From the IMG/VR virus record IMGVR_UViG_3300044637_000586, positions 2,834 to 66,833 of that record: a stretch of 64,000 nt of DNA. The stretch is one strand, 5' to 3'. The position numbers were made by a program, and so were the translations under genes. Of this stretch, positions 1 to 64,000 are shown piece by piece (within the stretch, counting starts at the first letter, position 1; each line of letters begins with the position of its first letter). The stretch comes from a virus. The notes below the pieces were generated by a model that worked only from the letters and a program-made list of their open reading frames with translations, was not told where the DNA came from and did not search any database.

Positions 1-1
1 A

Positions 2-244
2 TTCCCTGATACAGCAATCTGCTATGAGGACGTCCTGATGCAGATACTCAGGCAAGGTCATCAACTCAACCTCATGGATCTTGAGGGTGATGAATCAAAG
101 AGCATAACCCTGCAAGACGTTCATGAGCGGGTGCAGGAAACTGATATGCGCCACCTGATGGATGCCATCAATGAGACTGGAGACGCAATAACAGGAGACG
201 TCATCCTGCAACAAGTATTCTTTCAAGAAGTAATTTTCGGTTAA
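2..244 (+). CDS. hypothetical protein, 5'-truncated by the window
   Basis: Frame is open from the window edge to TAA at 242-244. Confidence 0.6.
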   Translation, partial: FPDTAICYEDVLMQILRQGHQLNLMDLEGDESKSITLQDVHERVQETDMRHLMDAINETGDAITGDVILQQVFFQEVIFG

Positions 245-263
245 ACCATAAAACAATAACAAG

Positions 264-755
264 ATGCCAAACTGGTGTTACAACTTTGTCACCGCCACTG
301 GAAGTGCCGATGACATAAAAGCTTTCAAAGAAGTAGTTCAACGCGAAAGAGAATTGGCTCAGTCCCTCGGAAGAGGGCTTGGCCTATCGCTATCTGATGA
401 TGAAATAGAAGATGGATTCTTCTTTAGCGTAGAACTAAGCGATGAAACCCCTAACTCAATTAACTTTTCCTATGAAACCCGGTGGGCTCCAAACCTGCTC
501 GACTTGGCCAAGGTATGCAAGAAGTTCGGGCTTGAGGCTGAATGCGAGTACAACGAGGGCGGGATGCAGATCTTCGGCACGGCCAAGATTGATGCAGAAG
601 GCAGTATCGACGACGACCAAATTCCTCAGGAGTTTCTGGAGTTGATTGAGTACAACGAGGACACTTGTGTTTACACCTACGATGGCGAGGAGTACGAGTG
701 CTGTGAAGACGCAATAGAAGATGGCTACAAAAAATGGAAACAACAAAACTTTTAA
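264..755 (+). CDS. YubB/DUF1281-like ferredoxin-fold phage protein
   Basis: N-terminal MPNWCYN and FSYETRWAP motifs typical of this family. Confidence 0.65.
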   Translation: MPNWCYNFVTATGSADDIKAFKEVVQRERELAQSLGRGLGLSLSDDEIEDGFFFSVELSDETPNSINFSYETRWAPNLLDLAKVCKKFGLEAECEYNEGGMQIFGTAKIDAEGSIDDDQIPQEFLELIEYNEDTCVYTYDGEEYECCEDAIEDGYKKWKQQNF

Positions 756-758
756 CCT

Positions 759-986
759 ATGGAAGAGTACATTGAAGAAATCATGCAGTCCCTAGTGGGC
801 AAGAAAATCACCTTCATGCGTTACATGAACGATGAGGAGATGGCGAAATTCGGATGGTCGAAGCGACCTATAATGATCCTGATTGAGGGCGGCACATTAA
901 TCATACCTCAGTCTGATGACGAGGGTAATGAAGGTGGCGCAATGATCGTAATGAACAACAAGTTTAACGTAATACCAACTTACTAA
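759..986 (+). CDS. hypothetical protein
   Basis: 75 aa, PQSDDEGNEGGA motif, TAATG coupling to next gene. Confidence 0.65.
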   Translation: MEEYIEEIMQSLVGKKITFMRYMNDEEMAKFGWSKRPIMILIEGGTLIIPQSDDEGNEGGAMIVMNNKFNVIPTY

Positions 987-1435
987 TGACAAGTAAAGAC
1001 CAAGTGCTCGACAGAGCCATCAATGACCTTCAGGTTGACATCATGAACGCTTGGAGAAGCGTAATGAAGTACGAACAGCAGTTAAGCGATATGGATATGG
1101 ACGAGGAAGACAAGAAGATATTGCGCCTGCTTATCGAGAACGAGAAGAGTAAGATAGAGACCAAATCAGCCATACTCGACAAGATAACACCTCCTGCACC
1201 GGCACATCAAGAAATTGAGGACGCTAAGGCCGTACTAAGATCGGCAGGATACCACGTTGATTCCTTGTGGCACGTAAAGGACGTAACAAACCGATTTGAG
1301 TGCGACAACGAGGAGGCATACGAACTACTCAGTGATTCACTGGAGCAGAACGTAGAAAGGACTTTTGAAATTATAGCACACCAAGCAATTTACGAACGCG
1401 AACTAAAAGAAAAGAACCATGACGCACTACTTTAA
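986..1435 (+). CDS. hypothetical protein
   Basis: 149 aa helical ORF coupled to neighbours. Confidence 0.65.
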   Translation: MTSKDQVLDRAINDLQVDIMNAWRSVMKYEQQLSDMDMDEEDKKILRLLIENEKSKIETKSAILDKITPPAPAHQEIEDAKAVLRSAGYHVDSLWHVKDVTNRFECDNEEAYELLSDSLEQNVERTFEIIAHQAIYERELKEKNHDALL

Positions 1436-1790
1436 CTACGATAGCTACAAGCTATCCAATCCTGATGATGACGGCCACTACACCGAAGATGAGAAGCCGC
1501 GCATCCAAACTGCAATGTATTTCAAGTACCAGCATCGTAATGATAAGAGGTATAACTACGGAATGATTACCACCTCGGGTCATGACGTAAGGGTATGGAA
1601 TTATGGATGCATAAGAACCATCGACGTTGATGAGATTGAAACCTATGTTGAGGACGTGAATGGCGAAATCGATAGGATCAATGCCAACTATCAGAATATG
1701 CAGTTCATAACCAAGGACGAGTTCATGAATGAGTTCGAGGATGCACGGATCAAAATCAAAAACCTTGTACATCGTGAAGCAAATTATTGA
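1419..1790 (+). CDS. hypothetical protein
   Basis: 123 aa ORF in the plus-strand gene run. Confidence 0.65.
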   Translation: MTHYFNYDSYKLSNPDDDGHYTEDEKPRIQTAMYFKYQHRNDKRYNYGMITTSGHDVRVWNYGCIRTIDVDEIETYVEDVNGEIDRINANYQNMQFITKDEFMNEFEDARIKIKNLVHREANY

Positions 1791-1838
1791 TACGATCGTG
1801 TTTCGCCTTATGATATGGTTACTTAAAGACATTGACAA

Positions 1839-2159
1839 ATGATGATAGACTACCGCGCTGGAGATGACATCGTCTGCATCCGAGACCACTCACAAGGCAT
1901 TGTCAAGAAGGGTGACGTGTTTACCGCAGTCCAACTCGCAAGGGTTGGCTGTGGTTGCGTCCTCTACGTTGACATAGGTGTTACATCTGACAGGCCGTTC
2001 ACTCGTTGTCCTGCTTGTGGAATGAACGACGAAAAGACCGACAATATATGGTGGCTTGATGCCCGTTTGTTCCGGAGACTGCTGACCCGATCCGAGGAGG
2101 AAGACCTAGCAGACGTGCTTGCTGAGGTGTTCTCTGAGGAGTTAATTAGTCTTAATTAG
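1839..2159 (+). CDS. hypothetical protein with zinc-ribbon-like CGC/CPAC motifs
   Basis: CGC...CPACG in a 106-aa ORF. Confidence 0.6.
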   Translation: MMIDYRAGDDIVCIRDHSQGIVKKGDVFTAVQLARVGCGCVLYVDIGVTSDRPFTRCPACGMNDEKTDNIWWLDARLFRRLLTRSEEEDLADVLAEVFSEELISLN

Positions 2160-2191
2160 TTAAACATTAGTTGAGAACGTATATGTTACAC

Positions 2192-2199
2192 TATATTTG
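2192..2199 (+). promoter_or_regulatory. Bacteroidota sigma-70 -7 box (TATATTTG)
   Basis: Matches TAnnTTTG, intergenic, 8 nt before ATG 2208. Confidence 0.7.
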
Positions 2200-2207
2200 C
2201 AATCTAA

Positions 2208-2423
2208 ATGACAAGGCTATTTAAAACCAAAGATGGCTATGAAGTTGTCAAACATTCGCGTGACGTTTATGCAATAATTGGAAAGCGAGTGAAGTACATC
2301 GGCAAAGTATCAGCCAACTACCAGTCAAGCGGAAGACTGCTCAAAAAAATCCCAAACGAAATCAAAACAATCTTTTTTAAACTTCAACAAAATGAATTGG
2401 AATCTCCAACAACTATGGAATGA
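2208..2423 (+). CDS. small basic hypothetical protein
   Basis: 71 aa directly after a promoter box. Confidence 0.6.
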   Translation: MTRLFKTKDGYEVVKHSRDVYAIIGKRVKYIGKVSANYQSSGRLLKKIPNEIKTIFFKLQQNELESPTTME

Positions 2424-3387
2424 ATGCGTTTATTCCCAACAACGTGCGCTAGAGCCACGAGATTATTGTTACGCGTCAGAAATCGGTCAACCCCTTGTTG
2501 ATCGCTATCTGAAGATGAAGGCTGTTACGCCTACTAACCCGCCCAACATGAGAAGCCTACGCAAGTTCGAGGCAGGCAACCTTGTGGAGTGGGTAGTACG
2601 CTACGTCCTGGAACGTGCCGGGCTGATCAACAACACTCAGGAGCGGGTGATGGTTGAGTATCCCAATATGCTCAAGGTATCAGGTCGTCTTGACTTCTTA
2701 GCGGGCGGCAAGATTGACATCGAGCGTGCCAAGCAGGATATTACATCTTCGCACCTGCCCGAATCCATCCAAGCATCCTCCCTCTACATAGCTGAAAAGC
2801 TGTATGAGAAGTTCGGTGACAAAGAACTGGAGAAGAAAGTCCTCGAGATCAAGTCGTGCTCATCCTTTGTAATGGATATGATGGAGAAGACTGAAAAGCC
2901 TATTAAACACCACCGCTTGCAGCTTTTCCACTACATGAAGGGGCTCAACCTCAATGGCGAACTGGTGTACATCTGCAAGGACGATCTGCGTATGATGTGC
3001 TTCCAATACGAGCCTAGTGCAGAGTTAGAGCAGGAATACCTGAGCGACCTTGAGAAGATAACAAATTACTTCAACACGTCTACTCGACCACCGCTTGAGA
3101 ACCACATCATCGTTGAGGACGGCAAGTTCAAGAAGAACTTCGGTATCGAGTACAGCAACTACCTCAAGTTCCTTTATGACTTTGATGAGCCCCGCGACTA
3201 CGCTGATTCAGTCAAGTCTCAGGTTGCACGCTGGACGCGTGTTGTTGCACGCTATGCCAAGGGTGATAAGATAACCGCAAAGAATGAGGAAGTACGAGTG
3301 GAGATCGAGGCCGCCGGATATAACTTTAATCAAATCGTAGAACAAGCCAAGAAGTTTGGTGTATCAGAAGAAGAAGAAGAAATCTAA
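2392..3387 (+). CDS. PD-(D/E)XK exonuclease (Cas4/YqaJ-like)
   Basis: YASEIG, SGRLDFL, LEIKS and HRLQLFHY motifs. Confidence 0.75.
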   Translation: MNWNLQQLWNECVYSQQRALEPRDYCYASEIGQPLVDRYLKMKAVTPTNPPNMRSLRKFEAGNLVEWVVRYVLERAGLINNTQERVMVEYPNMLKVSGRLDFLAGGKIDIERAKQDITSSHLPESIQASSLYIAEKLYEKFGDKELEKKVLEIKSCSSFVMDMMEKTEKPIKHHRLQLFHYMKGLNLNGELVYICKDDLRMMCFQYEPSAELEQEYLSDLEKITNYFNTSTRPPLENHIIVEDGKFKKNFGIEYSNYLKFLYDFDEPRDYADSVKSQVARWTRVVARYAKGDKITAKNEEVRVEIEAAGYNFNQIVEQAKKFGVSEEEEEI

Positions 3388-3400
3388 TAAACAAAACAAC

Positions 3401-3637
3401 ATGAAAATTCAAATTGAAAAGGGAGTATCTATTCCCAAAAACGTCACCCGTAAATCAAAGTACCCATTCCGAGAGATGGAGGTAGGGGATTCGTTCTTCA
3501 TCAAAGAAAAGGAAGACGTAAAGAAGGCGCAGCGAAAGATGGCTGCTGTCGCGCATATGTTCTGTAAGAAAAACTCTGACTATAAATTCAAGACTCAAGC
3601 CTTTGAGACTGGAGTCCGTGTATGGAGAGTAAAATGA
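3401..3637 (+). CDS. small DNA-binding-like phage protein
   Basis: IEKGVSIP...KYPFREMEVGDSFF...GVRVWR pattern; start moved to ATG 3401 after an A-rich leader. Confidence 0.65.
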   Translation: MKIQIEKGVSIPKNVTRKSKYPFREMEVGDSFFIKEKEDVKKAQRKMAAVAHMFCKKNSDYKFKTQAFETGVRVWRVK

Positions 3638-4065
3638 AACACAGCGCAGTAATTACACCACAGGGGGCATTGCGAATCTACAATCGCCCCCTCTTCGAGG
3701 AAGAAGTCAGAGCCATGTCCCGTGAAAAGGACTTGGCTGTGACCATCGAAGTCAAGTTGAAGAAACGTGTACGCTCCGACGTGCAGAACGCATACTATTG
3801 GGGCGTAGTTGTAGCTATGATAGCAGAGAGACTGCGGGAGCTCGGACACGACGTTGACCGCGATCTGACGCATGAATTTCTCAAAGGTAGATTCCTTTAT
3901 TCTGAACTGGCTGATCCTAACACCGGAGAAGTCATGAGGATACCGCGCAAAACATCTGAACTGGCAACGGAGGAGTTCATCGAGTACCTGGAGCATATAA
4001 AGCAGTTTGCAGCTGAGACGCTGGACATTTACATTCCGGATCCTAATGAGCAACTTGAAATATAG
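3634..4065 (+). CDS. NinB/YbcN-like recombination protein
   Basis: RSDVQNAYYWG and KTSEL...EFIEYLEHI motifs; ATGA coupling. Confidence 0.65.
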   Translation: MKHSAVITPQGALRIYNRPLFEEEVRAMSREKDLAVTIEVKLKKRVRSDVQNAYYWGVVVAMIAERLRELGHDVDRDLTHEFLKGRFLYSELADPNTGEVMRIPRKTSELATEEFIEYLEHIKQFAAETLDIYIPDPNEQLEI

Positions 4066-4093
4066 TAAGCTTGCAATAAACCAGCACACAAGC

Positions 4094-4101
4094 TATATTT
4101 G
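4094..4101 (+). promoter_or_regulatory. -7 box TATATTTG
   Basis: TAnnTTTG 5 nt before ATG 4107. Confidence 0.7.
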
Positions 4102-4106
4102 CGGGT

Positions 4107-4985
4107 ATGAAGAAAGTAATATGTTGGTGGAGCGGAGGCATAACGTCTGCGGTAGCTTGCAAGATAGCAATAGATATGTTCGGACTGGACAGCTGTGATA
4201 TCGTTATGATTGATACCAAGAACGAGCATCCGGATACGTATAGGTTCAAGGACGACTGCTCCAGATGGTACGGCAAGGAAATAGAAACCATCACGGAAGT
4301 TGGTGGCAAGTACGAGAGTATTCAGGACGTGTGGATGCATTTCAAGTCCCTGAACGTAGCGAGCGGGGCTATATGCTCAACCATGCTCAAGCGCAGGGTG
4401 AGGGAGAGGTATCAGAAGACAATCGAGTACGATCATCAGGTGTTCGGGTTTGAATTTGACAAGAAAGAGTTCAACAGAGCAAACTCTCTCAAGATGAATC
4501 ATCCCAAGGCCAAGGCTATTTACCCCCTGCTCATGTTTGGTTACGACAAGGATCATTGCATGAAGGCGGTTCAAGAGGCGGGTATAGAGATACCGGTCAT
4601 GTACAAGATGGGATTCAGAAACAATAACTGCTTCGGAACTGGCTGCGTACAGGGTGGCATTGGGTATTGGCAGAAGATGAAGCGGGACTTTCCCGACAAG
4701 TTTGATGCAATGGCCGAGATGGAATGGAAGCTAACTGAGATGAAAGGAGAGCCCGTGACCATGCTCAAGGATCAAGGCAAGGGCGCCAAGTCATCAGGCA
4801 ACGTGCTTGTATTCCTCAAGAAACATCCAAACTACCCACATCTAAAATGTCTTGATGACATTGAAGGCAAGGAGGTGGAGCCGCTGTTTGAATGTAACGG
4901 ATTCTGCGGAACCAACGACCTAAACGAGAGGCCAAATACAGAACAAGAAATTAATTACGGACTATTTTCAAACGAAAACTTATGA
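4107..4985 (+). CDS. PAPS reductase-like adenine-nucleotide alpha-hydrolase
   Basis: PP-loop-like WWSGGITSA; Cys motifs ICSTMLKR, NNNCFGTGC, ECNGFCG. Confidence 0.75.
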   Translation: MKKVICWWSGGITSAVACKIAIDMFGLDSCDIVMIDTKNEHPDTYRFKDDCSRWYGKEIETITEVGGKYESIQDVWMHFKSLNVASGAICSTMLKRRVRERYQKTIEYDHQVFGFEFDKKEFNRANSLKMNHPKAKAIYPLLMFGYDKDHCMKAVQEAGIEIPVMYKMGFRNNNCFGTGCVQGGIGYWQKMKRDFPDKFDAMAEMEWKLTEMKGEPVTMLKDQGKGAKSSGNVLVFLKKHPNYPHLKCLDDIEGKEVEPLFECNGFCGTNDLNERPNTEQEINYGLFSNENL

Positions 4986-5176
4986 CAATAAAAAAACAAA
5001 CAGCAGTAGAGTGGTTAGTAGAAAAATACGAACTGGTTGGTATGCTTACACCGCCTATGATTGAACGAGCCAAAGCAATGGAGAAGGAGCAGACGATGGA
5101 ATTTGCCCTGAGGTTCCTGATGCAGGACAGACCAGTTGTATCGTTTTACAACGAAACATACGGAGGTGACAAATGA
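4982..5176 (+). CDS. hypothetical protein (KQTAVEWL family)
   Basis: KQTAVEWL...AKAMEKEQ...FYNETY pattern; ATGA coupling. Confidence 0.65.
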   Translation: MTIKKQTAVEWLVEKYELVGMLTPPMIERAKAMEKEQTMEFALRFLMQDRPVVSFYNETYGGDK

Positions 5177-5268
5177 TAGCAGCAATAATAGTATCGATCC
5201 CTTTGTGGATTATCGCACTCGCGTTGCGAGACCTGTTTAACCAAATAAAAAAAATGAGCAATGAGTAA
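5173..5268 (+). CDS. 31-aa membrane micro-protein (not in ORF track)
   Basis: MIAAIIVSIPLWIIALALRDLFNQIKKMSNE; ATGA overlap; fills the gap between genes. Confidence 0.5.
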   Translation: MIAAIIVSIPLWIIALALRDLFNQIKKMSNE

Positions 5269-5473
5269 GCAATTAAAAATAATTACAGGCTTGATCCTGT
5301 CAGCGGTGTTCGCCTATTTGGTGGCCGCATTTATTCTCGCAGAACTTGATTTCAGGCTGTGGTCTGTCGATGGCCGTGCTGGGTTATTCTTAGCTTGGAT
5401 CACGTTTGCCATCTTCACGATGATTTACATTTTTTTTAACGATGAAATGGATAGACATGAAAGCAATACTTGA
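5261..5473 (+). CDS. small two-TM membrane protein
   Basis: Two hydrophobic segments in 70 aa. Confidence 0.6.
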   Translation: MSKQLKIITGLILSAVFAYLVAAFILAELDFRLWSVDGRAGLFLAWITFAIFTMIYIFFNDEMDRHESNT

Positions 5474-5672
5474 GTTCAATCTTCCGGATGATCAGGACAC
5501 ATTCGACCTGCACGTCACCGCCTACGACATGAGGCGTTCACTTATAGAAATTAAGGACTACCTCAGAGCCAAAGCGAAATACGAAACAGAGGAAGAGATT
5601 AGGTGGGAAGCATACAACGAGGTGTACGAACATTTTTTTGAAATACTAAACGATAACAACATCAAACTATGA
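5457..5672 (+). CDS. hypothetical protein (MKAILEFNLP family)
   Basis: Familiar phage N-terminus MKAILEFNLPDD; start moved to 5457. Confidence 0.65.
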   Translation: MKAILEFNLPDDQDTFDLHVTAYDMRRSLIEIKDYLRAKAKYETEEEIRWEAYNEVYEHFFEILNDNNIKL

Positions 5673-5944
5673 TTAAAATTTCAGACAAGCCATCCAAGAA
5701 GGTGGAACATTTTACGGGAACGATAACAATGGCGTTTCCAGGCATCGAAAACAAGATTTGGAACTTCACGGTCTTGCGTACCACGAACGGATCAACTACC
5801 TTTGCTGTACAGGCAGACCATGAGCAGTTCAACCAACACTTTGACGAACCAGGAGAGACAGACTACTTCAAGGCGATGCTTGAAGAGACCGTCAAGGCGA
5901 ACCTGGCTAAAGAACAGGCAGAGTGGAAGCCTACCGATAAATAA
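5669..5944 (+). CDS. hypothetical protein
   Basis: 91 aa, ATGA coupling. Confidence 0.6.
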   Translation: MIKISDKPSKKVEHFTGTITMAFPGIENKIWNFTVLRTTNGSTTFAVQADHEQFNQHFDEPGETDYFKAMLEETVKANLAKEQAEWKPTDK

Positions 5945-5952
5945 CACAGCCC

Positions 5953-6492
5953 ATGAAGGAGAGGAGTAAGAAGTGCCGGATCTGTAAACAGGAGTTTATT
6001 CCCAAGTACAGCACCATGCAGGCAACGTGTGAGAACATCGAGTGCATGATCGCTTATTCCTCTAAGCAGAAGGACAAGAAGGTTAAACGTGAACTGAAGG
6101 AGGTCAAGGAGCGAAACAAGTCTGTGTCCCAATGGCGCAAGGAATTACAACAGGTGTTCAACCAATACATCCGGCTAAGAGACCAAGGCAAGGGGTGCAT
6201 ATCCTGCGGCAAGCAGTTGCAGGGTAAGTATGATGCAGGCCATTTTTATTCCGTAGGATCCTACCCTAACCTACGCTTTCACGAGTCGAATGTTTTCGGA
6301 CAGTGTGTGGGCTGCAACCAGCACAAACATGGCAACCTCCTTGAGTACGCCATAGGCATCGAGAGGCGCATCGGCAAGACTAAACTGGAGGAACTGAAGT
6401 CACTCCGGAACGACCGGCTAAGCCTGCCGCTTGACAAGATAAAGGAGTTGATATACTACTACAAGGACAAAGTAAAGGAGATAAAAAAATGA
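5953..6492 (+). CDS. ninG: NinG/Rap-family recombination endonuclease
   Basis: CRIC...C..C, FNQYIRLRD, CISCG, DAGHF, LRFHESN..GQCVGCN motifs. Confidence 0.85.
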   Translation: MKERSKKCRICKQEFIPKYSTMQATCENIECMIAYSSKQKDKKVKRELKEVKERNKSVSQWRKELQQVFNQYIRLRDQGKGCISCGKQLQGKYDAGHFYSVGSYPNLRFHESNVFGQCVGCNQHKHGNLLEYAIGIERRIGKTKLEELKSLRNDRLSLPLDKIKELIYYYKDKVKEIKK

Positions 6493-6539
6493 TTGAATCA
6501 CCAACTTGGGAAGACCTAGGATACGCTAATTTTGAATGA
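6489..6539 (+). CDS. 16-aa micro-ORF MIESPTWEDLGYANFE
   Basis: ATGA overlap with ninG stop and ATGA overlap with the next start. Confidence 0.4.
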   Translation: MIESPTWEDLGYANFE

Positions 6540-6937
6540 TGGACAAGACTAAAAACATCTACACGCTAATCATCCTCGGCCTGTCCGTGGTAATCCTGTG
6601 CGGGATATTCTTCATGGTGTTCCACCTTGGAGGACTGGAGAAGAGTTCCGAGCACGACAGCATCGCCATTGACCGGCTGCACGAGATCAATGAGAAGTAC
6701 ATCGAACAGATGGACTCAAACCTCATGGTTGTAACGCAGACCAAGGCAGCCCTTGACTCGTTCATGGTGCAAGACCAGCAGCAGTTCCTGCTTGAACAGG
6801 AGCGCATAGACAAGGCACAAAAAATTGTTTCACGAATACCAAAAATGTCCAATGACTCGCTTAAAACACTTTACGTTAACTCTTGGAACTATCTTCTTAA
6901 CGAGTATCGTAGCGGGCGTTTACGCCCAGCCAACTAG
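6536..6937 (+). CDS. putative inner-membrane spanin (Rz-like)
   Basis: N-terminal TM helix then coiled coil; overlapped by the next secreted gene. Confidence 0.5.
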   Translation: MMDKTKNIYTLIILGLSVVILCGIFFMVFHLGGLEKSSEHDSIAIDRLHEINEKYIEQMDSNLMVVTQTKAALDSFMVQDQQQFLLEQERIDKAQKIVSRIPKMSNDSLKTLYVNSWNYLLNEYRSGRLRPAN

Positions 6938-7265
6938 TCCGCAGCTGCCGCGTGAGGCACAGGAGGTAATATCCTCAGCGGCCGAGACCATCCGGCAGGA
7001 CAAGGTCACGATCGAGGCCCGATCGGAACGCATCCGGCTGATGCGGGCACAAATCGAAGCGGCTCAAATAGCCCTTGACCTAGCTATCAAGAACGGTGAC
7101 CTGTGCGAAGAGGTGCGCCAGAACCAACTTGCAGAGATACGCTTCCTCAAGTCTTCATACAACGACATGAAGTCGGAGATGAAGAAGGAGCGTAGAAGAA
7201 AGATATTTTGGAAATGTGCAACGATTGTCCTGGGTGGGACGTCGTTGTATCTGTTGTTGTTATAG
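6852..7265 (+). CDS. putative spanin partner: signal peptide, coiled coil, C-terminal TM
   Basis: MTRLKHFTLTLGTIFLTSIVAGVYA-Q signal; C-terminal RRRKIFWKCATIVLGGTSLYLLLL. Confidence 0.5.
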   Translation: MTRLKHFTLTLGTIFLTSIVAGVYAQPTSPQLPREAQEVISSAAETIRQDKVTIEARSERIRLMRAQIEAAQIALDLAIKNGDLCEEVRQNQLAEIRFLKSSYNDMKSEMKKERRRKIFWKCATIVLGGTSLYLLLL

Positions 7266-7288
7266 TTGTTATTGTTTATTGTTAAAAG

Positions 7289-7321
7289 AAAAAGGGAGGC
7301 CAATCGTGACCTCCCTTTTTT
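7289..7321. terminator. bidirectional intrinsic terminator at convergent junction
   Basis: AAAAAGGGAGG-loop-CCTCCCTTTTTT. Confidence 0.8.
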
Positions 7322-7338
7322 GACTTATAAACTTTAAA

Positions 7339-9387
7339 CTATCGAACCACAAGCACGCTTGCTTCGTTGTTTGAAGGGTTGCTATCAGGCAATCCATTCA
7401 CCTCAGTGATACGAACTCTCCAAGTATTTGGAAGTGTACCTTGAGTTGACGTAGGCCATACGGTTCCCATACCCACAGAACGTCCCGGCATGATGCGCTC
7501 TGGACGACTCCAGTTGCTTTGATACTGACCATCGAAACCGGACACTCCCTTGTAGGAGGTGATGACTGATGTCCCCTTGTTTGTAACGCGGTAAGATACA
7601 CGAACTCGGTTAGCATCAAGCCACTCGTATCCTGTAATCTTAACTTCTATATCCAAGGTTTGATCCGGAGGAGTTGGGGTTGTTACCGTGATTGAAGTAA
7701 GGGCGATGTTATCGTTCTCATTTGACTCATTGATTGCGTTTGCAGGATCAATAGTCAGGATGAACTGAGACAGGCCGCTGAGGTTGTTTGGAACGGTGTA
7801 AGGGATCGTAGCTGTAACCGAAGTCTGACCCTTTGGAACGGTCACGGTTCCGGTGTAGAAGTTAAGGATTGCTCCTGCTGGGTTCTTGAATGAAATTACT
7901 ACAGGGGCAAGCAAGTCTGCCGTAATAGGCTTATCAATCATCACAGAGTAAGACACGTTAGCAATAGATCCGGCCTCCGCAGTAGCAGGAGAACTGATCA
8001 CACCATATACATTGACCAAGGTCGGCGTAGGCGGAGGAGGAGTAACGCCACCCGCAAGAGATACCGCCGTGTTAGCGTCGATAATACCAAAGCCAAGCTC
8101 GGCTGACTTGCCGTTGGCGTCGTAGGTATAACCACCAATCTTCCGACATGAGTTCTTGAGGATGTCACGAACCTGCGCCTCTGTAAGCTCTGGGTTCTTT
8201 ACAAGCACCATACCTGCAACAGCAGCCATAGCAGGGCATGAAGCAGACGTACCGCTAAACCCCTTGTATGCCTCTGGGCCGTATCCAACAGCGCCTGTAC
8301 GGTCTGTCGTGTACAACGAAGTACCCGGAGCGGCAGCAAACAGCTTAGGGCCGTAGTTGCTGAATCCTGCGCGGGTGTTGTTTTGCGTACTAGCGCCTAC
8401 AGCCATTACCGACGGGTAAGACGCAGGGAGCTGAGTGAAGTCAGACTGGTATCCGTTTCCAGAGGAAGCAAAGAGTGGAATACCCTTTCCGTTACGGGCG
8501 GTGGTACGAGCGGCGGTCAAGGCGTTGGCGAACACTGGATACCCAGACCCCGTGCTGCCCCAAGACATTGACATGGCCACGCAGTTGGGGTTCTCGATGG
8601 CCTTGTTGACAGCGCGTGTCAAAATTGTATCTGATGTTCTGAAACCACCACCTGACGTGCTACCGAAACCGATGTGCAGGAATTGAACCTTTACAGCATT
8701 GTTTCCGATAGACTTACAGCCGATGTCGTTACCTGTGTTGGCCGCGATCACACCGGAGCAAGACGTTCCGTGGTTCTCAAAGTCAGACACTGGGTTCACA
8801 TCTGCTGCATCTGTCACGCAGTTCCATGAAGATGGGCTGATAGAACCCTGCAAGTCCTCGTGGGTTGTCTCGCAGGCGATGTCTAGGACCGCTACCTCTT
8901 TAACTACACCGGCAGGGAGTTGCGCCCATGCCTCCTGGCACTTCATGTCGGGCAAATGCCAGTGGCCAGAGTAGGCCATCTCCGCGTGTTCGGCCATGGG
9001 TACGATGTAGTCCGGCTCCACGCTAACGAACAGGGCTGTAGACATGATGCTGCCGTAGAATGAATCGAAGCTAACGAAGTCCGGAACCTCAACAAAGAAT
9101 GTCTTGGTTGACTCAAACGAGTCGTTTACCACAATCATGTTGGCCTCAAGGTACTTCTTACCCTCCGCATAGCTCTTAGCTATCACGATAGCAAGACCAG
9201 ACTCAACATGGTCAAGGGACTCCTCAACGCTGTTGGACTGGGATACCTTGGCAGGATCCGGAGTTACCGGCTGCTCGTCACGGAAGACGATGATGCTGAA
9301 CGGCTCGAACACCTGCACCACGTTGGCCTTGGTTTTGTTTTTCTCAAAGGACGCCTTGTCCTTGAACTTAACTGATTTTAAACTCAT
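7339..9387 (-). CDS. S8 subtilisin-like serine protease with C-terminal CARDB/Ig-like domains
   Basis: Triad motifs VAVLD, HGTSCSG, GTSASCP; ASSGN oxyanion motif; IDPANAINESNENDN CARDB motif; start moved to MSLKSV. Confidence 0.9.
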   Translation of the reverse strand: MSLKSVKFKDKASFEKNKTKANVVQVFEPFSIIVFRDEQPVTPDPAKVSQSNSVEESLDHVESGLAIVIAKSYAEGKKYLEANMIVVNDSFESTKTFFVEVPDFVSFDSFYGSIMSTALFVSVEPDYIVPMAEHAEMAYSGHWHLPDMKCQEAWAQLPAGVVKEVAVLDIACETTHEDLQGSISPSSWNCVTDAADVNPVSDFENHGTSCSGVIAANTGNDIGCKSIGNNAVKVQFLHIGFGSTSGGGFRTSDTILTRAVNKAIENPNCVAMSMSWGSTGSGYPVFANALTAARTTARNGKGIPLFASSGNGYQSDFTQLPASYPSVMAVGASTQNNTRAGFSNYGPKLFAAAPGTSLYTTDRTGAVGYGPEAYKGFSGTSASCPAMAAVAGMVLVKNPELTEAQVRDILKNSCRKIGGYTYDANGKSAELGFGIIDANTAVSLAGGVTPPPPTPTLVNVYGVISSPATAEAGSIANVSYSVMIDKPITADLLAPVVISFKNPAGAILNFYTGTVTVPKGQTSVTATIPYTVPNNLSGLSQFILTIDPANAINESNENDNIALTSITVTTPTPPDQTLDIEVKITGYEWLDANRVRVSYRVTNKGTSVITSYKGVSGFDGQYQSNWSRPERIMPGRSVGMGTVWPTSTQGTLPNTWRVRITEVNGLPDSNPSNNEASVLVVR

Positions 9388-9400
9388 TGGTTTTATTGAT

Positions 9401-9988
9401 TTACGTTCTAAATTTAACTGACCTCTTCCACCTCGTGATGTGGGTGTTCTTGGACAGCGGGCGGATCTTGATGTAGACGCCATCCCGTGACCGTGAGTCA
9501 CGCATCCCCTGTTCGTTGGTGTTGCCCTCTATCACTCGAATAGAATGCTCTCCTACGCGGTCTACGATGCCGGTGTGTCCGATCCCTTTGTATCTTGACT
9601 TCTTGAAGTTTGAGTATGTGTATGTGGCAACAAGGACATCGCCATCACGAAAGCTCTGATAAAACCTGCCGTCAGTGTAGATAACATCTTTTCTATTGTA
9701 TGCGCTAGGACTCCAGCCTGTTACTGTGTTCGCGATCCCGCACTCGTCGAGTATGGCGCGAACGAAGAATGAACACCAAGCATAGCCGGGCTTCCACCCA
9801 ACAGCGGCCATCATCTTCTGGAGTTCTTTGTCCCCGAAGGCTTGGTTGTTACCTCCCTTCTCCCTTACCCCTACAAAGGAAGCGGCAGTGGCGCGGACGC
9901 AGTAGCCGTCATTATCAGCCACAGAATAAACAGGAAGCACAAGAAGAGTCCAAAGTAAACACAGATGTATAAAACGATTCTTTGCCAT
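9401..9988 (-). CDS. endolysin, CHAP-family amidase with N-terminal signal segment
   Basis: AWCSFFV, GHTGIV, IEGNT motifs; hydrophobic N-terminus. Confidence 0.85.
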   Translation of the reverse strand: MAKNRFIHLCLLWTLLVLPVYSVADNDGYCVRATAASFVGVREKGGNNQAFGDKELQKMMAAVGWKPGYAWCSFFVRAILDECGIANTVTGWSPSAYNRKDVIYTDGRFYQSFRDGDVLVATYTYSNFKKSRYKGIGHTGIVDRVGEHSIRVIEGNTNEQGMRDSRSRDGVYIKIRPLSKNTHITRWKRSVKFRT

Positions 9989-10263
9989 GCGCTTGATGAG
10001 TATTCTAGTTCCTTCTTGGCCTCCTTTGAGTAGAAGTAGTTCTGCAAACCTCTGAAGTTAAAGAACCCGCCAAGGAACACCACAAAGTTAGCAAAAACCA
10101 TGATAAGTGCAGCAAGAATTACCTGCTGTATGTACTCGGTGGAGATGAGTCCGTCGCCGAAATACTCAGCGCTGTAGGATCCTGCAAGGAGGAATAGGAA
10201 GAATGCAAGGGGGATAGTCCATATCCCGTCGAAGAGTTGTAGTTTGCGTAGTATCTTTTTCAT
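9871..10263 (-). CDS. putative holin (three TM segments)
   Basis: Three hydrophobic helices; overlaps the endolysin start. Confidence 0.6.
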   Translation of the reverse strand: MKKILRKLQLFDGIWTIPLAFFLFLLAGSYSAEYFGDGLISTEYIQQVILAALIMVFANFVVFLGGFFNFRGLQNYFYSKEAKKELEYSSSAWQRIVLYICVYFGLFLCFLFILWLIMTATASAPLPLPL

Positions 10264-10268
10264 GTTTG

Positions 10269-10276
10269 CAAATATA
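10269..10276 (-). promoter_or_regulatory. -7 box TATATTTG for the lysis genes
   Basis: 5 nt upstream of ATG 10263. Confidence 0.65.
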
Positions 10277-10277
10277 A

Positions 10278-10904
10278 TTAACCAATCGATACGCTGCTCA
10301 CTGGAGGCGGCTGGCTTGGCATTAGAAACCAGTTGTTGCAGTTTGTTACAGTCCCCTTATACGTCCAAAGAGTACACGCCGCCGAGCTGTCCAGGTCCGT
10401 TACGTTCAAATAGTCTATGTACTGGGTAGACGTCCCATTGTTTACCAAATTCAAAGACCGCTGTGTTAATGGCACATCTGACCTCAAGGCGATAGACCCC
10501 GCAGGAGTTCCAAACGCAGTCAATCCTGCTGTCAAGGTCATTGCGTCCGCGAGTTGAATGGTTGTATTGATTGTACTGAAACGAAGGATGCAACCAATGG
10601 TTGCCCCTGCCGATATTATCGTGGAGTTCGTGCTTATGGTTATGTCAGACGTTCCAGAAATGTTGTTGGAAGCAGATAAGGTCATGTTACCGCCGACGGT
10701 AAGCCTTGTGTTAACGACTAGGCTTCCAGTATATCCGGTTGTAACAAGTGATAGAATTGTGGCTGTTGCCACTGTAATTGTGCATTGACCATTGTTTAGT
10801 CCAGTAAAGACAACGTCATCCCCCGCAACAGGGACCCCGCCTGCCCAACTTGCAGCGGTGTTCCATGTTGAGGCTACGTTTGATGTCCAAGTTTTTGTTG
10901 GCAT
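10278..10904 (-). CDS. beta-helix fibre/spike-associated protein
   Basis: WNTAASWAGGVP...DDVVF N-terminus; Thr/Gly-rich; paralogous to the upstream gene. Confidence 0.6.
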   Translation of the reverse strand: MPTKTWTSNVASTWNTAASWAGGVPVAGDDVVFTGLNNGQCTITVATATILSLVTTGYTGSLVVNTRLTVGGNMTLSASNNISGTSDITISTNSTIISAGATIGCILRFSTINTTIQLADAMTLTAGLTAFGTPAGSIALRSDVPLTQRSLNLVNNGTSTQYIDYLNVTDLDSSAACTLWTYKGTVTNCNNWFLMPSQPPPVSSVSIG

Positions 10905-12886
10905 TATTGAGAGATAAATGTTGAATGTCTTGTCTTGGGGTAGTCCCAGTTTTTCCAGTTGGTGGTTGTTGAAGCTATGAATCCACTCCTTGTGTAAATG
11001 GTCTGCCCATTAGAACTATTGATACTAGTTCCTCCACCACCTCCGTTCACATAGTATAAATCTTGAGAGGCCCCAGGAAGAAGAGTAAATATCGTTGTTC
11101 CTGAGAACCCTCCTAAAGTAAAGTTATTCGCTGGCTGCCAAGATAATAATGATAGACTAGTTCTTACTATATATTCTATTCCAGGCGCTAGTCTTATAGC
11201 TGTGCTTAGAACCGATGAATTTAATACACAACTAAAACTATCACAAATAAATCCTACTGTGCCTGAAACACCCCATGCAAAATTACTGTTTCCTCCAACA
11301 AATTGTATGTCCAGTATCTGATAGGGAACTGTATCATACAAATATATGGTGCTGCCCGTTCCTGCTACTGTTGTAACAACTCTAATAGTAGGTATTATAA
11401 TTCCAGCAGAAGCAAAGCCATATAAAGAAGAAGCGTTCATGAATAGACCTGAGCCTGGTGAAAAAATTACTGCGCCCGCAGTATAAGTTATTGTGCCGCC
11501 GTCTCTAATTCCAACAAGAGATCCGAATGTTCTTGTTCCTGTTGTGTTTATCTGGATTTGCCACGATAAACCCCAGTTACCCGTAGTTATTGCACTTTCT
11601 GTCCAAGTTCCTGTTCCTTGTAAAACTAAAACAGTGTTGCTATTCTGCCTCATTGTAGCGTCATGAGTCATGTCCCCATTTAGATATATAGTTCCTCCAG
11701 TGGTCAGAAAGGGTGCTCTGGGCACTAATGTAACATTGCTACTTAATGTCCCAACAACACAAATGTTTCCGGATATACTGCACGTTTGAGAACCAGATGT
11801 ACCCGCTGATCTAAAGTTTAAATTGTTAAAGTTTATACCACTAGCATTAGTTGTAGTAGCGGATGGGGAACTACTTCCAAATAAATTTAAAGTATATGTG
11901 ATACCCCCTGATACTGTAAAATATAAATAAAAGGTGCCTGTACAGACTACTGTGCCGGCAGCATAAGAAAATGTTGATCCAGTAACTGTACCTATCCCAC
12001 CGTATCCAGCAATTGGGCCAAGTGTAACGGTTTGACCTGGCGCATCTATTATTAAATTTAATCCAAATCCCCCCATGATACCTGATGAACCAAAAGTTCC
12101 TGTCCCAGTCATCCTTATTGTTGATAAAGATCCACTTGTAGCAGCTACCCTAGTATTGTTACCTGATCCTTGAATACTAACACTTGCGCCGGCATTTATT
12201 GTAAATGCACCAGAAAATGTAACATTAACAGAAGCGCCACCTGGTCCAATGAATAAGTTTCCACTTATTGTCCAATCATCAAGTAAGGTAACGGTGGGGT
12301 TGGCAAATGCTGCAACATTGGCTATGCCAAAGGCATTTGTCCATGTTCGCCCATTACTTCTAAGGCTAATGTTTCCGTTAGACCTTGTAGATATGGCGCC
12401 AGTCCCGGTAATTCCCATGGTGGGAGAAAGGGTAACGGCATGGCCTGCACTTGCAGAGCTTGTAGAGCCAACTATTATAGTGTTGGCCATGTTTATCGTG
12501 TTGGTATAACCAGTAAAGTTTAGGTTCCTACAAACAGGCGATGCGATGTTTACGGTACAGTCTAAAGATGCCGAATCAAATATGGCGTCACTACCAGCTA
12601 GTGTTGCGCTAGGAAGTACACCCGTGTCCCAGTTAGTAGCCGTACCCCAGTTGGCGTTGGGGGCCACGTTGGCCGAAAATGTAATAAGGGCGTCGCCCGT
12701 ACCACTTGTTCTTGTGAGTATTCCAGAGGCGGTAGGCGCTCCTGTTCCGGTACAGAACAAAGAAGTACCTGCGGCTATTGTTGCGGTAACGGTAAACGTC
12801 TGGCCATTGTTTATGTAAGTGGCGCCAGCAGTTGCGTTTGCGGACGTAACCGTAAACCGGTATGTATTACCTCTCCAAATTGGCAT
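10904..12886 (-). CDS. beta-helix tail fibre/receptor-binding protein
   Basis: Gly/Thr/Ser-rich beta-strand repeats; NWGTATNWDTGVLP motif. Confidence 0.65.
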   Translation of the reverse strand: MPIWRGNTYRFTVTSANATAGATYINNGQTFTVTATIAAGTSLFCTGTGAPTASGILTRTSGTGDALITFSANVAPNANWGTATNWDTGVLPSATLAGSDAIFDSASLDCTVNIASPVCRNLNFTGYTNTINMANTIIVGSTSSASAGHAVTLSPTMGITGTGAISTRSNGNISLRSNGRTWTNAFGIANVAAFANPTVTLLDDWTISGNLFIGPGGASVNVTFSGAFTINAGASVSIQGSGNNTRVAATSGSLSTIRMTGTGTFGSSGIMGGFGLNLIIDAPGQTVTLGPIAGYGGIGTVTGSTFSYAAGTVVCTGTFYLYFTVSGGITYTLNLFGSSSPSATTTNASGINFNNLNFRSAGTSGSQTCSISGNICVVGTLSSNVTLVPRAPFLTTGGTIYLNGDMTHDATMRQNSNTVLVLQGTGTWTESAITTGNWGLSWQIQINTTGTRTFGSLVGIRDGGTITYTAGAVIFSPGSGLFMNASSLYGFASAGIIIPTIRVVTTVAGTGSTIYLYDTVPYQILDIQFVGGNSNFAWGVSGTVGFICDSFSCVLNSSVLSTAIRLAPGIEYIVRTSLSLLSWQPANNFTLGGFSGTTIFTLLPGASQDLYYVNGGGGGTSINSSNGQTIYTRSGFIASTTTNWKNWDYPKTRHSTFISQ

Positions 12887-12887
12887 A

Positions 12888-13124
12888 TTACAACTGGGTT
12901 AAGACTTGTTCGGTTACCTGACGCGCAAGTAGTTTTTCTTTTTCTGTGACTATTCTGTTCTCTATATTGGTCTCCACCTCTTCCACACTCTGGGGAAGGA
13001 AGTGATAAATTACAATATCAACCAGATCCGTGAAGTCTCCAGAAAACTGTACGGATACGTCCGTCACAAGAGAATCTCCTTCGAGGTACTTGTTGTTTAT
13101 CGTATAAGTATGAGTGGTTGCCAT
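12888..13124 (-). CDS. small fibre-associated protein (possible chaperone)
   Basis: 78 aa between two fibre genes. Confidence 0.55.
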   Translation of the reverse strand: MATTHTYTINNKYLEGDSLVTDVSVQFSGDFTDLVDIVIYHFLPQSVEEVETNIENRIVTEKEKLLARQVTEQVLTQL

Positions 13125-13129
13125 GCGTT

Positions 13130-16100
13130 TTATGTTTTAGTTACAAATAGTTGAAGGATTGCCCACGAAAATGTAGTAACGCCGCTTTCTACGTTAAACG
13201 CAAGCATATCGTTAGCTGCCAATGCCGTGCTAGTCCATGTGCCTAAACTAGCCGATGCCGTCGTTTGAGTCAAGCCAAAACTTGTTAGGGATGGCTTGAC
13301 TCCGCCTCCGATAATAGATGCTGTGGGAATTATACCCGACGTTGCCCTGTATATATCAAAAGAAATAGTACCGTTCGCAGTTGTGTTGGTAATTATTCTC
13401 CATGAATTTATGGTGCAAGCATAGGGTATCTGCACGTACCCCTTTATCCCAGCCGTAATCACGCCGCCAGATCCGTCTACTGTGGCTCCGATTGTCTGAG
13501 TCTTGAAGCTATCAAACCTTGACCAGTCAGTGTTGCTCAACGCCCCACGGTTTGTCGCGCTTGCGGTGGGCAGGTTGAAGGTGTGAGTGGCCACCGACGA
13601 AGAAATATCAAAGTCAGTTCCCGCCGTACCAACAGCAAGGCTTTGTGCAAATGCCGTTAGCCCATTAAGAGAGGCAATTCCGGATGGGAAACTTGTAATG
13701 ACTTGACTGAAACGATTGTCTTCCGTGTAAAGTGTAATTGTCCTGCCACTATGGTTTACCCACACTCTTACAGCAAGCCTATCCGTTAGAGCGAGTGTGG
13801 TCTGAGGAACACTAAGTGCTGTAAAGTAAAGGTCTACTACCGCTCCACCAGTAATACCCTCTGGAGCGCCCACACCTGATGCAATAGGGGTAAAGGTTCC
13901 GCCTACCGTGTCGTACTTGGAAAGCTCTACGTAGAAGTTAGGGCTTCCGCCACCACTATTAGCGCCAAACCACAGTTCAAAGTTCCAGTTACCCGCAGGA
14001 ATCAACACCTTATTTGGATCCCCCGCGTCTGTTATAAAGCTCGCAATATATCCATCTGCGTTTATAACAAAGTTAGTCCCAGCCCCGGATATAGGCACTG
14101 GACTCATCTCCTTCATGGCTATACCCGCAAATGTTCCTTGGTTAATGCTTCCGTTGAGGTAGTAGCTTCTACCGCCGCCGCCGCCGCCACCGCCATCCGC
14201 CCATTCTGACTCACCTGTAGTGGCGTTTATAAGAGTCAACACCTGGCCGACTGTTGCTGTTGCAGCATCTACGCCTGGAGTTAATACATACAATCCGGTT
14301 GCGTCCGCCCCGAACTGAACGACCTGTGTGGGCGTAAGATAACCAATCCTTGACTGCGTGTCTGTAAATTCGGCAAATGAAGCAGAGCCAGAGCCATTCA
14401 CCGCGCAGCCAATACTCGCGATATTAGGCTGTAGTGCGAAACTGGATGTCGTTGTCCCGTCGTTTACCGCAAAGGCAATTTTAAAATTAGACGATCCTGA
14501 GAGGACGTCCATATCATCAAAGGTCAACGAATACGTATTGCCGTCGCCGCTTATGGAAGTATCCGCAATTAATGGGCCGCCAAGCTGAAATATGTCAGGA
14601 TCCGATGGATCAGGACTAAGACCGTTGTTGACGGTGTATGTTGCGCCGACAGCATCCTCGAACTCAACGCGACCTGCACCGCTTCCAGTGATAGACTTCA
14701 GCGTCAAGACCTGTCCCACCAAAGCGCTTCCGATGTGTACGTTAGGAGTTATTATTCTTAATTGGTTGAATCCGTCCGTTACATTTCCTTCGGTTATGAC
14801 ACTTACTTGCCCATACGGAGTCGAAGCATTCATGACTGCCTTTGAGTTGTCACCAGTGGCTCCTTGGGCTGTAAAACTAGCCTGATAAGCGGTAGTTAGG
14901 CTTGAGTATTCTATGCTACTTTCAGTAGGGGTAAGCGCCATTTCCGCATATTCACTTGCCCCGGAAGGCTCTATGTGTATACTGCTTTTGTTTGAAGCGG
15001 TTACATTAAACTGAGTCAGTTGACTTAACGACAGACTGTGGCTGAATGGTGTTGTGCCGCCGGTTATCGTGGTGTCTTCCACGAGGGGTCCACCTAACTG
15101 GAAGTTGTCAGTTGGATCTTCTATAAGACCGTTGTTGACGGTGTAAGTCCCGCCGCCAGCATCCTGATACTCGACTTGTCCTGTTGTTGCGTTCTGCAAA
15201 GTAAGCACCTGACCAACCGTGGCCGATCCCAAGCCTGGAGTTGGTATATACACGCCCGTAGTGTCCACCTTAACAATTTGATTAGTAGCACCTTGTGACT
15301 TCATTTGGGCATATATAGCCTCGACATAAAGCTCACTATACGAAGGTGGATACTTGCCTACAAAAGCCTTAAAGTATCCAGGCACAGTGCCCGTGCCGGG
15401 ATCGTAGTTTACGGTGGGATTTATTTCATAAAACGAATTAGATTTCCAAACAAAAGATGTAAGAGATCCTTCAATCGTGTTGTTTTGAGTCAACACATTG
15501 TCCTCAATGATAACATCTTGAAGACCCTGCGTAGATGGGGTTCCCGCCCAATCAAATCTAACAGCTCCACTACCTTCGTAAACCACGTCGATATCCGTTC
15601 CGCTCTTCAAGTTAAGAATGGTTGCAGGAGGAATTATTGTGGTGTCGTTTACCTGTACATCAAAACCTGTCCCACCATCAGCTGTAAGCGTGTCCCCGGT
15701 CAAGGTCAGTCCAGATCCAATAACAATTTCCTGCATGATGCCCGTGCCTGTATCCCAACGGCCAACTAGTCGGCTTGTCGCCATGCTAGTAGTAATAGTT
15801 CCCGTAGTGGTAATAGGACCGCCTGTGATCAGTCCCTCGGTGTCCACCTCTAGAACAGTTCCGCCGCCCTCAGCCTCCTTCTTCCATACCTGACCCGTGC
15901 TGTCTACAGCGAGTACGTATGTAAGCGCGTTGTCAATAAAAGTACCCGCACCATATTCATTCAAAGTCAACTGACCATTGCCCTCCAACAACAACTTGTC
16001 TTGCTGAGAGCCGCCATCAAACATTCTAATTGAGAAGTTAGAGGTCTCAGCGTTCTCTGTTACGTTAGTGGCTTCCGCGATCAACTTAACAGCCGGCCAC

Positions 16101-17746
16101 AAATACAGGTCTGGGCTTGGTGAAACTGATGTATTCCTGAACGTATAGTCGATCGCCATCCTAGCCCCAACCGAGGTGGTTCCAGTATTTCTTAAACTGA
16201 GAAAAGAGTTGCGGTTTTCCCATATACCCGGACCTCCCGGATTAGGTAATGGACCATTTAACTCCAGTTCCAAAAGCGGCCTGTAGGTATCGGTGTTTCC
16301 AAAGATTTCAACAGTTGGGTTGGGTCGAGCGCCTGAGCCAAAATCCGAAAACACAGCCGTACCACCCTGCCCTAGGTTAGATGCCGAAAATGGTCTACGA
16401 GTATCTTGGTTCGCCGTACCGGATACCCCAAGAACGTATTCAGTTGACCCGTTTGTAGTTGTTATAACGGTATCTTCAACCAACAATCCACCAAGGTGAA
16501 ACAAAAATGGGTTAGCCGGGGTTTCGCCTGGCTCAGATCCGAATACGTGAAGTCCGTTCTCTACCGTGTAGACAGGAAGAGTGGCGAGTTCACCTAATCC
16601 GTTGATGTATTCTAGATCCGTACCCGCGCCAACAACACCTATGTCTCCAGAAATAGTTATGGGTGAATTGGAAACAGTAAACGCAGAAGGCATTGTAAGC
16701 CCTACAGAAACGACTGTCCCCGTGCCGGCGGTTGTATACTCAACGTGACCAGAGCCATCCAATGCAAGAACCATCCCCGCAGTAGCCGCGCCGTAGTTTG
16801 GCGTTATGATGTCAATGAATGAAGTTCCACTAATAGTTACCGCTCCAGGATCTATTTGCACAATTCCAATTGAGCCAGCGCCATCGTCTGCGGTGTAAGC
16901 CTGGTAACTTATTGAATCTATCGTGTATCTATTTACATTACCCCATGCAAAATTAAATCCACCTCCATCAACCGTGTTGTCTTGGGTGAGAAGCGAGCTG
17001 ATGTTCAACGTGTCTTGCCAGTCTTGAACTAGCGATCCACCGACGCTGGTTACGTCTACGCATAGGCTAGTGCCTTCTGGGAACTCGCCGGGACCATTCA
17101 ACAGCGCGGCATCGAACTGGGCGAATACCCCAGGGCCTCCGTCTGAGTAGTTGGAAAGTTGGTACACGCCGTATACGGTGGGGTCGGTCTTGCTGAACAC
17201 AAAGATCCACGAACCGTCTTGAATGATTGGCCAGAAACCACTAAAGTCTTGGTTGTTGGCCGTGAAGTTGTTCACTCGAATAACGCTACCGCCGGAATCG
17301 TACAGGAACGTGCCTGCGTCAGAGCCGTTTCCTGCGGTGTACTGTATAGAACACTCTGGCTCTGTATTACCGCACTCGCAGCACCCCTTGAATACAGATG
17401 TAACAAGAAGGCGATAGATCTCCTGCGTCTTGGCAGCGACTACATCAGACGTATCCAAAGACGTTAATGCAGTAAAGGTGTTTCCGCCAACGTCCGTAAT
17501 GCTATAAATCGTGAATGTAAAAGACTCCCCGGCTACTTGAGAGATTGTAATGGTGTCGTATCGGTACGAGATGTAAGCAGGGTTTTGAGTCATGATCTGG
17601 CTCATGCCCCGCACGTACTGATAAGGTGGCGTTAAGCCATACAGGAAAGACACGGTGTCGTTTCCCTCTACTTGTATTCGGGTGATCTCAGGTACACTAA
17701 CCGGAGTAGTCGCCCTAGTATTGTTAACCGCCTGTTTTGTAGCCAT
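13130..17746 (-). CDS. large modular tail fibre protein
   Basis: 1538 aa; repeated YTVNNGL...FQLGGPL and VGQVLTL...TTG modules; GTVVSVGLTMPSAFTVSNSPIT and HTFNLPTASATNRGALS fibre motifs. Confidence 0.75.
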   Translation of the reverse strand: MATKQAVNNTRATTPVSVPEITRIQVEGNDTVSFLYGLTPPYQYVRGMSQIMTQNPAYISYRYDTITISQVAGESFTFTIYSITDVGGNTFTALTSLDTSDVVAAKTQEIYRLLVTSVFKGCCECGNTEPECSIQYTAGNGSDAGTFLYDSGGSVIRVNNFTANNQDFSGFWPIIQDGSWIFVFSKTDPTVYGVYQLSNYSDGGPGVFAQFDAALLNGPGEFPEGTSLCVDVTSVGGSLVQDWQDTLNISSLLTQDNTVDGGGFNFAWGNVNRYTIDSISYQAYTADDGAGSIGIVQIDPGAVTISGTSFIDIITPNYGAATAGMVLALDGSGHVEYTTAGTGTVVSVGLTMPSAFTVSNSPITISGDIGVVGAGTDLEYINGLGELATLPVYTVENGLHVFGSEPGETPANPFLFHLGGLLVEDTVITTTNGSTEYVLGVSGTANQDTRRPFSASNLGQGGTAVFSDFGSGARPNPTVEIFGNTDTYRPLLELELNGPLPNPGGPGIWENRNSFLSLRNTGTTSVGARMAIDYTFRNTSVSPSPDLYLWPAVKLIAEATNVTENAETSNFSIRMFDGGSQQDKLLLEGNGQLTLNEYGAGTFIDNALTYVLAVDSTGQVWKKEAEGGGTVLEVDTEGLITGGPITTTGTITTSMATSRLVGRWDTGTGIMQEIVIGSGLTLTGDTLTADGGTGFDVQVNDTTIIPPATILNLKSGTDIDVVYEGSGAVRFDWAGTPSTQGLQDVIIEDNVLTQNNTIEGSLTSFVWKSNSFYEINPTVNYDPGTGTVPGYFKAFVGKYPPSYSELYVEAIYAQMKSQGATNQIVKVDTTGVYIPTPGLGSATVGQVLTLQNATTGQVEYQDAGGGTYTVNNGLIEDPTDNFQLGGPLVEDTTITGGTTPFSHSLSLSQLTQFNVTASNKSSIHIEPSGASEYAEMALTPTESSIEYSSLTTAYQASFTAQGATGDNSKAVMNASTPYGQVSVITEGNVTDGFNQLRIITPNVHIGSALVGQVLTLKSITGSGAGRVEFEDAVGATYTVNNGLSPDPSDPDIFQLGGPLIADTSISGDGNTYSLTFDDMDVLSGSSNFKIAFAVNDGTTTSSFALQPNIASIGCAVNGSGSASFAEFTDTQSRIGYLTPTQVVQFGADATGLYVLTPGVDAATATVGQVLTLINATTGESEWADGGGGGGGGRSYYLNGSINQGTFAGIAMKEMSPVPISGAGTNFVINADGYIASFITDAGDPNKVLIPAGNWNFELWFGANSGGGSPNFYVELSKYDTVGGTFTPIASGVGAPEGITGGAVVDLYFTALSVPQTTLALTDRLAVRVWVNHSGRTITLYTEDNRFSQVITSFPSGIASLNGLTAFAQSLAVGTAGTDFDISSSVATHTFNLPTASATNRGALSNTDWSRFDSFKTQTIGATVDGSGGVITAGIKGYVQIPYACTINSWRIITNTTANGTISFDIYRATSGIIPTASIIGGGVKPSLTSFGLTQTTASASLGTWTSTALAANDMLAFNVESGVTTFSWAILQLFVTKT

Positions 17747-18393
17747 TATTTACATTCTTCTTCTGTCGCGAAGGTACAAAATTCATCGAGACTTTTGTAT
17801 ATTTTCGCATACTTAGAAGAAGGGAACTTTTCACGCCACTCCATCTTGACTCGCGCCCACTCTGGCCCGGTACGTACAGGCTGCGCCCGCTTTTCTTCCT
17901 TAGCGCCCGAAAAGATAAAACTGATGACCGACTTCTTGCTAGGACGCCCGCCGTTCTTACGTTTGCTCTCTATCATTACCTTCACCTCGTCCAGCTTTTC
18001 ATGATTCGCGTCTTCAAGCAGTTCCACCAGTTGGCGGAGGGAAGCGCAACCCTCGAGCTTACCACGGGTTATCGTAACCTTCTCACGAACCGGCGGATCG
18101 CTGTCAAGAAATTTGATATCAAACCCAAGTTCACGCATAGCGAAGGTAAGGGAGAGAATGTCTGCCTTGATTTGCGCTGTTCCCCGATTGGGAACCGAGG
18201 GGTAAATTGCGGAGTGGGAGTCTGTGCGCCTGTCATCGTCTATCCATATTGATGTAATACTAATTGCATAGTCTGACTGTCCGCGATCAACCATGAGGAT
18301 TGCATCGGGGAACTTATCTTTTAACTCCTTAATTAGCGTTCTATATTCACCTAATTCATGCGGAGTTGGATCCGCTAGTTTCAATTCAATCAT
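17746..18393 (-). CDS. hypothetical protein
   Basis: Start moved to MIELKL (18393), downstream of a -7 box at 18410-18417; TAATG coupling to the fibre gene. Confidence 0.6.
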   Translation of the reverse strand: MIELKLADPTPHELGEYRTLIKELKDKFPDAILMVDRGQSDYAISITSIWIDDDRRTDSHSAIYPSVPNRGTAQIKADILSLTFAMRELGFDIKFLDSDPPVREKVTITRGKLEGCASLRQLVELLEDANHEKLDEVKVMIESKRKNGGRPSKKSVISFIFSGAKEEKRAQPVRTGPEWARVKMEWREKFPSSKYAKIYKSLDEFCTFATEEECK

Positions 18394-18418
18394 AACTTCG
18401 TTTGTGGTGCAAATATAC

Positions 18419-18452
18419 AAAAAAAGAACTCCCCAAGCCGATGCCCAGGGAG
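18419..18452 (-). terminator. intrinsic terminator
   Basis: CUCCCUGGGC-AUCG-GCUUGGGGAG-UUCUUUUUUU; three G-U pairs make it minus-strand specific. Confidence 0.8.
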
Positions 18453-18490
18453 ACCACACTAAACACTATATCTATACACCACTAAACCAG
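18419..18490 (-). ncRNA. candidate small RNA (~70 nt)
   Basis: TACCTTTG -7 box at 18495-18502, GU-rich body, then terminator. Confidence 0.4.
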
Positions 18491-18548
18491 GGCGCAAAGG
18501 TATATGCAGATTTTGCATAGACCAAATTATTTTGCATTAATTAGTAAA

Positions 18549-18764
18549 TTACTTGGAGGAGCGCTTAGCCTTAGCCTTCTTGTAGTGACCGTAAAGGATC
18601 ACGACAGACACGGAGCAAGCTAACAATAGGGACGAAATTCTGAACAACCATTCGGTCTGCTCCTGCCATGAAACAACTGCGGCGAAAGTTGTTAATAAAA
18701 TTGAGGCCGCCCCATCTACGTATCCCTGATCGCTCATCTCCGTGTGATTAATATCATGCTGCAT
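18549..18764 (-). CDS. small two-TM holin-like protein
   Basis: Two hydrophobic segments, basic C-terminus; own -7 box at 18773-18780. Confidence 0.55.
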   Translation of the reverse strand: MQHDINHTEMSDQGYVDGAASILLTTFAAVVSWQEQTEWLFRISSLLLACSVSVVILYGHYKKAKAKRSSK

Positions 18765-18785
18765 AGCGCTTACAAATATAAGTGA

Positions 18786-21700
18786 TTACTTGGTTTCGAT
18801 TCCGTATTCTTCTCGCATTTTTTTTACGACTTCCTCCCTTCTTTGATACACCAGCCTGGCCCTGTCGTCATCATTCAGTTCGCCCAATTTTACATCCGGG
18901 AACGCCTTGAGCATCTGGCGTGAAAACTTATCCTTTACCGCCTTGATAGCATCCTGTCTAAATTCTTCCATCTTCTCAACCTTCTTATCATCACTCAGTC
19001 TTTCAAGCTGGCCTTTTCTCTTGTCGATAATGTCGGCTGTCTCAGCGTCTATTATGATTTTTAAAGATGGCTTGAAGTCTTCGCTCATCTCTACTCTTCT
19101 CTTGCCTGGAAGTCCTTCCCATTCTTCCGCGTCAAATCGGGTGTAGGCTTTTGGGAACCATTTCTTTTCCGTAAGACTGTAGTACGGACTCTTCTCAACG
19201 TGGCTTGTTCCGTCCTTCCATACGCTTTCAGGAACCAAGGCTTTAAGTATTGGGTTTGACGGCTTAACGTACACCGGCTGACCAAAGTGATCGTAAACAA
19301 GGCCTCCGTTAGTGTCCATGAAGATGTCTGTAAAGAAGATGTCGGAAACTATGTTGTCTACTACACCTACACGCTTCTCCTGCTGGATTCCTTTCCACGC
19401 CTCGTAGTCTTTTTTGAGGTTTTCCATCAAAGCAGGGGACAAAGATGTCTCTACCCCATCAAGAAGTAGTATCTCTCCTGCTTCTAAATACTTAGCCTCA
19501 CCAAAAGTAAACAGTTTCTTTGTGGCTCTTTTGATAGATGAATAATCGCTTCCGGAGATCTGAGATCCCACTAGACCAACAACTCTGTTGAATGTGATAT
19601 TCTTTTTGTCATCCTTACCAAAGCGAATATCGTTTGACACCTCCCCGAGTATCTTTCCTACTGCACCGGCCCCGAAACCAAGCAACGAAAGACTGATGTT
19701 CTTACCGAATACAGTCACGCTATTGGGCTCTGCTCCTTCGGCTTCCATTTCAGCCTTCTGATTTCCATCATCTGCTGATCCATAGAACTTAATCTGAGAG
19801 TTGGGATCAAGGGTCATTACGGTATCCCCCTCTTCGTCGTCCTCCCAGTCAAACATAGAAGAAATAACTCCCGCCCAAGCCGCAGTAACTATTGCGTTCT
19901 GGATCAGACGGCGGACCTTGTCCTCTCGTGTCATAGGAACTTCGATGTTCTTAGCGCCCACGTATCGTATGTTCTTGCCGTATGCTAATTTAGTCACGGC
20001 AGGCAACACGGGAAGAGCCTTATAAGAATACTCGGCCATGATTACAGACAGTCGCGCAAATCCGAATACAGCATTGAACACTGTTCTAGTGGACGCTGTA
20101 ACGACATTGTCCTTATCCTTGATGGCAAGCTTCTGCGTCAAGCCGTTATATACGAGCGCACCAAGTCTTGACTCCGGCTTTTGAAGCGCCAAAGACTTCT
20201 TAGCCTGGGAAGCCATTTCGTTCACCACTTCACTTGGCATGGCTGCGTGTATCTTCTCCCTCAATCGGCGCTTGGCCCATCCCTTGGGAAGAGCCTCGCC
20301 CATGTTCAATCTTTCTGTCGCCTCTTGAGCTACTTCTTGTTTGAGATCGGCTATTCTTTCCGGGCCTGTTTGCAAGAGCTCGTTCAACTGCTGATTCCAT
20401 ACGGCTGTGCCCTTCTTCATTTTAACACCCGACTCCTTGTTAATCACGTCAAGGTATCTTTCCGCCTCGATGTAGGTGTATATATCTTGGAGCATACCAC
20501 CCATGATTATATCCTGGGCCGACATCATAACCATACTGACTTCCGAAATTGCCGGCATGAACTTTCTCTTGCGGTATCCGGATCCCATGGCATGGCTAAA
20601 CGACTTCAATACAGCCTGGGCTATAAAGTAAGACTTTCTGCCGCCCTTAGCGCTTATGATATCGCTGAGTATCTTATCGTATTCCTTCTTGGTAACGCGA
20701 ACAACAGCTCCGGACGCTTTCTCCTCCGGACGCTCAAGCAGTGTGGTTTCTCCGAATCGAGACTCTGGACGCTGCCACTTTGCAAGCACCGTCTCCCAAC
20801 CCATGGTTGCGCCCTGCTTTTTCATCTTATTGGCAAACTGAATTGCCCTCTTCATCCTTGCGGGGTTCATAGCGAACGTAAACGCACCGTGTTGTATAGT
20901 GGAAACTATCGCTCCCAAACCGGAGGCTATGATGGCTGTCTTAAATAGATCGGACAGGGCGTTGATGTAGAACTGCTCGTTAAACCATCTTGCTACCAAC
21001 GCTGACGTGCTTTCATCGTATTCGTTTAGAATGTCGTTGATGTAGCGGTTGATCTGCTGATACAACTCTTCGCCTGGCTGTAGCTGCTGTAGTCTGTAGA
21101 AATATCCTTGCAGTGCTACTATGTCTCTTGCGGAAACCCCCTTGTACTCGAGAGCTTCCAAAAGAGCGTCTTCAAATTGAGTATCTGAAATCTCGCCCTT
21201 GCCTATTGCCTTGATGATGCTCTTTTTGACGTTATCGGAATCCTTGATCCCCTGCATGATATTGTCAATCTTCGCTTGATTCAGCTCTATCTTTTCTTGA
21301 ACCTTTGATTCAATAAGCGGCTGTACCTCTGCTTGCAAAGCTGATGCGTATGCCGGATCTACCCCAAGGTTTTCAACCAGTCTTTCAGCCAAGCTTTGCA
21401 CCTCCCCGCTAGGATCAGTGTAGTATTCAGAAGCAATGCGAGCAATCTCTGCGTCCATCTCTTCTTTACTTAGTGATTTTGCCACCGCCCGCTTCTCTAC
21501 ATTTCCGATCGGTATCTGCAACAAGTCCGAAACCAATGACTCGATTTCGTTTTTGATGTCCATTTTAGTGGCCGCGTCTGCATTTTCATTGGCGTCCACG
21601 TTGGCCATGGCTATGTTCTTGGCCTTTAAAACTATTGCTTCTACCTGATCTTTGTTGCTGAGAACAGCCTTGAGCCTGTCTTTCGCTTTTATCTTTTGCT

Positions 21701-22961
21701 TACGCTCTCTTGCCGCAATGTAGTCTGGATCATTCTGGAGGATAGTATCGGACAAAATCTTAACCGCTTTTTTAGCAGTACCGGTATCATCGAGCACCCC
21801 TTCAAATGCCTTAGACAGTCTCTTCGTTGCGCTTGCTTCTCGGTTCTTTTTTATCTCTTCGCTGAAATCGCCAATGTTCTCATCGATCACGGCATCAATC
21901 TTAGTTCTCTCGCCTGGGGCCAAGTCTTTGATTTGATTCCATACCCGGTTCTTTATGGCTTTGGCCGAGTATGCTCCTTCTTGTATGTATGACTTTGCAA
22001 GGTTTACAATGTGGGGTGTTATCTCTACTATCAAAGAATCGGAAAGAGACAAAGCCCCTGGAGCACGCTTCTTGGATAATATGTCTCGAATGGCACTTAT
22101 GCTGGCTTCCCTTTGTTTCTTGAACTCAGGCTTAACCGTAACCACCGTAGCTGTCTTCTTGACTTTCGGCATAGCCGAAGTAACAATAGCATCAGCCTCT
22201 TCTTTCGTTATCTTGGCTATTTCACGCAGTTGTGTGATCGCTTCGCCAATGGTCATTTGACCGGACGTAACCTGATTGAGGAATGAGTCTCTTGATTCGT
22301 CTTCCTCAAGTATTCGGTTCATCAATTCTTCAGGCGTAGACATAGCCGACAAAGCCGCGCTTGTCTTACCCGCTTCTGTTGCTGTTTCCGCCTTGGCCTG
22401 GTAGAATTTAGTTGAGTTTTTCTTATCTCCTTTTATGTAGAAATAAGTGGCTATCTTAGTCAGCATCACTTGATACTGATACGATAACCCGGGATTGTCA
22501 ATCTTCTCCTGCTCGGTGGTTTTCAGATAGGCCGTTAAAACATCATTGAATATGTTCTTTTCGTCGGCCTCGTACCTGTCCTTGAGAATATCAAACTTCT
22601 CCGTGGCCAAATTATCCATCGCTCTTTGATCGACAGATATGTACTCATCCACCTTTAAACCCCTTTGCTGGGCAACTCTTCTTCCGTATGCTCTTGTCTT
22701 TACGTCTCCATAAGCCTCACCAAGCCTTGACTTCATGAAGTCAGCCATTTCGCTCTTTGTTTCTTTGGGCTTTTTCTTGGCAGGCGTAGCAGTCTCGGCA
22801 AACGGATTGTCTCCTTTGAGGCTGTCTACATTGATTAATTCATCGGCTATCAATTTCTCCAGACCTCCGTTGTAAAGCATATCCATGTACTGCTCAAAGG
22901 TTTTCTCCTCCGCAGCAGTAGCGCCTGGCATCTTTATAGTTACCTTACAGGGTTTCGCCAT
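18786..22961 (-). CDS. large internal virion (ejection/cargo) protein
   Basis: 1391 aa, alpha-helical, single Cys at residue 5; last gene of the cargo cluster. Confidence 0.65.
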   Translation of the reverse strand: MAKPCKVTIKMPGATAAEEKTFEQYMDMLYNGGLEKLIADELINVDSLKGDNPFAETATPAKKKPKETKSEMADFMKSRLGEAYGDVKTRAYGRRVAQQRGLKVDEYISVDQRAMDNLATEKFDILKDRYEADEKNIFNDVLTAYLKTTEQEKIDNPGLSYQYQVMLTKIATYFYIKGDKKNSTKFYQAKAETATEAGKTSAALSAMSTPEELMNRILEEDESRDSFLNQVTSGQMTIGEAITQLREIAKITKEEADAIVTSAMPKVKKTATVVTVKPEFKKQREASISAIRDILSKKRAPGALSLSDSLIVEITPHIVNLAKSYIQEGAYSAKAIKNRVWNQIKDLAPGERTKIDAVIDENIGDFSEEIKKNREASATKRLSKAFEGVLDDTGTAKKAVKILSDTILQNDPDYIAARERKQKIKAKDRLKAVLSNKDQVEAIVLKAKNIAMANVDANENADAATKMDIKNEIESLVSDLLQIPIGNVEKRAVAKSLSKEEMDAEIARIASEYYTDPSGEVQSLAERLVENLGVDPAYASALQAEVQPLIESKVQEKIELNQAKIDNIMQGIKDSDNVKKSIIKAIGKGEISDTQFEDALLEALEYKGVSARDIVALQGYFYRLQQLQPGEELYQQINRYINDILNEYDESTSALVARWFNEQFYINALSDLFKTAIIASGLGAIVSTIQHGAFTFAMNPARMKRAIQFANKMKKQGATMGWETVLAKWQRPESRFGETTLLERPEEKASGAVVRVTKKEYDKILSDIISAKGGRKSYFIAQAVLKSFSHAMGSGYRKRKFMPAISEVSMVMMSAQDIIMGGMLQDIYTYIEAERYLDVINKESGVKMKKGTAVWNQQLNELLQTGPERIADLKQEVAQEATERLNMGEALPKGWAKRRLREKIHAAMPSEVVNEMASQAKKSLALQKPESRLGALVYNGLTQKLAIKDKDNVVTASTRTVFNAVFGFARLSVIMAEYSYKALPVLPAVTKLAYGKNIRYVGAKNIEVPMTREDKVRRLIQNAIVTAAWAGVISSMFDWEDDEEGDTVMTLDPNSQIKFYGSADDGNQKAEMEAEGAEPNSVTVFGKNISLSLLGFGAGAVGKILGEVSNDIRFGKDDKKNITFNRVVGLVGSQISGSDYSSIKRATKKLFTFGEAKYLEAGEILLLDGVETSLSPALMENLKKDYEAWKGIQQEKRVGVVDNIVSDIFFTDIFMDTNGGLVYDHFGQPVYVKPSNPILKALVPESVWKDGTSHVEKSPYYSLTEKKWFPKAYTRFDAEEWEGLPGKRRVEMSEDFKPSLKIIIDAETADIIDKRKGQLERLSDDKKVEKMEEFRQDAIKAVKDKFSRQMLKAFPDVKLGELNDDDRARLVYQRREEVVKKMREEYGIETK

Positions 22962-23452
22962 TAGAACAGTTTTTCTTCGAGAAGCAATAACTTGAACTTA
23001 TCCTTTCCGTCTACATCCTCAAGCAGGTTGAGCTTGTCGCTGTATTCCGCAACAGACTTGGTCTGTATCAATCGGAATTGCTGTAAGAAGTCAAACGTGC
23101 AAAGATCCATGTTGAAGAGTTTCTTAGACGTCTCTTCATACGCCTCGTACAAATCGTATTCGATCTTGTATGCCTCTTCCAATACCTCGAGAAGTCCGGA
23201 GAAGTCTACCTGCGGCTTGGGTACGGTAGGAAGCGGAACAGTGATGTTCCAGTCTACCAAATACTTTTCAATCTTAGCTGCGTGTTCGAGTTCGTCTTGA
23301 GACTCTGCTGCGAAGAACTCGGCAGCTTTGAAATACCCAACACCCTGGCACCAGTTGCTGGCGGCACGATAGAAGTAAAATGCATCCATCTCGTCCAAAT
23401 GACGTGGGGCTAATAGGTCTACTACACCTTTATCTAAACTATGAGGTTTCAT
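22961..23452 (-). CDS. ferritin (non-heme, FtnA-like)
   Basis: LDEMDAFYFY, ESQDELEH, KIEYD, IQTKS match four-helix ferroxidase ligands. Confidence 0.85.
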   Translation of the reverse strand: MKPHSLDKGVVDLLAPRHLDEMDAFYFYRAASNWCQGVGYFKAAEFFAAESQDELEHAAKIEKYLVDWNITVPLPTVPKPQVDFSGLLEVLEEAYKIEYDLYEAYEETSKKLFNMDLCTFDFLQQFRLIQTKSVAEYSDKLNLLEDVDGKDKFKLLLLEEKLF

Positions 23453-23458
23453 GTTTTA

Positions 23459-26400
23459 TTACGGGCAACCGTCAGTTTTGTTTGTTATCACACCCGCTTC
23501 TTGCAGGCGCTTATTAATCTTTGGAATATTGTCGTAAATATACTTCAGTTTTGGGTCACGCCCCAAAATTTCATCAATAGCATCCCTTGCTCCAGGTGTT
23601 TTATCCTTGAGTTTATAGTAGTTGTCAACCAACTCGCTTATGCTTGATTTGACCCCGGATGGTTTCTCTGCCTTAGGAGTTTTAGCTTTTGGCTGAGCCT
23701 TGGGCTGAACTTTGGGAGTTGCCCCAAATTCATCTTGCAGGATCTCGTCGAATTGCTCTTTAAGCTTAGATGTTAGTCCATTGTACCAATCTTGACCTCC
23801 AACTATGTTGTTTACAGCAACCTGTGGGCTTGTGCCGGACTGAATAGCTTGCTCGACAGCATCCGCTGCATTCTCCATCAAAGACTGAATCTCAGCATTT
23901 GTTCTTGGTGTAGGTTCACGCAGCTCGTTGGGGATCGAGTTAGTTCCGTATTCGGCCTGGGTTTCGTTTAGCTTGTTTTGATCAGCATACGACTCATAAT
24001 AACCTTTGACACCTTCGCTATCGCTATTTACAACTACATAGTCAAGAACTCTTATGCTAGCACTTTGCAACGATCTAGTCATCGGCTTTACGCCAGACTT
24101 GTATTGGTCTTGGTTAGAGTAAAATATAACTCCTGCCGCAGTTGCGGATTCACCAATGAAAGAAACGACTTCCTTATAGTCGAATCCTTTTTTGAAGATA
24201 TAATTACCTATTATCTGCCCGCTGTTGTTCAATAGCAACATACCATGTTTAGGTAGCGCGGTAAAACGAGTCTGCATCAAAAATGTGGATACATCCTGTG
24301 ATCCAGATATAGCCACAACCGGTTCGGACAAGATTTGTTGCTCGTCCATCACCTCGACTTTCAGATTCTTGTTGTATTCTTCTTGATACTCCTTATCTAT
24401 ATTGCGTTTTTTAACGATCGATAAGTCGTATGGCCATGTAAGATGAACATACTCTTTTTTGTATGTATCCATGATGACGTGTTCAACCTCGATGTCAAGA
24501 GGCTGAAGCATTTGTACTACGTCTTCAGTAAGTTTAATATCCGCGTTACTTGCCACCAAGGCTCCCGAAGGATGGTTGTGAACTAAATATACTTTTTTAG
24601 ATTTAAACTTTTTCACACCAGACAAAACAAGTCTTGGATCCACTACAGTGGCAGTCGGACCACCCATGCCCAGGAACTGAATGTGGGCCTTTCCGCTCTT
24701 ATCAACGTGTACAGCGAAGGCGTGCTCAACAGACTTGTCTTCAAGTTTACGCATGATGTGTGCTACATCTTCCGCATCCTTGACCTTGACACTTCCGTTA
24801 AACTTGATTTGCTTGTATTTGTTCCATACAGCCTTTACTGTATTACCGACTCCTCCATCTCGTACACTTTGCCCCCGTACTCCATCTGGCTCACTATACG
24901 GTATATTTCCGCTTTCGGATACAATCGGGCCGGCGGCTGTGTCTGTTCTTGTAAGTCCTTCGTTTGGTCCATCGGTTGTTTTGCTTTTTGTGGTTGTTAC
25001 AAATTTTTCAAAAGCCTCTAAATCTTGCTTAGTTCCAAGCTCAAATGTTTCATTCTTGATATAATAGGCTACCTCATCCATTCCGGAGTCTATGCCGACA
25101 ATAGCATCGGCCTTTTCTATTAAATCAACAATGTCTACGTCTTTTTCTACCCATAAATTTTCTATCTCAACATCTCTTCCAGTATTTTTTATGAGACCTT
25201 CATCCATCTCAATATCATAATCTCTTAGGTCGAGCAAATTCTCCGCGTTTACAACAACGGCTTTTCTTAGTGAGCCAAATGTTCTTGTATAATCTTTGTT
25301 GGGAGTGAAATACTTTCCTTTATCCCCCTGCGAACGATACCCCCTGTAAAGTATTTCTTTTACCTTGCTGTTGGGGAAAATGGTGTTTAGATAACTGGCG
25401 TATTGTTGTAGCGTGCCAATCTTTGATAATCCGGGAACAGAATAATAAAAGTCCTTTACATTTTGCCCCTCGTAACCTGCTTGGGGTTCTTGAGCTTCTT
25501 GCGTAGCTCCTTCAGATGGACTAATGCCATAACCGCCTTGTCTTCCTTGCTCAGGTTGTTCACGTTCAATTTCTTTGTAGAATTTTTCATAATCTTCTAT
25601 TGTTTTTACTTTTTCGTCTTCACTTAATGATTCATAGTATTCAATGAGTTCGTCTTCACTCAAGTTGCCCAAATCATTGTTTCTGATGGCATCTCTCATC
25701 TGTGACTCATACTCGTACTTAGCCGCCTCGTCCATGTCGTTAACCAGCTTGTTACGCATCTCGATGAGCTCGTCCTCCATTTGAGACTTGTTCTCAAAAG
25801 AAGCAAGCACGTCAAGAACCTCGTTGACAGCATCCTGTTCGTCAAGCACGATTCCGCCGAGCTCTGGTAAATCTTCAAGGGCGATCAGATCCACGCTTCG
25901 GCCATTGTCGGAAATAAAACCGACTTTCTTTGCAGCGGCTATTTCAGCTTTGCCGGCAAGTTCGGACTGGCTTGTCATTACCTTTCCGCCCCTCAAGAAA
26001 TAAAGAAGAATACTTGCCCTTAGACCAAGTAATGAGTCCTGGGCCATTGACTTCGCTTCCTTCAGATTGTCGTTACGCTCCTTGTTAAATTTGCGGTCAA
26101 CATCTCTTCTGGCTACGACTTTACCGCTTTCCTTGCTTGTCAGACTGATGTTTCCACCTTTTACATTGACAACTGTGAAGCCAAGCCTTTCCGCCTCGTC
26201 CTTAATTTGACTTAACAGATTAGCACCCATTGGCTTTCTGCTTTTGGGTATCTTGTTGTAACGATTCTTTTTGGTGATGAGCTCGTTTACGGCATCATTT
26301 GTAGTCTTTTTTAAATCAGAAGGAGGGTTCTCTAGGGTTTCCTGTATAAGTTTATCGGCATCATCTACAAGTTTCAATGATCCCGCCTCGTACTCCTCCA

Positions 26401-29400
26401 TGCCTTTCTTGACGAGATACGCCTGTATAGCCAAATCCTCCTCAGACATCTCCATGGGGCTTTCGTACCCCATTCTTTTTAAAACCTCGTCATTGATATG
26501 ATCCCATACCTGCTGTTTATCCGCAAGTATTTTCGATCCCTCTTCTATTTCCCTCTGTTCCACAGAAGATGGCTCTTCTTCGGCTTCTTCAATATCTGTT
26601 TCGGGAGCGAAATCCTTTATTAAAAATCCCCCGTTGTTTTCCGCGTTCCAATCACTCGTTGTGCCATCAGGCGATACTAACTTCCAAATAGATTTACTGG
26701 TATCTTCAATGGTGTATTCTTCGTATCTACCATTGTAGTTTCGATACACTATGTCGCCTTTTCCAAAATTACTTAAACGCTTTCCGTCCTTCTCGCTTGT
26801 CCGGTTAAGCATACTGTCAATTCTAAGGGCAAAGCTCGATGAGGCTCTATACGATTTGAATTTTTCAATTGAGTCAACAAATCCCTCTCCCATGTATTGA
26901 ATCTGGTTCTCAAGAAAATCAGCGACTTCCCTGGTGATTCCCTGCTCCTCAACCATCTTGTTAGCTGCGTACTCATACCCATCCCCGACTAGTGCATCAG
27001 GATTGTTCTTCCTAAACGTGTTGTAGTAATCAAACATTTGTTTGAACAGCCCGTAACTCTTTTCGTAATTCAAAGGTGGTACAGCCTCGAATCCCTCGTA
27101 TACATTTGCGAACTCTTCTATCCTGCCTTGCATGGCATTTTCAGTCAAGTTCTTTACTCTTGTGAAACCTTTTTTGCCAGGGCCTAAAACTTCATAATGA
27201 GGAGCCCAATCGTTTTCCCCTTTAATTATTTCACCTACCTTGAATTGATTGGCGCTTTTAAGTTTTTTCTCCTTGACCGGAGCGGGTGCTGATGGCGCTG
27301 TTTCTTCTTCCGTAGCAACTTTTCCCGCCTCTGGAAAGTATGATATTTCTTTGCCGGTTTCGTTCTTGTACTTATTATCAAAAAAGTTTATCTCCTCGCC
27401 TTCTGGAGTGACGACCCTTGTTCCTCCTCTCTTGTTTTCAAAAAACTCGGTTATTGTGTAGCCGTCATTTGTTTTCCAAGTGGCGAGTTTAAGATCATCA
27501 CGTTGAACACCGTTCTCTTTTTCAGCCCTGTCTATAAGAGCGTTTAGCTCTTTGTTCAAAGAAAAAGCCTCTCTTTCTGAAACCCTCTTACCGCCAAATC
27601 CTTTCTTGAACAGATTCTTGATGTTGGCAAATGGCTTTGCTTTTTGGGCCTGTGCGGGTTTTGTTTCCGTAGGTTCCGCCTCCGTTTCAAACAACGAAGC
27701 TATCTTGCCCTTTCGAGTTGGCTTTTCTTCAACGGGTTTTTCAGCTGGCTTTTCCTCGCCTTTAAACAAACCTGCAAGACGTTCCTTACGGCTTGGCTTG
27801 GCTGGCTCGGTCTTTTCAGGCAGGGCTGCCGGCTTGACTTCTTCAAACTCAGTCTCTATTCCCCCAACATCTTTTCTTGATTGATCAAGAGACTTTCGGT
27901 ATGATTCAAAGTCATATCCCGCAAGGCCGGCCGTGGCCTTTTCGTATTGGGCGGCAAGAGGTAATAACTTTTCAGGCAGCTCTTCTGCGTCAACGATCTC
28001 CCCGGTCTTGTTGTCCGTGATGATTATCTCGTTGTCGTAGTCCCAGTCAATGCTAAATCCATTGTTGCCAAACTCCATTTCAACATTAGCCATCTCATCT
28101 GTTATGGGCTTCATGTTGGCCTCGACTTCTTCCGGGGCGATTTCGGGAACTACTTCCTCTTGTGCTTGAAGAACTCCACTTGCTGGAGCCTCTTCTTTGC
28201 TTGGAGCTTCGACAGGTTTGGCTTCGACAGGTTCTTGCCCGACTCCGACTTCACCTGATACCCGGATTTGGTTTTCTTTATCATATTTTAATGAGTTTAG
28301 GTTTTCAAGCAGTTGTTTTGAATTGCCCTGCTGCCCCTCGCGTATCTGCAACGTCCTTCCGTCTTCCGTAGTGATGTTTACCGATACTATCTTGCCGTTC
28401 TTCTCTGCGTAATTATTAAGCGTAGCGTTCTTCCCGGCGTAGTTAATCGTTGCGCCCTTTTCAAGAGTAGGGGTAATAAGCGTGTTCTGATTCTCGATAT
28501 TCATCTCCCCGACGATTCCTTCGTCAGTCTCGATGCCCATCTCACGGATCTTTTCAGCAACTCCCTCTCCCTTTTCAATGATAACGCTTCTTCCGTTGTT
28601 GTATTCTATCTCGTAATCACCGTCCTCGTTGATAAAGAAACTAGCATACTCGTCACCCACCTTTACTCGCTGAGGTGTGGTAGATGTGCCTACCGACTTA
28701 GCATCAATACCATTTTCACCAAGCATCAGGATCTCTTCGCGCTCGTTCTTCAATCTTTCGATTTGAGCGTTAGTGATAGGGTCTTTAAGACCGCCTTCCT
28801 CCAGGGTTCTTATCTGTTGGGTTATACCGAATGCCCGAGCTTGCTTGGGGCGTGGGAGGTTTTTCCAGTTGGGATGAGCTGATAAAGCTTGGAAGTCTTC
28901 GCGAGGACCTTTCAAGTCCTGTTTCACCTTAGCCACGTCTGCGCTATTGGTTGATGCCGCGATTATGCCATCCGCATTTTCAGCGGCCTCAAGCATAACG
29001 TCTTCCGCAAAGTTGGAGGCTCCTACCGGTCTTCTAAAGAAATTACCCGCCTTACCGCCTATCAAACCACTCAGTGCGGCATCCTTATACCCACGGCCAG
29101 AATTTAAGTCCTTAAAGTATTCGGTTTCACCCAGGTAGTTGATAATCTCTTTGGTGGCATTATCAACCTTTTGCTGAGTAACTTCTTCGCCCGCTTCTTT
29201 CAATCCGGACTTGAGATATGATGCAGAAGATTCCGCAAAAGAATCCCTGAATGCTTGCGATAAACTTTTACCGTTTGCCAAATCATTCAGTACAGACTTT
29301 CTGAAAACGCTAGGCTCAAAGTATTTAACGTCAGGTATCAATCCTTCAGCCAATGACACGGCGATAGCGGTTGCTGTAGAAGCTGCCGCAGCTTGCCTTG

Positions 29401-31309
29401 GAGACATCTTGTGGGTATTGATGGCTTCCTCGTATGCGTCAGCTTCTGTTACAAGCCATGACGTTGCGAACGTAGCCCCATACTGAGCCATCTTAGATGC
29501 CCCTGCAAACGTGCCGCCTAAGGCGAATGTGGCAAGTGAAGCCAGCGCGTTACCTCCTAGCGAGGTCAAGTATTGGATGTTTGATTCTGATTCAATCGTC
29601 GGGAAGTCTACCCTCTTTTCCATGCGGTAGTTTTCCAGTCCGTCATAAATCTCGTCAAGGAAGTTGTATTCAGTATTCCCGGTCACAAGATCTTCAACTA
29701 TCTTGGGTATTTCCAAGACGTTGATGGCCATGTTTCCGATCCCGGCGGCAAACGTATTTGCAAGTTCGCCCGGGGCGTATATCATCTTCATCATCGGAGA
29801 AGCGTTGTCCCACCTCTGCTTTCCAGCCTCCTGCTCCTTCTCGATTCGATCCTTTAATGTCTTGTATTCGGAATAGTAATTTATGTTATCCTGGTTTAAA
29901 GCACCAAGTACCTTGAGTGATAAAGCGGACTGACCAAGAGAGTTATACGCAGTCTTAGCCTGATCAAGCTTAGCTACGTTCTCGTCGGTCATCCTTGAAC
30001 GAACCTTGAGGTCTTCGTAGTCAGATTGTAACTTGTTGCTACGCTCTTGTAGCTTGCTGAAATCTGGGTAGTTCGCCCTGTATGCGTTGTATTCGTCCTT
30101 ATACTCTTGGCTGATTCTATTGAACTCAGCCTCGTAGTCCTCACGCTTCATGGTGGAGGACTTCGCATTCAGATCCTGGATGGCCTTATTAAATTCAGCA
30201 TCTCTTTGATTCCATGAAGCGAACGACTCCTTTGCCTTTTGCTCGAGTCTCTTGTATTCGGCATCTATCGCTGAACGCTCTTGATTCAACGCGATAACCC
30301 CGGCGTCAAACAGGCGGGAGTCAATTGAAGCCTCTATCTTAGAATATTCGTTGATTCCTGACTTTTGCTTGTCGTAGTTCCTCTTGATTGCGGCCATCTT
30401 CAACTGAATAGCCCTGGTCTCCATAGAGTTTAACCACTCTTCGTTCTTGGCGCTTCTGTCTGTGCTTGACTTTAGTTGAGAGTATTTATTAAACTCAGCC
30501 TCACCTATTTCGGGTCTCGTCTTCTTCATGTAGTCGAAATAGTCGTCCATCAAAGCGGAAACCATCTCGCCTCTCTTGCCTTCTTTCTCAATAGTGGTTC
30601 CGTTGGGAACCTCTCTTTCACCAAGAGCAATTTGAAGATCCGTTAAATCAGTCGGGGCAACAGTAAAGTATGGGAAAAACTTATCCGACTTGTTGCCGGC
30701 ATTGTTCATGTAGCTGTCTATCTCCTCGCCAAACTGAGCTTCGTATTCATTGGCTATCCTCTTATCTATATCCTCTTTTGTCAGAATGTTTACACCCTGA
30801 TCCTCAAGAGCCTTTTGACTTTTCTCAAACGCGGCCTGGTTGACCTTTTTAATAGCTTCCTCTGATGCGAAATCAGTTCCCTTTTCTTTGGATACAGAAG
30901 CCAACGGGGATTGAACGAATTTACCCTGCTCTATTTTCTTCTCGACTTCTTTTATAGCCTTAATAGGCTGAGGAATCTGCGCCTGTGTTGTCTCAGACGG
31001 CATCTCCTCTCTACGAAACGTAATGTCCTGCTGCTTCTTTTGGGGCTCTTTCTTCACCCCTTTCATTACCGGCTCCCCGCTAACGAGGGTTTCGGTCATT
31101 ACTTTCTGGCCAAAACTCGGCGCAGAAGGCTTTGTAGGCTGCCCTTGAGGCGAACCAGAAACGGGTTGCCCACCCCCTTTTTTTTTTAACCCAGAGATAA
31201 ACGCGTCGCGAAACTTGCGAAGATCATCTTTGCTTGCGCCAGTGCCTGCGTATTTAACAAGCCCTTGTTTTAGCTTTTCTTTTTCGTCCGGAGTTAATCC
31301 TACTGGCAT
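23459..31309 (-). CDS. giant polyvalent ejection/cargo protein with ART-like and RadC/JAB domains
   Basis: 2616 aa; LYRG..YFT..E ART-like segment; VHNHPSG...SNAD JAB motif; Gly/Ala hydrophobic segments near aa 580-660. Confidence 0.75.
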   Translation of the reverse strand: MPVGLTPDEKEKLKQGLVKYAGTGASKDDLRKFRDAFISGLKKKGGGQPVSGSPQGQPTKPSAPSFGQKVMTETLVSGEPVMKGVKKEPQKKQQDITFRREEMPSETTQAQIPQPIKAIKEVEKKIEQGKFVQSPLASVSKEKGTDFASEEAIKKVNQAAFEKSQKALEDQGVNILTKEDIDKRIANEYEAQFGEEIDSYMNNAGNKSDKFFPYFTVAPTDLTDLQIALGEREVPNGTTIEKEGKRGEMVSALMDDYFDYMKKTRPEIGEAEFNKYSQLKSSTDRSAKNEEWLNSMETRAIQLKMAAIKRNYDKQKSGINEYSKIEASIDSRLFDAGVIALNQERSAIDAEYKRLEQKAKESFASWNQRDAEFNKAIQDLNAKSSTMKREDYEAEFNRISQEYKDEYNAYRANYPDFSKLQERSNKLQSDYEDLKVRSRMTDENVAKLDQAKTAYNSLGQSALSLKVLGALNQDNINYYSEYKTLKDRIEKEQEAGKQRWDNASPMMKMIYAPGELANTFAAGIGNMAINVLEIPKIVEDLVTGNTEYNFLDEIYDGLENYRMEKRVDFPTIESESNIQYLTSLGGNALASLATFALGGTFAGASKMAQYGATFATSWLVTEADAYEEAINTHKMSPRQAAAASTATAIAVSLAEGLIPDVKYFEPSVFRKSVLNDLANGKSLSQAFRDSFAESSASYLKSGLKEAGEEVTQQKVDNATKEIINYLGETEYFKDLNSGRGYKDAALSGLIGGKAGNFFRRPVGASNFAEDVMLEAAENADGIIAASTNSADVAKVKQDLKGPREDFQALSAHPNWKNLPRPKQARAFGITQQIRTLEEGGLKDPITNAQIERLKNEREEILMLGENGIDAKSVGTSTTPQRVKVGDEYASFFINEDGDYEIEYNNGRSVIIEKGEGVAEKIREMGIETDEGIVGEMNIENQNTLITPTLEKGATINYAGKNATLNNYAEKNGKIVSVNITTEDGRTLQIREGQQGNSKQLLENLNSLKYDKENQIRVSGEVGVGQEPVEAKPVEAPSKEEAPASGVLQAQEEVVPEIAPEEVEANMKPITDEMANVEMEFGNNGFSIDWDYDNEIIITDNKTGEIVDAEELPEKLLPLAAQYEKATAGLAGYDFESYRKSLDQSRKDVGGIETEFEEVKPAALPEKTEPAKPSRKERLAGLFKGEEKPAEKPVEEKPTRKGKIASLFETEAEPTETKPAQAQKAKPFANIKNLFKKGFGGKRVSEREAFSLNKELNALIDRAEKENGVQRDDLKLATWKTNDGYTITEFFENKRGGTRVVTPEGEEINFFDNKYKNETGKEISYFPEAGKVATEEETAPSAPAPVKEKKLKSANQFKVGEIIKGENDWAPHYEVLGPGKKGFTRVKNLTENAMQGRIEEFANVYEGFEAVPPLNYEKSYGLFKQMFDYYNTFRKNNPDALVGDGYEYAANKMVEEQGITREVADFLENQIQYMGEGFVDSIEKFKSYRASSSFALRIDSMLNRTSEKDGKRLSNFGKGDIVYRNYNGRYEEYTIEDTSKSIWKLVSPDGTTSDWNAENNGGFLIKDFAPETDIEEAEEEPSSVEQREIEEGSKILADKQQVWDHINDEVLKRMGYESPMEMSEEDLAIQAYLVKKGMEEYEAGSLKLVDDADKLIQETLENPPSDLKKTTNDAVNELITKKNRYNKIPKSRKPMGANLLSQIKDEAERLGFTVVNVKGGNISLTSKESGKVVARRDVDRKFNKERNDNLKEAKSMAQDSLLGLRASILLYFLRGGKVMTSQSELAGKAEIAAAKKVGFISDNGRSVDLIALEDLPELGGIVLDEQDAVNEVLDVLASFENKSQMEDELIEMRNKLVNDMDEAAKYEYESQMRDAIRNNDLGNLSEDELIEYYESLSEDEKVKTIEDYEKFYKEIEREQPEQGRQGGYGISPSEGATQEAQEPQAGYEGQNVKDFYYSVPGLSKIGTLQQYASYLNTIFPNSKVKEILYRGYRSQGDKGKYFTPNKDYTRTFGSLRKAVVVNAENLLDLRDYDIEMDEGLIKNTGRDVEIENLWVEKDVDIVDLIEKADAIVGIDSGMDEVAYYIKNETFELGTKQDLEAFEKFVTTTKSKTTDGPNEGLTRTDTAAGPIVSESGNIPYSEPDGVRGQSVRDGGVGNTVKAVWNKYKQIKFNGSVKVKDAEDVAHIMRKLEDKSVEHAFAVHVDKSGKAHIQFLGMGGPTATVVDPRLVLSGVKKFKSKKVYLVHNHPSGALVASNADIKLTEDVVQMLQPLDIEVEHVIMDTYKKEYVHLTWPYDLSIVKKRNIDKEYQEEYNKNLKVEVMDEQQILSEPVVAISGSQDVSTFLMQTRFTALPKHGMLLLNNSGQIIGNYIFKKGFDYKEVVSFIGESATAAGVIFYSNQDQYKSGVKPMTRSLQSASIRVLDYVVVNSDSEGVKGYYESYADQNKLNETQAEYGTNSIPNELREPTPRTNAEIQSLMENAADAVEQAIQSGTSPQVAVNNIVGGQDWYNGLTSKLKEQFDEILQDEFGATPKVQPKAQPKAKTPKAEKPSGVKSSISELVDNYYKLKDKTPGARDAIDEILGRDPKLKYIYDNIPKINKRLQEAGVITNKTDGCP
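24835..24972 (-). CDS. nested +1-frame ORF, 45 aa
   Basis: MDQTKDLQEQTQPPARLYPKAEIYRIVSQMEYGGKVYEMEESVIQ; A-rich leader ACAAAAAGCAAAACAACCG-ATG. Confidence 0.45.
   Translation of the reverse strand: MDQTKDLQEQTQPPARLYPKAEIYRIVSQMEYGGKVYEMEESVIQ
25456..25590 (-). CDS. nested +1-frame ORF, 44 aa, basic helical
   Basis: MKNSTKKLNVNNLSKEDKAVMALVHLKELRKKLKNPKQVTRGKM; leader AAAAACAATAGAAGATT-ATG. Confidence 0.5.
   Translation of the reverse strand: MKNSTKKLNVNNLSKEDKAVMALVHLKELRKKLKNPKQVTRGKM
28150..28284 (-). CDS. nested +1-frame ORF, 44 aa, small basic phage protein
   Basis: MIKKTKSGYQVKSESGKNLSKPNLSKLQAKKRLQQVEFFKHKRK; leader AAACCTAAACTCATTAAAAT-ATG; resembles a stand-alone small phage protein family as I recall it. 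Confidence 0.7.
   Translation of the reverse strand: MIKKTKSGYQVKSESGKNLSKPNLSKLQAKKRLQQVEFFKHKRK
31173..31187 (-). other. A10G5 slippery run (candidate frameshift or transcriptional slippage site)
   Basis: TTA AAA AAA AAA GGG GG at codons 41-46 of the giant gene. Confidence 0.5.
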
Positions 31310-31312
31310 ATC

Positions 31313-32617
31313 TTACTGTTTATAAAGTTCTTTGAGCATTTCATTAGCCGCATCTTCGGGCGTTTGGCCGCCGCTTGAAGTGCCGGTAGACACCGATCCG
31401 TTTCTAGTTTCAAACTCTACCCTTGGATCGAATCCGTCCAAATATGATTTAAACTTTGGCTTGTTGTCTTCATAGCTAACCCATATTTCTTTTGGCTCGC
31501 CTGTTGCCTCGTCCAAAACAGGATCTCCCACACTGTCGAGCTCGTACCCTATTACGCTTACGTCGCCATTTTGAGCGTAAAAAAATCCGGTAGGTTTAAA
31601 TACAGGTATTGATCTATAGCCGTTTGTTTGCCCTCCCGCGATTCCGCTTAGTGGCGCCAACTCCTGATTATTTTTCGTAATTGCCATTCGGTTAAACCCA
31701 GGAGCAAAATATTCAATCGGCGCTCCTTCTTCAACTTCTATTGACAAGTCTCCCCATTTACCGCTTCCGTATTTAGGAGTGTCGTCTTTCTTTTTGGTTG
31801 TTGTACCGCTTTTTGTAACCGGCTTAGGCTTGCCTGGATTCATGTCGGTAAACATTGACGTAGCTTCTTCGTACAACTTAACATCGTCGTTTCCGTATCT
31901 TGGTAACAAGGCTTCATGGTCACCCATGCCCACCTGGTCTTTGAAGTATATACCCAAAAGGTTCTTGAACTTTTCGGGATCCTTCTTGATCATGGTTCTG
32001 CCATTAACTTTGATTTCCTCCTCCTCCATCAAGTCATCTATCTTCTCAACTACATCAACTAGATTCACGTTGTTTTTAAAGATGCTGTTTGATTGAGCGT
32101 ATCGAAGTCTTTCCTCCGGGGTAATGTCGTCGCGCATAAACTCCTGAGCCCATGTAGCTGCGTGGCCTTGGTCGTATTTAGTTGGGTTCTTGTCTACCTC
32201 AGGCTTGTCTTTCTCCCAAATCTTCGCGTTTACTTTGGCTGCGTTTGTCTGTCTTTTGATTTCGCGAACCATTTCATCAACTTTCTTTTGCTCATCCAGC
32301 GGTAAATTTCGAGGATCTATTTTGGGATTGAGCTTCAACTTCTTCATGTACTCTTTGTACTCAGTTACTTTTTCTTGAATCTTGGGCAAGTCAACATTCC
32401 ATACGTCTGGATCCTCCATATTGAAGTCTTGCCATGCCTGCATCTTGGCTTGCTGGTCCTTCTTCCTTTCAGCCTCGTATGAACGGATGTCCTGTAAACC
32501 CTGGTTTACTATGTTCAAGGTTTCTCCTAACCCCTCTGAATACGCCGCGCCACGGTTAGACCCTGGCATATCTCCGGCGGCCCCTGTATAGACTATTGCT
32601 GCGCTTGGTACTCCCAT
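31313..32617 (-). CDS. internal virion/ejection protein
   Basis: 434 aa, Cys-free, between the pilot-like and giant cargo genes. Confidence 0.6.
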   Translation of the reverse strand: MGVPSAAIVYTGAAGDMPGSNRGAAYSEGLGETLNIVNQGLQDIRSYEAERKKDQQAKMQAWQDFNMEDPDVWNVDLPKIQEKVTEYKEYMKKLKLNPKIDPRNLPLDEQKKVDEMVREIKRQTNAAKVNAKIWEKDKPEVDKNPTKYDQGHAATWAQEFMRDDITPEERLRYAQSNSIFKNNVNLVDVVEKIDDLMEEEEIKVNGRTMIKKDPEKFKNLLGIYFKDQVGMGDHEALLPRYGNDDVKLYEEATSMFTDMNPGKPKPVTKSGTTTKKKDDTPKYGSGKWGDLSIEVEEGAPIEYFAPGFNRMAITKNNQELAPLSGIAGGQTNGYRSIPVFKPTGFFYAQNGDVSVIGYELDSVGDPVLDEATGEPKEIWVSYEDNKPKFKSYLDGFDPRVEFETRNGSVSTGTSSGGQTPEDAANEMLKELYKQ

Positions 32618-32628
32618 CTCGATTGTTT

Positions 32629-33246
32629 TTATGCGGGGGTTGAATAATCCCCAATATTGCTATATCCTCCTGCTGCCGATCCAAACTGCCCGGCGACCTG
32701 GCCTGCTTTTGCAAAAGCGTCAAACGTGTTGTTTGATTCTTGGTATCTCTTTTCGCGCAATGCGGAAATGGCGGCAGACGTTCTCAAGAATGGGTTGAGT
32801 TGATTCTCTCTGTACATCTCATCTCTGTACCCACCAATTTGCGCTGACAAGTTAGAAAGACCCTGCATCTTCTGTCTTTCGGCGTCCGCTTTATAATTAG
32901 CGGCATTGAAAGCTAATTCTAATCCACCCTGCATTCTTTGTTGGCCGAGCGTGGTTGCGGCAGCCATCACGTCGGTTGAGTTTTGGGCCGCGCCACTAGC
33001 AAAGCCCAGGGACTGCCCCATAGCTGTGTCCATGCCGTATTCGGCCGCCTTTTGGCCTGGCATATCCGTTCTTTGCCCCAGCTGTCTGCCGTATGTAGCC
33101 ATAAGCTCTTGTGGAAGCTCGTACTTTGGCTCCTTGAGTCCTGCTTGAAGCTTTTTAATCTCCTTTTTTGCACGATTGGCACGGACGGCGCTTTGGATAC
33201 CTTTTCCAACCGCTACTCCACCTGCTACTGCTAATATTACCGGCAT
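32629..33246 (-). CDS. small ejection/pilot-like protein (T7 gp14-like position)
   Basis: Gly/Ala hydrophobic N-terminus followed by Gln/Ala-rich helices. Confidence 0.6.
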   Translation of the reverse strand: MPVILAVAGGVAVGKGIQSAVRANRAKKEIKKLQAGLKEPKYELPQELMATYGRQLGQRTDMPGQKAAEYGMDTAMGQSLGFASGAAQNSTDVMAAATTLGQQRMQGGLELAFNAANYKADAERQKMQGLSNLSAQIGGYRDEMYRENQLNPFLRTSAAISALREKRYQESNNTFDAFAKAGQVAGQFGSAAGGYSNIGDYSTPA

Positions 33247-33671
33247 GACTTATATCTTAGTTTAACAACATTGTCTATATTGCAATCTTCCCTTTCCATC
33301 CCACACTTCTCAAACCACTTTATCGCTCTCTGGTTTCTTTCCCACATATAGGTCACGAATCCGTTACCCATCCATTTTTTCATGTCACCAAATAAAGACA
33401 TCAAAAAATCTTTGTTCCTGTACTCTTTGTTGACGCCAAAACTAACAAGCACTTCCCCAAAATAGTAAACAAAACCAATTTCCTTCTCCCCGTCTTTTAA
33501 AACCTCAAACGTGCCGTCTACCACATCTTCATACACCAGCAGCTTCCCGTATGCGTCAGAGCTTACTCCTTCCGGCGTAGGTGTCTCGTTGCTGGGATCA
33601 CAATAATTTTTTATATCGTCATCCCCATCAAAAGCCGCATAAATAGCACTGTAGGATATTTTAGTATCCAT
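33237..33671 (-). CDS. GNAT-fold acetyltransferase-like protein
   Basis: SFGVNKEYR and NQRAIKWFEKCGM motifs; start moved to ATG 33671 behind a TAAATTTG box (33678-33685). Confidence 0.65.
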   Translation of the reverse strand: MDTKISYSAIYAAFDGDDDIKNYCDPSNETPTPEGVSSDAYGKLLVYEDVVDGTFEVLKDGEKEIGFVYYFGEVLVSFGVNKEYRNKDFLMSLFGDMKKWMGNGFVTYMWERNQRAIKWFEKCGMEREDCNIDNVVKLRYKSCR

Positions 33672-33682
33672 TAGTGGCAAAT

Positions 33683-36600
33683 TTATGATAAAACGCCCTT
33701 GATTCCAACTGATACCAGGATAGAAGATGTATTATTAATTGTGGGGTCGTACTCTAATGTGTGAGTCAAAGCGTTAGCCCTGATATCCTGCCCGTTACAC
33801 AGCGCTCGCTCTGTAAAATAATACGTCCCAATCACGCCAATCGTGCTTGGTTCAGCGCCAACTAAAGTGATTGTCGTGATGTCTAGCAACGGATCGTATA
33901 CAGCGGTACTAACCTGCCCTGTATAAATGTTGCCATCGTCTTGAAATATGGTAATGCTATCAGGAAATATTGGAGGTATGGCTAGTGGATCATTCAGTAA
34001 ACCGGTTTGATCTCCAGGAATCACCCATCCATTTATCGGATTTGTTGGGGGGTCGTATGCTGTGGTTATCGTATTTGAATCAATCAAGAATTTAGGATCG
34101 TACAAATTCTTTCTGTAATTGACCTTGCCGTATCCCTCGTAAGTGCTGATTAAATCGGTTGGCATGATTGTCTTCATTCCCCGCGGATAGCTTCTATTAG
34201 GCTCCGACTCCGCTGTTATTGAGAATAGGTCATCAGAAACCAACGTGATGTCTTGGTATCGCTTGAGCATTAGCGGCTCTTCGTTTGATACAAACGACAC
34301 CTTTTGAGTAAACGGTTGACCGTGGAAGTTCCATTCATTAGGCTGATTGTGCAGGTATAATTGGTTGTCTATACCCCAGCCAACTAGGGTTTGCCCTAGG
34401 TTACAGAACTGTTGGAAGTTGTAATCATAAGTAGATCTCCACCTCATGTTTACGTAATCGAATACAACATGGTCGTAAGACAATCCATTTGTTGTGCGAT
34501 AGTAGCCGGGTTGTAAATAGTCGGCTACATCTGGCTCAACTCCATCAAGGGTGATAATAGTGCTATTCGATAACGGTTGATATTCGACCGAGTTTACTGT
34601 TCCGGAATAGGTGTTATCGGTTCCGGCAAAATAAATTATCATATCGTACCCATATAGATACTGGTAGTCGCCCGCAAACAATATGAAACCTTCTATGAGC
34701 TGACCAACGGCAGGGTTGAATATGCCTTGAATGTCTCCAGAATACGGTACGTCAAACCGAAATGCAAAACCAACCTCGCCTACGGATTCATTGACATAGG
34801 TACGAACAACAGGTGATGGGCTCGCATTGTATGCTGCCGCCAAAGCCTTTGTCTTTGTCCTAAACTTGTAATCCGCTTTTGTGTCTGGGTCAATTTCGCT
34901 TACCTGTATTTGACCATTAGCACCTGAGTACACGAATGTTCCTGCGTTGTTGTCAAAGTACATAGTGGTTCCATTCGGCAGAATCGCGGTAGCCCCAGCG
35001 TCCTCGCAGCCAAGCAGGCTCTTGTAGTCAAACCACGAAGCAAATGTTTTATTCGATACGCGAACCGTTGAGTCCGAGCCCACCTCGTTGGGGTAGTACT
35101 GAATATAAATAGAATTTTCTTTTTTAGGCTGTAGGCATTTAAGTGTCTTACCCTCCCGGCCTGACATATACGCTCTAACGACAGGGCCGAATACAGGATT
35201 CATGTCTTCAATGTTCTGGTTGTCCAGATTGAATGAAGAAAGACCATTGATCTGAGTACCTACAATAAATGAATTTGAGTGTATAGCGGTCGCTTGACGA
35301 TGAGTCATTCTAGCATTAACGTCTTCTATCCTTATTCTTCCCGTGTTATGAATGTCGCTACTCCAGTAATCAGAGTAGTGAGGGTCTTCCATGAAATAAT
35401 AAGCTTCCTCATCATTACCTCCAAGACCTGTGTTCCAGTTTCTTTTTCTTATGTATACGTCTCCGTAATTTATAGTAAAAACAGCAGGAGCAAACGAGGT
35501 TAAGTCATTTACAACTTGTCTTTGATATCCCAATGCAGCACTTCCATTGAACACCATGTAAATCATGCTTGCCGTTGGGGTTATGCCTACTAAGCTAAGA
35601 AATACTGTGAGGTTAGTTGATGGAAAATAAGTGGCGCTTACAACGTCTGTTATCCCAGTAGTTGTAGTGCCGTCATTATTGAAAATCGTATAGTTAAAGG
35701 TTTCTAGGATCAGCGACGTATGATCCCCACTCATAGTGAATCTGTAAGTTCCAGGTGCAAATATCTCTATTGGATATAGGTAATACAGCGGAGGAGCGTT
35801 GTGAGACCTATCTTCCGTGTGAGGGTTTCTTATTGATATGGCATCGGTAACATCTTTCCATAAAGAGATAAAAATATTACCCGTATCATCAGTTGACGGG
35901 CGAGGAGTGTAAATCTCAATCATCTGACCAAACACAAAACCTGAACTCTCAGGCGGATCCGGCTCGACTAGATTAATATCAAATAAGTTCGTGTACACAG
36001 CCGTTCTTCCATCGGTTCCCGTCGTGTCTATATCTATAATGTCTAGCTCCAAGTATCTTAGATACAAAGCGCCTACACCAAAAAGACTTTCCCTTACAAA
36101 CCTCAACTTGTCGCCTATCTTTATTTCGTGTTTTATAGTGGCCCCTAGGTTTTGATTTTCGTAATAGTTGTCAATATAGATTATGTACCTATTATTGGTA
36201 GCCGAGTCAAGCTTTATGGATTGGACAAACCCAGAACCTGCCGCGCCGCCGTCTTGCTTGTTGTTTGATATGTACTGACCAAAACTAAGGATCTCCGTGG
36301 CCGGTTTGGCAACAATCCAGTATTTAGTAGCCCAAACAGGCGGGATGTGATTGATAGTAATCCTTGGTGTTACCGTATAAGGGTCTCTATTGTCTGCAAA
36401 ACTAGATCTTGCGGGCTCGTCATAAAACCAAGGCACGAAAAGTTTTAATGAGTCTATAGTGTATACAGTACTGTCTCTATAAGCCCTATCTCCGTATACA
36501 ATACCAAACTCATGTGTTGCCCCGACCTTCAAGCTAGGTCTAGCGTCGGTTGTTCTGTTTTCTATAATGTTTCTAGAAAGCCCCCAGCCGGTTATGCCTG

Positions 36601-38095
36601 GTTGGGCTGGGTTTCTAAGAGCTTCATAAGTCATACCCTCGAATCCGAGCGCCGTAACGGCTCCTGGAACAATGAACCCACCAGGATACCATTGAGTTAC
36701 AAAAAAATCTCCTGCCGCCTGAAACACGTAAGCGTTCTGATCAAAAGTAGTCGCCTCATTAAGAGCGGTATTTACAACGCCTTCTGTGACGTAGTAATAC
36801 AAAAAATTATTCCTATACGCAACCGGATTTACCGTAGGTGGAGTTGAAAACGAAATAACCATTCCGGGTTCAAAAACAAAACGGTTATTCACATCTAGCG
36901 AGGGATTGGCGGCTGCGTTAAATGACATAAAAAAATCATTCGCAACAACACTTACCCTCCAAACATCTTCCAATGATTTAGGCTTCCATACCAATGCGTT
37001 TACGTCGTAACTCATTGACGCATTAACGATGAACGGAACCTCCGTAGGCTTATCGTAACCTTCTCTAAAGTTAACGTAAGTCAACTGGTTGGTTGGAAGA
37101 TACTCTTGGCAATCAGCCACTATGGGAAGTCGGTCGTAATTTTTTGCAAAATCAATTGCTGGCGCCGTTGCGGCGTCCCCGTAAAAGTTTACAAAAAAAA
37201 CATCATTGTCAGGCAGCGAATCTAGGTCTTTATCAAGCTGCAAGAATATTCCAAACGGAACCTCAACCCCTAAAGAGTCTCTGTCGAATTGCTGCACGGC
37301 AAGGTTGAACTTTCTAATTATAGAAGGTCCTGTATTAAACTGTATACTGATACCGTTGTCGTTATTCAAAAAAACCCAGTTGGTTCCCGACACAAGCTCT
37401 GATTGGTCTGGCAAACCAAGGCTTGAGTACATTGACCAAGCACCGGGCTCCCCGTTTTCATATATCGGTTGGATGATAAACTTAAAAAGCTTATTTCTTA
37501 GCTTGTTGTCATTCCTGGTTGTGTCAGTAAAATATGAGACTACCGGCGGTTCCATTGGCCATTTTACCGCGTCAATTGTCTGTAGAGTTATGGCGGGGTA
37601 AAAATTGTCAAGAGCTTTTTGAAGGTTAATTTGGTATGGTGGGTTAAACAGTCGCGTCCCGTCATCATCATACATCAACGGGTCCCATCGACCGTCAGTC
37701 CATTTAAAGATGTCGTCTATGACATTGGCGTGAAAGATTGGCCATTCGCGATCAAAGTTTAATTCAGGAGACTCAATGACAAGACTGTGTGTTTGATTCG
37801 TGATATCATACACCCAAATTTGATGGTTTAAATCAGCCTTATAAACACAGTAAACTATTGAATTTTGTTTAAGCCAGGGGGCTGCCCCCAGTATCTGATC
37901 CTGAATCTCTATGGGGTCTGGACCTGTGTTGGGTATAACCAACGTGCCATCAGAAGTTTCTACCGCGTAAGCATTGCCTGAGTTATAACCCAGTCGGCAA
38001 TATGAAAAATCACGATAATCACCCTTGGGCATACCCTGGGGCGTGTCGTCGGTATTTATACCGCCTTCAAAACTTATAGTCTCGTTAAAGGTCAT
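33683..38095 (-). CDS. tail muzzle/stabilisation (nozzle) protein
   Basis: 1470 aa beta-rich; N-terminal FEGGINTD..P...PKGDYRD; FGIVYGD and INGLSSF motifs; position after ring genes. Confidence 0.75.
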   Translation of the reverse strand: MTFNETISFEGGINTDDTPQGMPKGDYRDFSYCRLGYNSGNAYAVETSDGTLVIPNTGPDPIEIQDQILGAAPWLKQNSIVYCVYKADLNHQIWVYDITNQTHSLVIESPELNFDREWPIFHANVIDDIFKWTDGRWDPLMYDDDGTRLFNPPYQINLQKALDNFYPAITLQTIDAVKWPMEPPVVSYFTDTTRNDNKLRNKLFKFIIQPIYENGEPGAWSMYSSLGLPDQSELVSGTNWVFLNNDNGISIQFNTGPSIIRKFNLAVQQFDRDSLGVEVPFGIFLQLDKDLDSLPDNDVFFVNFYGDAATAPAIDFAKNYDRLPIVADCQEYLPTNQLTYVNFREGYDKPTEVPFIVNASMSYDVNALVWKPKSLEDVWRVSVVANDFFMSFNAAANPSLDVNNRFVFEPGMVISFSTPPTVNPVAYRNNFLYYYVTEGVVNTALNEATTFDQNAYVFQAAGDFFVTQWYPGGFIVPGAVTALGFEGMTYEALRNPAQPGITGWGLSRNIIENRTTDARPSLKVGATHEFGIVYGDRAYRDSTVYTIDSLKLFVPWFYDEPARSSFADNRDPYTVTPRITINHIPPVWATKYWIVAKPATEILSFGQYISNNKQDGGAAGSGFVQSIKLDSATNNRYIIYIDNYYENQNLGATIKHEIKIGDKLRFVRESLFGVGALYLRYLELDIIDIDTTGTDGRTAVYTNLFDINLVEPDPPESSGFVFGQMIEIYTPRPSTDDTGNIFISLWKDVTDAISIRNPHTEDRSHNAPPLYYLYPIEIFAPGTYRFTMSGDHTSLILETFNYTIFNNDGTTTTGITDVVSATYFPSTNLTVFLSLVGITPTASMIYMVFNGSAALGYQRQVVNDLTSFAPAVFTINYGDVYIRKRNWNTGLGGNDEEAYYFMEDPHYSDYWSSDIHNTGRIRIEDVNARMTHRQATAIHSNSFIVGTQINGLSSFNLDNQNIEDMNPVFGPVVRAYMSGREGKTLKCLQPKKENSIYIQYYPNEVGSDSTVRVSNKTFASWFDYKSLLGCEDAGATAILPNGTTMYFDNNAGTFVYSGANGQIQVSEIDPDTKADYKFRTKTKALAAAYNASPSPVVRTYVNESVGEVGFAFRFDVPYSGDIQGIFNPAVGQLIEGFILFAGDYQYLYGYDMIIYFAGTDNTYSGTVNSVEYQPLSNSTIITLDGVEPDVADYLQPGYYRTTNGLSYDHVVFDYVNMRWRSTYDYNFQQFCNLGQTLVGWGIDNQLYLHNQPNEWNFHGQPFTQKVSFVSNEEPLMLKRYQDITLVSDDLFSITAESEPNRSYPRGMKTIMPTDLISTYEGYGKVNYRKNLYDPKFLIDSNTITTAYDPPTNPINGWVIPGDQTGLLNDPLAIPPIFPDSITIFQDDGNIYTGQVSTAVYDPLLDITTITLVGAEPSTIGVIGTYYFTERALCNGQDIRANALTHTLEYDPTINNTSSILVSVGIKGVLS

Positions 38096-38826
38096 TATCC
38101 TAAATTAAATTCCGAACTCTGTGCAAGCGCGTCAATCATTTCGCTGAGTCGTGGAGCCTTTACAAGCAAATTTGCGCTCCATTGAGCAGCCTCGTATTGA
38201 ATCTGTAATTCCTTGTATTTGGCCCTGTCCTCGCTGTTGCCTTTGTGCAGGCAGTATTCGCTCATCAAATATAAGCGAAAAGGCTCAGCGTAAGCTGTGT
38301 CAATCAGAGTATCTTCACCCAAGGTTGCGCCATTTGAAAAATACTCAATTACCAATTGGCCATCTGGGATATTGTGATCAAATATGATGTTGTTGCCGTC
38401 TATTCGATAGTAGTTTTGATTCCTTCCTCCGCCCAAACCGTATTGTGTTTGATTGTAGAAAAAACCAAAATAACCATAAGGGAAGAGGCCGTCAACAACT
38501 ACCGGGTCAGTGGCATCACTCTCACATTGGAAAAACTCTTCTGGATAAGTCAACGAGGTATCTGGAGTCAATGTCCAAATACGGCGACCTGACTTCAATC
38601 CAACCTTAGATATTCTCATGCAATCTCCTGGCATGGTGAACACCCGTGCGCCCGTATCGATCTTGGCGTAAATAGTTCTTAATGATACGTTGCCATCTAG
38701 CGGAGACTTCTCGCTCAAGTAATCGATAGCTACCTGCGTCATCCACGTAAGCTCACGCCCGACGGGGTTTTTCCCTAAACGGTAAAGGGCCGAAGTCGCA
38801 ATGTATTTTATGTTCTTGATCGTCAT
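38095..38826 (-). CDS. tail ring/adaptor protein
   Basis: FTMPGDCMRISKVG motif; position in the tail cluster. Confidence 0.6.
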   Translation of the reverse strand: MTIKNIKYIATSALYRLGKNPVGRELTWMTQVAIDYLSEKSPLDGNVSLRTIYAKIDTGARVFTMPGDCMRISKVGLKSGRRIWTLTPDTSLTYPEEFFQCESDATDPVVVDGLFPYGYFGFFYNQTQYGLGGGRNQNYYRIDGNNIIFDHNIPDGQLVIEYFSNGATLGEDTLIDTAYAEPFRLYLMSEYCLHKGNSEDRAKYKELQIQYEAAQWSANLLVKAPRLSEMIDALAQSSEFNLG

Positions 38827-39443
38827 TGATTAGTGTACATTCTTGATGTGTCTCTCGCTAGTTTTTGCGCGTCAATAGAGTCGTTATTCAAGTCGTCTTG
38901 GAAGCCCTGGGTCGCCAGTACCTGCAAGCACATCTGGAACAACATCATCTCACCCTTTCCCGTTTCATCACTTGGTATAATCAACACGTCGTCATCCTCC
39001 ATCTGGTAGACGTTTGGAACCATTGTAACAGTCACGTTTCCTTCTGGAGCCCTGTTAAAACGCAGCTTGTCCTTGAAAAGAATCGCTGCTGATTTGTTTC
39101 CTCCGCGCAGAATGTTGATTGCTGTAGCCTCCGCCTTGCTTTGAATGATGTACCCATTGTCTCCGATGGATTGATCCTCTACGCTAAAAATAGCCATGGT
39201 CCCAGCGATTGGTTGTGGGGTCAGGGTTACATAGTAACCGTTGGCGTCAGTAACCGGAGTATAGATGTACGGAACAGCCATGTCGCTTGCCTCGTAAGGT
39301 TCGCGTGAAACCATATCGGCAAGGGCCAAATTTAATACCCGTGATATAATAGAACGCGGGTACAAACGGCGCAAGTCTTCCGGGGTGTCCCCGCCAGTCA
39401 ACCTGTGCTGTATCAATTCTATAGCCTGCCGCTTGGTTATCAT
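38823..39443 (-). CDS. tail ring/adaptor protein
   Basis: Size and position among coupled tail genes. Confidence 0.55.
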   Translation of the reverse strand: MITKRQAIELIQHRLTGGDTPEDLRRLYPRSIISRVLNLALADMVSREPYEASDMAVPYIYTPVTDANGYYVTLTPQPIAGTMAIFSVEDQSIGDNGYIIQSKAEATAINILRGGNKSAAILFKDKLRFNRAPEGNVTVTMVPNVYQMEDDDVLIIPSDETGKGEMMLFQMCLQVLATQGFQDDLNNDSIDAQKLARDTSRMYTNQ

Positions 39444-40195
39444 ACTTTACTTGGCATTTGAGTATTAATGTTCCATTGGTTTTCATTACCAATTCCGACG
39501 TAGGTCTTGATCAAGTCGGTCAAGTGATCTAAGCAGCTCTCTGGATACTCAAATTCAACACTCAAACTTGGATCACCTGAAGCCGCTACAGTGTTGTTGA
39601 CATGAACAGAACCCGGAGGTAAATATACGGGTACTCCATTGATAATGTCATAGTCAAATATAGGCTGAATAGGCTCTCGTATGTAAGTAAAGGTTATCCG
39701 TGGCATATACGGATAGATGAAATACTTGTCATTTCGCGTGACAAGTATTGGATCATTTTCTTCAGGATTGTCTACCGGGCTTATTATTGAGTTACGCATC
39801 TTGGCGTCAAACTCATGTTGACTCACAAACTCCACGCTTCGATAGTTGGTGTCGTATGAACACTCCTTATTCAGTATCTCAAGGAAGCTCGCGGTTGCCT
39901 GATACCAAATGTCTGTAGGGATATCCGCGTAACCACCGCGCTCTGGTCGTCCCGCTAAAACGGGAGTGAACGACATTGCGGGGTACTGGGGCGAGCCTAG
40001 AGTCTTTATAAATGTCTGTAGGTCACTGGTAATCTCTCGGTTGTCTTCAAAGTTGTCCACCAGCGTGTTTAAGTAGCGCTGATTGACAATCTTAATTGCC
40101 CGGTTGAAGTCATCGGGCGTGATGTAGCCGCCCCTCAGATCCTTTCCGGCTCTGAAGAGAAGCTCATCATATATTTGACCGAGGTTAGTAGTCAT
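39440..40195 (-). CDS. tail ring/adaptor protein
   Basis: GGYITPDDFN, TYIREP and EFEYPE motifs reminiscent of crAss-like ring proteins. Confidence 0.65.
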   Translation of the reverse strand: MTTNLGQIYDELLFRAGKDLRGGYITPDDFNRAIKIVNQRYLNTLVDNFEDNREITSDLQTFIKTLGSPQYPAMSFTPVLAGRPERGGYADIPTDIWYQATASFLEILNKECSYDTNYRSVEFVSQHEFDAKMRNSIISPVDNPEENDPILVTRNDKYFIYPYMPRITFTYIREPIQPIFDYDIINGVPVYLPPGSVHVNNTVAASGDPSLSVEFEYPESCLDHLTDLIKTYVGIGNENQWNINTQMPSKV

Positions 40196-42498
40196 TATAA
40201 GTAAATCTCAATTTTAATAAATGAACCCGCTGCAATTACCGCATCATTTAAAACTCCGGCTGTGTCATACGTCCTAACGGTTATCGTAGTGCTATTGTCT
40301 ACATTAGATGTCGCAAAACCAGCTGTTTGTAATTGTACAAACACGGCTGTATCGGATACAAATACTGAGCTAGCAGCAGTTACTGTGTATACACCAACAC
40401 CAGCATTACTTATTGAAATACTCGCTCCAATTGTATTTCCAAATTCAGTTATTTGAACTGGCCCTCCAGAAAATCTCGTTCTACCAGTGTAAAATCGAGT
40501 TCCTACTTCAATTATACTTCCAGAACTATCAACAGCTAAGTTGTACCTAGGAACACCCGTAATTGTACCTCCGCCATACCCGTTAAGAGTTACAGAACTA
40601 TCTGGGTTTAGCGTAAAGCCTACACTTTCAGTTCCACCAAGTTTAGTTGTAAGTTGAACATTTGAATTACCAATCGCAGCGTCAACCCATGTGCTTATGA
40701 TCTTACCGGCTGTGGCAACTGCCCCAAGAGCGTCCTGCGCTCTTAACCAGATAGACGCTCCTATTCCATTCGCACCAGCTCCTCCTGTTGTTACCGTTTC
40801 AATCATCAGGTTGTTTGCAACTGTATTTGTAACGGCGCGCTCAACAGTCATCCTTGAAGCCGGGCCGTCGATCGTTTCGATATCCAAAGTCAAGCCGCCC
40901 CCAATAAGTTTCAAATTACCAACCGTACAATCAATAGTTGTAGCTGCAACAAGCGCACCCCCAAGAACAACGTTGTTTCCTATCTTGGTTAATCCATTTA
41001 TACCATCAAATACAGCAAGGGTGTCCACTTGATCAAGTTGAGCCTGAACATCAGGTCCAGTCAATATAGATCCAGGAACTGCCGGTATATCAGCAGCAAT
41101 AGGCAATACGCCTGGTGCATAATATTCTTCCCACACAGCCGCGCCCTCTGTATTGTCCGTGCAACGATAGATGATGCCGGTATTAAAGTCTTGCCAAAGC
41201 GCCCCAATTTCAACACCCTGGGTAACATCCTGAGCGATTCCGGGGATTCCATTATATAATCTGAACTGGAATGCTTCGATCAAACTTTCGATTACTGAAA
41301 CTCCAGAGTTATTTGATACCCAGTAATAAGTCTCATCGTCGCAACAAGCACAATCGCATCCGGAAGCGTCAAGTTGAGCTTGAAGGTGAGCAATTGCATC
41401 CTTGTATTTATCAAGTTCTCCACAAGCTTTGTAGTTCAAAGCCTCAATGTAAAACATCAAAACATTGTCTACAAACACTTGATACTTGGAAATCCTATTT
41501 CGCATCAACTCAGCCTGATGAGCCGCCCGAAGATTCTCAATGCAGGGAACAAGTCCACAAAGGGTTCCAGCGCAGCTTACCACAAACTCTCTAACTATTG
41601 TTGCAGTATAGGTTATAATCAACCCGTCTGTTTGAATCTGTCGAATTTGCTCACTCAACGAAACTGTGTACGTTCCTGTAGCAAGAGGAGTGTCAGTGCC
41701 TGGAGCGCTAGGATACGGAAGCGACGTGAGCACAACCTGTGGGTCAAAAGTGGGAGTCAGAGCAGTCCATGACGGATAACTAACAGTACAGTTTAGACTG
41801 TCAATTGTTTCGTTTGAAGCTAGAATCGTTGCGTTTGCAACAGACCATGATCCACTATCTCCGACCTCACAATCAAATATAAAGTTTACATCAGCACCTG
41901 CCTGAGTGCACCCAGAATACGTGTACGATGTTACTGTCTGTAGATTTGTTATTTCTATGCTCCAGAAAGGCCAAGCAGGATTAGATATTACTTGATTTAC
42001 AGTAATTACAATACTAGCGGTTGGAAGCCCTGGATCAACTAATTCAACTGTAGAAACATTGACAAGCTGCTCGGTGAGAACTGGCACAGGATTATACAGT
42101 CGTATTTGATCTCCCGCCTCTAAAAAATCAACAAGCCATGGGAACGCTGCTCCATCTATTTCAAACGTACTTGGCAGCGTTATTGAACTAACTCCAAAGT
42201 TAAATGCTGTAGTGTCAAGTGCTAAAGAATATTCTACGCGATAAACACCATTAGCAACATTCCCGTTTAAGTCTAGCTCTAGCGGAAATTCAAAAAAAGT
42301 GTCCCCCACCGCTAAATCGATAAGGGGATCACCTATTGTGGTCTTTGATTCAATTAAGTTGCCTTGAAAATAAATAGAACCCAACCCTTTGGCGACAAAA
42401 GCAGCCAAGCTGATCCCAAGGGAGGCGTAGTTTGTAGTGTCCGTTACACGACCAATCTTATTGGTTACATCGATCGTGAGGGTTGTAGTACTTATCAT
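40195..42498 (-). CDS. structural protein: hub-like N-terminus, Cys-rich knuckle, fibre-like C-terminus
   Basis: CAGTLCGLVPC...GCDCACC; modules shared with the 1538-aa fibre. Confidence 0.6.
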   Translation of the reverse strand: MISTTTLTIDVTNKIGRVTDTTNYASLGISLAAFVAKGLGSIYFQGNLIESKTTIGDPLIDLAVGDTFFEFPLELDLNGNVANGVYRVEYSLALDTTAFNFGVSSITLPSTFEIDGAAFPWLVDFLEAGDQIRLYNPVPVLTEQLVNVSTVELVDPGLPTASIVITVNQVISNPAWPFWSIEITNLQTVTSYTYSGCTQAGADVNFIFDCEVGDSGSWSVANATILASNETIDSLNCTVSYPSWTALTPTFDPQVVLTSLPYPSAPGTDTPLATGTYTVSLSEQIRQIQTDGLIITYTATIVREFVVSCAGTLCGLVPCIENLRAAHQAELMRNRISKYQVFVDNVLMFYIEALNYKACGELDKYKDAIAHLQAQLDASGCDCACCDDETYYWVSNNSGVSVIESLIEAFQFRLYNGIPGIAQDVTQGVEIGALWQDFNTGIIYRCTDNTEGAAVWEEYYAPGVLPIAADIPAVPGSILTGPDVQAQLDQVDTLAVFDGINGLTKIGNNVVLGGALVAATTIDCTVGNLKLIGGGLTLDIETIDGPASRMTVERAVTNTVANNLMIETVTTGGAGANGIGASIWLRAQDALGAVATAGKIISTWVDAAIGNSNVQLTTKLGGTESVGFTLNPDSSVTLNGYGGGTITGVPRYNLAVDSSGSIIEVGTRFYTGRTRFSGGPVQITEFGNTIGASISISNAGVGVYTVTAASSVFVSDTAVFVQLQTAGFATSNVDNSTTITVRTYDTAGVLNDAVIAAGSFIKIEIYL

Positions 42499-42501
42499 TT
42501 T

Positions 42502-43425
42502 TTATGCTTTTCTTAATTTGTCTAATAATTCACTGTTCACCTTGAGGTGGTCAATAAGTGCGAACGCATCCTTTTCTCCGGTTGATTCAAAGAATGGATT
42601 CTTGAGCCACTTGGTTCCATCACCTCTACGGTCGCGAAGATACCAAATTCCGTCTTCATTTTTAATAAAACCTTCAGAAGAAAGTCGATTAATTAGCTCG
42701 TGAATGGTTTCTTCGGATTTTGCTTGCTGCTTCTTGGTTACTCCACCTAAGATTTCAAACGCATTTTTCTTAAATGTATCCGAACCGCTCTTTATCGAGT
42801 CGTGTAATGAAACTCGATTTTCTTCTTCGGTGTCTTTAACATTGAGGCCAAGACCGGTAATAGCCTTTAGGATTGTTTCGTATGAAGCGTCAAAATAAAT
42901 CAAATTCTCTAGTTCACGAGCTGAACGAGCTGATTCAATTTTGTTCTTAGCTTCAACCTCCGGCTTGTCATAGGTGTACCACGGATCCTGAGACTTTCTA
43001 GCGCATCTGCTGCCAGATATGATCGGGCAAATAAAATGAACGTAAAACAAAAGATCTTTTTGACCCGGTCTGATTTCCATGCCGTGTCTTATGGTCACGT
43101 TGTTGCCCGGGTAAGCAAACTCCATTCCGTATTGACCCGGGCGAGGCGATGTTGTTGAGTATTGAATATGATATTCATCACCTGTTTCCGGATCTACCAC
43201 AATGCCTCTTGCCTTTCTTGAATTGCCGCGTGGCGGCTCTACAAAAAGACGCGGAGTGCCTTCTTTGTCCATTGAAGGAACCTTGTAGCTCCTTCTCATT
43301 TTGTTGTCCAGAATCTTTATTTTAACGGGCTTGCCCTTAAAGAAATCTGGAAAATCCTCTCTCATTTGTTTTTCAGCCCAATCAGGTATAGAGATTGGCT
43401 GATTTGTACTTATATCGAAAAGCAT
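42502..43425 (-). CDS. conserved protein downstream of major capsid protein
   Basis: 307 aa, position after the capsid terminator. Confidence 0.6.
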   Translation of the reverse strand: MLFDISTNQPISIPDWAEKQMREDFPDFFKGKPVKIKILDNKMRRSYKVPSMDKEGTPRLFVEPPRGNSRKARGIVVDPETGDEYHIQYSTTSPRPGQYGMEFAYPGNNVTIRHGMEIRPGQKDLLFYVHFICPIISGSRCARKSQDPWYTYDKPEVEAKNKIESARSARELENLIYFDASYETILKAITGLGLNVKDTEEENRVSLHDSIKSGSDTFKKNAFEILGGVTKKQQAKSEETIHELINRLSSEGFIKNEDGIWYLRDRRGDGTKWLKNPFFESTGEKDAFALIDHLKVNSELLDKLRKA

Positions 43426-43442
43426 AACGTATGTTGGGTTTT

Positions 43443-43472
43443 AAAAAAAGGGGGCGGAATTGCCCCCTTTTT
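43443..43472 (-). terminator. intrinsic terminator after capsid gene
   Basis: AAAAAGGGGGC-AATTCC-GCCCCCTTTTTTT on the minus strand. Confidence 0.85.
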
Positions 43473-43488
43473 ATCATTATTCACTAGA

Positions 43489-44889
43489 TTAGATAGCGTC
43501 GTGGAAGATACCGTATTTGTTAGCGTTGATGAATTTGAACGCGATTTCAGATACGATGTGAACTCCCAAGTTCCATGCGTCAGTTTTGTTAGCCGCCGCA
43601 CGACCACCTGTTTGCCACATATTCATGAATGCACCTGGCTTGTGACACAGACGGATATACTTACCGAGATTACCCATACCATCGTCTACGTTTCCAGGAG
43701 CCATTGGCAAGAATACTGCGTAGTCTGACCAAGTAGAGCCTGAGGCGCCGAAAGTTTGTGGGTTATCGAAAATACCCATACGAACAAGACCGAAGTTCTT
43801 ATTGTTGAACACGAGGTTGTTGAATGAGTAGGTAGTTGACATCAAGTCTGCGTAAGCACCCTCGCCCCAGAAAGTCTTCTCCATCTGAACCTTGTTGATC
43901 TGGATGTTAGCGTTCTGGTTGTAAGTCAACATAGCTTGTTCAATCTGAGCAGAGGTTACTCCACTAGTCCAAACCATGTAGTTCTTTACAGAAGCATCTT
44001 GTTGAGTCAAAGCTGCTTCCAAAGCATAGAAGTCGGTCGTGGTAATTGCACCACCAGTGTCCTCCACTTGACCATCAGCAAAAATCGTTGGGATCAAACC
44101 TGGGGTGGTTTGGAACGAGGTAGCAGAAGTCAAAGAAGTGTTGGTAGTAGCCTCACCTGCCAAGAAGGTGTTTACGATTGCAACTTGGTGCTCACGCTGC
44201 AAGTAGATGATGTCGCGTGAGTTAGAGTACGGAGTTGCAGTACCATTCTCAAGCTGAGAATACCACAACTGGTTGTACAATGACTCAGAGCTAGTCGTAA
44301 TGTCGTGACGCATTGTTTGCAAGAATGAAGTCTTCACCTCATCAAACATAAACTTGCCTGCTTGAGCAGTAGAGTTTTCAGGAACAGATACACCGACATA
44401 GAACAACAAGTCAGTAGCTGAGATAACAGCGCCTACGCCGTCAGAAGTAACTGGACGAACAGTAAGGGTGATACCGTCAGCTGCCTTAGCTGTGATTTGA
44501 ACCAAAGTTCCAGATGGGGCGTGACGCCAAATCTCGTGAACTGTTGGCCAAGAGTAGAAAGTTCCAGAGGCAGCGGGAAGTTCTTGACGATCGCTAGTGT
44601 TCAATACGATAGTGTTGTTACCAGCAACAAGGGTTGCGCCGGTAGCCACAAGAGCAGGAACCTCCATGCGAGTCAACTCAAACCAACGAACGCGAGGATT
44701 GGCAGCAACCTCACGGTTACCAATACCGTTCATGATTTGGTTCATTGCGCTCCAATATTCATCACCGAAAGGCAAATATGCTACGGCGTCGAAGTCTTCT
44801 TTAATTGCGTCCCAGTTGTTCATGATTCCGCCGAATGTCATTCCTGACGTTGACAACGGATTAATGGTGGGACTCTGTACAAATGCCAT
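43489..44889 (-). CDS. major capsid protein
   Basis: 466 aa after portal and scaffold; E-loop-like NPRVRWFE; TTPGLIPTI; followed by a strong terminator. Confidence 0.8.
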   Translation of the reverse strand: MAFVQSPTINPLSTSGMTFGGIMNNWDAIKEDFDAVAYLPFGDEYWSAMNQIMNGIGNREVAANPRVRWFELTRMEVPALVATGATLVAGNNTIVLNTSDRQELPAASGTFYSWPTVHEIWRHAPSGTLVQITAKAADGITLTVRPVTSDGVGAVISATDLLFYVGVSVPENSTAQAGKFMFDEVKTSFLQTMRHDITTSSESLYNQLWYSQLENGTATPYSNSRDIIYLQREHQVAIVNTFLAGEATTNTSLTSATSFQTTPGLIPTIFADGQVEDTGGAITTTDFYALEAALTQQDASVKNYMVWTSGVTSAQIEQAMLTYNQNANIQINKVQMEKTFWGEGAYADLMSTTYSFNNLVFNNKNFGLVRMGIFDNPQTFGASGSTWSDYAVFLPMAPGNVDDGMGNLGKYIRLCHKPGAFMNMWQTGGRAAANKTDAWNLGVHIVSEIAFKFINANKYGIFHDAI

Positions 44890-44913
44890 TTTATTAAGCT
44901 TTTTTAAGAGTTA

Positions 44914-45987
44914 TTATGATTTGATTTTTTGAGACGGCAAAGGAAGTCCTCGTTCCATCAAATCTCTTTGTGCAGGAGTTAAGTCCTTGGCGTCTACGGT
45001 TGTTTTGCCTACACGATTAACCGTTTTAGGTTGACCGTTATAGACTTCTTTTACTACCCTTTTTTCGGTTTGAGCAGAAAGCGACTTAGCAATTTGAACT
45101 CCTAGATCCCCAGACTGAACCTTATGAATGAGGATTTGGTTCGTTAGCCACTCGCGCACCGCTTGCTTACCTTCCTTTGTGGTAGCATCAAAGGCTTGAC
45201 CTAAATAACCTGCATACTGTGACTTCAAAATCGAATCGACCTCTTCGCTTGAAACTTGTAACGAAACTTCCGAATCGCCGAATTTGTAGGGGACCTCTTT
45301 GACTTGTTTAGCGTAGGACTCTGCCTCGCCAAACGCCAATATCTGTCTTTCCGCAATCTGCTTTTGATTCTGGCTCTTTAGCTCTTTTGCAAATGTAAAA
45401 GGATTTTTAACATCCTCAACTTCTTTTTTAGTTTTATTTATGATCTCTATTGCGTCAATAGCATCAGATTTCATAAGCGCCGAGGCGTAATACTCTCCTT
45501 CTCCCAGGTTGTACTTCTCTCGAATAGCCTCCTCAATGGTCTGTTGACCCAACTGCTTGAACTTGTTAGGATTCTTTACAGCTTCAGCAATGATCAACGC
45601 TTTTAATGGGTCTTCCATCAGCGACTGGTCGTTTGAGGATACGATTTGATTGGCGATAGAAGCGTTTAGGCCCTTCTTTCCAAAAGCGACAATAGTCCGT
45701 GCCTCGTCGTTTCCGCCAAAAGGATCCTCAGCTTCTTGTAGCAGCGCTATGCCCTCCTCTATATCTTTCTGTCTTTCAGAAAGCTCTTCTGCTAAGCTTT
45801 TGTAAGAACGAAGCTGTTCAAATTCCGTTTTGAAAGAATCCTCGCTTTCGTATCCGTAACTAGCAAACCAAGCCTGTTCTGCCGGCGTAGCTTGATCGAC
45901 TACTTGATCGCCAACCTGGGTGGTTGCTTGTTCGGTTACTTGATTGTTCGCTTGTTCGTTTTGGGTTTCAAATTCGTTGTTTTCCAT
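44914..45987 (-). CDS. capsid scaffolding protein
   Basis: Acidic low-complexity N-terminus, helical; lies between portal and capsid genes. Confidence 0.65.
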   Translation of the reverse strand: MENNEFETQNEQANNQVTEQATTQVGDQVVDQATPAEQAWFASYGYESEDSFKTEFEQLRSYKSLAEELSERQKDIEEGIALLQEAEDPFGGNDEARTIVAFGKKGLNASIANQIVSSNDQSLMEDPLKALIIAEAVKNPNKFKQLGQQTIEEAIREKYNLGEGEYYASALMKSDAIDAIEIINKTKKEVEDVKNPFTFAKELKSQNQKQIAERQILAFGEAESYAKQVKEVPYKFGDSEVSLQVSSEEVDSILKSQYAGYLGQAFDATTKEGKQAVREWLTNQILIHKVQSGDLGVQIAKSLSAQTEKRVVKEVYNGQPKTVNRVGKTTVDAKDLTPAQRDLMERGLPLPSQKIKS

Positions 45988-45991
45988 AATT

Positions 45992-48388
45992 TTATACTCT
46001 ACCTGTTATTTCGTTTCCGTATTGAGCCTCGAGGGTTGCCTCGAGCTGTATTTGTTCTAAGATTTGTTTTCCTTTCAATAACTGAACTTGATAATTCGTA
46101 TCAGCCTTCATTTTGGCAAGCTCCTGTTCTTTCATTAGCTCCATGTTTGCCATTTCACGCTGCTTCATAATTTCGATCTCTGCAAGCTGCATTGCGGTCT
46201 GGCGCTTTGCCTCCTCGGTCATCATAGCTGATTGCTGCTGACCCTGGATTGTCTGTTGAAGCATTTCCTGGGCGTTTTTCTCTTCGCGCTGGCGAGATTC
46301 TTCTTCCTGCGTTGCCATGAACCAAAGCGCTTCATCAACGTCTCCATTTTTAAGCATTTGAGCTACCCGCTCTACATTTGACGGCGACAAAAGAACACCT
46401 CCGTCTTTTGTAGGTATCTGGGACATCTGTATAGCCCTTTGAAGAATAGAACTCTTTTCCTTTTCGTTTGGCAAAGACTTAACGCTTATGGCCAGGTTAT
46501 CCAAGGAAAGCCCTTCAATATCGTCAAGAGAGTTTATCATTACCTTGCCTAAAATAGATTCGTAAAAATCTCTAATCTTTGGATCATACTCTATATCTAT
46601 TCGGGCCTGGTGGATTATGCGTTCCCCAACCTTACGCTTGAAGTTTCGCTCCGACTCTCGAAGCGGCCAGTTCGCATGATTTCCGGCTTGATAATCCTGT
46701 TCAATCACGCCAACTAGCCTTTCCGCGCTTTGATCAGGACTTGCAGCCATCGCATCTGGTATGCCCATGGTGTCCTTGATCATCATCTGCAAATTGGCTA
46801 TCTGCTGTATCCATTCAGTCCCTTGAGGACCCAAACCATTGTCCATTTCTTGCAATGGCTGAGAAACGTATTTCCCGGTCGCCGCATTAAACTTGGTCGC
46901 TACTACCTGTATACCGTTTTGACGGTGGACGTGAACAAGGTCAAACAGATCGTACTCTACACCTCCAATCTTGATGTTGGCGGCCTCCCCTACGTCAATT
47001 CTGTAACCTTTTGGAGCAGCGGCCCAAACGGCGGCGCGGAGCTTGAGCATGGCGAACATCAAGTCGTCAAGCAACCCCTTAACGCTGCGGGTAGGTGATT
47101 GGCCCGGTATGCGATCAATAACATAAGAGCTCATAGGAGACAAGCCCTTTTGCATTTGATTTGGTTTTTTACGCCAATCATAAATGCGATCAAGTCCTGT
47201 TCCGGAAATGATGTAAGACCCTTCGTACCAGTAGTTACAGCTTACCTCGTCGTATTTATCGTTCGGGTTTTTCTTCTTTTCTTCTACCGGCTTGTTGTTT
47301 CGTAGGTACGCTACATACCCCTGCTTGTTTGTTCTTTCTACATACTGCTTATAGTCGGTTGAAAGATATTCAAACTTCAAAACATAAACCTTAAAATCCA
47401 TCCACACCCAACGGTTGGTGGTGGCATCTTTACGTTCAAAAGCCCAAACGGGTATCATTGAGGCGTCTGTCTGATATGGAACATAAGACTTGGCCATGGC
47501 CTGTATTTGCTTTTCGTCAAAACCGGCATCTATCAGCTTTGTGTAAATTGACTGCACGGTCTCAATTTCAATGTGACCTATCGCAACCGGCTCATCCTGA
47601 TTATCCTCATTCCAGAGCATAATCATACGCGCAGGATCAATGTACTGAACTTTAACCTGACCTGTAATTGGATCGTTGTAAATTTTAGCTGCCCGGAAAT
47701 GATAGTCTATCGCGTCTCTGTTTATCTCGTTACGCATATCATGCCAGTTAGAAGCTCTGAATCCAGATTCAGCCAGCTTCTCCAGCGCCACCTCGTATTT
47801 TGTTTTGAAAAACCCTAGACGATCAGCCATCTCTATCATGCTGTCGTCCTTGGGGACAAACGGAACACTAAGCTCTGGAAGCCCAAGCTCCCGCATCAAC
47901 GGGTTTACAAAATTCGTTTTAACGTAAATATCATTCTTCTCGTCCTGTTTTTTATTGATTGTGTTTTTATCAAGAGAAATACAGTCGAGTTTATAATCAT
48001 TGTCAGCAAGAATCGAAAGAAGAACATTGGTTAGTTTTTTCATTGGTGAGAAAATATCATAGCTAATGTTGGCCATGGCTTTTCTCTGCGCCTTACTCAT
48101 GCCCCTAGCTGTCTGAACGGCTTCTGCCGCGCCGACAGACTTGTTTCCAATTGGGGAACCATTTGAAAACCAGTTCTTATACTTTTCGTTGTTCTGCATA
48201 CCCGCACCGTAGTTTCGGGTCTCTTGCATCTCAGAAAGTTGATTGAATGAAAAATAAGCACCCCCAGAACAATAACGAGAATACAACGCTCGTCCACATC
48301 GCAAACCAAAATCTGGCTCCAACTTCTTAATATCTGGTACATTGTCATCGGGGAATAAAACCCCGCCGGCCAATTGGGGCAGTATCAT
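45992..48388 (-). CDS. portal protein
   Basis: 798 aa after terminase; YIDPARM motif; long Gln/Glu coiled-coil barrel at the C-terminus. Confidence 0.8.
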   Translation of the reverse strand: MILPQLAGGVLFPDDNVPDIKKLEPDFGLRCGRALYSRYCSGGAYFSFNQLSEMQETRNYGAGMQNNEKYKNWFSNGSPIGNKSVGAAEAVQTARGMSKAQRKAMANISYDIFSPMKKLTNVLLSILADNDYKLDCISLDKNTINKKQDEKNDIYVKTNFVNPLMRELGLPELSVPFVPKDDSMIEMADRLGFFKTKYEVALEKLAESGFRASNWHDMRNEINRDAIDYHFRAAKIYNDPITGQVKVQYIDPARMIMLWNEDNQDEPVAIGHIEIETVQSIYTKLIDAGFDEKQIQAMAKSYVPYQTDASMIPVWAFERKDATTNRWVWMDFKVYVLKFEYLSTDYKQYVERTNKQGYVAYLRNNKPVEEKKKNPNDKYDEVSCNYWYEGSYIISGTGLDRIYDWRKKPNQMQKGLSPMSSYVIDRIPGQSPTRSVKGLLDDLMFAMLKLRAAVWAAAPKGYRIDVGEAANIKIGGVEYDLFDLVHVHRQNGIQVVATKFNAATGKYVSQPLQEMDNGLGPQGTEWIQQIANLQMMIKDTMGIPDAMAASPDQSAERLVGVIEQDYQAGNHANWPLRESERNFKRKVGERIIHQARIDIEYDPKIRDFYESILGKVMINSLDDIEGLSLDNLAISVKSLPNEKEKSSILQRAIQMSQIPTKDGGVLLSPSNVERVAQMLKNGDVDEALWFMATQEEESRQREEKNAQEMLQQTIQGQQQSAMMTEEAKRQTAMQLAEIEIMKQREMANMELMKEQELAKMKADTNYQVQLLKGKQILEQIQLEATLEAQYGNEITGRV

Positions 48389-48394
48389 ATCTTA

Positions 48395-48422
48395 CAAATT
48401 TAAGTAATCAAACACAAATGTA
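48395..48422 (-). promoter_or_regulatory. tandem -7 boxes (TACATTTG, TAAATTTG) before portal
   Basis: 48415-48422 and 48395-48402; the latter is 6 nt from the ATG. Confidence 0.65.
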
Positions 48423-48452
48423 TGAAATTTTATCGTAAATGGTTGAAAGCAA

Positions 48453-50915
48453 TCAATCTATTTCAAAGAACGAGAAACCTCCTTTTACCTCCACTGGCTG
48501 ATAAGCTTCTTTGTAAAGATCTGGCATCCTGCTTTTTATAGCTCTCATGCACCACCCGGTTGCGGCACACAAGTCATGGTTCGTTAAGTCGTCTATGCCC
48601 CTCATCTGACTCCACTCCTCAATTATCTCCCACATTTTAACGTACTTGACATTATTATTGAAGTAGGTCATGATGTCTCCGGCCATTTCGTTTTTCTCCG
48701 CTTCTCCCGCCCAGACCCCCGACCTCGCATCTTGCTTTCCGTCGGAGCCTAGATCTTTTAAAAGGTATCCGTCAAATCCGTTATCCCTAAAATACTCTAC
48801 CAGGGCTTCTCCGTCCGGCCACTCAGGATATACGTAGGCCCCGAGAAATACAGCCGCCTTTAACCACTCTTCGTGATACTCGGCCTTATCCTCTGTCTGC
48901 CTGTTGTATATCAGAACCCAGTCATTACTTACCCACTCGTTCCTAGGTTTGCTGTCGGGGTCTATTTGGCTGTCGCGCTTATAGAAAACAGCCGCCGCTG
49001 CATTGGACTTCTTTTTACCAACCGTGTTTCTTTTATGGAACTTTACAGGGTCACAGCAAAGGAAGAACTTGTTCATTACCGATGGATCCGGGGCGTATAT
49101 CAAACCCTTTTCCTTGGGGCCTATGTACCCCTCTTCCGCCGTAACAACAGTTTTTCTATTGCGTTGATCATTTGGTGGGAGGTAGCTCATGGTCCAGCTA
49201 CCACGCGGGTCGTTTTCAACGTAAACATCGCCCCCAAACCTATCTCCCGCCCACTTAAAGTTTATCTTCGTAGTTATTGGGGTGCGAGAAAACTTGAGTT
49301 CAGATATTCGATCACGCATCTTCTCGATAGGCATACCCATATCCTTGGGTATTACAGCAAAGGCTTGCTTCCATGTCATCGGGAAGTTCTGCTGCAACTT
49401 GATGAGCTTCTGCCATTCGCGCTTGCGCTCGAAGTAGTCCGCCTGGTTCAACAGGTACGACTTGGCTCCTTTCGTAATCCACTTGCCTTCGTTGGACATG
49501 ATTGGTTCCTTGGGGTCATCAATAATGCTTGCGCCGTACTCGTCGATGTATCCCTCTACCGCGTAGTAACCGGGCAGGAAGAAGTTGATGAGCCCTGATG
49601 GGGTTGTTCCGTTCTCGTTACGGTCAGAAAAGTGCGAGTCGTTGGCAATATCAAAGAACTGCGCTCCACCACCCGTGTCCATATCGCCAACCGTGGACGG
49701 CATGATGCAGAACCCTCGGATATTCTCCCCGCGCTCGATCGCTGGTTTCATCGTGTTGTACCACCATGTCGGTATGTTCTGGTCCGCTGCCTTCGCATCC
49801 GTCTTCTTCGCTGGCTCGTCACGGTATACAAATGCAATCTCCGCCTCACCGTCCGCCGCCTTTTCCGACGACGACAATGGCGTGATGAAGCATTCCATTT
49901 GCTCTGGGACGATCCCTGCTCTTGCTGCTGATGCGATAGCTCCTTCATATTGGAAGCGCAAACCTTCCTTTGCCTCTATCCTACCTCTGTAATAGGGGCG
50001 GAAAAAGAAAGGAAGCTTGCTTACTGGTGTTTGAATTTGTTTGATGAATATCTTGTTGACTGCCTGATCTTCGTTCATCGCCTGGATGATAAAGGTTTGG
50101 TCGGGCATATTGAGTGTGCCCCATGTGCAGAAACAACAAGCGATTGCGGTTTTGGCTATACGGCGACCGGAAACAAAATTGATTCCGTGAACCGTCCGTT
50201 TACCCTTGGCCACCGTAATGTTTATGTTGGGCTCCATAAAATACTCAACATTCATCTCATTCATTTCCTCCACCACGCTCTTAACGTCTTGGTTTGAGTA
50301 CCTTGTCTTTACCGTGCCAGCCTCTCGGTATATTACCTTGTGCTTGTAGAACGCGTCCTCTGTGGTGTAGGCGTACATGAATAGGTGGAACATTCTACGT
50401 TGGTAATCCCTGTAATCGGGCCTATTGTTATTCTTACCGAAGTTCTTTACCGGCCAAAAATTCAAGAAAAAATAATTGGCGCCATTCAAGTATACTAGTT
50501 TCCCTTTAATGAAACACCAGTAACCAACATACCTGCGCTTGATTTGGAGCTTGATCCATTCAATCTCCATTGCGTAGTATTTTTGGTTTGACTCAATCTC
50601 TTCGTAAATATCCTCAAGCCTTACGTCACCGACCTCCTTGTACTTGGACTTATTGGTTGCGTGTTTCTTATTGAACACCACCTCGTAAATAAGCTTTATC
50701 TTTTCCGGGGTTTCCTGATAGGTAAACTTTTGATCTTTTGGATCGAACCCGTAACCGTCCACGTAAGTAAGCGCCTCTTCCCTTGTGACATCACGTTTCA
50801 GGTGGCGTGAGTACCACTCTTCAAGACGAGGCAGTGGGATACGAATTGTATCCAACTCGTCGTCGTCCTCATGGAACGAAACGTATTTGTCCTCCTCATC
50901 GTATTCGTACTTCAT
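48453..50915 (-). CDS. terL: terminase large subunit
   Basis: Walker A-like SGRRIAKT, Walker B YRDE, motif III PST, RNase H-like CDP and HDLC. Confidence 0.85.
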   Translation of the reverse strand: MKYEYDEEDKYVSFHEDDDELDTIRIPLPRLEEWYSRHLKRDVTREEALTYVDGYGFDPKDQKFTYQETPEKIKLIYEVVFNKKHATNKSKYKEVGDVRLEDIYEEIESNQKYYAMEIEWIKLQIKRRYVGYWCFIKGKLVYLNGANYFFLNFWPVKNFGKNNNRPDYRDYQRRMFHLFMYAYTTEDAFYKHKVIYREAGTVKTRYSNQDVKSVVEEMNEMNVEYFMEPNINITVAKGKRTVHGINFVSGRRIAKTAIACCFCTWGTLNMPDQTFIIQAMNEDQAVNKIFIKQIQTPVSKLPFFFRPYYRGRIEAKEGLRFQYEGAIASAARAGIVPEQMECFITPLSSSEKAADGEAEIAFVYRDEPAKKTDAKAADQNIPTWWYNTMKPAIERGENIRGFCIMPSTVGDMDTGGGAQFFDIANDSHFSDRNENGTTPSGLINFFLPGYYAVEGYIDEYGASIIDDPKEPIMSNEGKWITKGAKSYLLNQADYFERKREWQKLIKLQQNFPMTWKQAFAVIPKDMGMPIEKMRDRISELKFSRTPITTKINFKWAGDRFGGDVYVENDPRGSWTMSYLPPNDQRNRKTVVTAEEGYIGPKEKGLIYAPDPSVMNKFFLCCDPVKFHKRNTVGKKKSNAAAAVFYKRDSQIDPDSKPRNEWVSNDWVLIYNRQTEDKAEYHEEWLKAAVFLGAYVYPEWPDGEALVEYFRDNGFDGYLLKDLGSDGKQDARSGVWAGEAEKNEMAGDIMTYFNNNVKYVKMWEIIEEWSQMRGIDDLTNHDLCAATGWCMRAIKSRMPDLYKEAYQPVEVKGGFSFFEID

Positions 50916-50926
50916 GGTATAATACT

Positions 50927-51580
50927 TTATGGTATAATCTCCGGGAATATTTCTTTCTTCTCACGCCATATGCGGGAGTAGTGTTCTGGCTGTATGCCTA
51001 AATTCTCTGCGCGAACCGAGAACGTGATTGCCTTCTGTAGAGTTATGCTAACCTCGTCGTTCATGATCCGGGTACGCGCATCTACTAGGGTTTGGCGCCA
51101 ACTCTCAAGTCCTGCTTGGAAGTTCTTATCGTCATTTGACCTATCCACGGGCTGAGTCAACAGCGCTCTTTGCAATGCTGCGATTCGGATGTCGGCGGTA
51201 CTCATAATCGAATAATCCTCCGAGCATTGTAGGCGGGTGAACACGATGTACCGCTCCACCGCCCAGTCTACATTCATCATGCAGAGCTGAGCGTACCCGT
51301 TATCCGGATCCGTGTCATCAACCATGATATTCAGTTTGTTCAAAGTATATCGTTTGCGCTGGTTGATGTCCGGATACGCGTCTTTCACGGGCGTACCTGG
51401 AGCGAACATATATATGAGATATCGAACAATCTTGTCGGCGCTAACCCCTTCAGGAAGGTCGTCAGACCTATCGAGAATATGGGCTTGGCTGGCCAGGTCC
51501 GAGAAACGGTATACTACCGCCTCGTCATCCGGGATGCCTTCAATGTTGTAGGATATTTTACTAAAATCTAATTTTATCAT
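50927..51580 (-). CDS. hypothetical protein, candidate terminase small subunit
   Basis: Position directly upstream of terL only. Confidence 0.4.
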   Translation of the reverse strand: MIKLDFSKISYNIEGIPDDEAVVYRFSDLASQAHILDRSDDLPEGVSADKIVRYLIYMFAPGTPVKDAYPDINQRKRYTLNKLNIMVDDTDPDNGYAQLCMMNVDWAVERYIVFTRLQCSEDYSIMSTADIRIAALQRALLTQPVDRSNDDKNFQAGLESWRQTLVDARTRIMNDEVSITLQKAITFSVRAENLGIQPEHYSRIWREKKEIFPEIIP

Positions 51581-52380
51581 TCTTCAAATGCAAGTATTAC
51601 CCGTGATTGGAATCGAACAAGGTCGGTCGTATTTGCAAGTGTTGAGTCGAGCTGTATGGCAAATGTTTCCTTCAAACAAACAACATCGCCCTTTTTAACA
51701 TCACTATTTGTCCACACGTCTGGCTCTCTGTATTTTGGTTTCCTGGTTGGAACCACCTCTACCGATATTCTCGCTATTTTAGATTCGGGTAAAAATAAAG
51801 AGCCGTATGTTCTGTCATTGTGTATCCTCTTACCTATGATGTAGCCGTTCAAGCTAAAAATCTCACCATTTCGTTTTGTTGCAAAAATGGATCTTGCAGG
51901 TATCAACAGGTATGTTTTATCCCCTATGATGATTCCACCCTCTTTTTCCTCAAGTTTTTCTCTGGAGTAGGAAGAATCAAACCATACCTCATCTCCAACA
52001 ACGCCATCAAACTCGCAATCAAAGTCCCATCCGTTAAAGCCAAGCTCCTTTTCGGGCAGCTTTACGATCTTGCCTCTGCGAACCGCTTGTTTTGCTTCGT
52101 GGTCAATTTTGTTTGGATCGGCCTCTTTTTTCTGAGACATCATCATCTTCATATACTCCTTCCTGGCGTTCTCGTCTTTGTAGTTTGACCTCTTCAAAGC
52201 ATTCAGAGCCGACATCATTTCGTTTATCGAAAAGTCATCCACATGATCTTTTACGCTAGTGACAAGTTTCAATTTACCGCCATTAAACTCAACCTCATCT
52301 TCTACCATGGTGCGAACCTCGACCAAGCACTCTCCATTTAGGAGTCGCAAACTATCAATGTTTATGCTGTCTAAATTCAT
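51577..52380 (-). CDS. tandem GroES-like co-chaperonin
   Basis: LRLLNGECLVEV...VVGDEVWF...GDKTYLLIPARSIFA, then a second unit GSLFLPES...VKKGDVV. Confidence 0.65.
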   Translation of the reverse strand: MNLDSINIDSLRLLNGECLVEVRTMVEDEVEFNGGKLKLVTSVKDHVDDFSINEMMSALNALKRSNYKDENARKEYMKMMMSQKKEADPNKIDHEAKQAVRRGKIVKLPEKELGFNGWDFDCEFDGVVGDEVWFDSSYSREKLEEKEGGIIIGDKTYLLIPARSIFATKRNGEIFSLNGYIIGKRIHNDRTYGSLFLPESKIARISVEVVPTRKPKYREPDVWTNSDVKKGDVVCLKETFAIQLDSTLANTTDLVRFQSRVILAFEE

Positions 52381-52628
52381 TTTTTGGACTGTTTGTATAT
52401 TTCAAAAAGTTTCTTCTGCGTTTCAAAGTTCTTCTTGCCGACCGGCATTTTTCTTTTTATCTTATTCACCCCTCGCCTCAAGGAAGAGTAGGTTCCAAAC
52501 AGGTTTATAGCGTCCCAATTACTCATCAAGCGTTCGACATCCTTCATGTCTGTCTGCTCTCGCTCAATGTAGTATTCGTAAACCTCTATGATTTTGAGGT
52601 AATTACTTTTTGTCTTTGTCCTTATCAT
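52377..52628 (-). CDS. hypothetical protein
   Basis: 83 aa coupled ORF. Confidence 0.55.
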   Translation of the reverse strand: MIRTKTKSNYLKIIEVYEYYIEREQTDMKDVERLMSNWDAINLFGTYSSLRRGVNKIKRKMPVGKKNFETQKKLFEIYKQSKK

Positions 52629-52905
52629 AATGCTCCTTCAGTTTTTGGAAATACGTGGATCGCTTGATGCGAACCTCAACCTCCGTCTTACCCATCTCTT
52701 CCAGCGTAGACTTGTATCTTTCTATGGCTTTTTCCACCTGATCCAAGTCAGAACTAGATATGCCTGGATTGCAATACAGTAAATTCCTTCTGGCCGGCGT
52801 TGCCATAGGCGTGAATATCTTCATCACCTCATATATCTCTATCTTGTCATCAATCATTCTTTGGACAAGGGAGATAGCTCTTTTCCAGTTGTCAATGTTA
52901 TTCAT
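52603..52905 (-). CDS. hypothetical protein
   Basis: 100 aa overlapping ORF. Confidence 0.55.
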   Translation of the reverse strand: MNNIDNWKRAISLVQRMIDDKIEIYEVMKIFTPMATPARRNLLYCNPGISSSDLDQVEKAIERYKSTLEEMGKTEVEVRIKRSTYFQKLKEHYDKDKDKK

Positions 52906-53113
52906 AAATAAAAGCTACGTCTCGTTCGTGAACCGTGTATACATCAAGACCCTGCACTTCAACTTTTTCAATCTTTCCGATCACGCAAAGCCTCTGTCCA
53001 ACTTCAAATTGTAATCCAGCACCAACATGAGTTATGGTTACGTCTTTTTGTTTTTTAGACACCTTGTCTACAGTCACAAAAATTCTTCCGTCTGGTGGTC
53101 TCAATTTTGTCAT
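52898..53113 (-). CDS. minimal GroES-like protein
   Basis: KLRPPDGRIFV...THVGAG...EVGQR...YTVHERDV. Confidence 0.6.
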   Translation of the reverse strand: MTKLRPPDGRIFVTVDKVSKKQKDVTITHVGAGLQFEVGQRLCVIGKIEKVEVQGLDVYTVHERDVAFIYE

Positions 53114-53117
53114 GGTG

Positions 53118-53185
53118 CAAATATACTCAAAAACAACACAGTGTCAACTTCTTGCTTGGAAATAAGACTAAACAACGTAAATTTG
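53118..53185. promoter_or_regulatory. divergent promoter pair at the strand switch
   Basis: Minus TATATTTG at 53118-53125 and plus TAAATTTG at 53178-53185, each 4 nt from an ATG. Confidence 0.7.
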
Positions 53186-53189
53186 CTCT

Positions 53190-53381
53190 ATGTTTATCGT
53201 TTCAATTCTATTAGTTGTATTCTGCCTTACGTTCATGATCAAGAACTCCATATATGGCTGTGGCAAAAGATGTTACAAGACCCGGAAGGAGGCTCAGGAA
53301 CACTGTGACCATGATCAAAAGGTGTTCATGTGCTGGGAGTGTGAGACGTGGCACATAAAAAATAATGAAGAAAATACTTGA
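53190..53381 (+). CDS. small zinc-finger-like protein
   Basis: CGKRCY...CWECETWH. Confidence 0.55.
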   Translation: MFIVSILLVVFCLTFMIKNSIYGCGKRCYKTRKEAQEHCDHDQKVFMCWECETWHIKNNEENT

Positions 53382-53400
53382 CAACCTCGCGTGGTTGTTT

Positions 53401-53520
53401 TATGTTTGCTAAAATATTCCGCCCCCCGTTTGTTAAGAGCAACAACAACCGGGGGTTGGAAGGCGGTTACAAATCATAACCAACTCAAAAACCCGTAAAG
53501 TTGCTCTTACGGGTTTTTTT
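53401..53520 (+). promoter_or_regulatory. promoter plus structured attenuator-like leader
   Basis: TATGTTTG box, GC hairpin, and terminator AAAAACCCGTAA..TTACGGGTTTTTTT 5 nt before ATG 53526. Confidence 0.65.
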
Positions 53521-53525
53521 ATTCT

Positions 53526-54203
53526 ATGAACACAGGACAAATTGTTAAAGGGAAGCGCAAGCATGACTTCGCGATTATCCCAAACGAAATCTCACAATCC
53601 AATCAGCTTACGATGGAAGAAAAGGGTATGATGTGCTTCCTTCTTTCGCTTCCAGACAATTGGGTGCTTTACAAGAAAAATATGTACGATCAACTTCCCG
53701 ATGGGAAACACGCAATTGACCGTGTGTTTAAGTCCCTGCAAGACAAGGGGTATGTGCTTAGTTGCCGTCACATGGATGCTGCCACAGGCAGAATGCTCGG
53801 TTGGAACCATATCGTGTATGATGAATCTAAACTTGACCGAGAGGCGGATTTACCGACATCTGGTTTTCCCGTTATCGGTGATACCCAACAGTCGGGTAAC
53901 ATCGATATATATAAAGAAACAAATACCAACAAAGAAACAATAATATACAAATACGCATTCGATGATTTTTGGATTGCTTACGACAAGAAGGTGGATAAGA
54001 AACAGACCCTTGCTGTATGGAACAAACTTCGTTCGGGTGAGCGCATACTCGCGGTTGAATGCATGGATAACCACAAGGCTGGTCGTGAACGGAAATACTG
54101 GAAGGACCCGGTAAGATATCTTCGTGATAAAAGATGGGAGGACGAACCACAGGCTAAAACTATAAAACAAACACCTATTCAAGATGACAGCAATACATGG
54201 TAA
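53526..54203 (+). CDS. phage replication initiator-like protein (N-terminal wHTH)
   Basis: FAIIPNE...LTMEEKG...LLSLPDNW; C-terminal FDDFWIAYDKKVDK...YWKDPVRYLRDKRWEDE. Confidence 0.75.
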   Translation: MNTGQIVKGKRKHDFAIIPNEISQSNQLTMEEKGMMCFLLSLPDNWVLYKKNMYDQLPDGKHAIDRVFKSLQDKGYVLSCRHMDAATGRMLGWNHIVYDESKLDREADLPTSGFPVIGDTQQSGNIDIYKETNTNKETIIYKYAFDDFWIAYDKKVDKKQTLAVWNKLRSGERILAVECMDNHKAGRERKYWKDPVRYLRDKRWEDEPQAKTIKQTPIQDDSNTW

Positions 54204-56124
54204 GGTATCAATCTACAAAGACTTCAATGACCTGCAAGGACACCAAATTACTGTGTTGGGCGCACTTGAACGAATTAGGACTGGAAAATCAAAGACACTT
54301 GTTGAGCAGGCGCGGGAAGCCAAAACCAAGAAAGAGGCGGACGATTTAAAAAAGAAACTTCCTGCCGTTTGTTTTAGCGGCACTTTTTCCAAAAGAAAGG
54401 ACTCAGATCTGCTTGAGCATTCAGGATACATCGTTTTAGACTTCGATAACGTGTCGGATATGGCCCAAAAACGAAGCGAATTGTCACTTATAAGTTACAT
54501 TACCGCTGTTTGGGTTTCACCCTCTGGAAAGGGCTTAAAATCGCTCGTCCAAATTGAGTGGAAAACCAAACATAAAGAGCATTTTGATGCACTAATGGCG
54601 GAAATGCCCGACATTGATAAGACCGGCCGTAATGTTTCCCGCCTATGTTTTGAGTCGTATGATCCGGAATTGTACTACAATCCAAACGCGGAAGTTTACA
54701 CCAAGCTGCCTGTAAAGAAGGAAGACAGGAGGTTGCCACAACAGACAACTACCGAAACCATCAACGATGACGATGCCATATTCAAGAACCTGCTTACATG
54801 GATGACGTCCAAGGGTGACGCGTTCCGTGAGGGGGAGAGGAACCACTTTGTGTTCAAGTTAGCCGCAAGCTGTTGCCGGTTTGGGATGATGGAAGAGACC
54901 TGCTACAGCCTGATGATGATGCACGTTGTCCCTGACGCTAGTTTCAGCCAAAGGGAATGTAAGCAAGCTATTAGTAGCGCGTACAGGGCTAACATGAATC
55001 AGTGGAATACAGCTGAATTTACAAAAGACCAACTGGTTACAAAGAGTAACCGGAAGGAAATTGACATTGTAATCACCGCAGAAGATGCGGAGAATATTGC
55101 GGCGAATGATGTGATTTATGCGGAGGAAGTGATTGAGCAAGCCTCCGACATTTACTTACATGGATACAGGGCCGCTCAACCGTTAGGCGTTCCGCTACTC
55201 GATAGGCACTTCAAGCGCGTGAAAGGCGATTTAACAATTGTTTCCGGAATAGGAAACTACGGTAAGTCTTCGTTTATGAAGTGGGAAATGGTATTTCGCA
55301 TTGTTAGGTTTGGGGAGAAGGTTGCCATCTTCACTCCCGAAGAATTGCCCGCAGAACAGTTCTACCACGACCTTGTGGAGATATACTTCGGCAAAGACTG
55401 CACGCCCAACAACCCCAACCGTCCGCCATACGATCTGTACATGAAGGCTTACAAGATGATTGGCGAACACATCTTCATGGTGTACCCTAAGAGTGTAAGC
55501 CCTACCCCCGAATACGTTAAGGAGGTATTCCTTACCCTCATTGTCAAGCACGGGGTGGAACGGGTTGTTATTGACCCTTTCAATCAAATGGCCAACGACT
55601 ACGCCAAGGGAGGGGGGCGAAGCGACAAGTACCTGGAGACGTTCCTGTCTGACTGCACCCGCTTTGCCCGCAAGAACAACGTGTACTTCGACATTGTAGT
55701 CCACCCGCACAAGATGCGTAAGGGCGATGACGGCAACTACCCATGCCCGGAAGTGTTTGATCTTGCAGATGGTGCGATGTGGAACAACAAGGCCGACAAC
55801 ATCCTGATCTACCACCGACCATTTGCTCAGACGGCCCCCGAAAGCCCAATATGCGAGTTTCACTCCAAGAAGATACGCCGACAGAAGATTGTGGGCATCA
55901 AGGGTTTCTTTGAGTTTCAACTACAGAGGAACACCCGCAGGTTCACGTTCGAGGGCGTTGATTACCTTCATCAGGCGATCGAGGGTAAATATGTACAGGC
56001 GCAGATTGAAGAACCGAAGCCATCAGTCATCCGTCCAAATAGGAACTGGACTGATTCCAAAGAAGCCAAGGAATGGAATGAAGATATTCAGCACCCGAAC
56101 GGGTATAAAGAGGCTTGGGAATGA
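54184..56124 (+). CDS. primase-helicase (BT4734/VirE-N-like primase, PriCT, SF4 helicase)
   Basis: KKKLPAVCFSG, LDFD, SPSGKGLK, RLCFESYDP; EGERN; SGIGNYGKS, VIDPFN, VVHPHK, KADN. Confidence 0.85.
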   Translation: MTAIHGKVSIYKDFNDLQGHQITVLGALERIRTGKSKTLVEQAREAKTKKEADDLKKKLPAVCFSGTFSKRKDSDLLEHSGYIVLDFDNVSDMAQKRSELSLISYITAVWVSPSGKGLKSLVQIEWKTKHKEHFDALMAEMPDIDKTGRNVSRLCFESYDPELYYNPNAEVYTKLPVKKEDRRLPQQTTTETINDDDAIFKNLLTWMTSKGDAFREGERNHFVFKLAASCCRFGMMEETCYSLMMMHVVPDASFSQRECKQAISSAYRANMNQWNTAEFTKDQLVTKSNRKEIDIVITAEDAENIAANDVIYAEEVIEQASDIYLHGYRAAQPLGVPLLDRHFKRVKGDLTIVSGIGNYGKSSFMKWEMVFRIVRFGEKVAIFTPEELPAEQFYHDLVEIYFGKDCTPNNPNRPPYDLYMKAYKMIGEHIFMVYPKSVSPTPEYVKEVFLTLIVKHGVERVVIDPFNQMANDYAKGGGRSDKYLETFLSDCTRFARKNNVYFDIVVHPHKMRKGDDGNYPCPEVFDLADGAMWNNKADNILIYHRPFAQTAPESPICEFHSKKIRRQKIVGIKGFFEFQLQRNTRRFTFEGVDYLHQAIEGKYVQAQIEEPKPSVIRPNRNWTDSKEAKEWNEDIQHPNGYKEAWE

Positions 56125-56229
56125 CGAAAAATGACATCTAGGGTATAAATTTAACTGTTTTTTTCTTGCACAAAAGAAACATATATGCTACATTTGCGAA
56201 TATAACCAATTAATTAATCATAAAAATCT

Positions 56230-56862
56230 ATGGGATTAAATCAAGGTGGTTCATCAAACCGTACTTACCTCAGTATATCTGGCGGTAAGATTGCCAAGCG
56301 AGTTGCGGAAGGCACAGCTGGCTCAATTAAGTGTAACAGTAAAGACGGCACTAAGGTGTGGTACGAGGAGAGATACGCCTCTCTGTCTGGCTACATCACC
56401 GACGTGTTCAAACGTGTATCCGAACAGGGTTACGGAGATCAGCTGTGTGTTGTTCTAAAAGACGGAGACAGCGAGTATCAAATCCAAATGCCGTGGTCAT
56501 CGCGCTATTCATCAGGCTTCTTCTTGTCAATGCCTAACATCGATGCAGGTAAGGAAATTACTCTTACTCCGTGGTCTAAGGAGATTGACGGAAAGACCCG
56601 TACAATGCTGTACCTCCGTCATGGACAGGAGGACATCAAGTGGGGTTGGACTAAAGATAACCCAGGTAATATACCTGAGATGAAACAGATCAAGGTAAAG
56701 GGGCAGGTTGTGTGGGACGACTCAGAACGCCAAGAGTTCTTTGAGAAGCACCTCAATGACATCTTCATTCCGCAAATCAAGGCTGTGAGCGCTGTTAAAA
56801 AACTAGACTCTCACGCTCCGTCTTTGCCAAATGATTTTGACGACGACGGGTTGCCATTCTAA
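56230..56862 (+). CDS. single-stranded DNA-binding protein-like
   Basis: Acidic DDDGLPF C-terminus; next to helicase; own TACATTTG box. Confidence 0.65.
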   Translation: MGLNQGGSSNRTYLSISGGKIAKRVAEGTAGSIKCNSKDGTKVWYEERYASLSGYITDVFKRVSEQGYGDQLCVVLKDGDSEYQIQMPWSSRYSSGFFLSMPNIDAGKEITLTPWSKEIDGKTRTMLYLRHGQEDIKWGWTKDNPGNIPEMKQIKVKGQVVWDDSERQEFFEKHLNDIFIPQIKAVSAVKKLDSHAPSLPNDFDDDGLPF

Positions 56863-56873
56863 TTTTAACCAAG

Positions 56874-56912
56874 GCCGTGGCGGGGGATAAATGCAAGCTA
56901 ACCCGCCACGGC
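56874..56912. repeat. perfect 11-bp GC-rich inverted repeat
   Basis: GCCGTGGCGGG-17 nt-CCCGCCACGGC, no U-tract. Confidence 0.75.
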
Positions 56913-56927
56913 TTAATCTAAACAAAC

Positions 56928-57413
56928 ATGAGATATACATTTAAAGACTTAGTGGAATTAGTGCCTGTAAGCAAAAGGTCGGAGTTCACAAAGGTTTACG
57001 AGTACCTGCACAAGATTGAAAATCCGCAGGAAAACGAAATACTCGAAATGGTAAGCAATTACTTTAACGTAACCCCGGGTGATATCAAGAGCGATAAGAG
57101 ATACGCCGACGTAGTCATGGCTAGGCACGTATACATGACCACCGTAAAGGTGTGTTCAACTAAAACACTAGCCGAGGTTGCCAGGTCGATAGACAAAGAT
57201 CACGCAACGGTTTGTCATGCGCTCAGAAACATCAGGAGGGACTATGATTTTAACAGTGTTAGGCGCCATAAAATACGCAACTACATAGCACAACTAGATC
57301 CAGTTAAACAAGAACTATTACTAGACTTTTTCAATGAACGGAACCCTGATATCCTTACCACCTACGCCGCGGACGCAAACCGAGTTACGACACCTGCGGA
57401 GTCTAAGGCATAA
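56928..57413 (+). CDS. DnaA C-terminal (domain IV)-like HTH protein
   Basis: VSNYFNVT..DIKSDKR..VVMARHV...TLAEVARSIDKDHATVCHA. Confidence 0.8.
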   Translation: MRYTFKDLVELVPVSKRSEFTKVYEYLHKIENPQENEILEMVSNYFNVTPGDIKSDKRYADVVMARHVYMTTVKVCSTKTLAEVARSIDKDHATVCHALRNIRRDYDFNSVRRHKIRNYIAQLDPVKQELLLDFFNERNPDILTTYAADANRVTTPAESKA

Positions 57414-57600
57414 GCTACTCATCGCCGACACAAAAAACCTCAAGAAAGGCGTGTATAAGCCAATGGGTAAATACAACAGAGATAAGAAGCTCATGCACAT
57501 GATCAACGTAAGATTGTACGAACTAACGGGAAATGATATGTACATTTGGCTCGGCGGAGACTTTAACGAACTAAAAAAAATAGAAGATGGGAAGAATTGA
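57334..57600 (+). CDS. hypothetical protein overlapping the DnaA-like gene
   Basis: 88 aa, fills the gap to the next gene. Confidence 0.55.
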   Translation: MNGTLISLPPTPRTQTELRHLRSLRHKLLIADTKNLKKGVYKPMGKYNRDKKLMHMINVRLYELTGNDMYIWLGGDFNELKKIEDGKN

Positions 57601-57865
57601 GATAAAGGACGCAAGACGCACGATAAACGGAAAGAAGATTAACGCATTCCGTGTTAAAACCGTTGGCGAAAACAACGAGGTGTTGCAGATGTCCGAGGTA
57701 CTCAACACGCCAGAGGCTGTAAAGACGCATTTAAAGGCAATGGCCCAAGCGTGGAATAGCGACGGAGATTGTCAAGTTTTTGACTGCACTTACCGGGGCA
57801 AGTTTGATGGAAAGTCAATTGACCTGGACGAGTACGACAAACTGAAGTACAATGTCAATAATTGA
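57587..57865 (+). CDS. YegP/DUF1508-like protein
   Basis: FRVKTVGENNEVLQMSE pattern. Confidence 0.5.
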   Translation: MGRIEIKDARRTINGKKINAFRVKTVGENNEVLQMSEVLNTPEAVKTHLKAMAQAWNSDGDCQVFDCTYRGKFDGKSIDLDEYDKLKYNVNN

Positions 57866-57995
57866 GTCGCTTATATACGAAAGATACAGCTGGATTCAAA
57901 ACGGAATCAGTAAAACCATGTATATTTGCGTACCGGCCACATTGATCATAATGGGAGACATGAGCCCAAAAACACACTTTATATTTTGGAACTAA
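57852..57995 (+). CDS. 47-aa hypothetical protein (not in ORF track)
   Basis: MSIIESLIYERYSW...HFIFWN fills the intergenic gap. Confidence 0.35.
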   Translation: MSIIESLIYERYSWIQNGISKTMYICVPATLIIMGDMSPKTHFIFWN

Positions 57996-58015
57996 AGAAG
58001 TCATTTATCCGATAT

Positions 58016-58225
58016 ATGTTGGAGCTTCCCAACATTACACTTACATCGTTCTTAATTGCATTTGTGATCGCTTTTGCACTTTCTATTGTGCAGGAAAACT
58101 ACCCAAGCGCATTAGGCTGCTTCCTAACGATCGCCACTATTCTCCCTATAAAGTACATGGTATGGAAAAAGCAAGGGCAGGTGGAAAATAAAAAGCAGAA
58201 AGTCATCGTAATCAAACGAAAATGA
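58016..58225 (+). CDS. small two-TM membrane protein
   Basis: Hydrophobic helices; start moved to ATG 58016. Confidence 0.55.
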   Translation: MLELPNITLTSFLIAFVIAFALSIVQENYPSALGCFLTIATILPIKYMVWKKQGQVENKKQKVIVIKRK

Positions 58226-58258
58226 GCAGACTAAAAAGTTTGTTGATACATTTGCTAA

Positions 58259-58344
58259 GTTGCGTTGTTTTGGCGCAAGTTCAGTTTGTTTTATTCATTT
58301 CGTTTGTGAAAACCGTCTCCTAGTCGAGGCGGTTTTTGCTTTTT
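58259..58344 (+). ncRNA. candidate small RNA (~85 nt) with its own terminator
   Basis: TACATTTG at 58247-58254; 5' hairpin; U-rich middle; AAAACCGTCTC..GAGGCGGTTTT terminator. Confidence 0.5.
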
Positions 58345-58379
58345 GGTGATAGTGATTATATTTGTAACATATCAACTGA

Positions 58380-59399
58380 ATGAAAAATAATGTACAAAAC
58401 TATCTGAACATTCTCAACGACTCACGAGACATCAGTCAAAATAAGAAAATTGAACTGGAATGGGAGAATGTAACATCTGGCGCAAGTCTAGACTCTTTCA
58501 AGCGAGCATTCCTGGCCTGGAAAAGAAAGAACGGGTCAAAACACGTAAAGAAGGCTAAGGTCAACCCACACAAAGTAATGGGTGCGTTCGAGCAGATTAT
58601 TAACGAGCTGGTTCCAGATAACAATCCACTAGCGTTACCTGAATCAAAGGAAAGGGAATGGAAACCATATAAATTACCGGTAAATCACAATGATATTCTT
58701 TTTCTTACCGACATACACGTACCTTACCACAACATTCCTGCGCTCACGGCGGCGCTCAAGTACGGACTCGAAAACGAAGTCAACACCGTCTACATCAACG
58801 GCGACCTCGTTGATTTCTATGCCATTAGCCGTTTTCAGAAAGATCCTCGCAAGCGCGACCTTGCATCCGAGATTTACATGGCGCGGGAGTTCCTCTACAC
58901 GCTGCGGAAACTGTTCCCTACGCAAGCAATATATTTCAAAGCAGGAAACCACGACATCCGGTGGGACCACTACCTCATCAACAACGCCTCTGACCTAGTT
59001 GGAATCGAGGAGTTCTCGCTTGAATCCATCCTGCACCTCAAGCAGCTCAACATCACCTTTATCCCGGACAAGCAGCTTGTTCAAATGGGTAAGTTAATTG
59101 CCGTCCATGGCCACGAGTTTGGGCAGAGTATGTTTAGCCCGGTAAACATCGCCCGTGGACTCTACCTAAGGGCCAAGGACAACGCGATCTGCGGACACCA
59201 CCACCAGACATCAGAGCATACTGAGCCAAATATCAACGGCAAAGTGACAACCTGCTGGTCGGTAGCTTGCCTGTGTGAACTACACCCGGATTATATGCCG
59301 ATCAACAAGTTTACACACGGGTTCGCACACATCAAGGCGTTTGATAATGATGAGTTTGAGGTCATGAACTACCGCATAGTAAACGGCAAGATTAAATAA
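58380..59399 (+). CDS. calcineurin-like metallophosphoesterase
   Basis: DIH, GD..D, GNHD, HGH, GHHH motifs. Confidence 0.85.
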   Translation: MKNNVQNYLNILNDSRDISQNKKIELEWENVTSGASLDSFKRAFLAWKRKNGSKHVKKAKVNPHKVMGAFEQIINELVPDNNPLALPESKEREWKPYKLPVNHNDILFLTDIHVPYHNIPALTAALKYGLENEVNTVYINGDLVDFYAISRFQKDPRKRDLASEIYMAREFLYTLRKLFPTQAIYFKAGNHDIRWDHYLINNASDLVGIEEFSLESILHLKQLNITFIPDKQLVQMGKLIAVHGHEFGQSMFSPVNIARGLYLRAKDNAICGHHHQTSEHTEPNINGKVTTCWSVACLCELHPDYMPINKFTHGFAHIKAFDNDEFEVMNYRIVNGKIK

Positions 59400-59466
59400 C
59401 GAGCCGTAACATTTTCTGCTTGTTTTTTGTTACAAGGGTCTAAGAAATTTTTCCTTATTTTGCTAT

Positions 59467-59709
59467 ATGGAAAACTTGGTCGTAAAGGAGAGGCACTTGG
59501 GGAGGGAAAAGGCTCGCGGCCTTTACCACGAACATGGTCTGATCGAAATCGACCCAAGGCTTCCGGCCAAGGAGTACCTAGAGGTGCTGATCCACGAGTT
59601 TTTGCACCATGAATTCAAGCACTGGGAGGAAGATTATGTGAAAGAGTACGGGATAAAAATCTCCCAGTTCTTGTGGGAGATGGGGTATAGGAAAGTAAAT
59701 TTGGAATGA
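59467..59709 (+). CDS. minimal zincin-like metallopeptidase
   Basis: LIHEFLH (HEXXH) followed by EE. Confidence 0.6.
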   Translation: MENLVVKERHLGREKARGLYHEHGLIEIDPRLPAKEYLEVLIHEFLHHEFKHWEEDYVKEYGIKISQFLWEMGYRKVNLE

Positions 59710-59710
59710 T

Positions 59711-59965
59711 ATGATGAGAGTCTTGCTTCCCATAGTGGTTGATACCGACGAGAAAAGAATCGCGGACTTGGTTGGTGTGACTCCCGACAAGTACGAGTGT
59801 GAGCCAGCTATATTCTACAGGATAGACAATGTACGTCCATATCAAAATTACAAGAACCTCTGCATGGTCAGCTCCGGTGGAGACGACTTTATTGTGGGCC
59901 TATCAATGGATCAAGTGGACGATCTCATCATGAGCGACGTCAGCTTTATGTTCGGTGCAAATTAA
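59711..59965 (+). CDS. hypothetical protein
   Basis: 84 aa ORF. Confidence 0.6.
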   Translation: MMRVLLPIVVDTDEKRIADLVGVTPDKYECEPAIFYRIDNVRPYQNYKNLCMVSSGGDDFIVGLSMDQVDDLIMSDVSFMFGAN

Positions 59966-60014
59966 AGTTAATTTTCTTGACTTTTACCACGCGTGTTGTA
60001 TATTAGCCACCTAA

Positions 60015-60506
60015 ATGAACGAAATGAACGACTTACAAAGAAAAAAACGACTGATCGTAACTGCTCTGGGTGCACAACAGATCTACGCGCAGTGTCATGA
60101 TGAGTGTGTAGACTTGAAATTCTTCAAGCACGACATGAAAATGCACTCCAAAAACCTTATTTCTAAGCTAGAGCGTGAGCTCATGCCCATTTTTGGCGTT
60201 CTTGGCAACGTAGACGGCGGTGAGTCCTATCTAAAAGCCACTGAACTGATGGAAGTCACGCTTCAAAACCTAGCCGTATTGCCGGTTGAGTATTGGGAGC
60301 TGATAAACAATGCAATTTTAGACTTACAAAGACAAATCGATGAAAAAAACCAAGCGGGGAGTGACGGCGTACATAGCGGATCAGATACAAACGTGCAGCC
60401 CACAGGAGAAACAAGTGTTGATGGAGATCATAGCGAAGAACCTGCCGACACTAAGAAGCATGAGGGAGCAGGAAATAGAAAATCTGCTAAGAAAGTGCAA
60501 AAATGA
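60015..60506 (+). CDS. hypothetical protein
   Basis: 163 aa; low-complexity tail overlapped by the next gene. Confidence 0.6.
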   Translation: MNEMNDLQRKKRLIVTALGAQQIYAQCHDECVDLKFFKHDMKMHSKNLISKLERELMPIFGVLGNVDGGESYLKATELMEVTLQNLAVLPVEYWELINNAILDLQRQIDEKNQAGSDGVHSGSDTNVQPTGETSVDGDHSEEPADTKKHEGAGNRKSAKKVQK

Positions 60507-60549
60507 CCTTTCCTCCACGGCCTATACCAGTGACAACACCCTTGGGTGA
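60340..60549 (+). CDS. hypothetical protein overprinted on the previous gene's tail
   Basis: Natural-looking helical sequence in +1 frame; A-rich leader. Confidence 0.55.
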   Translation: MKKTKRGVTAYIADQIQTCSPQEKQVLMEIIAKNLPTLRSMREQEIENLLRKCKNDLSSTAYTSDNTLG

Positions 60550-60694
60550 CGGATACATACTTTACATAGCCCCGGGCGGAATGCTGGAAAACGATGAGAT
60601 AACGGTCGTGCTGTCAAAAGGCGGCGAAATCAAGCACTTTACAAGCGATCAGGTGCGTGTGTGGAAAAACTCAACCTACGGAATACATGAATAA
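60503..60694 (+). CDS. hypothetical protein
   Basis: PIPVTTPLGDG motif; ATGA coupling. Confidence 0.6.
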   Translation: MTFPPRPIPVTTPLGDGYILYIAPGGMLENDEITVVLSKGGEIKHFTSDQVRVWKNSTYGIHE

Positions 60695-60875
60695 TTACGT
60701 AATCACAATTTGGGACGGCGACAAGCTGGTCCACAACGCAAAAGCCAAGGCTAAGAGTCCAGAGTCGGCTAAGACTAAGGTTCTAAGCGACTGCTTCAAA
60801 TTCGACAAAATGATGGGAACTGAACATAAATGGTCAAGCTACAGATGGGACATACAAGCGACAATAAGCCGATAA
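60687..60875 (+). CDS. hypothetical protein
   Basis: Start moved to MNNYVITIW. Confidence 0.55.
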   Translation: MNNYVITIWDGDKLVHNAKAKAKSPESAKTKVLSDCFKFDKMMGTEHKWSSYRWDIQATISR

Positions 60876-61123
60876 AATACGCATCGGACCTACTCAATGA
60901 GGTGGTTGTTGACATGATTATGCGTGAAAAGAAAGGTTTTTCTGAGTATAATCACACAATGGACCGCACGGACCTGACTAGGGAGCAGTGGATCCAACAC
61001 GCATACGAGGAGGCGCTCGACCTTGCGCTGTATCTGAAGAAGATTATGAAGGTTCAAGAGGTTTATGCAACCGGCCTGACGGGTGGGACCCCAATATCTA
61101 CAGTCACAAACAAACGAATATGA
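60830..61123 (+). CDS. all-alpha NTP pyrophosphatase (MazG-like) small protein
   Basis: REKKG..EY..TMDRTDL...WIQHAYEEALDLALYL (EExxD); start uncertain. Confidence 0.55.
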   Translation: MVKLQMGHTSDNKPIKYASDLLNEVVVDMIMREKKGFSEYNHTMDRTDLTREQWIQHAYEEALDLALYLKKIMKVQEVYATGLTGGTPISTVTNKRI

Positions 61124-61410
61124 AAAAGAAAACACAATACACAATCTTTGCCTACGAGCCAGGCACAGAGGTCTACGCCATCTCGCTATGGTATGACAAA
61201 AACCAACCGACAGATCACCTCGCAATCTATAAAGCCCGTGTTGGGAGCTGGAGCTATGATGCAGAGGAAAAAGATGTTTTATACTACCTAGAAAGTCCAA
61301 ACGGAAGAAAATGGTGGGGAGATTCCGTGAAAGGAGAGTTTGTGTCTGAAAACTTTGAGGACTTGCTTGCTTACGCTAAAGAACTCTGGAAAAATGAAAC
61401 GGAAATATAA
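61120..61410 (+). CDS. hypothetical protein
   Basis: Start moved to ATG 61120 (ATGA overlap). Confidence 0.6.
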   Translation: MKKKTQYTIFAYEPGTEVYAISLWYDKNQPTDHLAIYKARVGSWSYDAEEKDVLYYLESPNGRKWWGDSVKGEFVSENFEDLLAYAKELWKNETEI

Positions 61411-61504
61411 CTTCTTTAACAGCCAGGAGTTCGAGCGACTCGTGCCGTATCTGGTGCTTGGCCTGATTTACTTCGTAATCGTACTAATACTATTCACACT
61501 ATGA
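61394..61504 (+). CDS. 36-aa membrane micro-protein (not in ORF track)
   Basis: MKRKYNFFNSQEFERLVPYLVLGLIYFVIVLILFTL; ATGA overlap with next gene. Confidence 0.5.
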   Translation: MKRKYNFFNSQEFERLVPYLVLGLIYFVIVLILFTL

Positions 61505-61779
61505 GCGAACCAAAAGAATATAAAAACTACCTAGAACTGCTGATTGACCTATACCCGGAGGACGAGTTCCTTATTGCCGACGGTTTCGATGACGCTGTAA
61601 TCGGTGTTGACTACGGATCCTCTCGTCTTATTTACTCATGCAAGAAATGCATTGAGATCCTAATCGAGCAGGAAGAGATGACGGCAGAAGATGCCATCGA
61701 ACACTTTCAGTTCAACGTGGCCGGCGCCTGGGTTGGGGAGAAGACACCCATCTGGTGTGAGGATAGCTACGAGTTATGA
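61501..61779 (+). CDS. conserved phage hypothetical protein
   Basis: ADGFDDAVIG...EDAIEHFQFNVAGAWVGEKTP pattern. Confidence 0.7.
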   Translation: MSEPKEYKNYLELLIDLYPEDEFLIADGFDDAVIGVDYGSSRLIYSCKKCIEILIEQEEMTAEDAIEHFQFNVAGAWVGEKTPIWCEDSYEL

Positions 61780-61805
61780 AAAAAGCCGGCTATCACCCCG
61801 GCTTT
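61779..61805. terminator. terminator at convergent junction
   Basis: AAAAAAGCCGG-loop-CCGGCTTT. Confidence 0.75.
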
Positions 61806-61846
61806 AGTCGTAACACAACGGTTGCCACTACACAACCCGTGCATCT

Positions 61847-62110
61847 TTAGCAATCCCACTTTTGAAGAGCTAATGCCTTTCTTGTGGGCTTGCCATTTGG
61901 TTTCTTCATGGGGCCAGGCATACCACCCATTCTAGCACAGAAGGACTTCCTCCTGGCAGCGCTCTTGGGAGACTTCTTTGCTTGCTTGGCTGATACCGGT
62001 GCTTTTAATGTACCTCCAGTTTCGCGTTTGTAAGACGCACGTCCTTTGGCGTTCAGTCCGCCGGACTTGGACTTACCCTCTGATCTTTGCCATGCAGCTG
62101 TTCGTGCCAT
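61847..62110 (-). CDS. small basic phage protein (DUF6321-like)
   Basis: AWQRSEGK..SGGLNAKGRASY...RRKSFCARM...KWDC. Confidence 0.7.
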   Translation of the reverse strand: MARTAAWQRSEGKSKSGGLNAKGRASYKRETGGTLKAPVSAKQAKKSPKSAARRKSFCARMGGMPGPMKKPNGKPTRKALALQKWDC

Positions 62111-62111
62111 G

Positions 62112-62267
62112 TTATTTATTTTTCTTTTTAGCTGTCAACTTAGACTTGATAAAGTCCTTCAACTTAGGAGCGCCAGGAGCACCCGGCTTCCTCATCTTCT
62201 CGCCTGATCCAGCAGCAATGCGCTTGCGTTTGGCGTTGATGTTTGCATATAGTCCTGCTTTTGCCAT
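62112..62267 (-). CDS. 51-aa basic protein (not in ORF track)
   Basis: MAKAGLYANINAKRKRIAAGSGEKMRKPGAPGAP...; TAATG coupling. Confidence 0.7.
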   Translation of the reverse strand: MAKAGLYANINAKRKRIAAGSGEKMRKPGAPGAPKLKDFIKSKLTAKKKNK

Positions 62268-63034
62268 TATTTCTTTTTTGGAAATTGTTTTAAATATTCT
62301 CTTCTCACTCTTGCAGAGTTACTGCTTTTCGATGGAGTATACGTTCTGCCTGTTTCAACCCCACGACTACCCATGTTTGGATTTTCTTTCGCTATATCCC
62401 TCGCTCTATCCTTTTGACTCTTAGCGCCCCTATAATGAAGTGATTTTTTGTCGATTGAAGGTCTCGGCTTTCGATCCATCCTAGCCTTTCTGGCATTTTT
62501 GACTTCGTCAACATCAAGTACCTCACGTTTCATTTTTTGAACGGTCCCTTTTTTGTCTCTATAAGCATTTCTATCCGGCTTATTTCTTTTTGTATGCATA
62601 GTCCCTCCGGGCTTTCTAAATTCCTTGCCCGTTTCGTGATCCTTGCTAGACCTGGAGGTATAAACCGTCTCTGGAGTTCTTTCAAAAACAGTTGCCGTAG
62701 GACGAGTAACAGTAATTTGACTTTTCTGCAACGGTCTTTTCTCTGTTTTTAGAGACCCTTTTTTCCTAAATGTGTTCTTCGTTTGATAAGTAGAAACATT
62801 GTCCATGTCCGCTCTGCGAGAACTAGGACCAGCAAACGTAGTAGACTTAGTTTTAGCAACCCCAGACTTATCCGAACGACGAATCTTTCTTGTGGTTTCC
62901 ATGCCAGTCTGAGCATTGCCTTTGGTACGCTCAACAACACGCGTTTTAGCGCCGGTAGAACCTTTAGATTTGGTTACCGTTTTGGTTGCGCCACCTAGCG
63001 TCTGGCGTGTGCGAGTCTTTGATCCCGGCTTCAT
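62267..63034 (-). CDS. highly basic Lys/Arg/Thr-rich protein
   Basis: 255 aa, TAATG coupling on both sides. Confidence 0.65.
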   Translation of the reverse strand: MKPGSKTRTRQTLGGATKTVTKSKGSTGAKTRVVERTKGNAQTGMETTRKIRRSDKSGVAKTKSTTFAGPSSRRADMDNVSTYQTKNTFRKKGSLKTEKRPLQKSQITVTRPTATVFERTPETVYTSRSSKDHETGKEFRKPGGTMHTKRNKPDRNAYRDKKGTVQKMKREVLDVDEVKNARKARMDRKPRPSIDKKSLHYRGAKSQKDRARDIAKENPNMGSRGVETGRTYTPSKSSNSARVRREYLKQFPKKK

Positions 63035-63561
63035 TACTTCTTACGTTTTGGTGGGTTAGATGCTTTGAGCTTCGGTTTCTGTTTAGCCTGTTGTTTGGCC
63101 TCTGCTTTCTTGGACATAGCGATACCGCGATCAATTCGTTTTTCACTACGCCTATCGACGCCTGGACGCTTCATTTCACGAGCGGTCTTTTCTTTGTACT
63201 GCCAGTTACGCCCGCGAGAAACCAACTTTGTTCCTGCCCTTTCTTCCTTAGGAACAGACTTAAAGCCTTCAAGCTCCTTGTAAGTGCTTACGTGCCTCTT
63301 TGGCTTTAAGAATTTGCCGCTTTTAGGACCTACACTGCCTGCGTGGTAGTAGGACTTGCCCTCTTCAGGGTGATAAACCTTTTCAAACATAGGCTCCTCG
63401 CGCTTCATAGCGTCGTTGAAGTCTCTTGGTTTTCCACTCTCTTTCCAGTTGCGCTTCATGTTGTACTTGCGCTCCGGTGTGTTAGCCAGATTCGGTGGAA
63501 GAGACTTCTTGAACTCCTTGTATTTAGGTTTAGGCTTATTCATTCCTGTCCTTTTGTTCAC
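63034..63561 (-). CDS. basic protein with a central globular domain
   Basis: 175 aa, coupled. Confidence 0.65.
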   Translation of the reverse strand: MNKRTGMNKPKPKYKEFKKSLPPNLANTPERKYNMKRNWKESGKPRDFNDAMKREEPMFEKVYHPEEGKSYYHAGSVGPKSGKFLKPKRHVSTYKELEGFKSVPKEERAGTKLVSRGRNWQYKEKTAREMKRPGVDRRSEKRIDRGIAMSKKAEAKQQAKQKPKLKASNPPKRKK

Positions 63562-63908
63562 CCTTTTTTACTCGGGGTTTTTTTAGCAGACGCACTAACC
63601 GACTTACCAGAAGACTTCGCAAGCTGGAACTTAGCCCCTGATGCAGCCTTCAAGTAATTAGCCTTCTCCAACTTACGCTTGGCACTTTTCTCCTGACGAG
63701 AAGCACGAGCATAGAGCTGGTTAGCCTTATCAGAAGCGTTACGACCGAAACGATCGCCAGCCATGTTTTGACCTTCCTTTGTTTTATCAAACTTGCGAAT
63801 AGCTTCAGCTTTTGCCCAGTTGCTCTTAGCCTTGTCCATTTTCTTTACAGCACGCGCCTCCACTCGGCCAGCACGACGTAAAAGTCGATTGTTAGATGGT
63901 GTTTTCAT
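63558..63908 (-). CDS. highly basic Lys/Arg/Ala-rich protein
   Basis: 116 aa, coupled. Confidence 0.65.
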   Translation of the reverse strand: MKTPSNNRLLRRAGRVEARAVKKMDKAKSNWAKAEAIRKFDKTKEGQNMAGDRFGRNASDKANQLYARASRQEKSAKRKLEKANYLKAASGAKFQLAKSSGKSVSASAKKTPSKKG

Positions 63909-64000
63909 TATTTTTTGAGTTTTTTCTTTTGGTAACTGAATGCGCGAACCTGAGACACAGGGCCCAAATTGGCGTAAGTGAACTTCTCACCTGGCTTAGT
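63908..64000 (-). CDS. 3' end of a gene truncated by the window
   Basis: Open frame ending in TAA that overlaps ATG 63908. Confidence 0.5.
   Translation of the reverse strand, partial: TKPGEKFTYANLGPVSQVRAFSYQKKKLKK

Follow-up and report, generated by a model that had tools for sequence, protein, structure and literature searches.

The window analysed here is a stretch of 64,000 nucleotides from an IMG/VR record that represents a complete virus genome of 66.8 kb. Its minus strand encodes four proteins that a podovirus most likely carries inside its virion, as ejection or cargo proteins. They are p205 (32629-33246) and p434 (31313-32617), two presumed ejection proteins of which the former has an N-terminal hydrophobic segment; p2616 (23459-31309), a giant multi-domain (“polyvalent”-type) protein of 2616 aa and presumed virion cargo; and p1391 (18786-22961), the second large presumed cargo protein, of 1391 aa, with one hydrophobic segment at residues 668-686. 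That p2616 and p1391 are packaged in the virion is suggested by where their genes lie, by Cys depletion and by analogy. The portal (phrog_6547, 6.3e-54) and large terminase (phrog_6681, 4.6e-39) are encoded upstream, on the same strand as the cargo genes. The terminase is nearest (24-25%) to those of Flavobacterium, Cellulophaga and Maribacter podophages and not to those of crassviruses, and the host is probably a member of the Bacteroidota.

Cysteine depletion in the cargo proteins

As the initial annotation had claimed, with exact coordinates, p2616 and p1391 each contain a single, terminal Cys while p434 and p205 contain none. In p2616 this is the penultimate residue, 2615; read directly on the minus strand, its TGC codon (23467-23465) is followed by CCG and the stop codon TAA (23461-23459), and the protein ends in ..TDGCP. 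In p1391 it is residue 5 (MAKPCK..), the ATG (22961-22959) being followed by GCG AAA CCC and then, again read directly, TGT (22949-22947). The two residues had also been described as lying head-to-tail, but the two genes are not directly adjacent: an ORF of 163 aa encoding a ferritin-like protein (22961-23452, minus strand; Cys35 and Cys118), whose stop codon overlaps the ATG of p1391, lies between them and had been overlooked.

Taken together, the four proteins contain 2 Cys in 4646 residues. The other chosen ORFs of the window have 190 in 15233 residues (1.25%), a rate at which 58 would be expected (binomial P(<=2) = 8e-23), and by our own arithmetic about 22 would still be expected at the 0.46-0.48% rate of the large structural proteins p1538 and p1470. 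The depletion extends to relatives, where ORFs equivalent to p205 lack Cys. Upstream ORFs equivalent to p434 are visible at 80 related loci and contain no Cys at nearly all of these; the p434 equivalent of Flavobacterium phage elemoA (gp22) has none either. Cysteine has been purged from all four proteins, as from known ejection proteins.

That ejection proteins are Cys-poor, a premise of the initial annotation, is in print. The ejection-protein passages of PMC11445570 (Schitoviridae gp71-73, N4 gp50-52) report a Cys content of 0.00075% for gp71 homologues, compared with 0.865% for the whole proteome, and cite the proposal that Cys is selected against because the proteins cross the periplasm; our own counts for T7 (gp15, 0 Cys in 747 residues; gp16, 0 in 1318), P22 (0 in each of gp7, gp20 and gp16) and crAss001 (see below) agree. 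The ejection proteins of T7, P22 and N4 reside in the head and leave it through the tail, and the window cargo, putatively packaged in the same way, is like them large, encoded after the structural genes and nearly Cys-free. No homology to T7 gp14-16, P22 gp7/20/16 or N4 gp50-52 was found, and the likeness is one of size series (205, 434, giant), position and composition. However, such proteins are described as Cys-less in the passages devoted to them, whereas the window cargo retains a matched pair at its chain ends. No terminal-Cys rule is described in the ejection-protein passages of PMC11445570, and in the review PMC8954989 the terms “cysteine”, “disulfide” and “Cys” have 0 occurrences.

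A PHROG search returned no family match for p205, p434 or p1391, the sole Pfam match among these three was a sub-threshold one for p434, and p1391 likewise had no match by tblastn among 50,697 phage records. The sole named domain in p2616 is a RadC-like JAB domain (PF04002, residues 2177-2281, Pfam E 2.7e-17). Relatives recovered with this region carry further Pfam families (PF18760, PF18798, PF18857 and others), which we take to be polyvalent-protein domains as in the set defined by Iyer et al. 2017. The relevant passages of that paper (PMC5512222) predict that polyvalent proteins travel inside the capsid and are delivered together with the DNA. The class comprises giant polypeptides that combine several unrelated effector-type domains. 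Accordingly, p2616 is a giant multi-domain protein with a domain typical of the class (RadC-like JAB), encoded near structural genes of a phage of the portal-terminase type; the Cys depletion and C-terminal Cys module of p2616 lie outside the description in those passages, and “cysteine” and “disulfide” have 0 occurrences in PMC5512222.

Conserved terminal modules and the gene between them

The two Cys residues sit in terminal modules that are much more conserved than the rest of their proteins. The last 60 residues of p2616 (23462-23641, minus strand) show a median identity of 73% to relatives against 22% for the protein body, and C2615 is invariant in the 37 rows of alignment A3. Among 93 matches to the C-terminal region, a Cys lies within the last 4 residues in 52, 44 of the matches end in GCP, the terminal Cys is the only one in 47, and Cys is wholly absent from 16; the Cys content of these relatives is 0.086% of 267,236 residues. 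The conserved module of p1391 comprises residues 1-55 (22797-22961, minus strand), which are 60-75% identical in three homologues (P0016-P0018) that elsewhere retain 20-21% identity. Searches returned 18 matches to p1391. All 16 full-length ones have exactly one Cys, at residue 5, including three that are only 25-26% identical, and the two N-terminally truncated ones have none; C5 is invariant in alignment A1.

A survey of relatives for joint retention of the two residues, as the initial annotation had proposed, bore out the pairing. In 13/13 loci of the family with both genes visible, the giant keeps its C-terminal Cys and the next large protein an N-terminal Cys at residue 5 or 6, despite divergence of the protein bodies to about 20% identity. 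Each C-terminal motif variant has its own N-terminal counterpart: ..TDGCP is found with MAKPCKVTIK, and ..TENCP with MANPCKITFK. Phage elemoA, which has the gene layout of the window, encodes a single giant of 3694 aa with 0 Cys and no following cargo gene. An exception is seen at loci L093-L096, where a giant has an N-terminal Cys5 (MAKGC..) and no upstream protein ends in Cys, the lone Cys of this upstream piece lying 289 residues before its end.

A weakly favourable result came from the co-folding check that had been suggested for the two modules. Residues 2470-2616 of p2616 and 1-110 of p1391, folded without alignments, gave a score of 0.43 against 0.02 for the best of 3 controls, with contacts agreeing to at least 76% between runs and a partner pLDDT of at least 53. 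In calibration, the mark for a pass was reached by 51/78 solved complexes and 2/108 mismatched pairs, but marks at <=0.60 were reached by only 5/78 solved complexes and by all 4 passing mismatches (of 180). The present pass is of the weak kind, which proves wrong more often than right where the guess was not already likely, and counts to that extent against the reading proposed below. The model hints at a contact between the two modules.

The intervening ORF matches Pfam Ferritin (PF00210, E 1.3e-19), and its best PDB match is the bacterial non-haem ferritin 5c6f (E 1.7e-13). Its AF2 model, of modest confidence (mean pLDDT 64.6), has four long helices and a short fifth. In an alignment with 5c6f read by eye, E21, E54, H57, E98 and Q130 appear kept relative to what we take to be the ferroxidase-centre ligand positions of E. 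coli FtnA, and the presumed Glu cluster of the second site is replaced by I, T, K and S. The gene lies between the two cargo genes in 13/13 loci of the family and is inherited with the two terminal modules as one conserved block. Its Cys35 and Cys118 are both invariant (8 rows); Cys35 looks inherited rather than specific to this context, because it aligns, again by eye, with a Cys of a bacterial ferritin. We count the conservation of this gene, with its two invariant Cys, between the putatively linked pair against an end-to-end link.

Terminal cysteines in other lineages

The pattern is not confined to this family. At locus L021, a protein of 1832 aa whose single Cys is its last residue is followed by one of 2571 aa, with Cys5, a penultimate Cys and 7 internal Cys, and then by one of 1917 aa with Cys3. 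Four Cys are spread over three virion proteins of phi14:2 that are encoded side by side (5398 aa in all): the only one of g067 (1797 aa) is its last residue, those of the virion RNA polymerase (vRNAP) g066 (2180 aa) are residue 3 and the penultimate one, and g065 (1421 aa) has Cys3 only. The same scheme of matched ends is found in the cargo proteins of DAC15 and in crAss001, where the lone Cys of gp47 stands 2 residues before the final one, gp50 combines Cys5 and Cys1334 with a Cys located 8 residues before its final one, and Cys5 is the only Cys of gp49. Counted per module, terminal Cys occur in even numbers in the window, L021, phi14:2, crAss001, DAC15 and crAss002. Across lineages only the Cys itself is conserved, its flanks varying widely (..NKKC, ..LKCK, ..TDGCP and ..LEDC; MSCF, MACK and MAKPC). 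Internal Cys such as C1334 of crAss001 gp50 and three in DAC15 gp076 are kept in several crass proteins, which speaks against the reading proposed below.

For a wider view, 80 IMG/VR loci encoding crass virion RNA polymerases were surveyed, of which 10 with fragmented ORFs and 13 duplicates were dropped to leave 57 unique ones. Both Cys are present at 46/50 RNAP/downstream junctions and 14/16 upstream/RNAP junctions. The first 8 or last 10 residues hold 131 of the 214 Cys, a density of 5.9% against 0.033% elsewhere (about 180-fold). No locus (0/12) has an N-terminal Cys in the first protein of its series, and only 4/47 have a C-terminal one in the last protein; all 4 show another large ORF downstream, directly following or (in L124) one ORF further on, that begins with a Cys at residue 4-7. 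Exceptions are a locus with the upstream Cys 31 residues before the last residue (L108) and one with an odd number of terminal Cys (L133).

These phages also allow junctions between separate proteins to be compared with fused ones. Among 48 complete crass RNA polymerase ORFs, an N-terminal Cys is present in 27/27 split RNAPs and in 0/21 of those of fused (UP+RNAP) size, defined as at least 3000 aa; the ORFs upstream of the latter have a C-terminal Cys in 0/21. The N-halves of fused RNAPs were homologous to the upstream protein in 12/19 tested, and five RNAP fusions, 3068-5322 aa long, each contain just one Cys. In crAss002 gp33, a fusion of RNAP and DN, no Cys occurs between residues 2141 and 3118, around the junction. 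The contrast at the first junction corresponds to only 2-3 independent changes in a quick FastTree phylogeny, a number with which a sign test cannot reach significance. The expectation that both Cys would be lost on fusion held in the analogous crass cargo, for two kinds of fusion; no fused p2616-p1391 form was found within the family, which is itself weak evidence.

The crass trios (phi14:2 gp67/gp66/gp65; crAss001 gp47/gp50/gp49) and the window share adjacent giants and matched-end Cys, a feature defined here. They differ in genome size (about 100 kb against 66.8 kb), in the ferritin-like gene, which intervenes only in the window arrangement, and in the vRNAP, of which (two-barrel, DFDxD) blastp and phmmer comparisons with the crass UP/RNAP/DN set detected none among the window giants. 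The same comparisons revealed no homology for p1391 and one domain match of about 150 aa for p2616. The trio is present in virions and forms one fused polyprotein in some phages according to the preprint by Drobysheva et al., in which “cys” and “disulfide” have 0 occurrences; PMC10172136 describes the cargo proteins as ejected partly unfolded and mentions “cysteine” 0 times.

A possible end-to-end link

We consider it rather probable that the matched terminal Cys form a redox-cleavable link joining the cargo proteins end to end, and that crAss-like virion RNA polymerase cargo uses the same device with unrelated sequences. In the window, the surviving Cys2615 of p2616 and Cys5 of p1391 would be a matched pair whose conserved modules probably dock on each other. 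Virion assembly takes place in the reducing cytoplasm, and a disulfide must therefore form later, a point against this reading. Once oxidised, most plausibly after the exit of the particle from that cytoplasm, the pair would form one intermolecular disulfide, coupling the C-terminus of p2616 to the N-terminus of p1391 in an unbranched chain of about 4000 residues. This chain could still pass through the portal-tail channel in unfolded form, with order and 1:1 ratio fixed, and reduction in the host cytoplasm would set p2616 and p1391 free. Such a link, if it exists, would do the work of a gene fusion. The suppression of Cys in ejection proteins is known; our literature search found no description of matched terminal Cys pairs. 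The habitat of gut crassviruses is oxygen-free, which we count against a disulfide.

Partial precedents exist. In A-B toxins, two chains are held by one interchain disulfide that is reduced in the cytosol after translocation. The logic resembles that proposed here, one disulfide being kept during membrane passage and cytosolic reduction freeing the chains. This is an analogy only: the toxin chains arise by cleavage of a single precursor, are not joined end to end, and have no relation in sequence or machinery to the window. That intermolecular disulfides form in phage particles is indicated by those between tail hub and ring proteins of crAss001 virions, noted in a figure legend of PMC10172136, and by the inter-ring disulfides of a siphovirus tail tube in the abstract of PMC13576161. 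However, these rivet static parts of the shell, whereas a p2616-p1391 bond would concatenate mobile cargo and must break to work.

The chemistry could be of another kind, and it is improbable but conceivable that the same two ends share a bridging metal ion (Zn or Fe) or are joined by other reversible thiol chemistry. A metal site, unlike a disulfide, could form during assembly in the reducing cytoplasm, and the ferritin-like protein, encoded exactly between the two genes in all 13 loci and inherited with both modules, could supply or handle the metal. Yet no recurrent His, Asp or second Cys near the terminal ones would complete such a site, the crass and L021 lineages have the pattern without a ferritin gene, and Cys35 of the ferritin-like protein looks inherited. 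Nor need the two ends meet at all. Each Cys might act alone, as an anchor or packaging tag rather than as part of a head-to-tail chain, with a different partner (the capsid interior, the portal, the ferritin-like protein) or in dimers of the same protein, C-to-C or N-to-N. The modules are conserved as packaging signals would be, the L093-type giants have Cys5 without a C-terminal partner upstream, L133 has an odd count, and a function confined to free ends would likewise predict that fusion removes both Cys. We nevertheless hold solitary action to be unlikely, since it hardly explains the polarity of the series, the Cys at both ends of middle proteins or the six even counts, and the co-fold, weakly, favours contact between the modules.

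It is also possible, with little probability, that the terminal Cys link nothing and are docking or recognition motifs, sites of another modification or tolerated leftovers, which could be harmless where chain ends do not hinder threading. Selection during periplasmic passage, the published explanation for Cys suppression in the ejection-protein passages of PMC11445570, might exempt the ends, and the only Cys of T7 gp14 is residue 2, with none in gp15 and gp16. But tolerance predicts scattered and variable Cys, not their presence in 16/16 homologues of p1391, all 37 rows of A3 and 44/93 GCP endings, and predicts neither the roughly 180-fold enrichment at the ends nor the matched presence or absence in neighbouring genes. 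Very improbable, finally, is a frozen accident of one lineage, by chance and shared descent. Many of the loci are interrelated and the contrast between fused and split proteins reflects few independent events; an end-to-end link is nonetheless preferred to such an accident, as at least four settings (the window family, L021, the crass trio and four-protein series) show the pattern, each time with other motifs, and it also appears in proteins without detectable homology to those of the window. By our own arithmetic, the chance of a lone Cys falling both in the last 2 of 2616 residues and in the first 5 of 1391 is about 3e-6.

Cysteine depletion in the late operon

The complete virus record is 66.8 kb long and the window covers nearly all of it. 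The late operon lies on the minus strand and opens, in the listed order, with the genes of the large terminase (48453-50915) and the portal (45992-48388), both recognized by PHROG matches, followed by further structural genes and the gene of a 1470-aa virion structural protein (33683-38095). A 147-aa acetyltransferase-like ORF with four cysteines (33237-33680; phrog_1249, E 1.8e-5) separates this gene from the cysteine-free block. The genes of p205, p434 and p2616 then follow in that order, and after them come a ferritin-like ORF of 163 aa (22961-23452), the p1391 gene and tail-fibre-like genes, all on the same strand. Flavobacterium phage elemoA carries a 141-aa gene at the position equivalent to the acetyltransferase-like ORF.

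The cysteine codons reported in the initial annotation, at 23467-23465 and 22949-22947, are placed exactly on the window sequence, and its counts were reproduced: p2616 has one cysteine (residue 2615 of 2616), p1391 has one (residue 5), and p434 and p205 have none. With the 1.25% cysteine of the window's other ORFs as background, 58 would be expected in the 4646 residues of these four proteins (P ~8e-23). It is from this depletion that p205, p434, p2616 and p1391 are argued to be ejection or cargo proteins.

Depletion as such is an ordinary and known property of the ejection-protein class. That such proteins are poor in cysteine, a premise of the initial annotation, is already in print: a passage of the DEV paper (PMC11445570) reports cysteine suppression for the whole Schitoviridae ejection operon, mentions it for N4 gp50, and refers to a proposal that cysteine is selected against when the proteins cross the periplasm, where disulfide-forming enzymes reside. 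The premise also agrees with counts in T7 (gp15, 0 in 747 residues; gp16, 0 in 1318) and in P22, where gp7, gp20 and gp16 contain none. Among the window's relatives, the two ORFs upstream of the giant gene are cysteine-free in almost every locus showing both, and many of the giants have zero to three cysteines in 3000-5000 aa. An ORF of at least 5975 codons that runs off its locus (L099:4547-22471) has none and is preceded by cysteine-free ORFs of 207 and 632 aa. A lone N-terminal cysteine occurs in a classical ejection protein as well, at residue 2 of T7 gp14.

Paired terminal cysteines in the window's own family

A search with p1391 returned 18 proteins. In all 16 full-length ones residue 5 is the one and only cysteine, even in three with no more than 25-26% identity, while the two N-terminally truncated matches have none; Cys5 is invariant in the alignment of these relatives. 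Searching with the last 467 residues of p2616 retrieved 93 giants of 1484-4541 aa, whose overall cysteine content is 0.086%. Sixteen of the 93 lack cysteine altogether and 74 have three or fewer. A cysteine lies within the last four residues in 52, it is the sole cysteine in 47 (of 93), and 44 end in GCP. Other cysteine-bearing ends are ..NCKWG (P0029, P0036, P0038), ..QNCKL (P0044), ..KNKC (P0042) and ..EGDCV (P0025), and three giants (P0034, P0043, P0051) have an N-terminal cysteine only. A scan of viral and metagenome contigs with P0029 returned only other, cysteine-free lineages.

Both genes are visible in 13 loci (the window, L001-L010, L012 and L093), and both cysteines are retained in all 13, the paired retention that the initial annotation had proposed as a check. 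Here ..GCP or ..NCP closes the giant, and MA(K/N/A)PCK or MAKNPCK opens the large protein that comes next; the variants are themselves paired, TDGCP with MAKPCKVTIK and TENCP with MANPCKITFK. The last 60 residues of the giants have a median identity of 73%, against 22% for the giant body, and in relatives that match p1391 at 20-21% over the rest of the sequence, identity in residues 1-55 is 60-75%. On this sequence evidence, the bodies of the cargo proteins are shuffled and their ends retained. In the sub-lineage of L093 (L093:1-6614) the giant is split in two pieces, with a 475-aa gene carrying a CxxC pair between them. The only cysteine of the upstream piece lies in ..KVEVKCPP.., 289 residues before its end, and the downstream piece begins MAKGC, so that the N-terminal cysteine of L093-type giants is an exception without a terminal partner.

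Matched ends, polarity and gene fusion in unrelated phages

The matched-end pattern is also found in proteins without detectable relation to those of the window. Three adjacent genes of Cellulophaga phage phi14:2 encode 5398 residues with four cysteines: the last residue of g067, residue 3 and the penultimate residue of g066, the virion RNA polymerase (RNAP), and residue 3 of g065. According to the annotation and a passage of the Drobysheva preprint, all three products are present in virions. In crAss001, gp47 has a single cysteine two residues before its last, gp50 has one at residue 5, one internal and one eight residues before its last, and gp49 has a single one at residue 5. DAC15 follows the same scheme as these two phages, and L021, a locus reached through the RadC region, shows a three-protein series with the same kind of terminal cysteines.

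A survey of crAss-like RNAP loci started from 80 IMG/VR loci and was reduced to 57 by removing 10 whose ORFs were fragmented and 13 that repeated the termini of a locus already included. At the junction between RNAP and the downstream protein, both cysteines are present in 46 of 50 cases. Neither is present in two, which have interrupted polymerase ORFs, and only the C-terminal one in two more, one of which is a start-codon miscall (the downstream ORF of L155 contains M17-AKKC, residues 17-21). The junction between the upstream protein and RNAP has both in 14 of 16. Over the pooled 252,970 residues, the first 8 or last 10 residues of the proteins hold 131 of 214 cysteines. Some crAss-like proteins keep internal cysteines, and two loci, L108 and L133, are not a clean fit. 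The RNAP ORFs of L124 and L127 are interrupted mid-way with no cysteine at the break, which may reflect faulty sequencing, an intron or stop-codon recoding.

The series has a polarity. Its first protein carries an N-terminal cysteine in 0 of 12 loci, and its last a C-terminal one in 4 of 47; in all four of these a cysteine at residue 4-7 is found in a further large ORF downstream, which amounts to a fourth link. This ORF is the immediate neighbour except in L124, where another ORF intervenes.

Gene fusion was followed through RNAP ORFs of at least 3000 aa joined to the upstream protein. In the 19 fused ORFs tested, the C-terminal half is homologous to the polymerase in all and the N-terminal half to the upstream protein in 12. 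The initial annotation had suggested looking for joint cysteine loss upon fusion, which is what these crAss-like loci, as distinct from the window's family, display: an N-terminal cysteine is present in 27/27 split and 0/21 fused RNAPs, the upstream neighbours of the fused forms have a C-terminal one in 0/21, and the C-terminal cysteine of the fused RNAP is kept in 21/21. Five fused RNAPs have one cysteine each in 3068-5322 residues. In gp33 of crAss002 (4245 aa; L105:9270-22007), which consists of gp50-like and gp49-like parts, there is none from residue 2141 to 3118. Its true start is probably M33-S-C (residues 33-35), which would match the penultimate cysteine of gp32. The annotated or first-ATG start codons of both gp33 and the L155 ORF seem too far upstream, and the N-terminal cysteine motif may help start-codon placement. 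In a quickly built tree of the RNAP core, three changes between fused and split forms are required, too few for a significance test, and good branch support backs two of them; the cysteine state goes along with each. A search for a longer, fused homologue of p1391, in itself weak evidence, found none. Phage elemoA is a natural control for the matched-end pattern: it has the window's layout with one giant, no cargo gene after it and no cysteine in 3694 residues.

A proposed end-to-end link

We propose, as a reading that could equally well prove right or wrong, that many Bacteroidota podoviruses, including the abundant crAss-like phages of the human gut, build a 'protein train'. In such a train, one disulfide at each junction would hold the C-terminus of a separately translated giant cargo protein to the N-terminus of the product of the next cargo gene. 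The chain, unbranched and of at most four links, would exit the capsid as a single thread and come apart in the reducing cytoplasm of the host; in evolution, gene fusion and fission would exchange the coupling for a peptide bond and back. The simplest account is that of the initial annotation, in which the C-terminal cysteine and the N-terminal cysteine of the next protein form one intermolecular bond. Such a bond would replace a peptide bond. Placed at the very ends, it would leave the chain unbranched, and no other cross-linked topology could still be threaded through a narrow channel; loss of all other cysteines would prevent wrong links. The conserved terminal modules may dock first and be oxidized afterwards. 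Each step is inferred: that the proteins are packaged, that their ends dock, that oxidation follows release and that the host reduces the bond.

A disulfide is favoured over a metal site because cysteine alone is common to the lineages, and neither His, Asp nor another Cys recurs alongside it. Disulfides are present in crAss001 virions according to a figure legend of PMC10172136. Co-folding the terminal regions of p2616 and p1391, another check foreseen in the initial annotation, lends the link weak support: the score was 0.43 (best control 0.02), at least 76% of contacts were common to the runs, and the partner had a pLDDT of 53 or more. The calculation used the window's two sequences with no alignments and hence had lower power. 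The co-fold mark is reached by 51/78 solved complexes and 2/108 mismatches; at scores of 0.60 or less, only 5/78 solved complexes reach it, as do all four mismatches (of 180) that passed.

The chain has to be weighed against the alternative that the terminal cysteines merely need free ends, in which case their loss upon fusion would also be expected; polarity and even counts of the terminal cysteines favour the chain. A caveat to a disulfide chain is that the cytoplasm in which assembly takes place is reducing and that gut phages live without oxygen. The initial annotation had overlooked the 163-aa gene between those of p2616 and p1391. Its product resembles ferritin in Pfam (E 1.3e-19) and a bacterial ferritin in the PDB (E 1.7e-13), and such a gene, with two cysteines, sits between the giant and the next large protein in 13/13 two-gene loci, where it and the two terminal modules are inherited as a single block. 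Across eight loci the protein is 74-97% identical, with Cys35 and Cys118 invariant, and its alignment to bacterial ferritin reads as a partly replaced second iron site. We considered its two cysteines as bonding partners of the two terminal ones and did not adopt this possible reading: Cys35 appears to align with a cysteine of a bacterial ferritin, and the crAss-like and L021 lineages have the terminal pattern without a ferritin gene. A lipoprotein-type N-terminal cysteine in p1391 was rejected, no hydrophobic signal segment preceding Cys5, as was an intein or splicing-type junction, no such domain being found and the N-terminal cysteine lying at residue 2-7, not residue 1.

Cysteine-free ejection proteins and virion disulfides are already known, and what seems new is the matched terminal cysteines. 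Disulfide-linked chains among translocated toxins are a known kind of thing. No prior description of the matched pattern was found in the openly accessible full texts searched, and an earlier description elsewhere is possible. Term searches returned no word on cysteine or disulfide in Iyer 2017 (PMC5512222), none on cysteine and disulfide for tail parts only in Bayfield 2023 (PMC10172136), and none on either in the preprint text, as distinct from the final journal version, of Drobysheva or in an ejection-protein review (PMC8954989).

Crassviruses pose the open question of how a podovirus can push megadaltons of protein through its narrow tail while keeping their order and ratio correct. If true, a protein train would account for the ratio and order of ejection, and conserved covalent end-to-end coupling would be a concrete, testable mechanism that explains the alternating fused and split gene forms. 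The matched-end pattern is clean, widespread and found in the main human-gut phages, and giant ORFs with cysteine only at matched ends would offer a simple sequence signature for ejected cargo and its order in uncultured phage genomes.

Two genes beyond p1391 have cysteine arrangements of their own. A 237-aa product (17746-18459, minus strand) has a penultimate cysteine and another eight residues earlier, a pair mostly present in its relatives of 215-217 aa (Cys 206 and 214 of 215). The tail-fibre-like protein of 1538 aa encoded next (13130-17746, minus strand) carries cysteines clustered as CCxC..C at residues 122-132, and this cluster is kept in its relatives.

What the first reader, a model, noticed from the sequence alone, without database searches (positions are those of the whole stretch)
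24835..28284. Three hidden ~44-aa genes overprinted in the +1 frame of the giant ejection-protein gene
Seen: three ORFs below the track's 60-aa cutoff lie inside the 2616-aa gene, at 28284-28150 (44 aa), 25590-25456 (44 aa) and 24972-24835 (45 aa). All are on the same strand and in the +1 frame, each with an A-rich Bacteroidota-type start context. Each coincides with a stretch where the host frame reads as an E/G/Q/P/S-rich linker while the +1 frame reads like a normal protein. Two of them bracket the ART-like domain, and the second of these directly precedes the JAB domain. Inference: the linkers of this polyvalent protein are repurposed to encode small partner proteins. These could be chaperones or inhibitors that keep adjacent toxic enzymatic domains inactive during virion assembly and travel with the domain when modules are shuffled.
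Basis: partly seen in the sequence, partly recalled or inferred. Interest (0 to 1): 0.85.

Follow-up and report, generated by a model that had tools for sequence, protein, structure and literature searches.

The report
Hidden gene inside giant phage gene
Of three short reading frames hidden inside a giant phage virion-protein gene, one is a genuine, widely conserved 44-residue gene, a second shows signs of being one, and the third looks like a by-product of sequence composition.

Summary
All three +1-frame ORFs exist as stated. As a count they are chance-level: 5 such ATG ORFs of 44 aa or more against 2.8-3.7 expected.

ORF 28284-28150 is a real nested gene. It has 263 small homologues and relatives in 80 viral contigs. 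In 58 of 81 rows it lies inside an open frame of 935-3573 codons. In 20 rows it stands alone. Its own frame is far more conserved than the giant frame (80% against 47%, 946 of 946 pairs). Stop-creating T is absent at 0 of 534 risk sites. It folds confidently as a hairpin plus helix (pLDDT 90.9). The same module occurs fused to portal, Mu F and prohead-protease proteins. The giant ORF seems to have engulfed an older gene.

ORF 25590-25456 shows a small but replicated +1-frame selection signal: 8 synonymous against 2 non-synonymous changes, with 1 against 10 in the host frame.

ORF 24972-24835 shows none.

The chaperone/inhibitor idea is untested. A memory-based note on this window (e1-6176630) had guessed the capture.

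The parts
23459..31309 (-). Giant 2616-aa virion-protein ORF (host gene). Its N-terminal roughly 1000 aa are shared with some relatives. The middle is mosaic. The last roughly 150 aa are conserved.
   Evidence: Pfam finds only RadC/JAB. tblastn against 80 loci shows mosaic conservation: 16 loci cover aa 500-850, 1-3 loci cover aa 1200-2450, 15 loci cover aa 2450-2616.
28150..28284 (-). Nested gene 1 (P0002). It is 44 aa with net charge about +12, lies in the +1 frame of the giant ORF and overlaps host aa 1009-1053. This is a real gene.
   Evidence: AlphaFold2 pLDDT is 90.9.
28285..28309 (-). A-rich, G-poor, weakly structured leader of nested gene 1, lying inside the giant ORF. It is the inferred internal translation-initiation region.
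   Evidence: In 44 unique embedded contexts the A fraction at -15..-1 is 0.585 against a host-gene background of 0.357. Mean MFE of -25..+24 is -1.99 against -7.05 kcal/mol, and 40 of 44 contexts are among the least structured fifth of their own host gene.
25456..25590 (-). Candidate nested gene 2 (P0003). It is 44 aa, in the +1 frame, overlaps host aa 1907-1951 and is predicted as a single basic helix. The first 34 codons carry the signal.
24835..24972 (-). +1-frame ORF 3 (P0004), 45 aa, overlapping host aa 2113-2158. It is open in 4 of 4 related sequences but shows no coding constraint. Judged not to be a gene.
24974..25456 (-).
   Evidence: A lake-metagenome contig replaces 24983-25454 by 457 other letters. 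L003 carries a different module after the ORF 2 linker. L090 has none, so the two linkers abut. No Pfam or PDB match.
24467..24781 (-). RadC-like JAB domain of the giant protein (aa 2177-2281).
   Evidence: Pfam PF04002, E 2.7e-17. PHROG 10276, E 4e-9.
26773..26982 (-). Used as a chance control.
   Evidence: Against L003, 8 of 11 substitutions are at the host wobble position and +1 identity is below host identity (87% against 96%).
25696..25833 (-). Used as a chance control.
   Evidence: It is interrupted by a stop in L003.

Best explanation
The window is a complete 66.8-kb lake-water phage genome. It is distantly related, by its portal protein, to Cellulophaga and Flavobacterium podoviruses.

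Its 2616-aa virion-protein gene contains, in the +1 frame at 28284-28150, a genuine independent gene. The product is a 44-residue, very basic mini-protein predicted to fold as a beta-hairpin (with a further bridging strand) packed on one helix.

Shown: the mini-protein belongs to a large uncharacterised phage family. The family occurs in three arrangements:
- as a free-standing gene, often beside terminase, portal or capsid genes;
- fused in frame to proteins that sit inside capsids (portal C-terminus, Mu F-type polyvalent protein, prohead proteases) and to several enzymes;
- nested out of frame in giant ORFs, as here and in at least 57 other viral contigs.
In the nested form the small frame is under strong purifying selection. 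The giant frame crossing it is a fast-evolving hydrophilic linker that selection merely keeps free of stops.

Inferred:
- The giant gene arose when flanking virion-protein genes fused by reading across an older small gene in another frame.
- The small protein is made by internal initiation at its conserved start codon, which sits in an A-rich, unstructured stretch (or behind a Shine-Dalgarno-like motif in 6 of 44 contexts).
- It works inside the capsid, most likely binding packaged DNA or the portal region together with the cargo proteins.

The second ORF (25590-25456) is probably also translated, odds about 0.55. It is a short basic helix that travels with the domain upstream of it, and its role is unknown.

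The third ORF (24972-24835) is most likely only an open frame left by a linker poor in hydrophobic residues.
For: ORF 1, homologues:
- tblastn finds a free-standing unannotated ORF in Aeromonas phage 1233 (E 1e-7, 53.5% over residues 1-43). A weaker match lies at the N-terminus of a 'prohead protease'.
- 263 of 264 candidate small proteins match at E 0.01 or better, up to 89% identity, with 14 invariant columns among 30 aligned.
- 195 IMG/VR stretches encode a relative, and the best 80 were kept.

ORF 1, arrangement (81 rows = 80 loci plus the window):
- 58 rows are nested in open frames of 935-3573 codons, always the same frame relation. 3 are ambiguous. 20 stand alone with 1-9 stops in that frame.
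- The third frame has at least one stop in 58 of 58 nested rows.
- The aligned first codon is ATG in 71, GTG in 7 and TTG in 1. In the other 2 an ATG lies one codon upstream.

ORF 1, selection:
- T at the small gene's wobble position before AA/AG/GA occurs at 0 of 534 sites in 44 unique nested sequences. It occurs at 51 of 581 safe sites there and at 55 of 223 risk sites in stand-alone sequences.
- Mean pairwise identity is 80.2% in the small frame against 46.5% in the host frame. The small frame is higher in 946 of 946 pairs. Diversity per site at small-gene codon positions 1, 2 and 3 is 0.216, 0.141 and 0.443.

ORF 1, start region: A-rich and weakly structured. SD-like motifs occur in 6 of 44 contexts.

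ORF 1, fold: pLDDT 90.9. BFVD matches reach TM 0.8-0.9, including free 43-68-aa proteins and XkdF or prohead-protease fusions.

ORF 1, fusions: 169 longer proteins match at E 0.001 or better. Among those read, the module lies at a portal C-terminus, at the N-terminus of Mu F, InPase+PcfJ and S49 proteins, and internally after InPase and SLT.

ORF 1, context: terminase, portal, capsid or connector genes lie beside the stand-alone gene in 5 of 11 loci examined.

ORF 2:
- Only 2 of 1993 +1-frame 35-codon windows of the window-L003 alignment have 5 or more substitutions that are all +1-synonymous. Both sit at this ORF's start.
- In L018 against L087, 12 of the 13 such windows (3 or more substitutions) lie on the orthologous ORF.
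- Over three close pairs the +1 frame has 8 synonymous and 2 non-synonymous changes. The host frame has 1 and 10. P is 1.1e-4.
- One called 50-aa protein is 69% identical.

ORF 3: non-synonymous in +1 in 9 of 10 to 16 of 17 changes per pair. No homologue was found.
Against: - No translation data exist. No RNA run was listed, and RNA could not separate the frames anyway.
- The function is inferred from fusions and neighbourhoods only. 5 of the 11 stand-alone loci examined gave no informative neighbour and one gave an aminotransferase. The module is also fused to enzymes with no known capsid link, such as DNA ligase and NUDIX.
- Fold matches to solved DNA-binding three-strand-plus-helix domains are weak (Z 3.4-3.6).
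- The nested class was defined by lack of stops, so the 0 of 534 figure is partly by construction. The nested sequences are also related to each other.
- One origin or several was not tested.
- ORF 2: counts are small (10 substitutions). The third pair gave 0 synonymous and 2 non-synonymous +1 changes. The ORF is cut to 37 codons in L003 and 39 in L090. Its openness is expected from host composition (P 0.56). Its PHROG hit was not reproduced by relatives. A lone-helix prediction proves nothing.
Confidence: 0.8

Rival explanations
1. All three ORFs are chance open frames. They arise because hydrophilic linkers lack the T-in-second-position codons needed to make +1-frame stops. None is translated into a functional product.
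For: - The count of +1 ORFs is at chance level.
- Only host codons with T at position 2 can give +1 stops. The spans of ORF 2 and ORF 3 are at the 0.6th and 10th percentile for such codons.
- P(open given the host protein) is 0.56 for ORF 2.
- ORF 3 shows no +1 constraint.
- The two unlisted +1 ORFs behave as chance ORFs.
Against: It fails for ORF 1. That ORF has hundreds of homologues, many of them free-standing, strong frame-specific conservation and a confident fold. For ORF 2 it does not explain why host-synonymous changes are missing (0 seen, about 5.5 and 3.5 expected from the gene-wide rates) while host-changing ones accumulate.
Confidence: 0.03
2. ORF 1 is not initiated on its own. Ribosomes translating the giant gene shift +1 just before it. 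This makes a truncated isoform (N-terminal roughly 1008 aa plus the mini-domain), as tail-chaperone G/GT genes do.
For: The same module occurs fused in frame at the C-terminus of a portal-like protein and inside other long proteins. A C-terminally tagged isoform is therefore biologically plausible.
Against: - A start codon is kept at or one codon before the aligned first residue in 81 of 81 rows.
- An in-frame stop lies 0-4 codons upstream in many loci, directly before the ATG in L017, L035, L063 and L066. This leaves no room for a shift site.
- No conserved slippery motif is evident in the contexts printed.
- SD-like motifs at the right spacing occur in 6 of 44 contexts.
- The start region is unusually unstructured.
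Confidence: 0.06
3. One reading: the small ORFs encode chaperones or inhibitors that keep the neighbouring toxic enzymatic domains (ART-like, JAB) inactive during assembly and move with them when modules shuffle.
For: ORF 2 is present in 6 of 6 DNA sequences that carry the domain upstream of it. Module exchange points fall at its end.
Against: - ORF 1 lies about 900 codons from the ART/JAB part and occurs between unrelated flanks and in phages without such domains.
- ORF 2 stays put when the 'ART-like' module is replaced or absent.
- ORF 3, the one beside JAB, shows no coding constraint.
- The ART identity is unverified.
Confidence: 0.08

Closest known systems
Rz1 embedded in the +1 frame of Rz (two-component spanin genes of phage lambda), with the embedded, overlapped and separated spanin architectures
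   Same: A short complete gene lies wholly inside a longer same-strand gene in the +1 frame, with both reading frames kept. In other phages the same two genes occur in other arrangements. The Rz/Rz1 arrangement is recalled. For PMC6139136 I saw only the search listing and the start of the abstract, which hold the architecture terms.
   Different: No sequence, fold or functional relation. Here the nested gene is the ancient, strongly conserved partner and the outer frame is a disposable linker. The outer gene is a 2616-aa virion protein, not a lysis gene. A third arrangement, in-frame fusion, also exists.
Overprinted genes of small viruses (phiX174 E within D, B within A; recalled) as reviewed under 'overprinting' (PMC8227390, search listing and start of abstract only)
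   Same: Two proteins are read from one stretch of DNA in different frames. One frame is conserved and the other fast-evolving.
   Different: In classical overprinting the new frame is the short nested one. For ORF 1 the comparative data point the other way: a long gene extended across an older short gene. ORF 2, if real, would fit the classical direction.
Polyvalent proteins of phages and conjugative elements (Iyer et al. 2017, PMC5512222; passages found with 'find' were read)
   Same: The host gene is a giant, mosaic, module-shuffling phage protein with a RadC/JAB domain. Relatives of the mini-protein are fused to Mu F, InPase and PcfJ domains, which are typical of these proteins.
   Different: In the main text of that paper, 'overlapping' and 'frameshift' occur 0 times. 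The hits for 'nested' and 'embedded' concern a hairpin structure and peptidase domains, not genes. Supplements could not be read. Apart from RadC, no polyvalent-protein domain family was recognised in this protein by Pfam.
DUF2188 (PF09954) and NMB1088/ATU0232-type small beta-plus-helix proteins
   Same: Small hairpin-plus-helix domains of similar size. 2 of 30 family members give weak DUF2188 hits, best E 0.0053. Foldseek and VIA list 3bid and 2k7i with TMq 0.45-0.47 and Z 3.1-3.8.
   Different: The window's protein has no Pfam or NCBIfam match. All structural scores are below any level that shows kinship.

Membership tests
Same-strand embedded overlapping gene (Rz1-in-Rz type) | A complete ORF with its own start and stop lies inside a longer ORF on the same strand in another frame | tested here: met
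   All three ORFs meet this.
Same-strand embedded overlapping gene (Rz1-in-Rz type) | Purifying selection acts on the embedded frame | tested here: met
   ORF 1: 80.2% against 46.5% identity, 946 of 946 pairs. ORF 2: 8 synonymous against 2 non-synonymous, P 1.1e-4, small counts. ORF 3: not met, 9 of 10 to 16 of 17 changes non-synonymous.
Same-strand embedded overlapping gene (Rz1-in-Rz type) | The outer frame is kept open across the embedded gene by selection | tested here: met
   ORF 1: 58 of 81 rows are open within 935-3573-codon frames, against 1-9 stops in the 20 stand-alone rows. T occurs at 0 of 534 risk sites. The third frame is closed in 58 of 58.
Same-strand embedded overlapping gene (Rz1-in-Rz type) | The embedded gene is shown to be translated independently | not testable with these tools
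   Only indirect signs exist: conserved start codons, an A-rich and unstructured leader, and SD-like motifs in 6 of 44 contexts.
Pfam DUF2188 (PF09954) | Score above Pfam's gathering threshold | tested here: not met
   P0002 has no match. 2 of 30 relatives give sub-threshold hits, best E 0.0053.
PHROG 26216 (unknown function) | Significant match to the family profile over most of its length | tested here: inconclusive
   E 0.0082, 17.5 bits, residues 4-41 on profile positions 2-40 of 56.
Polyvalent protein (host gene) | Several unrelated effector or enzymatic domains in one phage polypeptide, commonly with Mu F or another packaging-linked domain | tested here: inconclusive
   Only RadC/JAB is recognised. 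Mosaic module exchange is seen. There is no Mu F match in this protein.
Three-stranded sheet plus helix DNA-binding domains (AP2/GCC-box, lambda Int N-terminal) | Structural superposition well above background | tested here: inconclusive
   Z 3.4-3.6 over 42-43 residues at rmsd 2.5-2.8. No chain reached Z 5 among 48,161.

The most novel reading that the evidence does not exclude
The 44-residue module is a general capsid-interior tag or adaptor of tailed phages. It binds packaged DNA or the portal and thereby recruits whatever it is attached to.

In one large group of lake and other environmental phages, the cargo gene was built by fusing virion genes straight across the adaptor gene. One stretch of DNA then yields both the free adaptor and the linker of the giant cargo protein that it helps to load.

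The fast-evolving linkers of such giant proteins are also nurseries in which new short genes, such as ORF 2, arise by overprinting and then move with their module.
Probability: 0.2. Interest if true: 0.85.

Novelty: new variant of a known kind. Interest (0 to 1): 0.72.

Why it matters
Gene callers do not report genes nested in longer same-strand genes. This conserved gene is therefore invisible in every genome where it is nested (at least 58 rows here).

The case shows an uncommon route of gene evolution: a long gene extended across an older short gene in another frame and kept both. It also identifies an uncharacterised mini-protein family, seen in 80 IMG/VR contigs, an Aeromonas phage and (more weakly) enterobacterial phages. 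The family's repeated fusion to portal, Mu F and prohead-protease proteins makes a role in capsid assembly or cargo loading directly testable.

It further gives a clean design for testing internal initiation without a Shine-Dalgarno sequence in Bacteroidota-type phages.

The replicated signal on the second ORF suggests that linkers of giant polyvalent proteins deserve a systematic scan for dual coding.

Tried and rejected
- blastn of 24700-28400 against cultured phages found no match.
The contigs of the called small proteins, including P0246, could not be inspected.
- A profile of the family against PDB sequences found nothing at E up to 10.
- Foldseek against PDB found nothing at E 0.001 or better. 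VIA-align against 48,161 chains found no Z of 5 or more.
- ESM Atlas gave only unnamed 'hypothetical protein' clusters for P0002 and no usable hit for P0003.
- NCBIfam found nothing.
- A single-protein scan of IMG/VR with the ART/linker region found only the L003 contig.
- Scans with the ORF 2 alignment found only that contig in IMG/VR and none in JGI metagenomes.
- The PHROG 18514 and HTH_Tnp_4 hints for P0003 were not reproduced. P0246 and the L018 and L016 ORFs gave no match to them, and the L003 copy matched PHROG 18514 only at E 0.068. I dropped them.
- No RNA holder was listed among the 24 sequencing runs.
- Laying four contig runs printed only 40 of 271 differing places. It could not be used to count variants inside ORF 1 or ORF 2.
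- A co-fold of ORF 2 with the domain upstream of it gave 'no answer'. It counts neither way.
- The identical 158-nt tract over ORF 1 between the window and L003 is only the fourth longest such tract, so I do not use it as evidence.
- Literature: searches, and the term search in PMC5512222, found no description of this family or of genes nested in polyvalent-protein genes. Supplements were closed, and subscription journals are not covered.
- I considered that the giant ORF is really two genes. I rejected this because stops are avoided across the overlap.

Full report
THE OBSERVATION

The 2616-aa ORF runs from 31309 to 23459 on the minus strand.

The +2 frame has none of 40 aa or more.

As a count this is not remarkable. 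Five ORFs of 44 aa or more were seen. In 1000 shuffles each, the means were 3.74 (global codon order), 3.39 (local codon order) and 2.77 (synonymous codons) (P 0.30, 0.23, 0.12).

A +1-frame stop can arise only at a host codon with T in second position. The spans of the second and third ORFs are at the 0.6th and 10th percentile of the gene for such codons. Given the host protein, the second ORF is open with probability 0.56 and the third with 0.08.

So the ORFs are real as ORFs, but their existence alone says nothing. Each had to be tested on its own.

ORF 1 (28284-28150) IS A REAL GENE

Homologues:
- tblastn against cultured phages gave a full-length match (E 1e-7, 53.5% identity) to an unannotated stretch of Aeromonas phage 1233. 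There it is a free-standing small ORF with the same beginning and end.
- Weaker matches fall on the N-termini of 'prohead protease' and 'coat protein' genes of enterobacterial phages.
- In the 5.8-billion-protein collection, 263 of 264 candidates of 24-77 aa match at E 0.01 or better, up to 89% identity. None has a Pfam domain or a name other than 'hypothetical protein'. Thirty of them align with 14 invariant columns.
- IMG/VR holds 195 stretches that encode a relative. I analysed the best 80, plus the window.

Arrangement, in 81 rows:
- In 58 rows the small gene lies inside an open frame of 935-3573 codons, always with the same frame relation.
- 3 rows are ambiguous, with an open run of 119-191 codons.
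- In 20 rows the gene stands alone, with 1-9 stops in that frame across it.
- The third frame has at least one stop in 58 of 58 nested rows (mean 3.4), so the openness is frame-specific.
- The aligned first codon is ATG in 71 rows, GTG in 7 and TTG in 1. In the remaining 2 an ATG lies one codon upstream.

BOTH FRAMES ARE UNDER SELECTION, BUT IN DIFFERENT WAYS

Among 44 unique nested sequences, mean pairwise identity is 80.2% in the small frame and 46.5% in the giant frame. The small frame is the more conserved in 946 of 946 pairs. Variation is concentrated at the small gene's wobble position (0.443 per site, against 0.216 and 0.141).

A stop in the giant frame would need T at that wobble position followed by AA, AG or GA.
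- Such T occurs at 0 of 534 risk sites in nested sequences.
- It occurs at 51 of 581 safe sites in the same sequences.
- It occurs at 55 of 223 risk sites in stand-alone sequences.
The nested class was defined by lack of stops and its members are related, so this is not an independent probability. With stand-alone T usage, only about 3% of sequences would be stop-free (my arithmetic: 0.75 raised to 12.1). Observed are 44 of 64 unique sequences.

The giant reading frame is therefore kept open, and the giant ORF is not two genes misjoined. Its residues over the overlap are free to change.

The flanks differ widely between loci. N-terminal parts are 27-35% identical or not detectably related. The modules after the overlap are shuffled. 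Contigs from lake metagenomes match the window only within about 28146-28257 and then run on unlike it (loose ends).

The simplest history is that an older small gene was engulfed when flanking virion genes fused by reading across it. I did not test whether this happened once or several times.

HOW ORF 1 IS PROBABLY EXPRESSED (INFERRED)

The 15 bases before the nested start are 58.5% A, against 35.7% in the same host genes. 26 of 44 contexts are in the top tenth of their own gene for A content. G is nearly absent at several positions.

The stretch from -25 to +24 folds with a mean of -1.99 kcal/mol, against -7.05 for the host-gene background. 40 of 44 contexts are among the least structured fifth.

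That A-rich, Shine-Dalgarno-less starts are typical of Bacteroidota is recalled, not tested here.

Six of 44 contexts instead carry an SD-like motif inside the giant ORF. Stand-alone copies often have GGAGG.

A programmed +1 shift from the giant frame is unlikely. The start codon is conserved, and an in-frame stop lies 0-4 codons upstream in many loci, directly before the ATG in four.

WHAT THE ORF 1 PROTEIN IS

It has 12 Lys and 2 Arg against 2 Glu (sequence).

AlphaFold2 with 30 relatives gives pLDDT 90.9: strands 2-5 and 8-12, bridging residues, and a helix at 26-42.

No Pfam, NCBIfam or PDB-sequence match exists. PHROG 26216 matches weakly. DUF2188 is hit weakly by 2 of 30 relatives. Solved-structure matches are all weak.

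Predicted viral structures match well (TM 0.8-0.9, 30-60% identity). They include free 43-68-aa proteins and domains of XkdF-type and prohead-protease proteins.

A search among longer proteins found 169 at E 0.001 or better. In the ten I read, the module lies:
- at the C-terminus of a portal-like protein (just below Pfam's cut-off);
- at the N-terminus of a 1868-aa Mu F protein, of an InPase+PcfJ protein and of an S49 protease;
- internally after InPase and SLT domains.
Other matching proteins carry DUF2213, DNA ligase/DUF5661 and NUDIX domains.

Stand-alone copies lie directly before or after the large terminase, between a portal-sized gene and the capsid gene, or near a connector gene in 5 of 11 loci examined. 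One locus has a Hoc-like domain and a reverse transcriptase, one has an aminotransferase, and four gave no match.

The common thread is proteins that sit inside proheads and capsids. I therefore infer a capsid-interior role, binding DNA or the portal region. This is inference only.

ORF 2 (25590-25456) IS A PLAUSIBLE SECOND GENE

It has no family match that holds up and no cultured-phage match. One 50-aa called protein in 1.84 billion representatives is 69% identical over residues 1-39.

The domain upstream of it occurs in five other DNA sequences: L003, L016, L018, L087 and L090. All carry an ATG-started +1 ORF at the same junction, of 37, 51, 46, 46 and 39 codons.

An unbiased scan of the window-L003 alignment covered 1993 windows of 35 codons per frame. 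Only two +1-frame windows had 5 or more substitutions that were all +1-synonymous. Both are at this ORF's start.

In the independent pair L018-L087, 12 of the 13 such windows (3 or more substitutions, of 813) lie on the orthologous ORF.

Over the first 34 codons and three close pairs, the +1 frame has 8 synonymous and 2 non-synonymous changes. The host frame has 1 and 10. With 20.9% of possible changes synonymous, P is 1.1e-4.

Against this reading:
- The third pair alone gave 0 synonymous and 2 non-synonymous changes.
- The C-terminus is not conserved.
- The ORF's openness is expected by composition.
- The predicted single helix is not evidence.
I put the odds that it is a functional coding frame at about 0.55.

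It moves with its upstream domain, not with the 'ART-like' module. That module is replaced in L003, replaced in a lake contig exactly between 24982 and 25455, and absent in L090.

ORF 3 (24972-24835) IS NOT SUPPORTED

It is open with the same start and stop in 4 of 4 related sequences. But in all six pairs nearly every change is non-synonymous in the +1 frame, from 9 of 10 to 16 of 17. That is more than in the host frame.

It has no homologue among small proteins or cultured phages.

The two unlisted +1 ORFs behave as chance ORFs too. Substitutions are mostly at the host wobble position, and there is a stop in L003 in one of them.

CONTEXT

The window is 64,000 of the 66,833 bases of an IMG/VR record that CheckV rates complete. 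It holds one copy of the family.

PHROGs identify the large terminase, the portal and a virion structural protein upstream of the giant gene. The portal is 22-23% identical to those of Cellulophaga and Flavobacterium podoviruses.

Runs that hold the DNA are lake-water metagenomes.

COMPARISON AND NOVELTY

The arrangement works like the Rz1-in-Rz embedded gene pair and like overprinted genes of small viruses. It is unrelated to them in sequence and function.

For ORF 1 the direction is unusual: the long frame was laid over the old short gene.

I found no description of this family, or of genes nested in polyvalent-protein genes. Supplements were closed, and subscription journals are not searched.

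An earlier memory-based note of this scan on the same window (e1-6176630) guessed that a whole gene had been captured. The tests here support that guess.

I class the finding as a new variant of a known kind.

Noticed in passing
window 61847-63908, minus strand: A run of very basic (K/R-rich) predicted proteins of 87, 51, 255, 175 and 116 aa lies near the end of the genome. These may be DNA-binding or internal virion proteins. None resembles the nested mini-protein: the family has only one copy in the genome.
   Followed up: partly
window 24983-25454: In one lake-metagenome contig this segment is replaced by 457 other letters. The break points lie at the stop of ORF 2 and 10 bases before the start of ORF 3. 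This is module exchange at the linkers of the giant gene.
   Followed up: partly
window 27310-27647: Contigs of two runs skip 338 bases here, with 11 other letters between. This is another module-sized deletion or replacement variant inside the giant gene.
   Followed up: no
L090:1444-3879: This is a mosaic giant gene. Its upstream domain is 96.8% identical to L016, joined directly to a linker-plus-JAB part like L003 (79%). The ORF 2-like and ORF 3-like frames lie back to back, and the junction falls inside the ORF 2-like frame.
   Followed up: partly
protein P0171 (1138 aa): It carries one full copy of the mini-domain and then two further copies of only its C-terminal helix motif, spaced about 100-110 residues apart. 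The helix end of the module may act as a repeatable unit.
   Followed up: no
L062 and L065, around 9802-10138 and 9203-9539: Here the open frame that covers the small gene begins only 66 codons upstream of it and runs on for 1339 codons. This may be an intermediate state in which the small gene overlaps the start of the downstream giant gene.
   Followed up: no
L064:8512-9549: A reverse-transcriptase gene (PHROG 1423, E 7e-59) lies about 450 bases upstream of a stand-alone copy of the small gene. A protein with a Hoc-like domain lies further upstream.
   Followed up: no

Follow-up and report, generated by a model that had tools for sequence, protein, structure and literature searches.

A conserved A10 run early in a giant phage gene as a probable slippage site for truncated N-terminal isoforms

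Introduction

Can a giant phage gene yield, from one start codon, both its full-length protein and a short N-terminal isoform? The question is raised by a run of ten adenines in codons 41-46 (TTA AAA AAA AAA GGG GGT, minus strand) of a gene in the virion module of a tailed phage of ~67 kb, whose virus record comprises 66,833 bases and of which a window of 64,000 nucleotides was analysed (Table 1). Genes for the terminase, the portal and a virion structural protein lie near the giant gene, the 434-aa gene upstream of it is syntenic in two relatives (L001 and L009), and the 64-kb window contains 0 tRNA genes. The original prediction, drawn from the letters of the DNA, held that skipping one A of the run gives a 69-aa product with an amphipathic tail, the stop codon of which overlaps an internal start codon. 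The codons, the 69-aa product of the +1 frame, its quoted tail and the overlap of the TAA with the ATG of Met71 were all confirmed in the sequence. From the strict conservation of the run, the suppression of synonymous change beyond it and the retained position of the +1 stop, it is argued here that the A10 run has probably been selected as a site of transcriptional and/or ribosomal slippage, with truncated N-terminal isoforms as the result.

Table 1. Features of the giant gene and its surroundings, in positions of the window
Feature	Position	Strand	Description
Upstream gene	31313..32617	minus	434 aa; TAA 3 nt ahead of the ATG of the giant gene
Giant gene	23459..31309	minus	2616 aa; single ORF running through the A-run; ATG at 31309
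N-terminal module, codons 1-41	31187..31309	minus	two-helix hairpin; one of five exchangeable module types of the family
A10 run	31178-31187	minus (T10 on the plus strand)	last base of codon 41 (TTA) and AAA AAA AAA, then G
+1-frame tail ORF	31099..31185	minus	28 codons and TAA; gives a 69-aa product
-1-frame tail	31080..31187	minus	35 codons including KKK, then TAG; 76-aa product
Nucleotide-invariant linker core	31110..31141	minus	CAG CCT nnn AAG and the 20-mer CCTTCTGCGCCGAGTTTTGG; zero frame QP..PSAPSFG
TAATG	31097..31101	minus	+1 TAA (31101-31099) overlaps the zero-frame ATG of Met71 (31099-31097)
RadC-like JAB domain	24467..24781	minus	residues 2177-2281 of the giant protein; PF04002, E 2.7e-17; phrog_10276

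Architecture of the run and its reading frames

The A10 run is the longest homopolymer of the window and the sole run of at least 9 among its 22 runs of at least 7. With 0.33 A10 or T10 runs expected per 64 kb, one copy is not rare per se, and the significance of the run lies in its conservation and not in its mere occurrence. An assembly error in its length is unlikely because contigs from three independent lake-water sequencing runs (X7, X8 and X10) span it without any indel. The 24 sequencing runs listed for the locus include no RNA run. In the zero frame, AlphaFold2 places helices at residues 7-22 and 27-44 (pLDDT ~86-88), followed by low-confidence coil, in agreement with the earlier reading of this part as a linker. 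The N-terminal module has a pN/pS of 0.26 in homologous pairs, and searches of Pfam with the five N-terminal module types and the shifted product returned sub-threshold noise only. The invariant linker core is confined to clade 1, and the invariance of its 20-mer is partly a product of how relatives were searched for.

Both alternative frames are open after the run. The +1 tail, which lacks an independent start codon, as its frame is closed by a TAA where the run begins, can be reached through A9 or A12 transcripts or through a +1 ribosomal shift, and the -1 tail through A11 transcripts or a -1 shift. The +1 tail was predicted to form a clean basic amphipathic helix; it is indeed basic (+9) and amphipathic, with an 18-residue hydrophobic moment of 0.51, but "clean" says too much, as 12.9% of the stop-free off-frame 28-mers in the giant gene reach this moment. 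Across 25 of 25 sequences the +1 frame stays open for 24-43 codons and the -1 frame for 22-35 codons before a stop, against background median open lengths of 10 and 6 codons. The Pro/Ser/Gly/Gln-rich composition of the linker may be partly behind these long open frames. Of the 20 island-bearing relatives compared, 17 have the +1 stop at one and the same position. The zero-frame residue at this stop varies among V, L and I, and the codon that carries it is always NTA (GTA, ATA, CTA or TTA) followed by A or G.

Conservation of the run among relatives

An exact A10 followed by G occurs in 26 of 26 distinct sequences (the 25 above and L046), and in none has the run been broken by AAG. Fifteen of these loci were retrieved solely through N-terminal domain type D and so were not picked for any feature downstream; all 15 carry A10 and G. 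Among them is a clade of 33% GC (L059-L062) that is without the downstream island and core, yet has kept the run. The strictness of this conservation is not a general property of lysine codons, 46% of which are AAA in these genes. In 13 type-D domains, the three codons of the run are AAA throughout (13/13), whereas outside the run all 22 columns of invariant residue use more than one codon, and each of the three invariant Lys columns among them mixes AAA with AAG. The codon ahead of the run in these domains is TTA, TCA, GTA or ATA, encoding four residues and always ending in A, and the codon that follows it is GGG, GAC, GTA or GAA, always beginning with G. Elsewhere in these genes KKK occurs five times without ever being encoded by AAA throughout, and there is no second run of at least 9. 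At the protein level, exactly KKK stands at the joint in 21 of 21 homologues (1721-3152 aa). The run begins after 41-95 codons across the family, giving a short product of 66-120 aa. The original prediction of a slippery element is accordingly strengthened by the contrast between an exact A10G in all 26 sequences and free synonymous change elsewhere.

Public phage genomes gave no match to the sequence, as DNA or as protein. None of 596 pattern matches from a metagenome scan with a protein alignment (A1) and none of 600 matches to type-D domain patterns in bacterial and archaeal genomes was a relative, and the latter identified no host. Sampling through the upstream neighbour or the type-A domain returned only contigs that were already known. 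Several candidates were set aside: two matches to the 20-mer in bacterial or archaeal genomes (L069, L070) are due to chance, being GC-rich MAGs without the A-run, as are two from metagenomes (L026, L027). A distant RadC-bearing giant gene of 3167 aa (L004/L005) does not share the N-terminus, and its run is only A7.

Sequence change downstream of the run

The interval separating the run from the +1 stop shows suppressed synonymous change. Once the searched motif is masked, 11 disjoint pairs differ here in 20 of 115 same-residue codons, against 116 of 257 upstream (Fisher p = 2e-7) and 204 of 601 downstream (p = 4e-4). Five pairs with homologous N-terminal domains give 11/66 versus 79/194 (p = 3e-4), and the island-less pair L059/L060 of the second clade gives 2/27 versus 39/97 (p = 0.001). 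Nei-Gojobori pN/pS in the variable linker, from small samples, is 0.86-1.01 in the zero frame, 0.99-1.03 in +1 and 0.84-0.93 in -1. With ratios close to 1 in all three frames, purifying selection as a protein is not attributable to either alternative frame. A blind profile of the clade-1 +1 tails, searched against 602 six-frame pieces, placed the tails of L059-L062 at noise (E 19-600). Pairwise similarity of the +1 tails to that of L062 (p = 0.0005-0.05, uncorrected) is therefore not robust.

Neither a structure nor a Shine-Dalgarno (SD)-like element is held in common 3' of the run. The fold of the RNA after it has a z of -0.16, and of the 16 predicted pairs 0 show compensatory change; the sequence immediately 3' of the run differs among linker types, and a G-rich, SD-like stretch is found in only 12 of 25. 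The zero frame itself holds the heptamer A_AAA_AAA, of the form X_XXY_YYZ, twice. Conservation at the site goes beyond what this heptamer would need, taking in the NNA codon ahead and the whole A10.

Alternative explanations

That the run is a neutral Lys-Lys-Lys that happens to use AAA is almost certainly wrong. One A10 or T10 per 64 kb would indeed be unremarkable, but three AAA codons have a probability of ~0.10 per lineage even before the preceding NNA codon is required (0.24-0.36), and retention in all 26 sequences beside 0 of 22 codon-invariant control columns is at odds with chance. Phase variation at the DNA level, with replication slippage at a contingency tract turning the giant gene on and off, is scarcely credible either: poly-A/T tracts are also described as slippery for DNA polymerase (PMC3711429), but the in-frame length is the only one in the 26 distinct sequences, the 21 protein homologues and the contigs of the three lake-water runs, where contigs hide rare variants, and called proteins of 37-121 aa matching the 69-aa shifted product number none among 5.8 billion clusters. 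The built-in restart fares poorly as well. In the original prediction the locus may have three products: the full-length protein, a 69-aa peptide with putative membrane binding, and a giant lacking its N-terminus whose translation restarts at Met71 within TAATG; together these might set cargo stoichiometry. A zero-frame start codon overlapping the +1 stop is present in just 7 of 25 sequences (ATG in the window, L002, L003 and L059-L061, the last three as TTAATG; GTG in L024), and the other 18 have ATT, GTC, GTA or ACT there. TAATG does serve as a coupling motif at six true gene junctions of the window, but it occurs 56 times per strand, which is about the chance level, and the +1 stop would be reached only by ribosomes on slipped messages. 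Such a three-product locus is accordingly highly improbable.

Two further explanations take the conservation itself as their starting point. The run could act as an expression damper only, in which stalling, sliding or slipped transcripts at the AAA codons or the A-run reduce the yield of giant protein, and the short products are waste. Iterated AAA codons are reported to reduce protein output more than AAG and to cause ribosome sliding (PMC4363877), no alternative frame has a pN/pS clearly below 1, and the blind profile failed across clades. Damping alone is nevertheless unlikely, for it leaves unexplained both the suppressed synonymous change 3' of the run and a +1 stop that is fixed through four different NTA codons; moreover, waste predicts quick "ambush" stops, whereas both alternative frames are open far beyond background in 25 of 25. 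Alternatively, the run and core could be conserved by repeated gene conversion at a site of module exchange, and not by recoding. The five N-terminal module types, at least five types of body and several of linker are variously combined, and the switches between them lie at the run and the core. Recombination has broken the core in L051 and likewise in P0016, and two strain alleles that co-occur in the lake-water runs differ upstream and merge at the run. The joint is thus a recombination seam too, which could alone homogenise sequence. As the whole explanation this is very unlikely: ten bases are very short for homologous exchange, and exchange leaves AAA-to-AAG drift within lineages unhindered, yet 0 of 26 sequences show it while every control column drifts. 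The run also persists in L059-L062 despite the absence of the core, and the linker combines high amino-acid change with low synonymous change, the reverse of what recent transfer leaves.

Proposed mechanism

Selected slippage, the preferred reading, would operate as follows. Without slippage, the full 2616-aa protein would be made. Realignment of RNA polymerase on the run may produce transcripts with A11, A12 or A9, or ribosomes may slide on AAA AAA AAA; by either route a share of reading would enter the +1 or the -1 frame. The truncated products would consist of the N-terminal hairpin and a short basic tail, at 69 aa (+1) or 76 aa (-1), and a short N-terminal isoform is the expected outcome of slippage. 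Slipped transcripts are reported to arise in bacteria from runs of 9 A or T, on which bacterial RNA polymerase chiefly adds bases (PMC5009743). The original prediction considered only the loss of one A; with base addition, the -1 frame would therefore be filled too, and the +1 frame would be reached through A12. That slippage occurs, how often, and by which machine are here inferred from sequence. On a speculative note, the short protein may compete with or aid the docking of the giant through their common N-terminal module, and so set its copy number.

A broader interpretation is put forward only tentatively. This freshwater phage family may carry a portable recoding cassette, composed of A10G and a short dual-read linker, at the seam between interchangeable N-terminal docking modules and giant injected proteins; slippage would free a docking module with a basic amphipathic tail that regulates the copy number of the giant in the capsid or chaperones its loading. 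If true, this would extend a tau/gamma-like principle to virion cargo, with a recoding signal doubling as a recombination joint. If slippage at the site is confirmed, one start codon would give rise, at a fixed ratio, to a giant protein, structural or injected, and to a small one acting as regulator or adaptor, and annotation would need a warning, since gene callers are blind to the short product. The coincidence of a slippery run with a module-exchange seam is also relevant to the construction of mosaic phage genes.

Comparison with known systems

The giant protein resembles the polyvalent proteins that phages and conjugative elements encode and for which packaging and injection are predicted (Iyer et al. 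2017, PMC5512222). Like them it is giant, is encoded among virion genes and bears a RadC-type JAB domain. As this domain is the sole family recognised across its 2616 aa, the giant protein looks polyvalent by resemblance only. The words "frameshift" and "slippage" have 0 occurrences in the main text of that paper, and a literature search found no report of conserved transcriptional slippage in a phage virion protein. Conserved recoding within phage structural modules is familiar from the tail assembly chaperones G and GT, where two proteins with a common N-terminus are likewise made at a set ratio. There, a -1 ribosomal shift upstream of the tape-measure gene lengthens the product, whereas here the shift would shorten the product and lies within the giant gene itself. 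The tssM gene of Citrobacter rodentium, a large structural gene belonging to a phage-tail-like machine, also contains a poly-A tract, and two length variants are described for it (PMC4256274). In that report slippage repairs an interrupted DNA frame; in the giant gene the frame is intact and slippage would truncate.

With the -1 ribosomal frameshifting of Escherichia coli dnaX and the IS elements (A_AAA_AAG / A_AAA_AAA), the site shares a heptamer, present twice in the zero frame, and a shift that leads to early termination. Unlike these systems, it has no conserved stimulatory structure after the run (z = -0.16; 0 covarying pairs), and an SD-like G-rich stretch in only 12 of 25. The sliding of ribosomes on poly(A) is similar in that iterated AAA Lys codons cut output and can change frame, but as described by Koutmou et al. 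(2015; PMC4363877) it is a general effect on inserted sequences, whereas the site in the giant gene is natural and conserved, and its alternative frames end at defined points. The dnaX genes of Thermus thermophilus and Chlorobi are similar in layout: a long ORF contains an internal conserved run of 9-10 A's with stops nearby in both other frames, and the result is a truncated protein with a common N-terminus (PMC5009743, PMC3711429). In T. thermophilus tau and gamma come from one such ORF (PMC5009743), and the A10 sites of Chlorobi dnaX have been ascribed to transcriptional realignment (PMC3711429). The differences are that dnaX encodes a clamp-loader subunit and the present gene a giant phage virion protein, that the short product here is a small module of 66-120 aa and not a large domain, and that slippage is here predicted. 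PMC5009743 names few conserved natural uses of transcriptional slippage among bacteria and their viruses: type III secretion genes, some IS elements and, in some phyla, dnaX; if confirmed, the giant gene would add to these a cleanly conserved phage example of transcriptional slippage.

Conservation of the run

A reread of the minus strand bore out the sequence facts of the original prediction, namely the codons around the A10 run early in the giant virion gene, the 69-aa product of the +1 frame and the overlap of its stop with an ATG. No other homopolymer in the window is as long, and among 22 runs of at least 7 bases the A10 alone reaches 9; with 0.33 A10/T10 runs expected by chance in 64 kb, a single occurrence is on its own unsurprising. 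IMG/VR and the JGI metagenomes, searched at the protein and DNA levels, provided 25 distinct sequences, the window included, along with locus L046, truncated at the N-terminus by the end of the locus. For a 20-mer in the downstream linker, chance matches without any run made up two of the 17 hits in metagenomes and both of those in genomes.

In every true relative the run is precisely A10 with G next, uninterrupted by AAG and in frame, and the ORFs that are complete measure 1745–2826 aa; a long protein encoded out of frame, for which the original prediction proposed a check, was found in none. Because many relatives had been found through the downstream 20-mer, additional loci were sampled by N-terminal domain type D alone (alignment A3). 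A10 and G were present in 15/15 of these loci, four of which (L059–L062) belong to a 33%-GC clade without any downstream 20-mer island. Similarly, KKK lies exactly at the run position in all 21 protein homologues from a collection of 5.8 billion clusters, never as KK or KKKK, and contigs of three independent lake-water sequencing runs span the run without an indel.

Judged from codon choice, the run is more than a conserved KKK and is evidently selected as nucleotides, because AAA constitutes only 46% of Lys codons in these genes, control columns vary, the flanking bases are fixed and none of the five other KKK triplets there is written entirely with AAA. Type-D domains use AAA for all three codons of the run in 13/13 cases. 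Outside the run, each of their 22 columns with an invariant residue varies synonymously, among them three Lys columns with both AAA and AAG. The preceding codon may specify Leu, Ser, Val or Ile and always ends in A, and the following codon may specify Gly, Asp, Val or Glu and always begins with G. The genes contain no further run of at least 9 bases.

Alternative reading frames

In the +1 frame a TAA stands directly at the start of the run, and the 28-codon tail that follows, which has no start of its own, can therefore be reached from the zero frame only. After the run, the +1 frame stays open for 24–43 codons and the −1 frame for 22–35 in 25/25 sequences, against background medians of 10 and 6 in the same genes. 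Of the 20 island-bearing relatives compared, 17 share one position for the +1 stop, which is formed by GTA, ATA, CTA or TTA with A or G next; it lies one codon later in two and four codons later in one.

In all 25 sequences the +1 tail is basic, with a charge of +6 to +11, and amphipathic, with a moment of 0.46–0.69, as was proposed for the window, although the window's moment is matched by 12.9% of off-frame segments. Pairwise local alignments of the +1 tails of the island-bearing relatives (clade 1) with that of L062 scored better than shuffles (p = 0.0005–0.05, uncorrected) and share the motif LLQ.....L.SLL[KR][KR][VA]L. Some −1 comparisons did so too (p = 0.003–0.04), and the zero-frame comparisons of clade 1 with L062 were no better than shuffles. 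A profile of the clade-1 +1 tails did not single out those of L059–L062 among 602 six-frame pieces, and Nei–Gojobori pN/pS in the variable linker set no frame apart (zero, 0.86–1.01; +1, 0.99–1.03; −1, 0.84–0.93). RNA structure at the site found no support, and a shifted product, sought as a called protein, is not on record. No RNA run is among the 24 sequencing runs listed with the locus.

The built-in restart is not supported by comparison, as a start codon overlaps the +1 stop in just 7 of 25 relatives: ATG in the window, L002, L003 and L059–L061, and GTG in L024. The others have ATT, GTC, GTA or ACT at this position. TAATG is a true junction motif at six gene junctions of the window but is present 56 times per strand, and the restart is not regarded here as part of the feature.

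Module exchange and the conserved core

In an AlphaFold2 model of the first 120 residues, built on a six-sequence alignment, confident helices span residues 7–22 and 27–44. The second helix terminates in KKK and low-confidence coil follows, which places the run in this model at the predicted border of the small helical module with a disordered linker. Five unrelated types of N-terminal module, of 41–95 aa and with no Pfam family, were seen in the window (31187–31309), loci L001, L010, L024 and L059, and proteins P0022 and P0023. By opening residues these are MPVGLTPDEK/MADTLTPEEK, MNENQLKF, MKKRYRTS, NPIYKFMK and MAEQEPPYSQKIYGIMK, and in most of them a short helical motif is internally duplicated in tandem. 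The modules are swapped before giant virion proteins, always joined at KKK/A10, and are found with several types of linker and five or more types of body. Lake-water runs X8 and X10 contain a pair of co-occurring strain alleles that have 9 differences in the N-terminal module (window 31190–31280) and become a single path precisely where the A10 lies (unitigs 31160–31310 and 30993–31189).

In clade 1 the variable linker after the run is 36, 42 or 48 nt long and leads to a near-invariant core, CAG CCT nnn AAG CCT TCT GCG CCG AGT TTT GG. A degenerate, protein-level pattern scan of IMG/VR returned 17 relatives, 14 with the exact 20-mer and three with a single synonymous change, and same-residue codons beyond the searched motif are likewise fixed (e.g., CAG 17/17, CCT 18/18, AAG 13/13). 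Synonymous differences were counted among same-residue codons of three segments in 11 disjoint pairs. With the searched motif masked, 20/115 codons differ between the run and the +1 stop, against 116/257 in the N-terminal domain (p = 2e-7), which is non-homologous in six of the pairs, and 204/601 in the next 80 codons (p = 4e-4). The contrast is kept in the five pairs with homologous N-terminal domains (11/66 vs 79/194, p = 3e-4) and in the island-less pair L059/L060 (2/27 vs 39/97, p = 0.001). The linker changes much at the amino-acid level (zero-frame pN/pS 0.86 against 0.26–0.31 in the flanks), so that recent transfer is not a sufficient account of its low synonymous rate.

Module exchange is the main rival explanation for the conservation of the core. 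Module, linker and body types switch at two places, the run and the core, and the breakpoint lies inside the core in L051 (1683–1830) and P0016, where the first 15 bases of the 20-mer are kept before a different gene body (…PSAPSTGQ…); thus, the cassette is also a recombination seam. In these recombinants the usual +1 stop is lost and the +1 tail is extended to 43 codons. Such a seam could explain the core but not the run, for which programmed slippage is the favored reading.

Phage context of the giant protein

The window is nearly the whole of a 66.8-kb virus record and encodes a terminase, portal, large virion structural protein and primase/helicase. With its RadC-like JAB domain and virion-gene neighborhood, the giant protein recalls the "polyvalent proteins" (Iyer et al. 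2017, PMC5512222), the main text of which does not mention frameshifting. A distant provirus-classed record (L005:7336–16839, G001) has a RadC-bearing giant gene of 3167 aa with 46% identity to that of the window in the RadC region only, an unrelated N-terminus and only A7 at its Lys pair; thus, the cassette is not universal among RadC giant genes. The giant-gene start in the window lies 3 nt past an upstream TAA and is without a Shine-Dalgarno motif; a clear GGAGG precedes the corresponding ATG in L009 (1990–2003), L048 and L051. The ferritin-like gene and the next one share a TAATG junction, and synteny of the former is kept in L001.

Features of the window associated with the giant virion gene
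Feature	Position	Strand	Details
Giant ORF	31309 to 23459	minus	2616 aa
A10 run	31178-31187	minus	within codons 41-46, TTA AAA AAA AAA GGG GGT
+1 tail	TAA 31101-31099, overlapping ATG 31099-31097	minus	28 codons; product 69 aa
−1 tail	run to TAG at 31080-31082	minus	35 codons; product 76 aa
RadC-like JAB domain	residues 2177-2281 of giant protein		sole recognizable domain
Ferritin-like/rubrerythrin-like gene	22961-23452	minus	163 aa; between giant virion genes (2616 aa, 1391 aa)
Acetyltransferase-like gene	33237-33680	minus	147 aa; phrog_1249, within virion module
Protease-like gene	7339-9501	minus	720 aa; phrog_3677, within virion module
One-base stop/start overlaps (TAATG)	22961, 10904, 38095, 40195, 17746, 63034	minus	six gene junctions

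Comparison with known slippage systems

At runs of 9 A or T, bacterial RNA polymerase is described as producing transcripts with up to six extra bases (PMC5009743), and iterated AAA makes ribosomes slide as well (PMC4363877). The dnaX gene of Thermus thermophilus is reported to yield gamma from the single tau ORF by transcriptional slippage, since each of the other two frames soon meets a stop (PMC5009743), and A10 sites in the dnaX of Chlorobi are attributed to the same mechanism (PMC3711429). No phage virion case was found in the literature searched. The A10 locus is probably a site of programmed slippage, a class suggested because its layout is the same as that described for tau/gamma of T. 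thermophilus. Unlike in dnaX, the shared part at the phage locus is a small module at the N-terminus of a giant protein.
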